NCBI GenBank assembly: GCA_030704615.1
Contig: CM060734.1
Location: forward strand, 5,456,001-5,520,000
Direction of reading: 5' to 3'
DNA: 64,000 bases
Source of the DNA: Takakia lepidozioides
Taxonomy: Eukaryota; Plantae; Bryophyta
Shown here: piece after piece, positions 1 to 64,000 of the stretch
Position numbering within the stretch: the first letter of the stretch is position 1
How the letters are laid out: each line of letters starts with the position of its first letter
Notes under the pieces: model-generated
Databases searched by the model: none
What the model was told of the DNA's origin: nothing
What the model saw: only the letters and a program-made list of their open reading frames with translations
Translations under genes and position numbers: made by a program

Positions 1-3000
1 GGTTCTCATACAAGCAAGGTACTAAGTAGCTGTTTTGTTTTTGAGAAGCTGTCACACCTGTTTTGGGCCTGTTCATGCAATTTTTTGCTTGTCTCGTGAC
101 AATGGTGCATGCACTGGGACGGTAGATGTGTGACTTAATAGAAAGAGATGTCTGTCTGAAGGAACTTCAATATCACTGAGGTTGATTTCAGATGCAAGAT
201 AATTGGTCCACCTAGCTTTGTAAATGTGATAGAAATGAGGCCTTTCAGCCGTTTAAGCGTGCTCATGACAAGTAATTTCTAGAAAGCAACTTTTGACAGA
301 GGGAACAACTCTTGATTTGGGTGGTCTGTAGGAGAACAAAAGCCGTTTTGCTGTGGCACAAACTCTGCACCATAAAGTTTGCCATGTGACACTTCTGCCA
401 TGTAAGTACAGTATCTGCTTGACTTTTACGCTCCATATCCTCTAAACTTGGAGTGAACTTGCAAATGGTATATGTATGACCAGAAAGTCTCCTCGCCTGT
501 CTTTCACATTCTTTATATAAAAGCTAATGGGGTAGGACTGTCTTTAAAATGAAATAAATATTGTACTCAGTTTTGAAACCCTGCATAGTCTGTGCTCAAC
601 TAATTAAGCACCATGTACAAAGGGTCAGCAGCGGAGGGGCACTCACCCTATTAGTGTGCACAGATAGGAATGGCTTCCAGCGGAACTGTCTGCTAAAATA
701 ATGCGAGTCCAGTAGATTTAGACACTTAGCAGCAGTGGCTGTATGCCAAGGCAGCCTTCAGCGTTAAAATCATTTCAAGAAAGGGTAGGCCTGAAAAGGC
801 CAACTAAGAGTAAGATAGCAGCAGAAGCCTATTTGGCACAACTCACAAATCAGCTGGAGATCAGAAGGGAATCGCAACCCAAAACTTTGTGCGTATATGT
901 TTGGTAGTACAGTATATTCATAAATTTCTGGTGATGTACTTCCCTTCTTAATTTGTTTGTGGCAGAGCTCTCTGTATGAATTGCAGCTGAAATTTCAGTC
1001 AAGGAGGGTGCTGGAAAGAGCTGGCGATTGTCACTGCATGGGGTTGTGCAGTTTGCACAAGACTGGAGACCATAAGCATACATGCCAGGCTTGTAACCAG
1101 TTTCTGGTATGTATACAAGCTGCATATTTGATGTTGACCCATAGGAGATGCTGGCATCTAGCCTTAAGGTCTTACATCAACCCATGAAAAGAGAAGTCAG
1201 AAAGGCCCTCTGTAGATGCATTTCTTCTTCGCCGTGTATTCTCATGACAACTTATTAGGCACTTAAACAGTGAAGCATTTGCCATGAGGCCGGAAACAGT
1301 GGCTCTTCCAAGTCACGGGTGAAGTGATCCAGGAAAGATAATTTTGCTTCTTTAGGCCCTGGTCTGTTCAGTGTTTTGTCTCATTGTTTCTTTTGCTGGT
1401 TTTATTCTTTTCCAGCATTGAGTGGTACTAAAGTTTCCTGGGGTTCTGTCCCCTTTCTTTAAGACCAAAAGGAAAATGAGAAAAAGTGAGAGGTAAACAT
1501 CCCATATTGTAACCCTTGTAATGTCTTTCAACAAGCTTTGAGTTACCAGACAAGGAAATTGGCTGTAGCAATCAATAGCATATCATACAATTTTATTTGG
1601 GACTAAGTTGATTTGCTTACTGCACATTTGGGCAGGGTTATTCCAATGGAGCTCAGGCTATCAAATGAGGAGGATGGTTCCAAGGGTATATAGTAGGGCT
1701 GGATGGTTGTCAATGACAACTGGAATTCTGCATCACAAAGGCACTATCCTCAGCTAAGTAGTCTTTAGGGAGGGTGGCGATTGATAGGATGTGTGTAGCC
1801 TACCATCAGTTCCGAAAAGTAATGTTAGTCAGGTGCTTTTTATATGAGCACAATTTCATGCCCTGTTAGTGGATGGCAAATTTTTTTTAAATCTCCAGGA
1901 CCCTATTTTGCATATAGTTGGCTCTGTTGTCTAATCCAACATCTTGAAACAATTTTTGTGTCCCCTGGGAACCACTATGGCTTCAGCAATTAGCTCAAAA
2001 CCCTCTGAGAAACAGTTGGGCTTTGGTGATTTTGAGTCATGAGCCATGTTCATCCAAAAAAGCTCATTTCCCCTAGCTATGTCGACTACTAGCTGCAGGA
2101 AATCCACCCAACTCTGTAGTTCTGCCTTGATTCCTTTCAAGCATGATCTGTCCCAATATGCTAGTGCACTGCGCAATCTATCATTTCGTTTCAACAAAGC
2201 AAAATCAAGAAACTCTTTTCACGACAAGCAAAAGCATAAGCTTGTTGCAAATATGCAGTATACCTACATGAATTCTAGCAATTTCAACAAAAGGACCAGT
2301 CCTGTCCGGACTCCGTAATAGCAGTTAGTCACAACACACCCTGCACACCCATTGCCTGTAGGAATAGAACGGAAAGATCTCCCTTGGTGCAACTGTGGGA
2401 TCCAAGGTTGCTCACCTGATGTTGTGGAAGGATGGCATTTGATCTGCTACTGGATGTACCCACCTGCCCAACTATGTTCTCAGCCTTTGACAAGTACCAG
2501 TTGGGAAGGACTGGTGTAGAGTACCAGTTGGGGAGGCCTGTAGGACGGAGCCAGTTGGGACTGGTGTACCCCAGGAACATGGGCCCATGAGTGGCACGCG
2601 GGAACAGTCAGGCAAACTCTGGACTAGTGCTGCACTAAAGTACTCTCTCTGACCCCCTGACACCCATCTGATGGAAAAACACCCTTTTAGCTTCTTTTAT
2701 TACTCTTTAAGCTTGCTTGGTACAAACAAGCCTACAAGCTTCACACCTGAGTCCCTGACACTCTCTACAGGTCACCTTACTTCACTGTTTTTGGCTGCAT
2801 TTGTTAATTTGGGAAAGAAAAGGAGTCATTGATGCTGTCACAGGCTCAGCGCTCTAGCACTCTCTAAAGAACGAGAGGGAGAAAGAGGCGTGGAAATTTC
2901 CTCATCTCTTCTGACATGAGCCTCACCTCACAAGTTTACTTTATACTTCTTTTGTTTGTTTCGATGAGTTCTTGTATGAATTTCCTAATATGCTCACGGG

Positions 3001-4199
3001 CGCAATGACCACCAGAAGATAGACATGCGTCCAAAGGGGGGCTTTTAGAAATATGATGAGGTATGGAAGGTGAGGTAGTACCAGCAGGAGCAGCAGGGAG
3101 GGTCCCAGAGCACTCATACCTGCCACTGTACATTTGGTGGCTGGCCAAACCTACCCAGCCCCCTTCGCTAACTCGTGCTGGGCATTCAAATCTGTTCAAT
3201 CCAAAACTGGTAGAATTTAATACCATCCCCTTCAGGCAGGACCTGGCACTGGCATTCCGGGACAACTTTAACTCATGAGTACAGTCAAACCTGGATATAT
3301 ATATATATATATATTTTGGTTTTGTTTTGTTTTGTTTTTTTTTTTTTAAATTTGAAAGGGGAACAGGGGCCCTTTTAATCAAATTAAAATAAAAAGTGTC
3401 AAAACAGGTGGAAAAAATAATCACCTAGGGAGGCCGTAAAGGTCACTGAGGGGAAACTTCCCCGTAACATAAGCGTACCAGCTAAATCAAGAAACAGAAA
3501 TAGATGTAGCACAGAGCAGGTGTTCTAGAAGGGAGCAGATGCAGCATGGAGTTCTAAGGGAGATCTGAGCGAGCAGAACTAGCATGGAGGTGATAGGAAA
3601 GGAGTTCTATCACGCAATGAGAAAAGGTTGAATCCTAGAAAGCAAGACATAGAGTAAAGATTGAAGCTTGACTAGAGATCCAATAGATGAGAATTAAAAA
3701 CGCAGTTGGGTTCTAGACTTGGTAACTCGCGCCTTCTTGTGCCTCCAATTAAAGTCTCCATCCTCGCCTTCACCAGGGGACATCCCAGGCAGCAGGAGTG
3801 TTGACCTGCCAGCAGAACCGCATGTTAGGAAAGCTGGTTCTGAGAATGTCACTTTTACCCCAGGACTCATGAAAAGCATCGATGAGCTTCCTCCCTCGTT
3901 GTTCAGAGCATCTGGAAAGAGCTGCAATCAATATGCCCCATGCTTTCCTCCCCTCAGTGAGCAGGTCCTGATAGATGCAGAAAAGAATGGACCTGCCCCT
4001 CGGGGGTCTTCCCTCATAAACAAATTTGCATCTAGCCTTCCATAGGTTCTACATAGTTAGAGCCCTAAGACTAGCCCATACTGGGCAGATACAAAGAGTG
4101 TTGCCTGGCAGCAAATTCAAAAGGAACAAAGAGGAGGGGGTAGGGGTTGGGAATGACTCCCAGCTAGAGTAGAAATGCAGCACCGCTCGCCATACTCTG

Positions 4200-5720
4200 G
4201 CTGGAAGAAAACATTCCACGAGACAGTGCTCAATGGACTCAGGCTGGGCCAGACACTGATTGCAAATAGTGTTGTTAAGCTAAGTCTTAACATGAATTGG
4301 CAAAAGCTATCTTCCATAAGAAGCCTTGGATTTTGACCGGTCTCTCTTTTTTCCAGATATCCTTCCACATCAAGTCCTAAACAGGTTGCGTGAGGCTGAG
4401 ATGCCCCCATTTTTCATTCCACCTGGCCAAGAAAGATGTAGCAGGTTCCATGAGAGTGTAACCCAATTTGACTGATCAGTAGGCAAAGAAGGGGGATTTA
4501 TTTTCATCTTTCCAGCTCCATTCACCCGGGTCAAACTGCAAGGCATCCAGAGGGTAAGATAAAAACCAAATCAAAGAACAGTGGTATGTCCATTGCATCC
4601 CGAGCCCTGTTGGCGGTGTTGGGTTGGCATTCCCTTTGTCATCCAGCACCCTGATGGGGAACAGAAATTGCCTATGCATGTCCATAGAACTCCTAAGCTG
4701 TAGGTTGCCCTCATAATTTGCATGAAAAACTGTGAGGGCTCTCTCTTTTCTAGAGGTCTCTTCTGCCTTTTTCTTGGATAGTTCCTGACATACTTTTTTG
4801 AGGTTGTGAAGTTTGGACATAAAAAGAAGAGTGGGGGAGGAGTGAGAGGAGGGGAGGTCAGCAGAGGACCAAACCCTTTGGAGATGAAGAATGACCTCTT
4901 GGTCCAAGAGTAGGGTTGGGTTTAATTTGAAGAAACCCCTTCCCTTGACCCTTGACCCAGGGGTGTGGAGAGATAACTGGATTGTGGCATGATCAAAGCC
5001 AGGGGCTATTGGAACAATAGGGGATCTTATAGACCAGTTGAGCAAGTGAGCTGAGCAGTAGAACCTGTCTAACCGAGCGAGCGAGAGGTTTGGTGGCTGT
5101 CTATTGTTTGACCAGGTAAATTGCAGCTCATTAGTTGCTGGTGGGGAGGCATCCAAGAGACCCACTGCCAGACAGAGTGAGTCCTAGGAGTCTCTTTCAG
5201 CGACTGAGAAACCATGGACATTGGAGCCAAAACGGTCATTATCAAACTCAACCATATTGAAATCACCGCCTACCAACCAGTGCTGAATGTCTACATGTTG
5301 CAGAACTTTCACCCTCATATTGGTCTAGAGATCTACCCGCTCTTCTTCATTGTTTGGGGCATAGACATTGAGAACCCCTATATTCCCAATGGCCGGGCCA
5401 AGGTTCATTATAACAAGCTGTACACAACCCTGGACCCAAATCTCATTTGACAGAATGCTAGGGCCCAAAGAGGGGGAGACCAGAATTGCAGTTCCCCCTC
5501 TGGAATCGGCAACCATAGGGTTCCAAAAGACAGATGAAGAGGGCCAAATTGAAGCACCCAAAGAAGCAATTTTAGCTGAATCTAGCTTATGCTCTTGGAG
5601 GAAAATAAGAGAAGAACGGTTGATAAGATTTGACGTCCAGTGTCTGATTCTTGCCCTTTTCGGGGCAGAGTGATCAGAGCCTATTCCTCGGATGTTCCAG
5701 CTAAATAGGGTGAAAGTTCA
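4200..5720 (-). pseudogene. LINE ORF2 remnant: APE endonuclease joined directly to the C-terminal zf-RVT region, RT missing
   Basis: WNIRG, SRGGTAIL, NVYAPN, FTW, RLDRFY, DH and FKLN motifs span 5720-4900. WKDIWKKERPVKIQGFLWKI and CNQCLAQPESIEHCLVEC lie at ~4210-4360. No RT motifs occur in between. Confidence 0.8.
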
Positions 5721-6036
5721 TGGAATTGGTGTGAATAGGCCCGCGGTTTCACCACGATTTTATGGCCAAGAGGGAAGGAAGCGAAATTTCGTCCGTTTGT
5801 CCGTGGGCTTTAATGTGTGAATCCACCTAAACCCAGCTGGGGGGGGGGGTAGGGCAACAGAAAGATTCCAAACAAAGAACTGCCTAGACCTTTTCCTCTT
5901 GTTAGTACAATCTCATTCCATAAATTGGTTCTTGGTATCTGTCAGTATAGATATTTTCTTCAATGACAGCTCCCAGGCCAGTTTGGACGAAAGAAAACAG
6001 ACAACTTCCTTTGAATGTAGAGGGATGTCAGCATCA

Positions 6037-8082
6037 TCAGCCAGGCAACATTTTGTGATCTCCAAAAGTGTGTTGAAGCATCAAAATCCAGCCCCTTTTT
6101 ATGTTGGAAGCATCAGGCACAAAGAACAAGAGAGGAGAGTAAGCATGAGATGTTATGCTTACCGGAGGAGGAGAATCCACCGTCTCCTCTGGCTGCAGTA
6201 GCTCAGTGATTTTTTGCGCCGCATTGGAAGACATCAATATGTGAGCCTCTTTGTAAAGCACCATCTCCTTGATGTTGTTGGGCTCCAATTCCTGATTGTT
6301 CTTGTTTTCCTTGTATGCCAGGCCCTTGCGCTTCTGCGAACTCTCAAGTTCAGCCACCATTCGCTGCCCTTTCTCCAGGATGAGGGAGCTGCGGGCCCAA
6401 GTAGCAGGGTCGTTTACCCTGCAACCAAATCCGTCTACCCACAGCCCCTTGTACGGTTTGTGCACATCTTGGAGGTCACTGGAGTGGAAAATTGGGAGTA
6501 CATGAATGATTGCCAGATTTACAAGGGCGTCATTGTTTTCCACCATGATGCCTATGTGCTGCAGATGAGATAGAGAGAGGGAAATGTGAGGAAAGAACTC
6601 CCTGAGAATCTGATTTGTCAAGAGAAGAGTGATATCCTTTTCTCTTCCAACACCGAAATTCTTGGATATGGATTCCTCAACCCAGGCCGAGCGGAAGCCT
6701 TCTCCATCATCCTGGATGCAAAAATTTGTGTACTCTTCAGAGAACGTGTAGACAAGAGGAGTAACACAGATTGCAGCTCTGTCACGAGCATATGCAGATC
6801 CAGGGGCCCAGCCAATTAGCGGCCTTCTTGAGAAGGAATGCAGCTCGAGAAAGGAGATTGCGAGACTAGCACTGCCCAATAAACTGCAGTTCTTCTTCCG
6901 AGAAAGGAAATGAAGCCTAGGCATCTTTGACTCTGACAGGGTTAGTGTCGTATGGGCGGTTGGGATGAATCCATTTGGCCAAGTCCCCACTTGATTTTTA
7001 TTTATTTTTATAGTAGTATGTCCCCCTTGAATAATCCCCATGTCAGCTCCCCCTGAAGCCTGTGCAGTGTCGCTCGGTATCCCATTTTTAAAAGAGGATC
7101 ATGTCTTGTCAAAATGTGGGAGATTACCGTTGGTCGCGTCCAAGACAGAGTTCTTGCCCAGTTTTGGACAGCACGAGCGAACGTGACCCTCACCACCACA
7201 CTGGAAGCATATTGTGGAGATGAGCTCCTCCCTGATTGCAACGACAATGAACGAGTTGTCCAATGTGGGGAGTTTGATGGAGGTACCTATTGGCTTAGAC
7301 TCCGGCATGAGCACTACCAGCTTTGGAACTCCGTTATCCCTGTTGAAATCGAAGTGCACAGTTTCCGTATCAACACTTCTTGCACTGGTGTCCTGAATTG
7401 GCTCAAAAACGTTCAGGGAACCGATGAACGTGCCGAAGCTTGCACCGATTTCTGAGAGAGAAGTTAAGTATGTCGCAGGTAGAAATGGAATTGCGATGAC
7501 CCTTGGTTTCCACATTACTCCTTGCTTATGGCCCCAGTCATGGGTCCAAGGAAAAAAGAAAACCTTCGCAGCAGACGTCTGGGTATTGAACTGTAGCGCC
7601 ATCTCTGCTTCCACTGGAGAACAGAAAAGAACCAGGTAGAAACCTCTGCCCATGGGCAAGCAAAAGTGATGAGCAAGTCCTCCTTCAGCGCCAAGATGCC
7701 CGGCTATCCATCCGCGAACCCATTTCCTAGACCTGAGTTTGCCCGGAAAATAGAGTAGAATCCCCCTTTGAGAGAGTTTTTGCGCCTGGGATTTAAGCTT
7801 CTCCTTATCCAGGGCCAGCACAGGCTGTCCGACGACCTCCTGGGGGATGGAATCTTCCTACATTCCTTCGTTTGACAACGGGGATTGCATATCGAGCGAT
7901 GGGCCTGGACCTTTGCCCAAGATGGAGTCTCCCAATCCATTGGAGATGGAGATGTTTTTGATAATCCACTTTGATTTCCCTCCATGGACAGCTAGCGCGG
8001 AGCCAGAGCGTTGGGCTGCTCCCGAGCGTTGTGCAGAGCCGCCTCTGTTTCCTCTTTTGCTCATTGTTCCTCGGGCATTCAT
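6037..8082 (-). pseudogene. LINE ORF1 (RNA-binding DUF4283-like region plus zinc knuckle), fragmented
   Basis: ORFs 7858-8082, 7099-7821 (GRGFYLVLF, FFFPW, CFQCGGEGHVRSCC) and 6037-7041 lie in tandem on the minus strand. Confidence 0.75.
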
Positions 8083-11000
8083 GGCTGTAACTTAGATAGA
8101 AGAGGCACCACTGTCAAAGCTTGTATCTAGCAGCACCAGCACTATCACATACAAGTCCAACCAATTCTTAGCAAGCGATGTCACGCACCAGACAAGAAGA
8201 GAGGGAGCACTATAGAAATCAATGAAGGCGTTCGGCTAGAAAGGCCTGGGAGCACCAGGTCACACCCAGCTTATAGAAGGGTGTAACGGGCAATCACAGC
8301 GAAGAACGTATGGAGCAGACTGTATCCTGCAGAAAGGAGATGTATGAGGAAGCACTCATTCAATAACTTGACAGTCTTTCTTCGATCGAGAGCTGCAAGC
8401 CAAACAAGGATTGAAAGCAGACATGCCTTTTTTTGGGGGGGGGGATAAAAGCATGTCATGAAAGTAGGGGAGGAGGAAGGATCACTCCCCTGCGATGATC
8501 AGCCGCCATAGATGGAGCCGCCCAAATGCTTCGGGAGTAACACTACCTGCGTTGTGTTCATGAACGCAACAGACTTTCACTCTGCATTATGGGGGCATAT
8601 TGCCAACCTGAGTTGGAGGAGTGCAGAGGAGCTTAATATCGCCCGCTAAACAGTCAGGGGATGGTTGTTTATGTCGGGGGAGAATCTGCTCTTAATGTGA
8701 TCGCGGGGAATCACGCCACCAGCTAGGGAAAGAGAAAGAAACGAGAAAGGGAGTTCGTGGATGATAGAGGGAAGGCAGTGAGCCCGAGGGAAAGAGAAGA
8801 AGAAAGGGGGGGTGACGAGGAAGAGTTCTGTTAGTTCAACAGAGAATTGAAGGATTAGGGCAAAACCATAGCGCCGACTTCACAATCTGCAAGAGTTACT
8901 GAACACTGAGCTTAGTTTCAGTACATTGTCGAGCTATTGATGGGACTTGTGCTGGATGCGCTGAGGAGAGCTTGAAAAAGACTAAATCCTCAAGCTCTCT
9001 CACCGCAAACTGCGGAGCCCCTTTACATCGCGCTCGCCCCCAGATAATTGAAGAGTAGGAACTCTATAACAATTAGGAAGTTATATCAAATAACAGTAAA
9101 ACAGGTTGAAATTTCATAATGTAACAATCAGAAATTTAACATTAAAATAGGTCCTTCAGATGCAAGATAACATTTAGAGAGAGGGCAGAAAATATGATGT
9201 AATGTCTCTCTGCCGGCAGTTTGTCTGCTTAGCAAGATGCAATTCCTTCTCCATGGATAAACAATTAGAGAGAGCACTTTGAAACATTTTGCTCTCACGG
9301 CAAAATCTAGACCAATGTGGAACCTCACATTTTATCTACAAACACAGCTTCTTGTTGGATTCTCGATCCACCTCATAACAAGACATTGCCGACACGTACA
9401 AACCGATGCTTCCTCTCTTCTTCAGACATACACTCATAGTATCTCAGTAGCAGTGAAGGTGTCATCACATAGTGCTTAACCTACTGTTCTCTGTTCCCGT
9501 AGACATTCGCAGTACCCTACCAGGAGGTTCTCGAGTTCCCTGGAGGCCCCCCAAACCTTAATAGGTGGCGGTTAGGGTTCTCCTGGCCATTTCAATAGTT
9601 TAAATGCCCATTTCAATAGTGAATTTGAATTTGAATACTAATACCATTTTTATTTTATTATTATTACTTTATTGAATGTAACAATGATATAGGTGTCTTA
9701 ACAAAGAGGAGAGTAGGTATTCAATAACAAATAACAAATAACACTCTTTTTGTCATTCTAGTATATATTTTTACAGAGTAAGAAAACCATATGATATAAC
9801 AAAAAAAGAGGTAACATTTATCCAGGTTTGACTGTACATATCTAGTTTCTCACACACATATTTCTCCTTGCAACGTTGTCCAACATGGGTGGGCTTATAA
9901 AGTAGGTGGTGCATCATACCAACCCACCAAAGCAACTAATTAGACATCCATCTCTCTTCTACAAACAAGCTCTATATGTCTTTCACTTGGGTCACTCGGA
10001 ATCTAATGGCTCGTTGGCCCCAACACCCAATCGCTCAATGGGCGGGTGTAAAACAGGCAACAGTTCAAGCAAGGCAACAGAAGTAGGCATCATTGTTCAG
10101 TTCAAGCTACAATCATAACACTGTATTATTGTGTAAGATTTGCTATTGCCATACAAGTAAACTCCATCAAATGTTAGGCCTTTCAAAAGGAATCTGGGTG
10201 GGAAATTGCACATGAGCATGTCAAACAAGCACATGAGCAAGGATTCTCTTTGGACCACTTACAAAGCTGAAAAGGAGAAGTGAATGAAACACGGAGCATC
10301 CAGCGCTGACAACAATAAAGTTTCCCACGAAGAATAGTGGGGAAGAATCTTATAATATGAGAGAATATGTGCTGTGTTGCCGGTGAAGCGCGGATGCATG
10401 ATTGGCAGTGACAAGAACGAGGCGAAGATGATGATGGGAATGCTGGGCGGATGCTACCAAAAAGGTTCGTGGTCACAGGCATCACTGGCTGGTTGTTGTT
10501 TTTGTTAAGCCTGTGTGGGAGGGGAGCAACAAGAATGATGATCACCGCCCTCGCCAGAGCATCCTTACAAAAGGCAAGGTGGAGGGAGGAGAGAGACGCA
10601 AGTACGGAGGCCGGTGAGGGAGGGGGGGAGGCATGATGGGGCCACAGAGCGCGCGTGTAGGGGGGATTGCTGCAATCGGATCGGATATTGCGCTCAGTGC
10701 CTACACGAGGGGGGGCACCCCTTGTGCATTCATCACCTGCCCTGCTTGCTGGCCTGCCATGCGCCCCCTCCTCCCTGTCCCTCCTCCATACATTTCCATC
10801 TGGATTCTCCACCACCGCTGCCAGCCGGTTGCAAAATTCTCCCAACAACTTCCCTTCAATTACTTTTTTTTCCCCACCCACTGGAGGTCCCTGTTTTGTG
10901 TTTTTGGCCATGAAACTTGAGTTGATCTTGAGAGTTTCTTCTGAAGTGAAAAACCCAGGTTTTACTGGGCAATGAAATGGTTTTTCCTAGTTATTTGGAA

Positions 11001-14000
11001 TGATGGAGGCTGCCTGGTTACTCTACATAACCTAGGTGATCCTGGGTTCAATCCTTCAACATGTGCCTTCAGGCCGTCCATTGGGCCCTCGATGGCCTGT
11101 GTGTAAATTCACTGGACGTTAAAGAAACTTTATCTTTATCTTATCTACTGGAAATCCTGTTTTCACCTTGGTTAAAAATCCTATTTATGGGTTTTTTCCT
11201 GGAATGTACATTTTTTATTGTATAAATTTGTGGGATGTCAATCTTTATCCCTATTGGGTTGTGCACCTATGCCTGTTCTACTACAGGTATGAACAAATTT
11301 ATTTGGAATTATTAACCAATCTTCCATCTCATAGTATGTTCCCAGTTTTTCTATGGTTTTTTCCAGGCAGCAATTTCCCTTCTCACTAATCATTTTTCCC
11401 TTGACAGCCTTTACTTGTATCTCTACCTGGGAGTCCCAATGCAGTTTCCCATCATGTTATTTATTATGAGATATTTTAATAATAAGGAAGATGTTCTCAG
11501 CATTCCCACATTGACTCAGGGATTCTGCCTTCAACACAATTTCCCAGGAAGCTCCTTCCTTCCACAGAGAACTAGAATAATCCCAGGGTCCACTAGTGGC
11601 ACTTTGACTGGCAGGTGGGAGGAAAGAGGGGGGTGAGCAACTGGAAGTTGGCGGTGAAAGGAGTAATACAGGACGGGGTACAAGGATCCGGAAGCAGGCC
11701 GCACGGAGACCCACACGAGTGAGGCCTAGCTTGCATGCCTGCCACCACTCCACTCTTTGTACCTCTGCACCCAATGTGCTGCTTGCATGTGTGTGTGTGT
11801 GTATGTGCAGAGCTCTGGCTATGGCGTCTCTTCTCCCCATCACCCACGCGCTCTACACCGCAAGCTGGCCACCTCCTTGGTAGGTAGAAACTAGAAACAA
11901 CCAGGACTCAGCACCACTTGGAGGAGTTCAAATTTAGGCAAACGACATGATGCAAATAAGATCACTTAGTGGAATCATGAAAATGCATGTAGTTGCAAAT
12001 GATCAGGATCAAACCAGTAGCGTTGTATCTAGGCCATTCGTTTGTAGAAATCTTTGCTTGAAAACAGACACCCAAGCATGTAATTATATTATCCATGGTT
12101 AGTGGCGACAACTCTAGTGCAACTTAGCCTGAGACCATCCCAGATAGTTTTAAGGGAAAAAGAAAGTATGAAGGTTTTTTCCTCTCTCTTTCTCAAAACC
12201 TTGAATGAAATCATGGCAATCATTCACCTAGCGGACAGCAGCTTTCCGATAGGAGATCCGTCTATCGGCCTGGAAACTTGAAATGATGGCAAAATCAAAT
12301 CTCTGTGTGCAATCTCCAATGTGACTGTGTGCAATCTCCAATACCCCCCACCACAGCAAACCGAACAACCCTTCACACTTCCCCAGCGTTGTCCATGTTC
12401 GAGAATTGAATGAAGCTACCAGTTAGCTTAAGTTTGGTGAAGTTCTTTCAGTATTTACCTTTTCCCTAGGGAGTTCTTTTGATATACCCACCGTCAGCGA
12501 AATTGCTACGCAGTATACCAACTTGCTTCCCAAATTAGAGGATGTCCAGCTGCCAAGGTGGGTTGAAATCCTTTGAACAAAATGGGCCCGGAAACAGAGC
12601 CGCTAAACTTTATTTGAGCCACCCACCTCGAGCTGAACTGCTCAGACTCCGCACCTGAGCATGTCCTTCAAAGCTCAGGGCTGGCAAGTAGCAGGAGGAG
12701 GAGGAGGAGGCAAACGCTCAGAAGGCCAACAGGCAGCAGAGGGAGGCAAAGATGTTAGATAGAATGTGGGGAACTGCTTAGGCGCGCTGCACGGGCTACT
12801 AAGTGAGGGCTGTACTGGTGTTGTGCTATTGACCCCCTTACCCCATTGGAACTTGCAAGTTGACCAGTCAGGGCCAACTAGTGAGCACTAATTAGCAACT
12901 TATAAGAGCCCTGCAGGCAAAGGGACATCACAGTAGGCGTGAAGTAGCTGTGCCTGTGTCCTTGTACTAACATTGCTCACTTGGAAAGGTGCACTGCAGC
13001 TGCTAACATGCCATCATTCGCATATACTGGTTACAAATTAGCCTCCCACCCGAACACAGCCTTTCCTCCTTTCAGTGCGGTGCAAGCGGTCACCTACAAA
13101 GTCACAAGTGTAGCATCCTGACTGATGAATTATCGCCTCGCATTTCAATAACATAACACCTTGACAATTGCATGTGTGGGTTAACATGAATATCAAACAC
13201 CTTGATTAGCGCATATTGCCAGTGTCAGGCTGCGATATTAATCCATATAACACCTTGAGACGTGCATGTGTGGGATTTTTTCTTAAATCAAAACCGATCA
13301 TGCGTGATCCGCACATGTGAGATGATTCCAGACATTCGTAAGAATTACCTCACTTGAATCCTGGAGTCTCCGTGCAGGGTCAGGCCCACCTCACCCTTCC
13401 CTTGATTACCCTAATCCAGATATGGTTGATCGCACATTGGTGTTTCATTCGACCCAATGTTAGGGGTACATATTCAGCTTGAGCAGTGTGCCCAGTGTCC
13501 ACACTCCGCACGTCTCCAAAACTTGGTGAACTTGACAAAAGCTTGGATCACATGTATCCATACCACCGCCGATGGTGCAAGATAATTCGGAGCTTAATAA
13601 GGTCAATCGCTGATAGCCTCCATCCCATTTAGAAAATCTTTGTCGGTTAGCTCATTCCACACGAACAAAGTGGACGCTGCTGCATAAACAGATTCCCGCA
13701 TGAAAGCTTGTATTAGCTTAATCTACGAAAACAGATCTCTGCAGGACAATCCCACACACATGAATGGTTGCAGTTCCTTGGGCCGACTAAACCACCAGAG
13801 TAGCGACTAATAAGAAGATCCATGAGCTCACCACCCTGAGCTGCAACAAGGACAAAGTCCCCTCAGTTCAAACCAAACCCCACCACCACACGAGTCCAGT
13901 CGTTGGAAAACATCACCTCTTAGGTGTCAATTGCGGACCTTACTTTTGGGCGAACATGATCCACCTGCACACCCACACTCGCACGCAGAGCAGGCAGCAC

Positions 14001-16017
14001 ACACGTGGGATGATTCCGGGCATGGTGCTGAAGATTAACTTCGCACACACAAAAGCAGCGCAGGCCCAAGTCCTGGAGGCCCCACCGCTCAAGGAAAACA
14101 GCAGAGCGCGTGCGGGTGCGTGTGCGGTCAATCCCGCACGTGTGTTTCTGTGCACTTGCAGCCCACGACGCGCAACCCCACACGTGCTTACCTTAATGTC
14201 GCTGCGCTTTATCCTTCTCCTCTCTCCCTCAAACCCCGTTCCGTTTTCCCCACCTGCTGCTGCTGAATAATCACCTCGCACCAGCCCATTTTTTTTCATT
14301 TCATGTACAGCGGCCATGTGGCTACAAACTGGTTGGGTAGAGTGCGTAGGTGGCGAACCAGCTGTTTTCCACGTGGATTGTACGTGGCTACAGCTACGCA
14401 CCATACTGTCGCAATATGGCTACCATATATGACCAAGAAGACATTGCAAGAGCGACACATGTTCAAAGCAGGGCAGATAAACCTGGCTCCAAGGCAGCGT
14501 TTCTTTGAAGGTATTTACATTTTAGCACAAGTGGCATCCATTAGAACCTTGGAGGAGCATGTATGGCGATTGTACAAAATGCGTAGTGGAAATGGCTGGA
14601 GATAATATGAGATTTTGAATGGGTATTGGGCGAATGAACCTAAAACCTAGTAGACTTGTTGAGGCGAATAACCCAGAATTGACGTAGCAAATTGGAGGGT
14701 TTAGGCATCATTGGAGACTAGGCAGAAATTATGCCAAACACCACCAAAAAAATTTAAACCACCATTCATAAGTAGAAAACCTTAAATTGGCTTATATTGC
14801 ATTTCAGTCAATCTACACTAAGTGGCATATTTGAACCCTGGCCCAAAAAGACCCTGCCTAATGCTACATGGCACATAGATAAGAAATATCAATGTTTGCA
14901 AGGCTCTTGGAAATACAAATAAAATTACCAAGTAACTTGACTCACAAAGCTTGTAAACAGTAATGAAGATTATCTGTCACTATGTTTTTTATTTTATTTT
15001 TTTAAAAAAAAGTATAAAAGGGAACCACCTGGGAGCGACAGCTCACAAATCAGGCCCCTTAGTGAGAGGAGAAAATAACCTCTTTCATTTATGCGCCATG
15101 GAGGCGAATGAGGGGACACCGCCCAGGAACCATACCACACCCGTCAATAGCAAGATTTGTTTAGTTTAACTATGTTTAGTTTTGTGTTTTATGGGAGGAA
15201 AAAAAATGAAAGAAGGAAGATGTGTTTTGGGTTTTTTTTTTTTTAGGTCCTAAATTTGCTGACATGTGTCCTTTCATCCCAAAAACAATGAATAAATGAC
15301 ATTCTCATTCCGTTTTTGTAACCCTCTGCCACCCTTTTGATTATCATCCTCCTCTGCAGGCACCCTTTTGCCCTCCTCCGCGGCCACCTTTTTCATATTT
15401 AGGAACTTTATCATCCAAACCAGGTTGCTATCAAAAAAACGTTGTGATGTTAGGAATTGAACACCAAGTCGATTGGCTCGGGTGGGAGATCTCAACCACT
15501 AAGCTATCCATACACAAATTATAGACATAGCACTACAAAGTCTATCTATAGAGACTATACTATACTTACCCATATATATATATATATATATATATGTACA
15601 AAAATGGGCAACATAGCTGGCTCCACGTCCTCCCGCGCACTCAGAATGCGGCGATGTCCCGCATGTGGTCGGTGGGATCTGGCTCCTCTGTTGTAAACTG
15701 TCTTCACTCAATATGGCGCCATGTGCCTCCCTGTGGCGGCCCCTCTAGCCAACGGCGGGCCCATCAGATCAGCGTTTGGCGAAAAATGATGATTTTTCAG
15801 CCTCATTTCCCTTTACCCCTGTCGCCAAGACGAAATCTGGCGATTATTCGCCACTAAAAGAATGGCTGCTCCAAGGGCCCTTATATTGGAGCAAAGTGGC
15901 TACCATAAAGGCCAATGTCATTAATCTGGCTCAATACAGTCGACCCTAGATAATTGTTATTCTTATAGAGCAGAAAAATTATAACATATCTTTTATTTTA
16001 TTTTTATCACATATTAA

Positions 16018-16285
16018 CCATTATGTTTTTTTTTAAAGAAAATTACCTCAACAATAGATTTTGAGGGAGGTAAAAAACAATTGTTGAGGTAATATCTGTT
16101 TACAAAACCATTATGTTTTTTTAAAAAAGAAAATTTACCTCAAAAATAGTTTTTGGGGGAGGTGAAAAACAAATTTTCAAAAAACCATCATGTTTTTTCT
16201 TAAAAGAAAATTACCTCAACAATAGTTTTTGAGGGAGGTCAAAAATAATTGTTGAGGTAATATCTATTTTCAAAACCATTATGTT
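16018..16285. repeat. About 3 copies of an ~80-90 bp AT-rich tandem repeat with an internal inverted repeat
   Basis: The unit ttatgtttttt..aagaaaattacctcaacaat..gagggagg..attgttgaggtaat..aaaacca starts at ~16021, 16111 and 16190. Confidence 0.8.
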
Positions 16286-16846
16286 CATGTTATATTGTTG
16301 TTTTCAAGTGTAAATTTTTGCAGAGCCAAGATTTCATAACATTAAGGGTAACATAACAAAAAAGCATTTAACATTTATCCGGGGCCGACTATATCCCACT
16401 TTGGATGGGACACATGGCAATTACGAATTTTTTTAATGTTTTTTAAATAAAAAATGGACAGAGACCCTTGTACTCAAATTAAATAAATATATTACGTCTT
16501 GGGCCTGTCGTGCACCTAAGCATCATGCCACAACATACATCGCTGTCCATCACACATTCTAAGCATACAATCCTAGAAAGCTATGCCACAATCGCCCCCA
16601 TAGCTAGTGATTAGGTCCCTCTAACACCGGATAGCTGACAAGTATCCACCCTATAAGATCACTGATTGGTCTTCAATTGCACAAATCCCAGTATCCGAAG
16701 TCGATAGATCAAGAGGCCGGGTGCAAAAGTAGCACCATCGTTAGTCGTCTTCCTGCAATCCATGGCTTTCACTGGGGTATCCATGGCGTTGAACTCCTAC
16801 TAGCCTGACCTTGGATCACTTAACAACTCCACCATTGGCATACCCA

Positions 16847-17897
16847 CTACCTCTGTCCAAGGCATCGTGGACACAACCATTCTCCACTAGGAACCTCCTC
16901 AAGTGGCGGTGTCAAGCATCCCATATGCCACCCCCTTGAGCATCTATCAAACACCAGCATGCCCACATAGCATGCAACGCAAACCCTGCAGATACGACTG
17001 GAAGGTTGGGCTATCCTCCCATCCACATGTGGAAGGTGACATGGCGCACGATTGCGCACATGGTCCTTCCATACCATGCCATCTCGACCCTCCAGAATCA
17101 ACACTCCCGAAAGCAACACCTCCCGTACCCATAGAATCACACGCCCTGTTGTGACATCCAAGGTTGTAGGTGTTGTCTGCTGCAGATACACATAGTCCCC
17201 AGGGTTGAATCTCCGAACACTCGGTCGATATCCGCCTCCACGTATGGTGGCATATCTCAATGTGTCTCAGTGTTGGGCAATAGCAAGGTTCTCAAAAGCC
17301 ATAGGCATGACTCTCTTGAACAACTCTGCCCGCTGGTCACACGCTTGTATCCACACATCCGGATCATCAAGGTCAAGGACTACTGCAGCCTCCCTGCGAA
17401 TAGATGCAGGCAAATCTGACTCTCGGCCGAAGAGAAGAAAGTAAGGTGAGAAGGAGACAAGTGACGCTTGTTTGCTGAACCTATAGCCCATAGCCAACCA
17501 AGGGAGCTGAAGGTCCCAATCTCCCAGGTGTCCCTTCTGCAAACCGTACTTGCGCAAGCCTCGCTTGACTGTTTGCACAACTCTCTCCGCTAAGCCATCA
17601 GCCTCGGGATGATCCCGAGAAGTAGTACGCTGGTCTATCAAGGCTTGCTCACACAAAGTTTGAAACTCCCCCAAGAACTCTCTCCCTTGGTCCGTGAGTA
17701 CCTCGGCTGGAGCACCGAATTGGCTAAGCACTCAATCTAAGAATGCATACGCAGCCCCTCACTCGCCTTGTCAGGCAATGCCACCAGTTCAATCCACTTG
17801 GAGAAATGTTCCACCATCACCAGCACATACTTGTTATGGCTAATCGTTAGTGGCAATGGGCCTGCGAAGTCAAGACTCCAATGATAGCCCAAACCCA
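16847..17897 (-). pseudogene. Gypsy integrase core with a C-terminal PHD finger (copy 1)
   Basis: DDE core motifs: SLDFAGP, VEHFSKW, LTDQGREF, HPEADGLAERVVQTVKR. C-terminus: CMLCG..(C)DRCSRGWHMGCLTPPLEEVPSGEWLCPRC, a C4HC3 PHD pattern, frameshifted. Confidence 0.9.
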
Positions 17898-17902
17898 TAT
17901 CA

Positions 17903-18288
17903 AAGGCTTTCTCCTGCTCCTCCTCCCACTGTCAGTACTGACCCACCTTGGTGAACTTGGTAAGAGCCTTTGCAATGCTTTAAATCCCTTGACAAACCGA
18001 CGATAGTAGTTTGTCAATCCCATGAAAGCACGAACTATGCTTACATCTATGGGGCGTGGAATGCGTGGAATGGCCTCCACCTTTGTCTGTTGAACACCCA
18101 ATCCTCCAGGGTATATTGTGTGGCCCAGATACTCAATCTGATCATGGAAGAACTTGCACTTTCCAGGGTGCAGTTTCAATCTATGCGCCCTCGAGCGCTC
18201 AAACACCACCTGAAGGTGTCTCTCATGCTCCTCAACTGTGGCATTAATGATGATGATGTCATCAATATAGCACCAGGCGAAGTCTAGC
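17903..18288 (-). pseudogene. Gypsy reverse transcriptase, C-terminal part (copy 1); RNase H deleted
   Basis: FAWCYIDDI, LKLHPGKCKF, IEYLGH and RAFMGLTNYYRRFVKGF. It joins directly to the integrase at ~17900. Confidence 0.9.
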
Positions 18289-18289
18289 C

Positions 18290-19138
18290 CGGAGAGTCAA
18301 GGATTGAGGATCAGTTGGAGGCCAAGGTGGCCAAGGTTTTTGAAGAGGTTGCGGATGTTTCTTTTGCGGAAAATGTTCTCAAGGTGGCTATGGTGGAGCA
18401 AGTGGAGGCTACGCCACAGTCAGGGTGGGCGGACAAGGCCCAAGAGGTTGCTATCTAGCAATCAAAGGATGCGTCTCCTACCTCCAAGCCTGGTGTACCC
18501 AAGGTTGCAGTCACTGAGGACAATTGGGAACCAGATATTGGACCTATAGTCACCGGAGGAGAGAGACGGAGGATCCAGCGGTTTTTAAAGGCTTATAGAA
18601 ATTGCTTTGCCTTCGGTTTGAAGGATTTGGGGAGTTTGAAGGGCCAGGAGATTCGTATTGATTTGGCAAGTGATACGTCAATTTTTCGAAGGCCCTACAG
18701 GTATAGTGACATGGAGAGGTCTTTGATCCAGTCACGGACTATGGAGTTGTTCGAAGCTGGATTGGTGGAGTTGTCAGGCGGGGAGTATGCCTCGGCAACG
18801 GTGATGCCAGCTAAGAAGGATATATATGGCAATTGGACAGAAAGAAAGATGTGTGGGGACTACCGTCCTGTGAGCCGTCAGACTAAGTCCGATAGATATG
18901 CCATGCCAACTCCAAAGGAAATCTTTGATGCCATTGGGCATGCGAAGGTGTTTAGCACATTGGACTTACGATCGGGTTATCACCACTTGCCAATCAAAGA
19001 GGCTTACAAGCAAAAGATGGCATTCTGGGGGATTGACCAGCATGGGAAGGATTGTTTGTACCAATGGCGCTTCCTACCATTTGGGTTGAAGAATGCTCCT
19101 GCAGAGTTTCAGAAGGTCATGGATAGGATTCTTGCATG
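18290..19138 (+). pseudogene. Gypsy reverse transcriptase, N-terminal part, inverted relative to the rest of copy 1
   Basis: ORF 18618-19256: RRPYRY, MCGDYR, FSTLDLRSGYHH, FLPFGLKNAPAEFQKVMD. It is the reverse complement of copy-2 sequence ~52100-52960. Confidence 0.92.
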
Positions 19139-19269
19139 CTTGAGAGATCCAATGACTTTCTCTTTGCGCAGAAAGAGAAAAAATATGCGACCGTCAAACA
19201 TACGTGACGGATGTGACTCAACGCGACGGACGCACATGACGTCAAACGTAATGTGACAGACAGATAAGT

Positions 19270-19995
19270 ATGCCGCACGTGATTGCCCCACTCGATTAAC
19301 CACCGCCAAAGGTGGACGATCATCATGTCGCATTCTCTGTGGTTGCCTCCCTTGGTCCAAAATGCCCTCAACCGTGAGGTTGAGTGGCCGTTGAATGGAA
19401 TCATAGGCTCTCTTGAGCAAGTCTGGTGGTGTAAGATTGGTCCACCACAACCTAGGCCTGTATACCCGTGAACCCACTGCAGCTGCATCCAACAATACAG
19501 CTGGTCCAATCCATGACCGGATCTGATGCACACTAGCCATAACCCTGGCCCGAGAATCCCCCATGAGAGGAACATTCTCCAGGATGTAAGCTGGAGGTTG
19601 CACTTGCCTCACCTGCAAGTCACGCAACACTCGCAACATCTCCCAAAACAGATGCGATCGTGCATCATGCAAACCATTACCATGACCTGCGGGAGAATGT
19701 GCTTGGCAAGGCCACCCTCCTATCACCAAGTCAATGGGACCATGCCAATCCAAATCCTCCACCCCCAGCATAGTAATGTCTGCTGGCAAGGCCTTTTGGT
19801 ACTCTTGAATTGCTGAGAGATGCAACAACTCAGGATACTGATGTGTGAGCAAGGCAACATGGCGCATGGAAACACGTCGAGCAATCTCATCATTCTCCAC
19901 ATACAAGTACTTGCGTACTTTGATTCTTGTTTGCAACACTCATGCAAGCCCAGTGCTCATGCCTCCAAACAGGTGTAGCAAACAAATGTCTGAGT
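19270..19995 (-). pseudogene. Retrotransposon-encoded DNMT3-like C5 cytosine methyltransferase domain (motifs I-VIII, copy 1)
   Basis: Motif I LLHLFGGMSTGL (~19955-19985), motif II YLYVEND, motif IV GPIDLVIGGWPCQ with catalytic PC (~19703-19740), SHLFWEMLRVL, motif VI ILENV (~19571), motif VIII LDAAAVGSRVYRPRLWWTNL. Confidence 0.9.
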
Positions 19996-20429
19996 CAAGT
20001 TGTTGCCAGATAATAGGCACTGTGTCCAATGGAGCTAACTGAGGAGGTCCAGGTGATGTCACTGAACTCCCCTCACCTACCGATGGAAAGGCCTCCTGCC
20101 ATGCTTACTGCACACACTGGCTTGTCACTTGCTGCAAATCCCCAACTGTACCCCACAGTGAGCTATGCACAGGAACATGAGGAAGCAACTCAGCCTTGTA
20201 TGCCAATTGCTTGTCCTCATCAGGTGGTGGCCTATCATCTGCATGGCTATTGCCTTCCAAGAGCTCACCACCCCAAGCCACCACACATGAGAATGTAGCC
20301 AATGGTGGCATCATGTTCCTATAATCCACCGCTACATTCCCAATAAACCGCACTGGGAGCAATGCATGTTGGCCATCCCCTGACTGCCACTCCGGCCTAT
20401 AGGATGCCATTTCCTCCCAAAAGTCAGAG

Positions 20430-21518
20430 TAAATCCCATGGGGTACAACACAACCCCACCAACAAGCACATCATAGGACATCGCGTCCGTAACAATGGCT
20501 TTGGCTCTCATGACTGAACCATCTATAGGATGATCTGGCTGTAGTCGAATGAAAGCTCATGGCGTGTGATCCCTCGCGCCTTCTCTGAACCACCTAAAGA
20601 CGTCTGAATCTGGAAAATGCAAGGCTCCAAATCCGCCTCTGTAAGGCCCAAGCCTGCAACTACTGCTCTCCCCAGCATCAATGGTTGTGCTCCCGAGTCC
20701 AACAAAACCCGCAGTGGCCTATACCTCCTCTCGGTTGGACCACCCAACTGAAACACTACATCCTGATTGTCCACCAAGACTACTCCAGGAGTCACCATGC
20801 TGCGCTCAATGGCTGGCCTAGCTGGCAACTCCTGCAACCTTGCAGCTGCCGCTTGCCATGGCGCAGCTGTGGCTGACTTCACCCTTGAATCCAAAACATC
20901 CATAGTTTGCACTTTATCTGCTATCTCCGCAGATAGTGCCGATGCATCACCACTCTCATAGAGTCTAGCTGCTAGTCTGAACACAACAGCTGGCCGAATC
21001 CCCGGCATTGCAATGATCATTGCAGAAAACAATGGAGCTTGACAAACCGCCGTAGCCGCCCCCAACAATGTACTGGCTGCACCTTGCTTTGCAGCACCAC
21101 CCACTGGCATTTCCCTAGCCACACCAACTCTCTCCGATGGTACTCGTGGCTCTACCTCTGACACACCTGGGCGAACAAGTGCCATTGATGACGTAGGTGA
21201 CATCGTCTCAGCCAATGTAAAGGACCGTGGAAGCCTTGTCTGACGACTTGCTTCCCCCTTTTGTGGATCAAAATTTACATCCGCTCCTCTTGGCTCAGGA
21301 GCACGCGTTGCTACTTGAGTGACAGCAGTATAAAAGTCCAATACATGCAATGGCCCTGCAAGTGCGGCTCTACACATTAAGCCCATACCAATCTGGTCTT
21401 CCCTAGGCATAGGAGGTTGTGTAGGTGGGGCTTGAACCTTAGGCCTTGGAGCTGGCGCAACATTAGTAGTTGTCATGGCAGCAAGCCGTTGCTCTAGCTG
21501 GGCAAACCTATCCATCAT
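20430..21518 (-). pseudogene. Gag-pol linker and retropepsin aspartic protease (copy 1)
   Basis: ORF 20523-21518 contains VLLDSGAQPLMLG. A YDVLVG-type flap end lies at ~20460-20480. Confidence 0.85.
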
Positions 21519-22290
21519 GCTTTGGTCATGACCTTGACCCTAACACTGTGCTCCTTGGTTTTGGTTACGACCTCCACCACGAGCTCTGCCTCCTCTACCT
21601 CTCTGGACTACATTGCCTCGTCCTCGGCCACCATTGTTTCTTTGGAACTGGCCTAGCCGTAGCTTAGGATGCAAGTCATAACAATGGGCCTCCTCATGCC
21701 CATACTTGCCACAATGCCCACACTGTAATTGTGTAGGTTGTGCCTGTGTCGGCCCTTTGCCTCTCTCCGGGCAATCCTTCTTAACATGAGGTCTTCCACA
21801 TGAATCCCAACAAGTCACACGCGAATGTTGTTGGCCTGAGAATGAAAGAAGAGACCTCTGCATCTGAAATCCTCTCTGTCCTTCCCTGGGCTATGCCTGA
21901 GCCCCCTTGTTGCCTTGAACACGTTGGGGTAGTGGTTGTTGTTGGCTACGAGCCCCACTTCGTTGTGTCTCCTTGCCAAACCCCACCATAACCACCCGTT
22001 CCTCCACCATATTGAGTTCTATCCGCTCTGACAGCAAAAACACATTTGCTAAGGTGGGTTGGGCCACTTGTAGGAGAGTTGCATTCCGCACCCTTCTCCT
22101 CAGCTCCTTGTCCAGGATCCCATATACCAGAACTTGACTGCCCGAGCTTCTGTAACCCCTTGGGTTACATTTATCAAGCACCTCATGCGAGTGTAAGCCT
22201 CCCTCAAACTCTCAGTAGGCCTCCGTTGGAACTCTTGCAAGCTCCGCAACTTCTCTGTCCTTATCCCCTGGTACTTAGAGAGTTATTTGA
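21500..22290 (-). pseudogene. Gag C-terminal part with two zinc knuckles (copy 1)
   Basis: YQGIRTEKLRSLQEFQRRPTESLREAYTRMR (retrotransposon gag motif), C..CGRPHVKKDC, CGHCGKYGHEEAHC and an RGG-rich tail. Confidence 0.8.
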
Positions 22291-23045
22291 GAGATCCTTG
22301 AAAGGTCTTGTCTATTGCTTAAGCAAGAGAGTGTGGAGATAGGGTAGTGGGATGAGAGCATGTTGTGATAGGAATTGCTTTAGTCTCTCTTCCTTGTAGT
22401 CTTCCATCCTCTCTGTAGTCCAAAACCTTTCCGTAGGTGGAGGCAAGAGTCAGTCCGGGTTTGGGCTGGGGTGTCTTGCAGAAGCGACAGTGTGGAGTGT
22501 TTTTGGTGTGGGGGAGTTACTGTTTTGATTTTCTTGTGTTTGGATCCCCTCCACACCTGCATGCTTGACTGTGCGCCATGTTAGCTTTGTGTGGGCGCTT
22601 GTTTTCATAGGAGGTTGGTCCGGATTTGATCACCGGCCAATCCTAGAGCGTGCTGTCGGTGGTGAGGCTGGGGTGATGACTAGTCAGACCATCATTGTTT
22701 CTCTTATGGTGAGGCTGGGTTGATGACCAACAGATCATAGGAGTGCTTGCGGTGGATGTAGGTGCAGGTACAGGTTTATGTTATGAACCTAGTAGTCTAA
22801 GCCATTAGCTGCAACATGTTCTCTACCCGATTACCTTGTGGAAAGGGGGATTAGAGACATGTTTACAACAGGTGTGGTTGTGAGTTTTCATCATGAAGGT
22901 GCCAGTAGTTGCTGAGGGAAGTGCCGATACGAGCACTAGCGATACTAGTGGGTACACAAGACGAGGTGTGCGGTTTAGGCCACCTTCACCTTCAGTGTCT
23001 TCTGAGGAAGGTTCAGACTAGGAGTCAGGAGGATTCTCGCCGAGG

Positions 23046-23535
23046 GTGCAAGCCATTTCCTTGCCATTGTTGTGGGACACGATGGAGGAAATGTATAGAG
23101 CTACCAAGGGGCCACGTCAATACTCTGGAGCTATGGGAACCATCGAGCTTGATTATTTCATACATGAGTTTGATAGTTGGTGTGATTTGCAGCAGATGCG
23201 CAATCCACAACTGTTTACACCTTTTAGGGCATGGAAAAGACTGTTTCAGCACCTTGAGGGGCCGCCTATGGACGATTACCATGAGTTTAGGCGGGGACAT
23301 GAGATGGAGATTGAGGAATGACGAAATATTGGTCACCTGACTATGTCTCCATCACTAGAGGCACAAGAGCAGCGGCGACACCAGCGGCGACACCAGCAGC
23401 TACACCAACATCTCCAACGGCAAGCACTAGTAGTGGGACAAGGTGGTATAGGAGCTGGGAAATCCACTCAAGCTCCTGCTGCAGCATCAGCACCCGTGCA
23501 TGTCTTTAACCCAGTTGTGGAGTTCTTCGAGGATC
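23046..23535 (+). pseudogene. Gag N-terminal part, inverted relative to the rest of copy 1
   Basis: YSGAMGTIELDYFIHEFDSWCD..LFQHLEGPPMDDYHEF..FNPVVEFFEDL. This plausibly continues into YQGIRTEKL on the minus strand at ~22275. Confidence 0.6.
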
Positions 23536-23539
23536 TTGC

Positions 23540-23890
23540 CAATTCTCGGCCCTCAAGGACCTGAAATAGTCCTTCAACAAGTCGCCAAAGACTCCTCAAG
23601 CTCGCCAAATATCGGCCTCTAAGGACCCCAAACAGCCTTCCAAAGGCTCCAAAAACTTGCCAAATATTGGCATTCAAAGACCTCACATGGTCCTCTAATA
23701 GCCCTCCAAAGGCTCCAAAAACTTGCCAAAACTTGGCATTCAAGGACCGCAAATAGTCCTCCAAACAGTCATCCAAATACCTCTTCAAAGTGGCTTACAA
23801 AAGATCCTCAAAGTGTCTTCCAAAAGCACCTCAAAGGACCCCAAAGATCCCCCAAACAATCCTCCAAAGGGCCTTGAAAATCCTCCAAAA
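23540..23890. repeat. Degenerate ~55-65 bp tandem repeat
   Basis: aaatagtcct(c/t)caa..ggctccaaaaacttgccaaa..ttggcattcaa recurs. Confidence 0.6.
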
Positions 23891-23911
23891 AAGCCCTATC
23901 TTGTCTTTACA

Positions 23912-25629
23912 TGTCACTATGTTCCTAGCCTATAGTGACCGTTCCCAGCCTATGGTGACGGTTCCCACACTTTGGTAACTGCTCCCATGCACCTAGGGTT
24001 TCATGTGCATCTCATGCTAGGGTTTGTGCATCCCAAGCTAGGGTTTGTGCTTCCTTGAGCTTCATGCTTGATCTCCTCAAGCATCCATGACTTCTATGAG
24101 ATACCAAAGTAAGCTCCCTTGCTCTTCTTCATCTCAAGCTACAACCAAGTTTGGTTCCAACTCACCTAGCAATGCATTTGCTACAAAACAAGCTCTCCTG
24201 CTCATAGGAACTCGAACAAGACATTCTTCCCCATTGGCAAGCATCAAAGCATTGCTCCCTTTTGGCTCTTGTTTAAACTCCTACATGCGCTTTTCCTTGG
24301 CCATTCACATGCATAGTACACTTAGCTTCAAGATGTTGCTCTCCTTTATGGTAACAAGAACCAACACATTGCCACTTCATGCAAAAGAGGAGTTTTCAAC
24401 TCTTCACTTACTAGTTCCAGTCTTTGTCCATGAATGGCCTTTGAGTCCACCACTTGAGCTCCTCTTTGAGTTTTGGTGATTCAAGCTCCCTTCATTTGCT
24501 AGCTCAAGAGCCACTCCTCTCAAGCTTGAAAAGGCAAAGCTTAAGCCAAAAACATGCTCCACACATGCACCACCTCATACACAAAGGAATGAACTCGCTC
24601 ACTTCACCTTCTAGCTTTCCTCAAGCTTGAAGTTGGAAGCCACACTTGGAAAGCATGCTCCATACATGCGCCACTTGCTTGGTCAACCACTTGTTTCACC
24701 AAGAGCAATCCAATAACTCATAGAACTAGCAAAAACACTCCCTTCTAATGCCTTAGCTTGCTTGTTTGTCAATCAAATGAAACCCCACTTGGCTTCTTTT
24801 TACCATGGAGAGAACAACCACTTCTTAGCTTATCTTGAGCTACTCAATGCTCCTCAAGTTACCCTTGTTGTACTCTTTCTATGGTGTTTCTAACCTAAGC
24901 ATGTGCCACTCTTTGGCTTCTCTTTCACACCATGAACAACTAGAGCTTGTTCTTGAAACCCTAGTGTCTATCTTCTCCACACACAAGATGCTTCTCTTGT
25001 AATGCAAGAGCTCTTTTCCAAGCTCTCAAACCCTTAGTGCACATAGAAGCCCTCTTTCTTGCAAAACCATGCAAGCTTTGTGATGTGAGGGCTCTCTCCT
25101 TAAGCGCTCCACCTCTATAGAGCAAAGTAATGCTTCTCAAACCCTAACATCCATGTTCTCCACGCCACAAGGATTTTCCTTTGCAACACCTGCAACACCT
25201 TGCAACACAAGAGCTCTCTACCAAGCTCTCTCCAACACACAAGTGCTAAACTAACCCTTATACTCCGCACTCACACGCATAAGGAGATCTTCTTCTAGTG
25301 AAAAGAGTTGAGAAATGAGAGAAGTGAAAGACCATCAAACCACTCTCAAATATGGAAGAAAACACACTAAGACCACACCCTAGTCCTTTCAAGTGTGAAT
25401 CCACTCCATCACTCATATATAAGTCAAGCCAAGGGCACCTTTGCTAAAGGAATCCGCCCTACTAACCCTCACACACTCTCTCTCAAGAGCTCAGGCTATG
25501 GAGGCTCAACTACAAGAATATGAGCCTTCCCAAGCCTCAAGTGGAGATAACCCACTCCACATCCCAAGTGAGATTATTCATCTCACTTGGCACATGGAAC
25601 CTAATGAAGTCCCAATGCACAAAATACAA

Positions 25630-25669
<40 letters not shown>

Positions 25670-26610
25670 CTCTGGCTGAAGCCGGTGTAACTAAGAGCCA
25701 CTTCACCTTTCGGTTACTGCCCCCTTTCGGGGATCGGCCCTATATATATATATATAACTAAAGAGAGAGTGTCCTGAGGGACACCAGGTAGCCGGGGGGG
25801 GGGGGGCCTATGGGCCCCGAGGCGCGTTAGAAGAACCAGACTCGAGTTGGCATTTGTTGGTGATGATAGCTGTGAGGAAACGGAGTGTTGTGAGGTGGAT
25901 TTCCTTGAAGCATTTATGGATTGGGGGGTGGGGAATTTTGAAGTTATTATGTATATCATTGATGCTAGCGTTGTGGATGCCGCCCCTTGTTCCGGCAGTG
26001 ACAACGGTGAGTGGGCCTGTTGCCCAACCCTGCCGTTGAATTGCCAGGATGAGGGGGGCATATTTTTGTCGTTTTTCAAGGATGGAGTCGCTAGGGTACC
26101 GATCATGGAAAAATGTAAATTCGATGAAGTGGACGGTAAATTGTGGGGACGGGGAGGCAGGTGCTGGGTTAGTAGTGGGTAGACCTTGGATAATAAGTAT
26201 GTCTGGGCAAAGTCTAGCTGGGCAGGAGCATGGTGATCGGGTACATGTGCATGGTAGCAACCATGGTGGTACAGTGTGGTTTGGTGGTCTTCCCTGGTAA
26301 ATACCAGCATTAATGAGCGTGAACCAACGTGTCTCAGCACGTTTTGAGAAGAGTTTATGCAGGTGCTATACTGCGTGGTTGTGTCGGGTAATATGTAGGC
26401 CGTGAATAACCGGGTGTGTGCATCGGCTAAGGAGGTGAGGCCAGGTATCCCGTTCATAATGTGTTGTTGAGCACAGGGGGCAGTATGGTGATGGGTAGAG
26501 TCGTGGCCAGAAAATATGCTTACGTTGATAAAATATAAATATAAATATCTAAAACGTCCTAGTTAACTAGAAGTAGGTAATTCTAGTTAACCATGACTAA
26601 AACCATGATA
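23912..26610. mobile_element. LTR-like sequence (~1.8 kb after removing the nested insertion)
   Basis: Termini are tgtcac.. and ..aaaaccatga(t/c)a. The portion 25303-25632 plus 26530-26610 is homologous to 48898-49313, which ends ..aaaaccatgaca. Confidence 0.6.
25633..26529 (-). mobile_element. 5'-truncated non-LTR retrotransposon with a restriction-like endonuclease (RLE; R2/CRE/NeSL-type architecture)
   Basis: CPLC..ERDTWPHLLSRC..RHN CCHC knuckle (~26370-26490), then PDILII..IEFTF..EKRQKY..GW..VTAGTRGG (ORF 25808-26260). It has a (CT)n tail and a 12-bp TSD aaaata(c/t)aaata at 25621-25632 and 26530-26541. Confidence 0.85.
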
Positions 26611-27939
26611 GGCCCAAAATGCATTGAGTTGCAAATGCGAAAAACTCAATCTGAACCTGCAGAGACAACAGTGATGCCTCTTGCATTATGAACATGCAAG
26701 GGGGAACTAATACTAAGCTACCAGGTCCAAAACAGATTGTCTAGGCAGCATGCCCTAATAAAATTGCCCAAATACCAAATGTCAACGTCGATATTTTCAC
26801 TACACTCGTGGAGATGATGGAAACAAAGGGGCTCTTGAATCTGCACTCTAGCACAAAAGAGACTTTGTAAATCTAAGTAGAGACACCCTAATGCCACGGG
26901 GCCACGATCCTAATGCGATCCAGAAGCCGCCTCCACGGCGCATTCAAGCTCCCCCACATCCTTGAAGTGCCTCCCAATAAACAAGCGCACACTAAACAAA
27001 CCTGGCAACGCACATGAACTCAAGGCTAAACATAGTAGGCGATGAACTCAAAGTGACAGCTGCCGTGCAGTGGCGACAACCACCCCCTCCAGCCCTAAAA
27101 CGCTTGGCGAACGGACGGCCCAGGGCGGAGCACGTGGCGAGATCCCCCACGGCTACCATGCCAATAGGCGCCGGCCGTTGGATGGCAGGTGCCACGGGAT
27201 CCGGTTCCCAGGCGCCAAGGGGTGGTTCCCTTGGTGCTTTATGGTGACACTCCGCCAGGGAACGCACGCTTTCTGGTTTTTTTTTGTTTTTTCCCCTATT
27301 TTTTTACAAGGACGTGTCGCAGCCCACAAAGTTCGAGTGCTTTTTGGCTTTATTTCGCCTAAAAAGTATGGGCTGCCTCGCGTCTTCTCTCACATGTGAA
27401 GCGAGCTCTGTACAGCCTCGGTGCTCCGTGTGGCTGCGTGTGGGAGGGCTTTTAGAGCATCCCCACCCTACACTGAACCGAGCACGCCAATGGAGTATGA
27501 GGGTATGGTGGGCGGGAAAACGTCCCCACCCATGCACTGAACCCTATATCCCATGAAAAGCGGGCACAGAATATCGTTCCGTGCACTGAACCCGAGCGCC
27601 GTATTCAGTGCACAGAATACGTCCCTGAATCCAAGTCAACGTGACCAAGCGCGTGCCTGTCAGCATCTTGGCGGAGACCTTGCCTCTTCCTGCCAATGGG
27701 AGGCAAGGTGCGCGGGGATAGCGTGGGCGAATTAGGGACAACGGTGCGCGAGTCGGGCTGCTGCGCCACAGAACCCAGCAGGCCCTGAATCGATGATACT
27801 ATCTTTGGCGTTACAGGGCTCAAGGGTGGGGATGCTCTTAGGCCTGTAGCATGCAGATGGTGTGGGCCCACTTTGCATCCTTGAACTTTTGACCATCTCC
27901 TGCCTGCCCACTGTGTGCAAGGCTATGCATACATCATGA

Positions 27940-29780
27940 AGACTAGGGTAGCTGTGCCATTGGCCCAAGTGTCCAATGTCATCTAAGTCCAAGTGCATCA
28001 ATATATGAAGCAAGCCATATGTAATAAAAAAAAATTCCACAGAGCCTACGACCAGATTTGAACCAGAGACCTTTGCCTTGTTATCTCTCCCGTCGAGGCT
28101 CCAACCATTGTCCCAGGAATGCCCACTTTGCCATTTTTGCTATTTTTTGTGAATTTCCAGCGACCAAAAGTACTTGGAATTCCACATCTCCCACACCCCA
28201 AAAATCATGAGACTAAGCCCGTGCACCCCTCCTCGTCGAGGGCTTTCCAACGGTACCAAGCACCAGGGATGGGGCCTTGCGGTTTGGGATATCTCAACGT
28301 GACAAAATAAACAAAACAAAACAAACGTCTCGATTCATATATTGACTAAGGTAGCCTGTGCCGTTCGCCCAAGTGTCCAGTGTCATCTAAGTCCAAGTGC
28401 AATCGCCTATGTATCCTATGCCGTTGGCCCATGTCTGAAGAATTGAAATCTAAGCCCAAGTGCAATCTTCTATTTATGTATCCAAGTGCATCTCCCATGT
28501 ACAGGCCCAAGTATCCAGTCATCTACATCCAAGTGCAATCCCATGTATATATATATATATATTATTTTCTTTTCCAGAGAGCCTACGTCCAGATTTGAAC
28601 TGGAGACCTTTCCCTTGATATCTCTCCCCTCGAGACTCCAACCATTGTCCCAGAAATGCCCACTTTGCCATTTTTGCTATTTTTTGTGAATTTCCAACGA
28701 CCAAAAGTACTTGGAATGCTGTATCTCCCACACCGCAAGTCCAAAAATCTTGAGACCAAGCTGGTGCACCCCTCCTCGTCGAGGGCTTTCCAACGGTACC
28801 AAGCACCAGCACCGGGGCCTCACGGTTTGGGAGATCTCAACGACGTTACAAACAAACAAACAAAACAAAACAAAACAAAACAAACGTCTCGCTTCATATA
28901 TTGACTAGGGTAGCCTGTGCCGTTGGCCCAAGTGTCCAGGGTCATGCAAATGCAAGCCCAAGTGTAATCTCCTATGCATTCAAGTGCGTCTCCTATGTCT
29001 AGGCCCAAGTATGACCTCCAGGGTAGCCTGCGCCATTGGCCTAAGTGTCCAGTGTCATCAAGTGCATCAATATATGAAGCAAGCCACATCCAATCATTTC
29101 TTTTCCATATAGCCTACGACCAGATTTGAACCGGAGACCTTTCCCTTGATATCTCCAAGTGCTATCCCCTATATATCCAAGCGTGTCTCCTATGTTGAGG
29201 CTCAAATGCGACCTCTAGGGTAGCTTGTGCCGTTGGCTCAAATGCCTAGTGTCATCTAAGCCCAAGTGCAAGATCTCACATGTATCCTAGTGCGTCTCTT
29301 AAGTGAGGCCCAAGTGCGACCTCTAGGGTAGCATGTGCCGTTGGCCCAAGTGTCCGCTGTCATCTAAGTAATCTAAGTCTGATGATTTAGCCATATCTAA
29401 CCATTTTTTTTTCCACATAGCCTATGACCAGATTTGAACCGGAGACCTTTCCCTTGAGATCTCTCCCGTCGAGGCTCCATCCATTGTCCAATGAATGCCC
29501 ACTTTGCCATTTTTGCTATTTTTTGTGAATTTCCAGCGTCCAAAAGTACTTGGAATTCCACATCTCCCTCACCGCTTGTCCAAATGAGACCAAGCCGGTG
29601 CACCCCTCCTCATCGAGGGCTTTCCAAGGGCACCAAGCACCCGTGCTGGCCCCACGGTTTGGGAGATCTCAAGCTTTCCAACGGCACCAAGCACCCGCGT
29701 TGGGGCCGCGGTTTGGGAGATCTCAATGACGCTACAAAACAAAACAAAACAAAACAAACACCTCCATTCATATATTGATG
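27940..29780. repeat. Hierarchical tandem repeat (~540 bp unit with ~60-110 bp subrepeats)
   Basis: agcctacgaccagatttgaacc(a/g)gagaccttt occurs at ~28043, 28580, 29111 and 29419. The subrepeat gggtagcctgtgccgttggcccaagtgtcc occurs many times. Confidence 0.85.
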
Positions 29781-31980
29781 TGCAGCACAGATGACGCTAC
29801 ACATCTTCATCCCCAACATTGCTACGTGTCTTCTTGTGATTGTCCTTATCTTGAGCGACCTAATTCCCTGCGGTAAAACAGATAGGTAGTGGGTTTTGTA
29901 GCAAGTGGGTTGGACATCTTCTCTTGCAAATGCCTCGCTTTAGCATAGTGACATTCTTGAAAGCTTCACCAGATCCTTGGAAGCTATAAACAAGTTTTGC
30001 GTAACCTTTTCTCCATTTGCATGGATTGCCTAGAGTGGTTTTGATCAGGTACTCATCTACTTACCCATTTCCATTTTCAAAAAGCTTGTTGTAAAGCAGT
30101 GAAGTGTGATGCAGCTAAACCTGACTAGACTTTTACTTTCCCAGATGGTGGGTCACACTGCGAAGCAGCAGCAGCAGAGGCCCCACACGTGTGTACACAG
30201 TTTCAAAGTAACCATCCATTTGTTGCAATGCAAATTGGCAGCTGCCAGTGCCGCCCAAACACTAGCCAAAAAGGGACCGGAAAGTAAAGCCAAAACAAAG
30301 CTATTCATGGCTAAACTACAGCTGAGGCTATTATAAACGAGACAGCCAATGACACACACTAGATACTACTCAAGAGAGAAGAAGAAGAAGAAGAAGTCCT
30401 ACAGGTAGAGAGAGTTTCCAAACACAATCATTCTTGCTACTTCTACTCACCGTGCCTGCCCTTCTTTCAAGCCCGCAGACAAAGCCCCAATTCCCCATCA
30501 TTTTGCCATGAACCCAGGAGAGCCCCTCTCTGCCCAGTCACCAATCACTCCCCCACCCTCCTCTCTCCCATATGCTCTCCCTCCCTGCCCACAATCAAGT
30601 GCCCTCCATGGGATCCTCCGGTGTAGTGCATGTGTGGATTTGAACCCAGGACGAAGCATTGAATTGTTCCAACGGGTCCCGTTATGTGTAACGGAATGTG
30701 GGGTCCCATGTCCCATCCGACCGCCAGTCGCCGAATTCACTGCCATGCCCATGTGACGCCAGGCCTGCCATTCCCGGACCTCTCTTCCCTTCCTTTGTTG
30801 TGTTGTGCTTCTCCCTCGCATTTTCGCTCATCTTTGCTTTCAAGCTACGCCGGTTCGTCGATCATTTTCCGCAATGGCTCATTGCTTGTATGCGTCCAGT
30901 TCAAGACATGCATTCTCGCAAGAGATATGGGCACAATTCTGGAGTTGGGAGTGTGAGATATGTACCCCCAACTACATACCAAACCAGTTCGCATTCCAGA
31001 CAAGAAACTATGTAGCATTTATCTTACACACTTGCCTCAATTTTGTCATATTACCAAGTATTTATGTCTCCCTGCCCATTACAATACTTTGCTTCCAAAG
31101 ATATCCTTTTTGTCTTTTCGCCCCACTTATTTTTCCCCAGCCTATTTTACCCCCACCTTCTGGAGTGGGTTTTAAAACCCATGTCGACGAAGGCGTGAAG
31201 AGGCTGGTTGTGTGTTCAAATCCACACTACCTTTGGGTGAAGGATTAGGGTTACATTAGGGCTAGAATAGGGCTAGATTAGGGCTAAGGGACAGGTTTCC
31301 AGAAAAGAGGGCCAACGTGCACACCGGCCCACCCCACGGGTGCTGCATGCATGCATAAATACATGCATGGGGATGGGCTATGATCATGGCTCAGTCCGTT
31401 GCGTTACTTTAATTTTGCAATAAAGCAATTTGAAGTGATATATAGGAGGCACATTAATCATAATAATAATAATCGTGTGAGTTATGCCAAGTGGGGTGAG
31501 CCACTAATGTTGGCATTGGGTTTGTTGGGGGATGTGACTCTGCCTTGGATGCTAACCAACCTTAACCAACCCTAACCATCATGATTAGTGACTTGGTTGT
31601 TGGCTTCTAGTGAGGATGGCTTTGATTAGTGGGGCTAATAAGTAATAACTGGATGTGATCGCTCCTTTCCATCATTCTCTCAAGTGGTGTCCCCGCCAAC
31701 TACTCTCAATCGCTGAACTAAATTCTTTTATGTTATCAATTTTATGGCTCTCTGAAAAATCTACGCAAGGGAGGGCTCATTCATGGAGTGAATGGGCCGT
31801 ATTATTAACATCCCAGCAGCCGCTATTAGTGAGCAAGTACTGCCCTTGGGTTTTGATTTTTGATTACGTGCTTGGATGTACTTGCCTCCAAATTGGGTGT
31901 CATCTCAGCTTAGTGCAATTATATTCAAATTATGTGACAATAAGTAGGGAAAATAAGGAAATGAAATCATGTAGCACATT

Positions 31981-32220
31981 GGCCGGTAGCTCAGCTGGTA
32001 AGTGCACCATGTGTCGCCTTAGTGGTTCGGGGTTCAAACCCGCTGCCCTGCCCAGTGTGTGGATTGTTCCTGGCATTCTGTCTGGATGTTGTTCGTCCTG
32101 TGTGCCTCCATGGCCCATAAATGAAAGGGGGTTATTTCCCCCCCCCCCCCCTCCTCAAGGGCCTGAATTGTGGGCTGTCGCTCCCAGGTTTCCTTTAAAA
32201 AATAAAAGATAAAAGATAAA
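31981..32220 (+). mobile_element. Candidate tRNA-derived SINE
   Basis: A-box-like TAGCTCAGCTGG, B-box-like GGTTCAAACCC ~45 nt later, and an A-rich (aaaagat)n tail. No complete cloverleaf. Confidence 0.5.
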
Positions 32221-33458
32221 CATGGAAAATAAAAACAGAAAATAATAAAGATAATAACTTTTTGTGTCCCAACCTTGAGCAGATTTCATCTAATGTGTGT
32301 ACATTCATCAGCAAAGAAGAGATAGTGAGGGATGGAGGTGGCAGGGGATGGATGAGTGTTTCCTGGGAAGTTAGGAGTAGTTAGGATAACTGTCCTCCGT
32401 CTCCGGCTGGTTACGGGTTCAAATCCACGTGATGGTGCTGGACTTAATTCATCTCGGTAAATATAGTCGGAATTTTGCGACATAAATAGCGCCACGACTC
32501 TGAAGCGGAGCGGCAGCCACGGCGGCGGGGCAGACGTGTGGAAGCGGCGGCGGCTGCCCGCCAGAAAGGTTCATGCTGCCCGTCGCAATGCGCATCACGT
32601 GAACACGCGCCTTCTGGCGACGCGTGTGCCGCCTGCCCCTCGTGCAGCCCATGCCATGGCATGCGATAATTGATGCGCATGCGCGCACCTACGCGCGGTT
32701 GACTGCGCGGTTTATCGCGCCGTTTACGACGCTGGTTTGCACTTAGCACACGAGGCGCCGCCAAGATGCTCACCGGCGGTATCCGGTCGCCTGCCCTAGG
32801 CTATGACTGGCTACCGGCATTCAACGGTCAGGTAGAGGAGCCCCGAGAAAGCAAACACTGGCAACTCTGCATCTGTGGTGTTGTTCAGACCTTCTCTACG
32901 GAGTGGAGCTTGTCTTGGGCCCTCTCTCACGGTCTGAGTGTGCTCTCCTATATCTCTCTATATGCTTCGTGGTGTTTCGCTCTGTTTGTTTCCACTTGCT
33001 GTCTTTCTACGTCTCTTCTCCTTGTCGTCCTAGCATCTCCATTGTGTGGGCTTCTCATTCGCAGTGAGTATTAGAAAAACGGGTTTTGCTATTGTTCGCG
33101 TCTTGTGCTTTTGTTCCTTGTCCGTGTTTGGATCATTGGGTGGTGTTGGTGTGCCTAGGCTAGCTCCAGTTTTGAACGAGTCATTGTCGTTGGTACCCCC
33201 CTTGTTGCAAGGCGGTAACGTGGAGACGTAGCCTGAGCGAGAATGGAGAGCTCTGGGTTGGGGGTTTGGCAGCAGTGAGGAAAGGGCATAGCTTTCTCAC
33301 GATTGGGTTTCGAAGACGTATTTTGGTTGTCAGAAAGGCACCGGTGGGCAGGAATCCAATCCCGTCTGAGACCAGCAACGGAGACAAGGAGGTTGGATGG
33401 TTGCTGGGCGACAGGGTGCGCTACAAATATATACAATATATATAGACTGGTAGGGGAA

Positions 33459-33674
33459 ATGACGTCAGGAACACGGTTACCTACTTGGAAAGAGAGGGAG
33501 AATAACAAGAGACGAGAGCGTCGGCGGAGGGCAATTGCCGCTAAGATCTTTGCAGGTCTGCGTCTGTATGGGAACTACAAGCTGCCCAAGCATTGTGACA
33601 ATAATGAGGTTTTGAAGGCACTGTGTGCTGAGGCCGGCTGGACAGTTGAGGACGATGGCACTACCTATCGCAAG
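33459..33674 (+). CDS. BES1/BZR1: BES1/BZR1-family transcription factor, exon 1 (DNA-binding domain)
   Basis: [72 protein letters not shown], followed by a GT donor at 33675. Confidence 0.97.
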
Positions 33675-34558
33675 GTGATTATAATACCTTTACCCTCTGT
33701 TAATAGTAGGAGGAAACCTTCATTCTCCCTGGTTACTTTTGTGGGACTTCGATACTCTAGAGAGGAGTTCGCTTGTTGAGTGCTTGCTGTCTACTTTCGA
33801 AGAAAGAGAAGTAAACGGGATGAGAGTTTGCAACCAGTATGCAGGTCTTGGAAAATGCCGGCAAATTTTTTGTTGGATCTATGATCCATCAGAGGTTCTG
33901 AATAGTCTCAAGCCCATAATTAAAATTTTGTAATAGGATGTGGTTAATTTCATCGATTCAAACACTTTGGCTAGCCAAAACTATGATTGTCAAGCAGTGT
34001 GTACACCTGAGGATGGACGAGTGCTTGTCAGGCAACAATATCTTGTCACAGGAGTGATCGTACTACTCGCAGGGGAGTGTACTCTTTTGTCAAGGGATCA
34101 GCTCTTGGAAGCAATGGCATAGCTTGTATAGAGAGGGGTTTTCCGGAAGAGGTGAATATAGACTCTAGTTTTGAGTTGGTAGATGAGTAGGTTTCGAGTG
34201 CGTTAGCAAGTTGGCATAAGCATTAACAATTACGCATCATTCAGTTACTGTCATGGATGAGAGCATTTAAAGTGGTCTTGAAGTAGGAGGCTACACACTG
34301 TAGTTTGGTTTGTTCTGCATTTGATGCCGTGTGTTGTTTTTTGCTTTTAAGGCTATTCACACGGGCAACTGGGTTGGGTATGTTTTCCCTTACAGACCTC
34401 TTGCAGAGTATATGTTCACAAATTGCAGGTGGACTTCATGGTGCTCCTAGTGTGTGCTTCTGAGGGCCCCAAGAAGCCAGCCGTTTTGGGTTTTTCATTT
34501 TGCAGCATGATCATTTGGAATATCCAATTGACACCACTATGGTAATGGTGTATTGCAG

Positions 34559-35491
34559 GGGACCAAGCCACCGGTGGACCGGATGGATGTTTGCACGTCT
34601 CCCTCTGCAAGCCCCACATCCTCATACCCAGGAGCGAGTGATGGCACTTCACTCATCCCTTGGTTGAAGGGCTTGTCCTCAGGTGGTGGCAGTGGGACTG
34701 CAAGCACGAGCAGCAGTGCTGGGCTCCCGCCTCTGCATGTGATGCATGGTGGATCGTCGAGTGCGCCGGTAACCCCTCCACTTAGCTCCCCAACAGCCAA
34801 GGGTATCCCTGTCAAACCTGACTGGGATGCTATTGGTAAAGATGGGCTACCAGAATGCCCTACACATGCATTTTCTCAGGCTGTAAATGCGTGGTCACAC
34901 CATCCTTTCCTTGCTGCTGCAGCAGCTGCAGCTGCAGCGGCTGCATCAAATCAAGCACACATGCGCCCGGGGTTCTCCGAAGCTTCAGATGGTTGCCGAA
35001 CTCCGGTGGATGAAGGGGAATCTGATGTGTCCCCTAGCACTGCCTTGGAGTTTGCAAATTTGTGCAGCTCAAGCACTAGCAAGTGGGCCAATGGGGTGCG
35101 CGTGCGCACTGGTTCGGCTGGTTCAGCCCTTGGACTCTCAGGTGCTGCAGGACGGTTGCCTGGAGGCATGGGCTTGGGTCCTTTTCCAAGTGCTCACTCC
35201 GATTCTCCCTGTGAGACTTACTCTAGTGTATGGCGCGCCCCCATTCAGTCTTCTCCCAGTCTTGCTGTGTCACAAAATGCCACGAGGATTATGAGCAGTG
35301 GTGGACCAGAAAAAGCTGCAAAAGGTATCGAGCTAGAGAGGTCAGCATGTGCACAGGGGCAGGGCAGTGTGAGTGGGTGGGAACAGGACAATCTGCCAGA
35401 GGTTGTGGGCAAGAGGAAGGTACCAGATGACTTGGAGCTCACTTTGGGTAGTTCAACCATGAGGGCAATGTCAAACTCGAATGTGCGATAA
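34559..35491 (+). CDS. BES1/BZR1: BES1/BZR1-family transcription factor, exon 2
   Basis: TGCAG acceptor, in frame with exon 1. Contains SPSASPTSSY, SLIPWLKGL, SAPVTPPLSSPT (GSK3/BIN2-type sites) and the C-terminal EAR motif DDLELTLG. The spliced protein is about 382 aa. Confidence 0.95.
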   Translation, partial: GTKPPVDRMDVCTSPSASPTSSYPGASDGTSLIPWLKGLSSGGGSGTASTSSSAGLPPLHVMHGGSSSAPVTPPLSSPTAKGIPVKPDWDAIGKDGLPECPTHAFSQAVNAWSHHPFLAAAAAAAAAAASNQAHMRPGFSEASDGCRTPVDEGESDVSPSTALEFANLCSSSTSKWANGVRVRTGSAGSALGLSGAAGRLPGGMGLGPFPSAHSDSPCETYSSVWRAPIQSSPSLAVSQNATRIMSSGGPEKAAKGIELERSACAQGQGSVSGWEQDNLPEVVGKRKVPDDLELTLGSSTMRAMSNSNVR

Positions 35492-36899
35492 GCAGGTGGA
35501 GATTGAGGGGCTTTGGTCATAGTTTTGTATCATGCTAGCATGGTAGTGTAGAGGCATGGGGGGAGAGGCTTGTTGGCTGTTCGGATCTGAATGCTACGGA
35601 ACTTGCACAAGCAGGCGTGGTTGCCACAATTTTGAAACAGTTCATGGGTTGGAGTTCATGATGGAGGGTTTTAAGGTATTTGTCACTTCCACTCTCCCCT
35701 TTATCTGGCATGGATTTAGTAGCATGTTTGCTCTACAAGGCACTGTCTTGAAAACAGAGGGTAGAAAATTGGTCTTATGCAGTCATGTTTACTCCTTACT
35801 AATTACCGTGTACAGATACTGCTTGTGATGATACTGATTAAAGGCCTCACTCATTTGTTGGTTGTTATATCCAGGTGTGAGCAACAATGCAACGGCTATG
35901 GCATTGAAGGTAGAGGTCCTTTTTGTACGTAGCAATTGCTTTACCTTTCCTCCTTGAGAGTTTCTAGGACATTAGTCAAAAGAGGGCACAAGGCAGATAT
36001 GCTTTAACAAATGCTCCTTAAAGTTATAAGCAGATTGTCGGACTCAATTGCTTTATACTCAGTTTTAGGGCACGAGTCAGGCTAAAGATTGTCCATTGTG
36101 ACAAGTCAACTGACCCTCAAAATTACAAGTTTACTGACCGATTCAGGTCTGTTGAAATATTGCAAATTGTTAAAACTGGATTGTATGCAAACATTTGTCG
36201 CCAGTGTTTTTTCTTATGAACAACGTTGCTGTCGCATGTAACTGTCCATATAATATCGCCAAAATGTAAATGGTACCCCTGGTTCAACCAATTTCCGAAC
36301 AGCCTGCCCAACAACAATACCACCCAATCACATAATGTTTAATGATCAAAAGGCATGGAAAGCATGTGGGCTTCTTTATCCTTTCATACAAATGTTAGAA
36401 GCTTCTGCATAGTATGTGATGGTAATCAGGCAAGACCAAAATAACCTCTTCCAAGGCATTTACCACTGTACAGTTAGACTACAAGTAACCATTGTGAATG
36501 ATCGAATAGGGCATTTGATGTAATCCACACCTAGCTTACGTGATTTGAGAACTCTAGACATCTTGTATCCAATGGGCACAAGCCCATGTAACTCTTCAAA
36601 TCACAAGGCCATATCATAAAGTGCTCGTCATTTTGGATGAAAATCCAGTTTTACTTTATTGAAAACCCTAGACAAACTTTTTGAGTTGACTGGTGTTTCC
36701 TTAGCCAATATGTTTTAAAGCCATGTGGCTACATTCAATGAGTATTCAGCACACAACATCCCTACTATTCAAGAATCAGGAAGACTAGTTTCCGTGTGGG
36801 CCCCATTGAGAGAGAAACCAAGCTTGACAATGTGTAACAATGGTTATCCGAGATTAAGAAAAGAAAGTTTGAACGAAACAATTCATGTTTCCACCTTCT

Positions 36900-39800
36900 A
36901 CTTTTCAAAAGTGGGAACAGTAAATCCAGTTGCAACATCTAACCAGCTCTATTTCGTAATGTTGACTGTCCCCACAGATACAATGTCAACCTTACACGTA
37001 AATGGTATCTCTCCACTAGCTTCAATGGCATCCTCTGACCGAGTAGCTCGACTCTCTAGGGCTTGCACTCTATCCGTAGACTCTTGGCCAACGAAAGAGA
37101 AAAGACCTGGTTCATCAGTGGCTCAAAGGTTTGGTATCTCCTCTTTAAAATTCTGGGCTCCATGGTACTCCACCTTCATGTCCCATTCCAACAACGTCTA
37201 GTACCTAAACATCGCAGTTATCACAATAATTGAAACCAAACCCCCTCACAGTAAGATATTTTGTTCTTAACCATGTGAACAGGTTTTCGCGGAGAATCCC
37301 CACCACCACACAACTGTCTCCCAACTCAAACATCGCAGTTGCACTCCCCAATAGAACAAGATCAACTTCTCCAACATGAGATGTGAACAGACACCCTGAT
37401 TATTTTAGTTCCCTCCTCAAATAGCCCAATTGCACCCACTCACCGGACAATCAACTTTTGAACGAGTTCACACCAAAGAGGAAATAAGCCTTTCTTGTGT
37501 TTGACAAGGAGAGAGATTTGTGCAATGGAAGAGCAAGCAGCGTATGCAACAAGCGGAAACATTGAACGTCGAAGTATGCTCCTACCTCTGCAGTGAGTTG
37601 ATTGGAGAAGTACAATGTCACATTCCCTCACCTGAATCAATTTCAACCTGAAAAGAAGAGACTCTAATTGTCAACTCTAGCCAAAGAGCAATTTTATTTA
37701 ACGTCATATTTCCCTCATCCAAATCAATTCAACCTGAAAACAAAGAGACTCTCATCATCAACTCAGCCAAAGAGCACTTTTACTTACATCTTACAAAGCT
37801 AAAAATAGTAGTCTGTTCTTTAAAGAGTATACAAAACCATCATAGTAAAGATTTTACTAACACTCAAGGAAGAACACCATAGAGAACCACTTACCTCTCT
37901 TGCATGCTCATGTAGTTGTATATCCACACTGCCTCCCTTCGTCAAAAATCTTGCCTTCCTGGAGTAAACCAAAATGTCAAAAACGTTTTTGATACGATTT
38001 GTCTAGTGAGTCCATACTACTGACGATTATGTGATATTGCACATGATAGCAAAGGCCAAAATTAGTTCCAAGATGGCATTAAATAAGACAGACTATGACA
38101 AACAACAACATATCACTTTTTATATTTGATAATGAAACATGAGGGAATGAACCCTACTAGATGTGGTTACATCGAGGCCCAACAAGGGCGGCCCAGTAAA
38201 ATCTACATGTGCATCTAGGGCATACACATGTTTTGAACGAAACACAGCTGGAGGAGATTCAATTCTGTTTTGGGGCTAGAACTCACCCATCAATTCCACT
38301 CACATTGACAGTTCCACCTTCTGTTGAAACCTGTAAAACAAAATGAATTATGAGAACCATAGTTGTGCTAGATATGGAAAATGTGAAGAAGTCAAGGATT
38401 CTCTTCATACCCACCGTTAACACTCCCCCTTCTCTTCTTCCTTTGGACATTTGGCCCTTCAATATGACTGCCATACTCACTGGGCTATAGCAGCAATGTT
38501 GAAATCAACATTGTTTAAACCAGCTTATAAATCAACCTGAACTTCTTCCTCCCCGCTAAAAGCAATTTCTCAATCAGGTGCAGGGTTGACCATAACTAAC
38601 AAATGTGTACACTGCACTGGGTGGTTCCTAGGGGCGGGTTTCCTTATAGTTTTCGATCTTCTGCATAATAGATTGCTGGCAAGAAAAGACCACCTAGATA
38701 CTGAACAGTGGTCCATTGAGAGTTGCTCTCAAGTTAAAGTGGGGCCTCACTAATTGAGCACCCATTTGGTGATACACACAGCATTAAGGTCCTTAAGAAC
38801 CTTCCCTCTCAGCGACATGAAATACGCACAAGAGCCAAATGCTCCGCTTGAATATGTTTTGCCCCCACCGAGCCACCGCTAGATGTCAATCGTACATCTG
38901 TACATAGAAGATTGTACATTAGTGCACCGCCATGTTTGTAGAATGTGTGCTCACAAAGAAACGTGGTAGAGGGCAGAACATAAGCAGGTTGCAAATGACA
39001 AGGGGGAGGTTAGGTTTTGACCGTTGCTGTATAATGAGCCAATCCTGATGTCACCTCCACCAGTTTCCAAGTCTATGCTTGTGCCCACCAGTTTGTCAAT
39101 TGACACATCACCTCCACCTGTCCTTACTACAGAATCTGCTGACACCTGTGATAACACACACTTCCAGTTGTTAAAGCATACTGTTGCCGTCCTAAGTGTT
39201 TTTTCACAATACTACAGGCATTCAGATGTTCCCATGGAGCGAAAACGCAGCCACCATACAGGTGGCAGGCTTTGTTCTGCCTATAAAGGGATAGAGACAT
39301 GTGCATTAAAAAGCATGTGCTTAATAGCCAAATCCACTAGGTATATAACCTGTTACTGTCATAAAATGCATTCAGTTATAGCCCCATCAATGTCCTTGGC
39401 CCATTATTTTTGCAATAGGTGTGGTACTACAATCTACACAATGGACATCCAAAGATAAGTTGGTAGCTTCAGAACTAGCAAAGCTGAATGTACCGCTCGC
39501 GCCGTAAAAGAACCTCCATTGGAATCAATGCATGCCGTGCTTCCCTTCAGCTCCCCTTACAAAAACGAGTTGGCACACATGAGTGCTCATATCATCCACT
39601 ACCAAATGATTCACCAAAAACTTCACAAATGTGAAGTAAAACATTTCATGTCTCAGGATTTGGCTAACCTCAGAGCCTTTACTCACTGTGCTCAATACAC
39701 CAAAAGGCTTACTGAGTGTAATGTCTCCCCCCAGAGTTTTCACACTCAGACTTCCTTCCCGCTGCATCATAATTAATAAACAAGGCCTTCAACAACCATG

Positions 39801-41110
39801 CAACTAAGACAGAATTAGTCAGCTGACCTCTCTTACAGACGAAAGACCTGTAAGGACAGCACGATCTCTGTGCAAAAGAACAAGATGCCAATCTTTTCTA
39901 ACCATAACTGAGATAGCACACTCCCACCCTAGAGAAGAAGTATACTTTACAACAGTGCATTCAATTACTTACTCTACTGACTTACTACACCACATTCGAC
40001 ACCTCACCAGGTGTCTAAAACTTGTTTCTGAAATGACTCTTTCTGACTCATATTGGTCCTCTTTCCATTATTTATGCGTCAACCTAACTTTGCAATGGTC
40101 TACCTTGCATTGGCGCATTGAGTACGGACTAATTGCAGTGAATCATGTATGTTTAATGTATGGATCATCCAGAAGATATTCTACTGCTCACTACTCTGCA
40201 GAATTGAGAGAAAGAAGCTGAGAGTGAACCAGGCTCTGGATTTGAACAGGGCAATGCCCAGCCTCCACAGCTAGGCTGCACCACCGTGCAGGTATAACTG
40301 TCCTCACTGCAATCGGGCCTTCTGTGCTCGCTGCAAGCTTCCTTACCCCTTCCCCAGCACATTGTTTTTCTTATCTAAAGAAAGTTTGATTGATAACCAC
40401 TTGCCAACCTTGCCTCTGCAGGGTAGTAATAACTGTAAGACTCAAGAGCTAAGGGTCATTAATTTTGCATTAGGCAGGTCCAATCTCTCCAATTATTTGC
40501 TGTGACAGCACAAGAAAAGCAGATACTACGTACTATGTTGTGGCATGTACTTGGGCTGTGGGTGGTCCATGACAGCTCTGGGTGATCAGTATTAACATGC
40601 TTTGCAATAAACTTCCCAAACTAGTGGGATCTTATCAGACTTTAAGAAGAAACTCACAGACAATATTTTGCGCGGTAGAAATATTCAGGAAAGTCCAGTC
40701 ACCGTCTGCAATCCCTGCCTTCTTATGAACCTGCAAGCATCAATTGGTCGTGCAAGAGCTCAGCACCATGAAATAGTTAATAAATGTTTGCTAGGCCAGC
40801 ATCCATGCAAGATGCCCCCCCTGCTTGCAAGCCATTCACAAATCTTCCAGCAAGTTGTTGAAGACCTACGTTTCTAGACTGTAAATCTTTGTACAAGTAC
40901 GGAACTCTTAAATGATATTGTTTTGAAGTAAGAACTTCGAACCCAATGCTATATAGGTGTTATACCACCAAAGTCATTCATGTAAAAGAAGGAGGTGGGC
41001 TTCATACCTCAAAAACAATTCCTTCCAGGCTGTCCCCTACGCTTACATCCACACCGACATCTGTTCCAAACAAATCTATCTGTACCATGTTTCAGCAGAC
41101 TACTTAGCTT
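36900..41110 (-). pseudogene. Multi-exon FAM185A-like / DUF4097 beta-strand-repeat protein, probably a pseudogene
   Basis: Exons flanked by GT-AG encode repeated TxGGxVx motifs: LSVKTLGGDIT, VRTGGGDVSIDKLVGTSIDLETGGGDIRIGSL, RLTSSGGSV, STEGGTVNVSGIDG, FLTKGGSVDI. The last exon (..GTVNITK*SWLD) has in-frame TGA/TAG stops. The 5' exons are uncertain. Confidence 0.6.
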
Positions 41111-41954
41111 CAAGCACCATACATAGGATGGAAAACTGTTAGCCATTAGTCTTGGCAAACAATCCTATGAAAGTGTGCACCTTCCATGACTTGATATGGG
41201 ATCAACACAAGAGTTTTGTAGTCGATGTGTGTATAATGTACCAGAACTGAATTGAGCACAGATTCCTGTAGGCAACCGTAACCACCATGTGCTCGATAAT
41301 TCCATATCACAGGCTGAAATGATTGAGATTCCCATTCTTGCAAAGCAGAGTACATACATCTGAGGGTAAGGACCAAATGGGTTTCATTGCATAATGCTCT
41401 CTGTCCAGACATATAGAAATTTCAGTCTCTGGAGTAGATCCTGGCAGATCTCAGGGCGACTTCTGGCTTGGCGTGACCGCTCTACCAATTATGCAAATCT
41501 ATTCAATAAAGAAAGAATAGATTCTCAATCGTGGAGGATACCTTCAAGAGAGCTCCAACCGTGACTGGATTCGCCTGACTATGGGCTGGGCAGCCTCAAC
41601 CTGCATGTCCATGCTTGTGCTTAGGAGCCGCCTGCTCCTGTCCATTGCTGGAATCGTGGAATTGGTAAGTCTGGACAGAAATTCTGAGGACGCCAAAAAG
41701 GCTTTCACCTATTTATTGGGCATTTATGGTCTCCATCTCTATTCCAGCTTCAGACAGTCGGACGTACAGTTCATTTAGGGAAGCCTGCTCGTGTTTAAAA
41801 AATGAGGGCTTCTGCTAGGTGAACGGGTGGGACTCAATCACCCCTAGCAACTTAATTTTGTAACCATGCAGCTGCTCCTCTCGTGGAGGAGACATACCGG
41901 CGGTGTCCCATTGCATTGTATGACTACAGCTTCTGATCCTCCAAACGGATTGTC

Positions 41955-42325
41955 GGCCCCAACCTGGGAAAATGGCGCCGAATTTCCAGTTGAGGGCCCC
42001 GAAAATGGCTAGGTCCGTGGGGGTGGCTGGCACTGAATCCAGAAATTCGGCGCCATTTTTCCAGCTCAGGGCAAAGTCAGCTATGGGACTTAGCCATTTT
42101 CGGGCCCAACCTGGGAAAATGGCGCCAAATATCCAGTGTGGGTCCCGAAAATGGCTGTCCCAGAGCTGGCAGGCACCGAAACAGGAAATTCGGCGCCATT
42201 TTTCCAGTTCCGGGCCAGTGAGTTCTGGGACTTAGGAATATTCGGCCCCAACCTGGGAAAATGGCGCCGGTTTTCAGTGCAGGGCCCGAAAATGGCTAAG
42301 TCCCTACAGTGGCAGGCACCAGTGA
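41955..42325. repeat. ~145 bp tandem repeat, about 2.5-3 copies
   Basis: ggcccaacctgggaaaatggcgcc occurs at ~41955, 42102 and 42244. Confidence 0.85.
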
Positions 42326-43129
42326 CCAGGGTAGTGAACAGGGTAATTGCATTCCCATTGAATCAACCTTATCGCAGCAAGACTACACTTGACACATCCC
42401 CACTTCACACCCCGCACCTGCACACCGGTCGATCCCTTGAAAATTGCATTAATGTAAGAGGTAAAGCCCTCGCCCTTGGACTTTCATGGATTTTCGACCC
42501 CCGCCCTGGGGACAGGCGCCTCGAATCCAGGAAAGTCCTCGGGCGAGGGCTTTACCTTTCGTAAAAAACGAAGCTGCCCGTTTTCGAGATTGCCCGTTTC
42601 TCCTCTGCGTTGCCACTAGGGTTTCATTGTAGCTCGCTGCCCAAGTTTGAAAATCGTCTGCCCAATATTAAGAGTAATAGATCCATAAAATATTCCAGCC
42701 TGGAAGGGCACAGATTCCATAATCTGGGATTACAGCCTCCATCCTGGGGCAAAAACCTGTAATGAAGTGTGAGGGAAAATTCCTCTCAGGGAAGCCCTAA
42801 TTTTAACAAAGCCAAAAAATCTGAAGGTTTTTACGTATAGGGTAATGCCCTGAGTGGAGGGCATTAACGGATTTAAGGCCTCACGCAGAGGGCGATAGCC
42901 CGAGGGGAAGGCCTGAAAATCCGGTAATGCCCGACACGAGGGGCATTACCCTGCGTAAAGACCAAGGCTGATTTCTTTTTCATTCCATCATTTTTTATCT
43001 TTTTGCCCGTGGCAAGTGGGAACCTGGAAAAGATTTTGGATATAGAGATAAGGAAATATGGGAGGTGTGTAATGCACAAGCGTGACGTGCACCGTGCATT
43101 ACACGCTCGCACACCTGCGACATGTGGTT

Positions 43130-44380
43130 GGTTGTTCGCTTGCCCCGGATTTTCGGTAGCCACGTCGTAACAACGGTGGGATGTGCCCGCCCCCTCCATG
43201 TCTTCAAGCCAAAACCGGCTCGCCCATTGCCCTAAACTTTTGCTTTTCCCTTTGCCTTTCCCTGCCCGAACCTTGCACACACTTCCCCATTATGCAATTT
43301 GGGGGAATGATAAGAACAACCTTCCAGAGGGTACTCTAATATTGCTAACTCTAACAAGGCTCATTTTCAGATTGAATATAAACCAAAAAAATTGTTTTAT
43401 CTTACATAAGGTTGTTTTTATCATTCAGTCTTGTTTGATGGGTACCTGCCGAAAGGTTGTTCCTAGTTTTTGAATATTCCTCAATGTTATTATACCCTCC
43501 AGAAGGTTGTGCTTGTCAATTTTTCAATTGAGTAGAATCTAAGCAAATATTTTTACTTTACAGAAGGTTATTTCTATCACTGAGTTATGTCGATGGATAC
43601 CTCCCGTAAGGTTGTTCATGTCAATTTTAGAATTGCTCAATCCAAACATATTGGTATACCCTATGGAAGATTGTTTCTATCATTTTTTAACTTACATAAT
43701 ATCCAAACAAATATGTTTAATACCTTATGGAAGGTTGTTTAATCAGGTCATGCGCAATGGATACCTTTCGGAAGGTTGTTCATGTCAAGTTTAAAATTGC
43801 TTAATCCAAATAATGTTAGAGTACCCTCTGGAAGGTTGTTGTGACTCATTTTTTAACTTGCATAAAATCCAAACAAATTTGTTTAATACCTTACGGAAGG
43901 TATCATTAGGTCATGCGCAATGTTGTTCATCTCAATTTTAAAATTGCTCTATCCAAACATATTGGTGTACCCTCCGGAAGATTGTTTAGCATCATTTTTT
44001 AACTTGCATAAAAATCTAAACAAATATGTTTAATACCTTACGGATGGTTGTTCCTACCATGAGGTCAAGCGTGATGGATACCTTGTTCATGTCAAGTTTA
44101 AAATTGTTTAATCCAAATAATATTGGAGTACCCTCTGGAAGGTTGTTCTTACTATTCCTCCAAATTGCGTGCAAGGTCCGGGCATACAAGGTCTGGGCAG
44201 GGAAAGGCAAAGGGAAAAACAAAAGCTTAGGGCAATGCAGCTTTGGCGAGCTACATGAATACATGGAGGGGGCGGGCCCACATGTGTGGCCAGGCGTGTG
44301 AAGCCTCCGGAGGTGCGCGGCTGGGGGAGCCAGCGTCATTACGACATGGCTACCGAAAATTCGCAGGCGTGAGCTACCTC
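43130..44380. mobile_element. Non-autonomous foldback/MULE-like DNA transposon with ~210-250 bp imperfect terminal inverted repeats
   Basis: 43135-43345 is the reverse complement of 44118-44372 (e.g. ttttccctttgcctttccctgccc vs gggcagggaaaggcaaagggaaaa). The interior consists of repeats of taccctctggaaggttgtt. No TSD was identified. Confidence 0.75.
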
Positions 44381-46300
44381 CTTGGTCATTTGATTCTCAC
44401 TTCCTTTCTCTACTGCAAACAGCAGTTGCCCGAGATTGCAGGGAAGCGTGAGACTACAATGGATTCTCTGCTTTCCTTCTTTGGGTGTCTCGTGTCTTCC
44501 CTTTGCACAGCCCATCATCATACTCTCACGGAATATTTAATATTCTCTACATGAATAGATTTATGCTTGGATGATCAGATGCTCTGGGGTTCAAATCCTG
44601 CTTGCTTGCTTGCTTCCCCAGAAAAGCACAGTGCCCACATGTATGTTCATGTTTACACTTGAGACTCTCGAGTCATGTTCTCAAAGCAGGAGAACAATTG
44701 TTTGCTTGCCGAGATATAATGTAGCGGACGAGAGAGAGAGATGTGCAGACAGTAGTAGTCCTTGCCGAAAAATCACACAAGCAGAAGCTTCAATTATAAT
44801 GGCCACTGTTTCGAACTTCTTCCGAAGGAGGGACGTGAGAGGCTGCTAAAGATGACTACCAGAATAATGGGTTGTGTGAGCTTAGGCAATGGGGTGGTGG
44901 CAGCGTGCTCCGGCGCTCTTGCGGTCGCAGAGAGAGGCCATACCCAAGGATGTGTTTTTGCTTTGCTGTGAGCGGGCGGCTCACGTCGTCCAGCAGATTG
45001 ACGGAGAGGTCTGTGGAGCAGGAATGGGCATCCACTGGGCGATGTCATTAGCGACACCCTTACAAATGATGGGGATGACTCCGCTGCAGCCTCTCCAGGG
45101 CAACCGAAGAAGGGTATAAACCTGTGACTCTTCACCTATTTTGTGTGTATCTTTCAACTCTGTGCGTCGGAACGATCCATTCTTCATATTGTGTCGTTTG
45201 TTCATTACAGCCAAAACTACTACCAAGTTGGTCGAAGAAGTTGACTTTATATATACAATGACGTTGAGGAACGTGGGTGGAATCGACACCCTTGCTCGCC
45301 TTGGATGAGGTCCTATAGTATACATCGAATCTTGTATTTCTTCTCTCGACAGTTATATCGCATGAGAGGAAGAGAGAGAGAAATTGACATGTGTAGTTAC
45401 CAGAGGCACATGTGGTAGTCCCTCTGAAGCAGTGCAGAGCTTCAATTGTTAGACACATTGAAGGATGGTAAGGGGAGATAGATGTAGTGGTTGACCATTC
45501 CCTGTAAATGCGACATTGGCTGGAAAGGGTCCCAGAGCCAGAGTTTGTACCCGAGAACTCAGAGTTGATTCTGACACTGCGAATTTAGCCCCAAATCTGG
45601 CACATAATTGGGCTCTGATACTGCTAGTTTCAGAGTTGAGTTTGACATTGGGATTGGGGCAGTCAGAAGGTGGTTAAGTATTCATAATTCTTGCAGTTCT
45701 TGCTCTCAGGTCAAGCAATGAGCAAAACACTGCTGTGGCAGGAGTTCTTCTCAGATCCTTCACAGTGGTGAGACAACCGGTTTGATAAGGTGAGGTTATT
45801 TTCACTCATGATGTGAAGTCAAGGAGGGTTTGTTACTGAAGCTGGAATGGGGATGTATGAAGGTCATTCCCTGTAAATTGAAAAATGCTTGGAGCTTTGA
45901 GGGTTCCAGCGTGGTCTGTGCAAGGCCGCAGTTAAAGGTTTGGCTGCTCACTGGTGGTTTTCACAGAAAAGTCAAAGATCTCCAGACTTCAGACATAAGC
46001 GCACAAACAAAGTCGTTTGGATTGAGGGCTGGTCAAACCCACATTGGGTTAAAACAAAGCTTTCTGCCATATAACAAGGTCCAGCACAATCTGATGCCAG
46101 TGAACAACATGGAGCTCCAGTCGGAGACATGTATTGTTTGATAGTGAGTTTGGGGTTTCAACTCAAACACATACAATCAGTACAGATTTTTGTGTCATTT
46201 TACGTGAGTTTAGTGTTAATGTTTTGTAACTAAGAGTTTTTAGTTATTCAGGATTGCAGGGTTGAATCTGGCTCCATCATGTGAGTCAAGCTCCTCCACA

Positions 46301-48300
46301 ATGACTATTGATTCTGAAAGAGGAGCAAGTGAGGTCAGCAAGTACTTGTCTGGAACTCTTGGGGACGTGAAGACACTATGTAAGCAAGGACAACTCAAAG
46401 AGGCTCTACACATTTTGGACCAACGAGGCATTTCATTGGTCTCCAATACTTACATCTTCCTCTTGCAGGAGTGCATCAAAACTAAAGACCTGGAAATGGG
46501 AAAGCAGGTGCACTCCCACATTATCCAAAGTGGATTCAAGCCAAACATATTTTTATTCAATATCCTTCTTAACATGTATAGCAAGGGTGGGAGAGTGGTA
46601 GAGGCCCGCCAAGTGTTTGACAAAATGCCTGAACGAGATTTGTTCACATGGAATATAATGATAGCAGCATATGCCAAGCATGGGTGTGGTAGGGAGGCTT
46701 TTGAGATCTATGAGCAGATGATACATGAAGGGCAGATGCCAAACGGGGTAACGTTCACAAGTGTTCTCAATGCATGTGCAAGCCTAGGAGCCCTGGAAAA
46801 AGGCAAAGAGATCCATGCTAACATTATGAAAGCCGGAATTGCACCAGATATCATTCTGGGGACTGCCCTTGGCGATATGTATGCCAAATGTGGGAGCGTA
46901 AAGGATGCACGTCAGGTGTTAGACAAAATGGCTAAACGTGATTTGGTCTCCTGGAATGCCATGATTGCAGGATATGCTCAGAATGGATGTGGAAAGGGGG
47001 CTTTCGAGATTTACGAGCAAATGATAGTCGAAGGGGTCACTCCCAACAAGGTGACATTCATTTGCATCCTGGATGCATGTGGCAGCCTATCAGCCCTGGA
47101 AAAGGGTAAAGAGGTTCATGCTCACATCATCAAATCTGGAACTGAACCAGATATCATGCTGGAGACTGCACTTATTGAAATGTATGCCAAATGCCGAAGT
47201 ATGAAGGATGCACATCAAGTGTTTGAAAAGATGACTCGACAAGATGTGGTCTCATGGAGTGCAATGATAGCAGGATATGCTCAGCATGGATGTGGTAGGG
47301 AGGCTTTGGAGGTGTATGAGCAAATGCAACGGGAAGAGGTGACACCTGATAGGATCACATTCATTTGTGTTCTCAATGCATGTGCCAGCCTGGCAGCCCT
47401 TGAAAAGGGCAAAGAGGTTCATACTGATATTACCAAGGCTGGCATTGCGCCAGATATCATTCTCGAGACTGCACTTACTAACATGTATGCCAAATGTGGG
47501 TGTGTAAAAGATGCACGTCAAGTGTTTAACAGTATGCCTCAACGAAGTATGGTCTCATGGAATGCAATGATTGCAGGTTATGCTCAACATGGGTTTGGTA
47601 TGGAGGCTGTTGAAATATTTGAGCAAATGCAACAGGAAGGCTTGAAGCCAGACAGTATCACATATATAGCCTCACTCCTACAGTGGAGCATTGTAGCTGC
47701 ATGGTGGGCCTTCTTGGGCGTGTAGGGCATTTTAATGAGGCAGAGGAGTTCATCAACAAAATGCCAACCCAACCAGGTGTGGAGGTGTGGGGGGCCTTGC
47801 TTGGTGCCTGCAGAATTCATGGCAATGTGGAGCTAGCAGAACGTGCAGCAGAATGTGTTCTCAAGTTGGATCCAGATGACATTGGAACTTATGTGCTTCT
47901 ATCCAACATTTATGCTGCAGCAGGCAGGTGGGACGATCAAGGAAAGGTGAGAGAAGTGATGGTGGGCAGAGGGTGCATACATTCATCATAGAAGATGAAT
48001 TGCATCCCAGTTTAGAGAAATCTATGCTGAGCTGAAGTGATATGTTGGCAGATGAAGGAGGTCAGGTACATTCCAGACATGCACTTTCTATTGCATGATA
48101 TGAAGGATGAAAAGCAGTTTTGTGTGTCCAGTCACCACAGTGAGAGACAAGCATTGCTGTAGGCTCATCAGCATGCCCTCAAGATACCTATTCAGGGCCA
48201 CAAAGTTCATCTCAAAGATTGTTGGACGCGCAGCTGTGGCGATCGCAACCCCTTTTACCACTGCCAAAATGGGATTCGGTCTTGTGGGAATCTCTGGTGA
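46301..48300 (+). pseudogene. PLS-class PPR protein with E and degenerate DYW deaminase domain (RNA-editing factor type), disrupted
   Basis: About four P-L-S triplets (MYAKCG..DARQVF..D.VSWNAMIAGYAQHG). A deletion/frameshift follows KPDSITYI (~47670). The E domain (VWGALLGACRIHGN, YVLLSNIYA) is followed by HHSER and ..HCQNGIRSCGNLW* with stops, and the CxxC is lost. Confidence 0.9.
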
Positions 48301-48807
48301 AACAAGCGGCATGCATGAAAGAAAGTGTGGTTAGGTAACACAATGAGGAATATAAAACAATGTCCAGACCTAAAGATGCTAAACAAGCTTGTGCATGACA
48401 AGGTTGACTCCTAATAAGGCTCAGGGAATCATGCTCACTTTCATTTCAAGGTTTGGAGGAGCCCTTCCATCCACACCAGAATCTGAATCACACTTTGATA
48501 TGTCTCCACCATTTCTGACTGTTACATGGACTGAATGTACCAGGGAATTATTGCTAATTCAAATTCCCCCACCCCCCTCCTCCCCTGCCCGCCCCTCCCG
48601 CTGCCCGCCCCCCCCCCACCCGGTTGACGTCCCCCGCCCCCTCACCCGCCCATCACCTCCTGCCATGTGGCGCCCCCTCCCCTCGATCCCCAGCACCTCC
48701 TACCCCCGCCACGTGGCATTTTGCCCGGCCCGATCCCTTGCCATGTGGTGTTCCCCCCCCCCCCCCCCCTCCCCTCGATCCCCCTCCCACCAACGACGCA
48801 ATCCCGT

Positions 48808-49313
48808 TGTCGTGCACCTAAGCATTGTGCCACAACATACATCGTTGTCTACCACACATTCTAAGCACACAATCTTAGAAAGTCATGCCACAATGATAAG
48901 AGATGAGAAAGGAGAGAAGTGGAAGACAATGAAAACTCTCTAAGCATGAATCAATCACACTAAGAACAAGCCTTAGTCCTTCCAAGTGAAATCCACTATC
49001 ACATAAACTAAGTCAAGCCAAGGGCACCTTTGCTAAAGGAATCCATCCTACAAAGCCCTCAACACACTCCCTCTCAATACCTAGAGCTATGGAGGTGAGA
49101 GAGGCTCATGGAGGCTCAACTACAAGAAGATGAGCCCTCCTCAACCCTCACAAGAGAAAAACCCATCCCCATGTCCCAAGTGAGGCTTGACACCTCACTT
49201 GACATATGAGACCAAATGAAGTTCCAACACACAAAATACAAATATAAATATCCAAAATATCCTAATTAACTAGAAGTAGGTAATTCTAGTTAACCCTGAC
49301 TAAAACCATGACA
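48808..49313. mobile_element. 506-bp LTR-like unit (TGTCGTG..CATGACA) abutting gypsy copy 2
   Basis: The first 85 bp match 16506-16590 and 49316-49400. The remaining ~420 bp match the right end of the 23912-26610 LTR-like sequence. Confidence 0.75.
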
Positions 49314-49659
49314 GATGTCGTGCACCTAAGCATCGTGCCACAACATACATCGCTGTCTACCACACATTCTAAGCACACAATCCTAGAAAGCTACGCCACA
49401 ATCACCCCCTTGGCTGGTGATTAGGTCCCTCTAACACCGGATAACTGACAAGTATCCATCTCAATAAGATCATCGTTTGGCCTTCAATCGCACATGTCCC
49501 AATTTTCTAAAGTCCATGGATCAAGAGGTCGGGTGCAAAGAGAGCCCCATCATTAGTCGTCTGTCTGCAATCCATGATCTTCAATTAAGTATCCATGGCG
49601 TTGAGCTCCCATCAGCTAGACCTTGGATCACTTGTCAACCTCACCATTGACATGCCCAT

Positions 49660-50990
49660 TACCTCTGTTCAAGGCATCGTGGACACAAACCATTCTCCGC
49701 TATGAACCTTCTCAAGTGGCGGTGTTAAACACCACCCCCTTGAGCATTTGTCACACACCAATATGGTTGCTACACCACCAGCATGCCCACATAGCATGCA
49801 ATGCAACCCTGCAAGTACCATTGCAAGGTTGGGATCTATCATCCCATCCACATGTAGAGGGTGACATGGTGCACAATTGCGCATATGGTCCTTCCATACC
49901 ATGCCATCTCGACCCTCTAGAATCAACACTCCTGAAGGCAACACCTCTCGTACCCGTAAAATCACACGTCTTGCTGTGACATCCAAGGTCATTGGTATTG
50001 TCTGCTGCAAATACACATAGTCTCCATGATGGAAACGCCAAACCCATGGATGATATCCTCCTCCACGAATGGTGGCATACCTCAATGTGGGCAATAGCAA
50101 AATTCTTAAAAGCCATAGGCATGACTCTCTTGAACAACTCTGCTCGCTGATCACATGCTTGTGTCTACACATCCGGATCATCAAAGGTTGATGACTACTG
50201 CACCCTCCCTGCGAATGAATGTAGACAAATCTGGCTCTCGGGAAGGAAATAAGGCAAGAACGAGGCAAGTGATGTTTGCTTGCTAAACCTATAGCCCATG
50301 GCCAACCAAGGTAGCTGAAGGTCCCAATCTCCCAAGTATCCCTTCTGCAAGCCATACTTGCGCAAACCTCTCTTGACTGTTTGCACAACCCTCTATGCCA
50401 AGCCATCAGCCTTGGGATGATCCCGAGAAGTAGTGCAGTGATTTATCAAGGCTTGCTGACACAAAGCCTGAAAACTCCCCCAAGAACTCTCTCCCCTAGT
50501 CTGAGCTGTGAGTACCTCGGCTGGAGCATCAAATCGGCTAAGGACTCGATCTAAGAATGCATACACAGCCCCTTCACTGCCTTGTCAGGCAATGCCACCA
50601 GTTCAATCCATTTGGAGAAGTGTTCCACCATCACCAGCATATACTTGTTATGGCGAATCGTTAGTGACAATGGGCCTGCGAAATCAAGACTCCAACGATA
50701 GCCCAAACCCATAATGGGTAAAGGATGCAATTGTGGAGTAGGTGCATTGAAAGAAGCCTGCCTCTATCACACACCATACACCGTGTCACTAACTGTTGCA
50801 TATCCGTGTGCATGCCCCGCCACCAATACTGTCTTTTTGCAGCAAACTATGAGTGCGCCGCACCCCAAAATGTCCGAACTCCTCATGGGCATGGCGTACC
50901 AATCGCGCTCGTTGTGTTGGATGATGCACAATTCTCACTCGTCCATCCTCCCATACACGAAGTAGATGAGTCTCATTCCACTTGAACCTC
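49660..50990 (-). pseudogene. Gypsy integrase (HHCC zinc finger and DDE core) plus PHD finger (copy 2)
   Basis: HAHEEFGHFGVRRT, the DDE core, and CMLCGHAGGVATILVCDKCSRGW..CLTPPLEKVHSGEWF. Confidence 0.88.
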
Positions 50991-51279
50991 TTAGCTCGTT
51001 GCAGAATCCGATCTATTTCCTTAGCAGTCACACTGGCTGTTATCTCTCCGGTACGAAGGTAAGCCAACACTGCTGCATCTTCATGCACATCCTTAGCATC
51101 ACCAAGCTCCTCACTGATCTCTGGATCATCATGCACACTGTCTACATGACCAATCACACGGGATGGACCAGCTTGAGCTCCCATTGCTAGAATGCACAAA
51201 AAAACAGATGCATGCTATCTTGGCACCATCTCCTCATCCGTTCACCATGCCAACAAGCTCCTGTATCATCATGCTCGCT

Positions 51280-52620
51280 CGTACATGGATTGCGACTCAA
51301 TCCCTCCACATCCCAGTTGACTATATCGGCTCGATGCACCACCTTGAAGTCGTACTCTTGAAGCATAAATGTCCACCGTGCAAGCTTTCCTGTAAGTTTG
51401 TGTGACTCCATCAACCACTTCAATGGTTGGTGATCCGTGACAAGGGTAAAGAGATTGTCATAGAAGGAGCATCTGAAATGTGTCACTGCCCATACTGCAG
51501 CTAGACACTCTCCTTCATATGAGCTATACTTCGCCTCAGCATCATTGTTCGAGCAGCTGACATATGCCACTACGAACTCTCTTCCCTTGTCATCCACATG
51601 TGTGAGCACTGCTCCCCATCCCAACATACTCCAATTTGTAGGTAGAAAGGTCGCCCCCGAATATGTCGCCTCAGAATAGGTGCAGAAGTCAATCGAGCCT
51701 TGGGTTCCTCAAAGGCTTCTTCCTGCTCCTCCTCCCACTGCCACTCCTGACCCACCTTGGTCAACTTGGTAAGAGTCTTTGCAATGCTGCTAAATCCCTT
51801 GACAAATCGTCGATAGTAGTTTGCCAACCCCATGAAAGCACGTACTTTGCTCACATCTGTGGGACGTGGAATGCACGCAATGGCCTCCGCCTTTGTCTAT
51901 TGAACACCCAATCTTCCAGGGTATATCATATGGCCCAGATACTCAATAAGACCGTGGAAGAACTTGCACTTTCCAGGGTGCAGTTTCAACCCGTGCGCTC
52001 TCAAGCGCTCAAACACTATTTGAAGGTGTCTCTCATGCTCCTCAATCGTGGCACTAAAGATACTGATATCATTAATGTAGCACCGGGAGAAGTCTAGCCT
52101 TGCAAAAATCCTATCCATGACCCTTTGAAACTCTGCAGGAGCATTCTTCAACCCAAATGATAGGAAATGTCATTGGTACAAACAATCCTTCCCATGCTGG
52201 TCAATCCCCCAGAATGCCGTTTTTTGGCTTGTGAGCCTCTTTGATTGGTAATTGGTGGTAACCGGATCCAGGTCCAATGTGTTAAACACCTTTGCATGCC
52301 CAATGGCATCAAAGATCTCCTCTGGAGTTGGCATGACATATCTATCGGACTTTGTCTGATGGTTCAAATGACGATAGCAGAACGATAGTCCCCACACATC
52401 CTTCTTTCTGTCCAATTGCCATAAATATCATTCATAGCTGACATTACCATTGCCGAGACATACTCCCCACCTGACAAATCCACCAATCTAGCTTTGAACA
52501 ACTTCATAGTCCGTGACTGGATCAAAGACCTCTCCATGTCACTATACCAGTAGGGCCTTCAAAAAATTGGCGTGTCACTTGCCAAATCAATACGAATCTC
52601 CTAGCCCTTCAAACTCCCCA
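51280..52620 (-). pseudogene. Gypsy RT and RNase H (copy 2)
   Basis: RT motifs as in copy 1. RNase H: GWGAVL..VVAY..YSSYEGECLAAVWAV..TDHQPLKWL..KLARW. Confidence 0.9.
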
Positions 52621-53149
52621 AATTATTCAAACCGAAGGCAAAGCAATTTTTGTAAGCCCTCAGAAATTGCTGGATCCTCCGTCTTTCTCCTCCGGTGACT
52701 GTAGATCCAACATCTGGTTCCCAATTGTCCTTAGTAACTGCAACCTTGGGTACACCAGGTGTGGAGGTAGGAGATGCATCATTTGGTTGCTAGATAGCAA
52801 CCTCTTGGGCCTTATCCGCCCACCCTGACTGTGGCGTAGTCTCCACTTGCTCCGCTATAGCCACCCTGATAACATCCTCCGCGCAAGAAACATCCTCAAC
52901 CTCTTCAAAAACCTTAGTCACCTTAGCCTCCGACTTATCATCAGTGTATGGCTCTCCCTACTCCTCATACTACTGTTTGAGAGATCCAATGACTCCTCTT
53001 TGCGCATCTCATCCCACATCTGCCATGGGTGTTTGTACCCCACAATCTTGTGCTCGCCCCCACTCACTGCCTCAACCGTCCCGGTTGGCAGGGAGGATGC
53101 ACTATCCAATGGGAGTGCCGAAATAGCCACCAATGCTTGCAATCTCCAT

Positions 53150-53820
53150 TGTTCAGCCATGCACAAGCCAATGACCCATGTCAAGCAATTTAGATCCATT
53201 GCTTGACCACCTGTCAGCGTGATGCCTCTGACAGAGCTGGCACAGCTGTAGTGCCTGTGGCAAACCCCATTGCCCGCTCTCGCTCATCCGCATTGGGCTC
53301 TACTAACTGATGTAGCACACTGTCCCAAATCAACCCAGGACCATTGTCTCGGAAAGCATGAGATAAAGGAAAGCTCATGAGTGTAGGTAAGGGCGCACGT
53401 GGTTGCCCCACTGACCACTGCCAAAGGTAGACGGTCATCATGTCGCATCCTTTGTGGTTGTCTCCCTTGGTCCAAAATGCCCTCAACCGTGAGATTGGGT
53501 GGTCGTTGAATGGAGTCGTATGCTCTCTTGAGCAGCTCTGGTGGTGCAAGATTGGTCCACCACAATCGAGGACCATGCCGGTCCAAATCTTCCGCCCTTG
53601 GCAGTAAAATATCTGCTGGCAAGGCCTTGTGGTATCCTTGGATTGCTAAGAGAGGCAACAACTCATGATACTGGTGTGTGAGCAAGGCAATGTGGCGCAT
53701 AGAAATACGCTAAGCTATCTCATCATTCTCCACATACAAGTACTTTCATACTTTAATCCTTGCCTGCAATGCTCCTGCAAGCCAAGTGCTCATGCCTCAC
53801 AGGTCTAGCAAATAAATTCC
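53150..53820 (-). pseudogene. DNMT3-like C5 methyltransferase remnant (motifs I-II and VIII-X; catalytic IV-VI deleted; copy 2)
   Basis: LLDL..GMST.LAGALQA, YLYVEND, a deletion junction DLDRHG|PRLWWTNL at ~53570, LPTLMS, EPNADERERAMGFATGTT (motif IX) and SR.QV.GQAMDLNCLTW (motif X). Confidence 0.85.
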
Positions 53821-54299
53821 TAAGTTAGGTGGTTGCCATGTAATAGGCACCATGTCCAAAGGAGCTAAATGAGGTGGACTAGGTGATGTCACTAAACTCC
53901 TCTCGCCCACCGATGGAAAAGCCTCTTGTCATGCTTGCTGAACACACTGGTTTGCTACTCGATGCAAATTCCCAATTGTATCCCATAATGGAATATGAAC
54001 AGACGCATGAGAAAGCAACTCAGCCTTATATGCCAATTGTTTCTCCTCATCAGGTGGTGGGCTATCATCTGCATGGCTATTGCCCTCCAAGAGCTCACCA
54101 CCCCAAGCCACCACCCCTGAAAATGCAGCCAATGTGGGCATCATGTTTTTATGATCCACCGTTACATTCCCAATTAACCGCACTGGGAGCAGTGCACGTC
54201 GGTCATCCCCTGACTGCCATTCCAACATGTAGGGTGTCGTTTCCTCCCAAAAGTCCAGAGTAAATCCCATGGGGTACGACACAGCCTCACCAACAAATT

Positions 54300-54700
54300 A
54301 CACATCGTATGACATCGCGTCCGTAACAATGGTTTTCACTCTCATGACTGAGCCATCCGTAGGATGATCTGGCTGCAATCAAATAAAGAGTTCATGGCGT
54401 GTAATCCCTCGCGCCTTCTCTGAACCACCCAAAGATGTCTGAATTTGGAAAGGGCAAGGCTCCAAATCTGCATCTGTAAGGCCCAAGCCTACAATTGCTG
54501 CCCTTCCCAACATCAATGGTTGTGCTCTCGAATCCAACAAGACTTGTAGTGGCCGATACCTCCTCCCGGCTGGGCCACCCAACTGAAACACTCCATCCTG
54601 ATTGTCCACCAGGACTACTCCAGGAGTCACCATGCTATGCTCAATGGCTGGCCTAGCTGACAACTCTTGCAACCGTGCAGCTGCCGCTTGCCATGGCGTA
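54300..54700 (-). pseudogene. Retropepsin aspartic protease (copy 2)
   Basis: ORF 54379-54846 has QVLLDSRAQPLMLGR and is nearly identical to copy 1. Confidence 0.85.
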
Positions 54701-56299
54701 GCTGTGGCTGTCTTCACCCTTGAATCCAAGTCATCTATGGACTGCACCTTGTCTATTATCCCCGCAGACAATGTTGATGCATCACCTCTTACAGAGTGTA
54801 GTTGCCAGTCTAAACATTGCGGCTGACCAAATCCCCGGCATTGCAATTGTCAATATTGCATAAATCAATGGAGTTTGACAAATAAACGTAGCCGCCCCCA
54901 ACAATGTACTGGCTACACCTTGCTTTGCAGCTCCACCCACTGGCATTTCCCGAGCCACACCAACTCTTCCCAATGGCACTTATGGCTCTACCTCTGACAC
55001 ACTTGGGCGAGCAGGTCATCTCAAATTTGCCAGGCCACGGATACTCAACAAATATGACACTTTTTCCGGAGTTTCATGGGTTCGTACTACATCCAAACTA
55101 TATTCGTGTCATCTTGTTAAACATTATAACCACACGATCATGATATCATCATGATTTTAACAAATATTACACCAAAATAATGCGATTGGCGTGTATACTA
55201 TGATTGTGTCCATCACACACAATTTCCTATTGGCACATTGGTGCAATGTGGGTTTGCATATTCACACGACAACATCATTGAAAATGTGTTCCCCACATGC
55301 TCATGGTATCTATGCTAAATTGATATTGTAGTTGTGGGACAACGGAAGACATGTTAATTTCACGTGGCACTTGGCTAGCATTATATTGGTGTGCACTTCG
55401 CACTTCTGGAATATTATTGTGATAGCTTTATGTGCAGATTGTTGATTAAATTTGAATTGATAAATAATCTATATGATTTATTTAGACAATTTTGATCAAA
55501 CAAATTGAAATAAAAGATAAATTCAAAGATGTTGGCATTCATATTTAGAACCACGCAGCTGAGTACAAAGTGAGCCCAAGAGAACTCAATCCCTCAAAAG
55601 AGTTCTCCCCTTGAGCTCTCAATTTTGGAATGTTTTTTCTGAATGTTGCTATAAGCTAAAATTAGAGATGTGATCCCGAAAAGAAGAAAATGGGTCGGTC
55701 AAGCATGGGGGGGGGGGGGCAAGCACCGTGAGGGTGAGCTAGAGCTGAAAAACTTCATAATAACTAACCTCACCTAATCTCCAGCCCTGGCCACTACTAT
55801 GCTTATGGTACGACTGAAGACTCGCATTGAATCAGCAGAGAATTGGAAGCACGCGGCCACAGCAAGAGCATGAAACTAGGGTACTTCTGGGAAGCATAAA
55901 ACGATTGTTGGCAATGCTCATCATCCGATCATTACCAGTACTAAAACCAACCGATATTTGACATCCATGTTCCTCAAAACCTGTTTGGATTCGGAGGAAC
56001 AGTCAATGCTGAGTTCAGACAAGACCAGCACTCGCCACTCGCATCCACCATACCCTGCGTATTCCTGTAGAAAGTTCAGCCACTCAGCCCTGTAGCAGTC
56101 AGCCACCTCCATCTTCAACATATCACTGGTGAAACCACAACATCAAGTTAGCCATTTGGGTTGAAATGCAGAACTCATAACGACACTAAAGCTACAAGGG
56201 TTGGAAAGATACAGACATTTGTTGGAAGGTGTTAATTGTTATTGTACATACTACTGACTTAATAAGTCAACTGGAGAAACAAAAGTGCAGTTGACATAC

Positions 56300-56365
56300 C
56301 TGCAGGCCAGCTGCAACACCCATAGCAATCTGAATTCTTGTTCCCCAGTTGAGTGCTGTTTTCAA
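56300..56365 (-). pseudogene. Short receptor-like-kinase-like exon fragment
   Basis: ALNWGTRIQIAMGVAAGLQ followed by a GT donor resembles the RLK subdomain VIa motif L.W..R..IA...A.GL. Confidence 0.4.
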
Positions 56366-56689
56366 ATGAGCTGTGAAGAGACACATCTGTCACTTCCCAA
56401 TTGTATCCTCCGTTCGACAGGATCTACACTAAAGGTAACTCCCTATGATGGCACTGTATTTATGTTTGAGATTCCATTCATGGTTCACCCAGCTAGGTAG
56501 GGCTTGCCATATTGACTACCTTGGGGCTTCAGGTCTGTAAGAGAAAAACACTGGTAAACAAGCTTGCCCCAGTCACAAAGTGACAGTACAAAGAGCCCAC
56601 CTAACAGCAGACAGTAGCCCTCACGAGTGAAGCCTCCTTCATACACTAGAGCTCCAGTCAGCATTGTCTTCCTCAAGGGGAGACCACTG

Positions 56690-58260
56690 GGGACACCCTT
56701 TCTTATCCAACCTGCCCATGTTCTTCTCTGCCGAGCATATATGTAGCACACAACTCACATCCAAATGCTCAAGCAATCAACGTGGAAGTATGTGATATCA
56801 ATACAAGCGAGGCAAATGCAGAAACCTGAAGCGTAATCAAGACGTCCTAGGTATCAAGCCCAGAGTTGTCGGCCAATGTTTTCGGAATGACAAGTAGTGC
56901 ATCTGCAAATGCTTCAACTCCAAGCTGGGCACGCTGCAAAATGAAACGTTCTCTTTACAACTTACTTTCCCCTTCAAACTTAACCCATACCGGACCAAAA
57001 AGACACACTTCCCACAAAATGCAAGTAAAAGTAAAGGGCATCAGTTGCGAACATGCACCTGCGTCTTCCCTTGGTTTCAGTTTTGGTAATAAAATTGACA
57101 TATGGCTCTATAAGAGTTTTAGCATCAGCTTCCAAAATGTGCCGGTTCAAAAGCCAGTCGTTATACTCTGAACTACCTGCAGAGCTCAATTAAAAGGTTG
57201 TTCAAGAAGTGAGACACATCCATTCCTGCCGCAAGATAGTAGATTAAACCACCCAAGACTAGCAAGTCCCATGCAAAATGCAAGTAACATCATGTAGAGG
57301 ACAAAAGGCAGTAGGGAGGGAGGGGCTAGCACTATTACCAGTGGTGCCAATCAGATCAATCACCCTCACCAGTATCTTTAACAGTGTTGTATCATCTGCA
57401 CACTTTTTCAGCATGTATCTGTTCAATCCAACACAACCCCATTCTCCATCCTTAGTCTGACACACTGCAGCTTACATCAAAGTAAACAATATATAGGAGT
57501 TGACAGAGAACAAAAACCAACAAATCGGAAAGAGGAGGCAGCATTACTCGCAGGCTTGGTGAATGGTATTAGCAGTCTCCTCCCGCAATGCTGGACTGGC
57601 CACAGGTGCACCTGCAGCCCCCACCACCGTCGGGCTTACCAGCAACGGGGAAAAAATCAGGTAAGCATGATCCAAGACCACCTAAGGTTGCCTCCACACA
57701 CAACAGCAATACTCGTAGGTGCTCCTTTTTCTGTCCTGCACTCGTACCCACCCATGCATCTCCTGAGCCACCCTCAGTTGAACACCATCTGCATCAATCA
57801 TTCTCACCACAGACAAAGTTGACTAGACCACACTCCTTGGCACACCACAACAGTGGAAGGAGTCAACAGCTTCCTACCATTATCAGAAAGGTCCACCTGA
57901 GGACCATCTTGACACATGTTATGTAAATCTGCAAGGGAGCTGCGCAGATGCAGATCCAATAGCTCCTCAACAAACTTCATCTCTGCTGGACTAGGGATAT
58001 GCCACTTTGGACAGCTACCCTCCACTTGAAGGCTTTGGCCCTTTGTACTGAACCATGGATACACCCCACTCGGACCAGAGTGTGCAACCTGTGTAGTCAC
58101 CAGACATAGCCAGTCAGCACAAGCCTCAATAATGTCCTTCCAGATTAAAAACACTTGAGAGTCACTGCAAGACTCCACGACATAATGGAGCCCAGTTGGT
58201 ACAATTCCAGCTCTGTAGCTGTCACTATGGGCCTCATTGCCATTGTCCAAATCTGCCAAG
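56690..58260 (-). pseudogene. PA200: Internal exons of proteasome activator PA200/PSME4, fragmentary
   Basis: PKWHIPSPAEMKFVEELLDLHLRSSLADL, KKCADDTTLLKILVRVIDLIG and GSSEYNDW..IEPYVNFI..KGRRR resemble the central region of plant PA200 as I recall it. There are frameshifts, and both N- and C-termini are missing. Confidence 0.7.
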
Positions 58261-58824
58261 GTATCAAGACCAAGGGCCCTACCTAAAGCAAGTGCACACT
58301 CAAACTGACCAAAGGACTTCAGAAATAGTTACAGAAAGGAGTAAAAACTCAAGGAATCTGATAAAACAGCTTGCAAAATCAGACGGCATAGCAGGAAACA
58401 TACCCCTTTGGCATCATTTGTAAAGTGTAGTATGTTATCTGACGCTCAAGCAAGGAACTTAAGACACTACTTCCAGCTGTATTCACCTGTCAAAGCCAAT
58501 CACACAATCATGAAAGCCAACTCATTTCTTGGAGGAGGGATGAATGAATGACTCTTGGAATAGATCATTCATAGGCACACCTCTTCTATTGAAGAAGCAA
58601 GTTTGTAGGAACCAAGCTTTCCAGCAAATACTTCAGTTGAACTGCAAACACAACTCCAAAAAATTTCAAAAAACACTCCAACATGCAGACAGCTCATATT
58701 TGCACATTAACATCAATCCAAAGCAACTAATTGACAAGCACGTGTAAGTGAGCCAGAGAGTGACCTTTGACCTTTGAGAGAGACAGCGAACTGTACAGAG
58801 ATATTGCAAGCACTCTGAATGTGT

Positions 58825-60223
58825 TTAGTCCTCAAAATTGTTGGCATTTTCCAAAAGGTAGTTGGTAGTTGCTCATTCCTGTCACATGGCAGAAATGCCT
58901 CAATCACCAGCGCCCGCTCAAATCCCATTGCCTCCAGCTGTTAAGGCAAACAACGCATCACCTAAAACTTCTAATGCATCCTGTGATTCCTAAAAATCGC
59001 CTTCCTTCGAAGTCCACTTCCATATGCAGTAGGTGCATGTCTCCACTGTGATACTCAGTACCTCTAGTATATTACTGAGCTGAGATTGCAAACATAATAA
59101 GACAGAAAAGTTGGCAAGTGTTGTATGAACAAAAGGGATGAGAGAATACCCGGTCAATGGCTTCCCTCTCCTCAGGTGTGACATTGACTGATTGTGGCAT
59201 TGCTCCTGCAAGCTGCCCTAAGATGTCCCTGCACTTTACACAATCCACTCAGAAGTAATGCACAACGTCCCCCTTCCATGAAGAGGTGTCAAAAGCCTCC
59301 ATAAATTGAAGGCCTTGAATGACTCTCACTAATCAATAAGCTAAACTCACAACAAACTGGACCATAGCATGTATTCAATCAGCACATCCTCCATCACGCA
59401 TCAAAAGAACATCAGCTACCATAACAAACAGCTGAATTCTAGTTCCAAGGATTTAACAGCTGTGTAATTAGTTTTCAATAACTCTAACCCGTGAAATTTG
59501 TATTTCATTGAAGCGGTCAATATCCTTCAAAACCTGCCACAATAACACACTTACTTGTGCAGTTCCAGATGATGACGGTGGCGGTGCAGCTGATGCCATT
59601 GTCTGCCAGAAAGAGATACCAAGTTCAACGCAGAGACTCAAGATAACAACCATTGCAGCTAACCATATCACATACGACTAGTTTGACATGAAAACAGAAC
59701 TCGAGAATGATAGGCACAGCAAAAATCCATGGCCTGCCTTAAGTTGACACATGAATAAGACAACCTTCCAGTAGCTATGATCAATTGGAAGACCAGACAA
59801 CCTTGAAGGGCTACAGCAGTTCATCGATCCACTGGCAACCAGCTCATTACAATCGACAAGTAGACTTTCAAACTTTTAAGGGTTTCAACTCCTGCCTTTA
59901 TCTCCAACACAACATCAGTTTGAACGCATGAGCAGTGTCTTCATCTCTTAAGTGTCTGTAAAATAAAAACCACAGTCTATTGTATGTCGGACTCAGTCTG
60001 CTGAGCAATGTACATTCAATCACTACTGTAGAATGCGTCTTCAATAGTGCATAAGCCTCACCTTGATCAACATCACCACAAGAAATCCGTTTTCAGAGAC
60101 CTTGTTGTCCTGCATGGTTGTTTCATCTTTAAGAACTTTTCCTTGATGAATCAGCAGCTGCTGCGCGCATGGAAATGACTCCTTCCCCTGTGTGTTTTCT
60201 ATCTGCCTCTTTACAGAAATAAC
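58825..60223 (-). pseudogene. RAD23: RAD23 ubiquitin receptor pseudogene (UBL and UBA2 exons; UBA1/XPC-binding exons missing)
   Basis: Exon 60062-60223: VKRQIE..QQLLIHQGKVLKDETT..NKVSENGFLVVML. Exon ~59149-59228: DILGQLAGAMPQSVNVTPEEREAIDR. Last exon: LEAMGFERALVIEAFLPCDRNEQL/NYLLENANNFED* with a frameshift. Confidence 0.88.
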
Positions 60224-62829
60224 CTGAAACAAGCAACTCACGATCATATTAATTCTCCTCTATGTGCCAATGATGAACATTCTTAAAAACCCTAGGTACG
60301 CCCTGTCAAATGCTGACTAAGGTGCATCAGCATAGCTTGTAAGGGTCATGACCTAATTCTTGCTTACAAGTCATGTGTTTGAACCACTGTAATAGCAGAT
60401 CAGGAAGACTTTCACTTCCTCATTTCGCTCACCAGAGTATCCCTGTGGGTGATAGCGACCAAGAGATTTGACACAACACTTAAGATGAATGGACAAACTG
60501 GTTTTATGTTGGGACTGCTCCAAATGAAGATTCTTAGACACTGCTACAACCAGTAACCTTCCATACAAAACTTTTGAAGAATAGTTATTGGCAATCAATG
60601 GTCATGTTTTTGCTTTTACAAGAGCTACCCTGCATATTTCAAAGACATCATCCAGCATTCATGCACTGGCTCAAAACTTTACTGCCACATGGTCGCATCC
60701 AACCTCATCCTCACTATTCAACCTGACATCTCTCAGCATATCACACCATGTCCTACTTAAAGAGGCCCCGAAAGAGCTTGCCGACCATGAAACGGAAAGA
60801 CAAACGCTAGAATTGAAAAAGATTGTCAATGGTCCAAACATGAAAGCAACTCACATAACCTAAAATTTGTGTTCGCAAACAGTGTCGATGCTGAGTCAAC
60901 CTCTCCATGACACTGCACACCATCCTTAACCCTAATGCCTACTAAAGTATCATTTCACCTTCTCCAACACTACCGAAATTTAAGCAGATGCATGCCATAT
61001 ATACCAAACATAACCCTACCTTCCAAATCCATCCACTAGGAAAGGACAAGTTGGATGGCCGTCAAACAACTCCTCAACTCCTCTTGATCAAACTGCAGCT
61101 GAGGAAAAGAGAGAGAGGCACACGGAGTAGGCAAAGAGAGAAAGTCGGAAAGGATGGTGATGGAGAGCAGCGTAGTACCTAACATACCGGGCCATCATTG
61201 TTGGGACATAAATCTAGTACGGGGATTTTGGTGCTTTTGGCAGCCAGGATCGGACAGTGAACGTGAAGGCATGATGGAGTAAATATATATATGGTATATT
61301 ATATATCGTATAGTATAGTACGGGGATTTTGGCGAGGTGATCACATGTTTGCACGAAGCATTAGTAACAAATGGCAACGAGACTTCTCGGGAAATTTTGG
61401 GACACAGCAAACCGGAGCATATTACTCTCAGAGTTGGTTTCCTTAGGTCGCATGTTCCTGTCATGTAATCTGCATATCTTGTTGATGTTGTCGTTCGGAT
61501 GTAGTGAATCCAGAGCCAGCTTCGTTCACCGGAGTTAGGGTCAGTAGGCCTCAATTGCAGTCCTCTCATAATCTAGATAACCGTTACCTTCACTTGAGCA
61601 TGTGAACAATCTGCTCCAACTTCCCCAGACACCATAGAAGGTGCAGGGATGTTTTGCTTACCTTTCGCGTCGGTGAAGATGGACTAGTGAGCTGTCTCAA
61701 TTTCTAGCGTTTAAATTGGAAGCATTCTTGGAAGATCGTTCGTCAGAAGGACTGCTGGACTGTCTTCCTTATCTGGCGTTCGAGGGCAGGCACGCTGTCT
61801 ATAGACTTGAAGTAGTGCACGCAAGGCAGCTAAAGAGTGATGGGGTCGTTGCCTTGCCCCGCGTTTGCTTGCAAGATTGAATTCCATGTCGACATGGGGA
61901 GCGGAGTTGGAGGCGGATGTCTTTTATCTGATTTGGCAAGGGGAAGGAAAGAGAGTTTTTCCATCTCAAGTTACACGGGAGAAGCTCGACGAATCTTTTT
62001 TCTTTCCAGAAATAGGGGTGTTTGGAATTGCACAAGCTGCACCGACAACTGAAGAGCCTGATTTCCCTGGCTCACTGCCATGAAAACCATTGATGTTGAG
62101 GAATTCGATCCTGGTATGCGATCCAGCAGTTTACTTGTGGTACTCAACCGTCTGTTCACCTTGTAATACGTTGGTTGAGGGAAAAGAGACAGAATAAAAG
62201 TTAACGTCCACGCAAAGCTCAATGAGCTTGTGGGACAAAAGTGGACAGCCTCGCGTAGGTATCCCGGCACAAAGAAAGCGCAAGTGAAAGACCTCGAGAC
62301 ACATTCGGCAAGCATTGAATAGTTGACTGGTCTTGTGCTGTATTTTAAGCTTACTGTCCTATTGCGTGTATATGTGGGGGTGTTTTGGTACTACGTATCA
62401 AATATTTGTAGAGGTATAGATGTTTCTGTGACGTTTTGAGGTCGTTGCCCAGTTGTGAAGTGGTCTCTTGTTTTGACATTTGTCTATATGTCTCAACTTC
62501 TGTTTGTAATTTTCTTCTTTAGTAGGAAGGACTGGGGGTTGCTGGCTGCTCCTGTTTCCAAGGTCTGTAGCAAAAGATAAACTGCAGTTTTTATCCCAAG
62601 ACATACAGATCTGTTTCAGGTCTTGTATGTGAGTGTGATGCTGTTATTGCAGAGTTGTTGAGTTCGAACAATGAGAGGCAACCCTTAGAATGTCAAATTT
62701 GTATGAGTTAAAAATGTCACATTGTTGACAATGTATACATCCCAGATTGTGAAGCAACATATTTCATTTCGTTACTTGTAGCTGACCTATGAAGTTGATT
62801 TTGAACTCTGTTGACCTTGACTTGTGTAG

Positions 62830-63165
62830 GTGTGTCCTACGCAGTTGTGTCCCAAAGAAAATTCTAGTCTATGGTTCTGCCTTCAGCGCCGAGTGTGAAG
62901 TGAGTTGGACTTCTTGGCACCCCTTTGCTTCCATGAAGGGTGGTGAGAAAAGGGTCTGTTTCAACCTAAATTTAAAGTGTCACGATGTGTAGTGCCTGTC
63001 AAGCATGCTCTCAATTGTAAGCTTGCGAAAACAGCTAGAGTGGAGTATTGACAGCTCGATTGCTCGGCTCTTTTTTGTTTGGTGATACCAGGACGCCAAG
63101 AATTTTGGATGGGACATCCTTGGTGAAATTAAGTACAACTGGAAGAGGCTTATTGCAAACAATTT
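62830..63165 (+). pseudogene. GR: Two isolated exons of glutathione reductase (redox-active disulfide region)
   Basis: Exon 62830-62899 encodes CVLRSCVPKKILVYGSAFSAECE (cf. CVIRGCVPKKILVYG). The exon from 63092 encodes DAKNFGWDI..YNWKRLIAN. The intron is retained and the other exons were not found. Confidence 0.75.
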
Positions 63166-64000
63166 TGTATCCCCTCTCCTGGAGGTTTTATTTTCTCGGT
63201 TCCATTTGTGAAAGAGATCACAACTTCTTGCTGACTTGTAATATAATAGTCTCCTCTATCAAATGTACTAGAGCTGGATGCTGTCAGTTGAAGAAGGGTT
63301 TTATCACAGCATCTTACCTTCGCACAGTGTGGTGATTGAGCCCTGGCACCTAGGCTCACAAAATATCAATTTTTACTTGGCATGCATACAGTGGTCAGAT
63401 GCACAAGCTTTTTCTTCAGCTTTAGACAGATAGCTCCCTGGGTCAGTGCACTAGGCCCACCACATGGTAGGTCTGGGTTCGGGTCCCTTCCTGGCCTATG
63501 TTGAAAGCTTTAATGGACAGTGTGCCCAGAAGGTGTTGGGGGCTACATGCTGCCAAATTGATTACCTAGGATCTGCCAAATGTCTAGGGGACCATCTTGT
63601 AACAATCAAGGAGGCAGTTATGATCAGTTGGCGTCTTTTGTCCTTGTTTCTTTTTTGTGGGTGTTCCTTGACAAGCGGAGCAGACTGAGCACAACTGGGA
63701 GATGGTGTCAAAGGCTAGTGCTAGCCCTGGACCTCTGCGGCTGCTGCAGCAATGCCCAGAAAGCGGTGCATCACTGATGATAGGCACGTTGATTGAAGGG
63801 TTACATGGTACCGATGGCGTCAATACCTCGGACCATTGCCAGGAGCATGTATGCTCCTTCTCATTCGATGAGGTGCCTGCTTACTTTCTGTGCATCTTTG
63901 CATGTGTGAATTGCTGACTCAAAGGTGAGCATGTTAATGTCCAACAAGCATCCAGGACTAAGCTGCTTTGCTTGCATGAATCTCTTCATTACAAGTAGAC

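Follow-up and report, generated by a model that had tools for sequence, protein, structure and literature searches.

Does a retrotransposon of the bryophyte Takakia lepidozioides carry a cytosine methyltransferase of its own, and what would such an enzyme do for the element? The question was raised by an earlier note on a 64,000-nucleotide stretch of Takakia DNA (contig CM060734.1, positions 5,456,001 to 5,520,000; hereafter called the window), which described two Ty3/gypsy copies with a DNMT3-like methyltransferase (DNMT) in their coding region. For the only Gypsy example assayed, KnitGypsy-Dnmt3 of the alga Klebsormidium nitens, no methylation was detected in yeast; its authors describe this outcome as inconclusive in the covered text of PMC5890265.

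Two dead copies of one element

The two copies in the window are located ~33.8 kb apart, are 81-93% identical, and carry the DNMT in the same place (Table 1). Both are dead, and each lacks a part of the DNMT domain. Copy 1 is flanked by the 4-bp target duplication GGCC on either side of 16506-26610. The two parts of its A repeat match the A2 repeat of copy 2 at 91% and 77%. The match of its integrase to PF00665 (E 0.0017) is under the curated cut-off, and the PHD finger matches PF00628 with E 3.5e-7. The nested insert within the A repeat (25633-26529, ~900 bp) includes runs of (GA)n and (TA)n, and its 282-codon frame has no Pfam match.

In the alignment of the two copies, ~390 bp of the 3′ part of the copy 1 DNMT is exchanged for 103 bp of unrelated sequence, and one in-frame stop is placed after motif I. 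In copy 2, an internal deletion of 280 bp removes motifs IV and VI and most of motif VIII. The earlier note had credited both copies with the full motif series I-X. The motifs are indeed ordered in this way, but copy 1 lacks IX-X and copy 2 lacks IV-VI, and the motif list is a composite of the two copies. The foreign segment at 19171-19273 has short palindromes at its junction and may represent one end of a small DNA transposon.

Table 1. Positions, strands, and condition of the element parts in the window
Feature	Position	Strand	Remarks
Copy 1, whole insertion	16506..26610	-	rearranged, dead; A repeat, long leader, ORFs, one B repeat
5′ A repeat, copy 1	25299..26610 (26530-26610 + 25299-25632)	-	split by ~900-bp nested insert
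gag N-terminal part, copy 1	23082..23537	+	inverted vs remainder; tblastn with Marchantia P0008 residues 1-145, E 1e-32
Remaining gag + aspartic protease, copy 1	20550..22276	-	frameshifts and stops present
Zinc knuckle, copy 1	21681-21725	-	within gag
Protease active-site motif, copy 1	20682-20708	-	precedes DNMT
DNMT3-like C5 methyltransferase, copy 1	19274..19981	-	motifs I, II, IV, VI, VIII; IX and X absent
Motif I, copy 1 DNMT	19946-19981	-	
Motif II, copy 1 DNMT	19889-19903	-	
Motif IV (GWPCQ), copy 1 DNMT	19703-19741	-	
Motif VI (ENV), copy 1 DNMT	19571-19585	-	
Motif VIII, copy 1 DNMT	19433-19489	-	
Foreign 103 bp replacing DNMT C-terminus, copy 1	19171..19273	.	gap in copy 1/copy 2 alignment
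Inverted piece, copy 1	18291..19136	+	ORF1 end, conserved stop, RT N-half
Conserved stop TAG-CAA-TCA, copy 1	18456-18464		within inverted piece
RT C-half, copy 1	17900..18289	-	adjoining ~1 kb (RNase H + integrase N-terminus) deleted
Integrase core + C-terminal PHD finger, copy 1	16847..17731	-	Pfam
B repeat, copy 1 3′ end	16506..16601	-	purine-rich tract just before
Copy 2	48808..55016	-	5′-truncated, dead
DNMT, copy 2	53194..53811	-	motif I broken, II, IX, X; deletion near 53570
Motif IX, copy 2	53262-53285	-	of window copies, only in copy 2
Motif X, copy 2	53194-53208	-	of window copies, only in copy 2
Conserved stop TAG-CAA-CCA, copy 2	52784..52792	-	between ORF1 and RT
RT, RNase H, integrase, PHD region, copy 2	49700..52726	-	frameshifts and stops
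3′ split repeat, copy 2	48808..49411	-	B1 49316-49411, 2-nt spacer, A2 to ~48904, B2 48808-48903

Similarity of the domain to DNMT3

What kind of methyltransferase is encoded? A C5 methyltransferase had been reported at 19270-19995, and we confirmed it on the minus strand: the HMM check proposed in the earlier note matched the open frame 19109-19939 (-) of copy 1 to PF00145 with E 1e-12 and 48.6 bits, the cut-off being 22 bits. When the in-frame stop is read through, the best solved relative of the copy 1 domain is DNMT3A (E 4e-11), followed by DNMT3C and DNMT3B, and DNMT3A/B/C fill the top 29 rows of the PDB ranking, before HaeIII, DRM2, and HhaI. A profile comparison with solved structures also gave DNMT3A as the best relative (E 1.6e-25). 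We further modeled the full-length relative P0009 with AlphaFold (61 aligned sequences; mean pLDDT 86.5), and all of the Foldseek matches listed for the model are DNMT3 structures, with DNMT3A as the best (E 3e-19, TM 0.80 by target length). The sequence ranking, the profile, and the fold all place DNMT3A first, in line with the resemblance to DNMT3 that the earlier note saw in the motifs; DRM, DNMT2, and the bacterial enzymes are more distant by sequence and predicted fold. The Atlas returned only a generic DNA-methylase match, with a best cluster that is mostly Streptophyta.

The motif order and the fold resemble those of the mammalian DNMT3A/B catalytic domain (PDB 6w89, 2qrv, and others), whereas the identity is ~22%, the PWWP and ADD domains are absent from the element DNMT, and additional segments follow motif II and occur within the target-recognition region. 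Motifs I to X are complete, in the non-permuted order, in relatives such as P0002, P0008, and P0009. Among 204 representative domains with <80% identity to each other, the catalytic Cys of motif IV is present in 202 (the other two have gaps), the Glu of motif VI in 204, and the two arginines of motif VIII in 198 and 201. Copy 1 retains the Cys, the Glu, and the Arg-x-Arg. Motif IV contains E-C, rather than P-C, in 95 of the 204 relatives, while P-C is kept in the land-plant branch.

A retrotransposon family of land plants

A search with the copy 1 domain yielded 21 longer proteins with 50-67% identity, the named sources being Marchantia polymorpha (14), Calypogeia fissa (2), and Sphagnum (1). 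They are gag-protease-DNMT proteins, and one gene model continues into the reverse transcriptase (RT) and RNase H. In a metagenome scan, 112 of 277 pattern matches were confirmed and 80 loci were kept, corresponding to 62 distinct copies, the main group of which clusters with the Sphagnum proteins; the 17 pattern matches in viral contigs included no relative. In the set of 62, the DNMT is preceded by the protease in 47 of the 51 distinct loci with room for it and followed by RT in 35 of 41, while a query of the integrase C-terminus and PHD finger matches 24 of the 62. The order gag-protease-DNMT-RT-RNaseH-integrase-PHD is kept in the Marchantia, Calypogeia, Sphagnum, and metagenome relatives, and the PHD finger stands behind the integrase in the two window copies and in the majority of the long relatives. 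The DNMT is found in the same place in both copies and across the liverwort, moss, and Klebsormidium elements, which bears out the earlier view that it is a family feature and not a chance insertion.

Takakia contigs cover the whole element, including the DNMT, at a summed depth several hundred times that of single contigs (in run X1, 26,000-56,000 over the DNMT bins versus 53-73 for single long contigs). This depth shows a very abundant repeat, and is not a copy number. Two sequencing runs, which we guessed to be RNA, gave contigs that are 80-95% alike over parts of the element and are uninformative on expression.

A few members deserve mention on their own account. MpVg00370 and MpVg00540 of Marchantia are full-length ORF1 copies on the V sex chromosome scaffold. 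At L063:2174-4369 (minus strand), a second DNMT-RT-RNase H element adjoins the main one; it is far more decayed and divergent, with 37-47% DNMT identity. P0387 is filed under a bacterial MAG (Obscuribacterales) as a DNA methyltransferase, and is likely eukaryotic DNA in the bin.

Is the domain maintained as a protein? Between the window copies, dN/dS is 0.27 for the DNMT (72 codons), 0.26 for the protease, 0.43 for RT, and 0.29 for the integrase. The pairwise DNMT values between subfamilies are 0.08-0.17 where dS is computable, and they are rough because dS is 2-3, near saturation, or not computable at all. Among 60 Sphagnum-type copies, where decay dominates, the DNMT value (0.57) exceeds those of RT (0.41) and RNase H (0.31) and is similar to those of the protease (0.62) and the integrase (0.59), the linker having 0.72. 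The comparison of dN/dS across copies, suggested earlier, therefore indicates purifying selection on the DNMT, which has been maintained as a protein over the history of the family. Judged from these sequences, the domain is a DNMT3-like C5 methyltransferase fixed in a Ty3/gypsy family under purifying selection.

The element sequence itself bears no methylation footprint of its own in the CpG ratio or in the C-to-T differences. The CpG o/e of the element is 0.46, as compared to 0.45 for the whole window, with no element-specific CpG depletion. The C-to-T differences (CG 0.174, CHG 0.131, CHH 0.080) follow the order CG > CHG > CHH, which is what host silencing alone would give.

A conserved stop codon between the DNMT and RT

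How is the DNMT connected to the rest of the polyprotein? It had been placed inside pol, between the protease and RT. The domain does lie behind the protease in both copies, but an in-frame stop cuts it off from RT: the DNMT closes a gag-protease-DNMT frame (ORF1), and the stop before RT is conserved. All 44 locus rows containing motif X and the RT start, some of which are one insertion seen in different samples, have TAG or TAA followed by CAA at one homologous site in the RT frame. Counted by distinct loci, 44 of 61 contain the site (28 TAG, 14 TAA, and 2 non-stop codons; 17 gave no match), with CAA directly after it in all 44. The TAA forms fit G-to-A decay, we infer. RT continues the DNMT frame beyond the stop in 32 of the 44 rows, and also in subfamilies with differing linker lengths; the other 12 are, in our reading, off-frame through single-base indels in decayed copies.

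The Marchantia gene models (1278-1281 aa) end at the matching sequence, 72-94 residues past motif X, and the same distance is found in the Sphagnum, Calypogeia-cluster, and further relatives, a few truncated records excepted. The DNMT is likewise the last domain in the proteins of a sister element clade and of the Klebsormidium clade, while P0034, P0199, and P0252 have no stop here and continue into RT. Since the stop separates the DNMT from RT, the single gag-AP-DNMT-RT-RH-INT frame that the earlier note anticipated is not expected in the land-plant branch.

The sequence UAG-CAR-YYA is the tobamovirus-type readthrough signal, as described in the covered part of PMC2754532. In sequence context, the full signal is matched by both window copies and by L022 (TAG-CAA-CCA), whereas most Sphagnum-type copies deviate from it, with CAA-CCC after the stop instead of the full CAR-YYA. 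The divergent locus L068 has TAG-TAG-CCA. From this context, the UAG-CAA stop is likely leaky and read through to produce RT-RNase H-integrase-PHD. Alternatively, RT and the integrase could be made by re-initiation, from a spliced message, or from a subgenomic RNA. Re-initiation has to be considered because the Sphagnum-type copies have an ATG two codons past the stop. In addition, the RNA downstream of the stop forms no stable structure in either window copy (z about -0.35), the values for four other loci being -1.0 to -2.6 against mononucleotide shuffles only. Nevertheless, the ATG is absent from both window copies and from L022, L060, and L068, and a route that bypasses the stop leaves the shared frame and the invariant CAA to be explained; we consider it unlikely.

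Terminal repeats and insertion

Split direct repeats with the layout A1-body-B1-A2-B2 were found in L029, L033, L046, L063, and L067/L069, and window copy 2 has B1-A2-B2. The element ends are TGTC..GACA. Among the nine distinct insertions with both ends located, the 4-bp target duplication is exact in seven and agrees in three of four bases in two; L063, in which the 5′ end could not be located, is not part of this count. The junction of B1 and A2 has the form CA-NN-TG in all nine loci with the junction listed, as well as in copy 2. Integrases trim a dinucleotide from element ends. The junction looks like two abutted ends with the trimmed dinucleotide, and so it likely templates the ends during reverse transcription, and the integrase may act on such a junction. 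No tRNA-type primer site (TGG) was found after A1 in four loci or in copy 1. L032 (B only) and L074 (B-A-B) have a near-identical 3′ flank, and single-B 3′ forms may be B-by-B recombinants or collapsed assemblies.

The layout is shared with the Ngaro-type tyrosine recombinase retrotransposons, for which the covered part of PMC8547959 gives the repeats as A1-[ORFs]-B1A2B2. In contrast to Ngaro and DIRS, the present element has an rve-type DDE integrase (rve and Integrase_H2C2 matches), TG..CA ends, and 4-bp duplications, and none of the Pfam scans of the family detected a tyrosine recombinase domain. The NCGN target preference given for the Phygy lineage, in the portion of the source that was covered, is not seen in the target duplications. 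The combination of split repeats and an integrase suggests an unusual replication route. Standard LTR finders would likely miss the family, because they need two equal LTRs inside the target duplication.

Relatives in green algae and in other elements

How widely is this kind of element distributed? A profile search of 1.84 billion representatives yielded 380 proteins (clusters at 50% identity; E up to 1e-30). A second architecture, RT-RNase H-DNMT-integrase-PHD, accounts for 113 of the 377 proteins collected; those with a named source come from the chlorophytes Hariotina reticulata, Tetradesmus deserticola, and Chlamydomonas eustigma. The members of this branch (P0181, P0184, P0208, P0422, and relatives) carry a PHD finger at the C-terminus and, in some cases, a G-patch, and in many of them the DNMT is below Pfam detection for DNA_methylase.

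We built a DNMT tree of 58 rows, consisting of 52 element DNMTs and 6 prokaryote-like outgroups, without host DNMT3. All 52 element DNMTs fall on one side of a branch with 98/97 support, with an unresolved base. The second architecture forms one clade (98/92), and the window domain belongs to a nine-row clade (100/100), in which the named members are all land plants. In an RT tree from a fast search, which is weak and in which the support is unreliable after re-rooting, the land-plant RTs are grouped and the two architectures are separate. One capture followed by a move within the polyprotein appears to be the simplest reading of these trees. A grouping of all proteins with the DNMT before RT, supported at 0.98 by FastTree, was rejected, as with outgroups it appeared in only 36% of the bootstrap trees.

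The Klebsormidium protein KFL_013780020 (P0109) consists of zinc knuckle-protease-DNMT, ends six residues past the DNMT, and belongs to the same DNMT family. The precedent that the earlier note pointed to in a charophyte and dinoflagellates is thus borne out by PMC5890265, in its covered text, and is closer than a precedent in concept. That text describes KnitGypsy-Dnmt3 as having the gypsy domain set, an intronless, non-permuted DNMT3, DIRS-like repeats, and Ka/Ks under 0.2. It views the DNMT as acquired by the Klebsormidium lineage, and nowhere mentions Marchantia. The land-plant family is similar in its Ty3/gypsy order protease-RT-RNase H-integrase with an rve integrase, and in its intronless DNMT within the polyprotein coding region, in frame with the protease and RT. 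Repeats described as DIRS-like and purifying selection are also common to both. In contrast, the hosts here are land plants, and their DNMTs make up a separate clade that the tree does not resolve as sister to the Klebsormidium clade. The paper, as covered, puts the DNMT in the Pol ORF, whereas here the UAG-CAA stop separates it from RT; the PHD finger, the 4-bp duplication, and the CA-NN-TG junction are absent from its covered text. By sequence, the family fits the KnitGypsy-Dnmt3 kind of Klebsormidium, now in land plants.

Retrotransposon-encoded C5 methyltransferases are also known from SymbioDIRS-Dnmt3, which methylated CG in yeast, and SymbioLINE-Dnmt, both of Symbiodinium (PMC5890265), and from the EpiLTRs (bioRxiv 10.64898/2026.05.21.726589). 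In the covered parts of these papers, they belong to other element classes or DNMT clades and are regarded as separate acquisitions; the EpiLTR DNMTs are sister to DNMT4 and are accompanied by DAM and a chromodomain. The covered parts of PMC6317226, PMC10952607, and PMC11244446 contain nothing on Gypsy-DNMT3 elements in land plants. More generally, the literature searched gave no land-plant or chlorophyte report, in agreement with the earlier suspicion that such a land-plant lineage may be undescribed. PMC12344493 and the 2026 preprint, in their covered parts, ascribe such elements to “streptophytes”, so that land plants may already be represented in their trees. Added here to the known kind are a conserved stop behind the DNMT, split repeats in an element that inserts in the manner of an integrase, and a chlorophyte branch with the domain in a different position.

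Proposed role of the enzyme

What would the methyltransferase do? We assign a probability of roughly 0.55 to the reading that the window contains two dead copies of a high-copy land-plant Ty3/gypsy element with a gag-protease-DNMT ORF1, and that its enzyme is likely located in the virus-like particle, where it likely methylates the element's own cDNA before integration. The proposed cycle is as follows.

Translation: Ribosomes would mostly stop past the DNMT, yielding Gag-protease-DNMT as the main product, and occasional readthrough would add RT-RNase H-integrase-PHD, so that the DNMT would be made at the Gag level, in excess over RT and the integrase.

Packaging and methylation: As a part of the Gag precursor, the DNMT would be packaged and then freed by the protease. 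The cDNA would be the only DNA inside the particle, and thus new copies would arrive pre-methylated. Such pre-methylation would shield the cDNA or render the new insertion silent and host-like.

Integration: The PHD finger would direct the integrase towards a histone mark.

The family as a whole does not require the enzyme in Gag-level amounts, because the green-algal DNMT sits after RNase H and some relatives lack the stop. The missing methylation footprint in the element sequence and the negative yeast assay of KnitGypsy-Dnmt3 speak against the proposed methylation.

More tentatively, the sequences might reflect a plant-wide lineage of PHD-finger Ty3/gypsy elements, extending from chlorophytes to liverworts and mosses, in which a single uptake of a DNMT3 preceded the divergence of green algae and land plants, and the domain was later relocated in the polyprotein. 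The land-plant branch would then combine a capsid-level DNMT, supplied via the leaky stop, with Ngaro-like split repeats and a DDE integrase acting at the CA-NN-TG end junction, and its pre-methylated copies would write part of the host transposon methylation independently of the host enzymes.

An active enzyme could instead work after nuclear entry, together with the integrase-PHD protein, on the insertion site or on chromosomal copies. The PHD finger behind the integrase and the position of the DNMT directly before the integrase in the green-algal relatives would suit such a function, and insertion-site effects are raised in the covered text of PMC5890265. In the land-plant branch, however, the stop leaves the DNMT together with Gag and separates it from the integrase, and we think this timing improbable. 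Somewhat less probable again is a domain that acts on RNA, or that serves as a nucleic-acid-binding module with slight or incidental catalysis. The negative yeast assay of KnitGypsy-Dnmt3, the RNA methylation suggested for another element class (both in the covered text of PMC5890265), and the frequent E-C form of motif IV point in this direction, but the catalytic residues hardly vary, P-C is retained in the land-plant branch, and the domain is closer to DNMT3 than to DNMT2. Finally, although the domain is broken in both window copies and the trees lack host DNMT3, a chance capture or nesting of a host DNMT3 fragment with no role in the element cycle is refuted by the shared position and frame in liverwort, moss, and Klebsormidium elements, the 380 clusters, and the selection on the domain, and is highly improbable.

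Methylation of the cDNA in the particle, which we prefer, can be addressed in a genetic model: the family is present in Marchantia polymorpha as several hypothetical proteins of the ORF1 length given above, which makes the activity, the cDNA methylation, and the readthrough directly testable. Bryophyte DNMT gene counts, and the residual methylation in mutants, could be affected by element-encoded enzymes.

Other features of the window

Outside the two copies, the window contains a PLS-type PPR gene at 46244-47991 (+) with 303-bp repeats, an E domain in another frame, and a DYW-like tail that is apparently broken. Like the BES1 gene listed below, it marks the host as a land plant. Three long frames without Pfam matches at 4476-7857 (-), of which one has a zinc knuckle and another an endonuclease-like stretch, are probably a decayed non-LTR element. 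A BES1/BZR1 transcription factor gene with two visible exons is located at 33279-35491 (+) (PF05687, E 5e-45).
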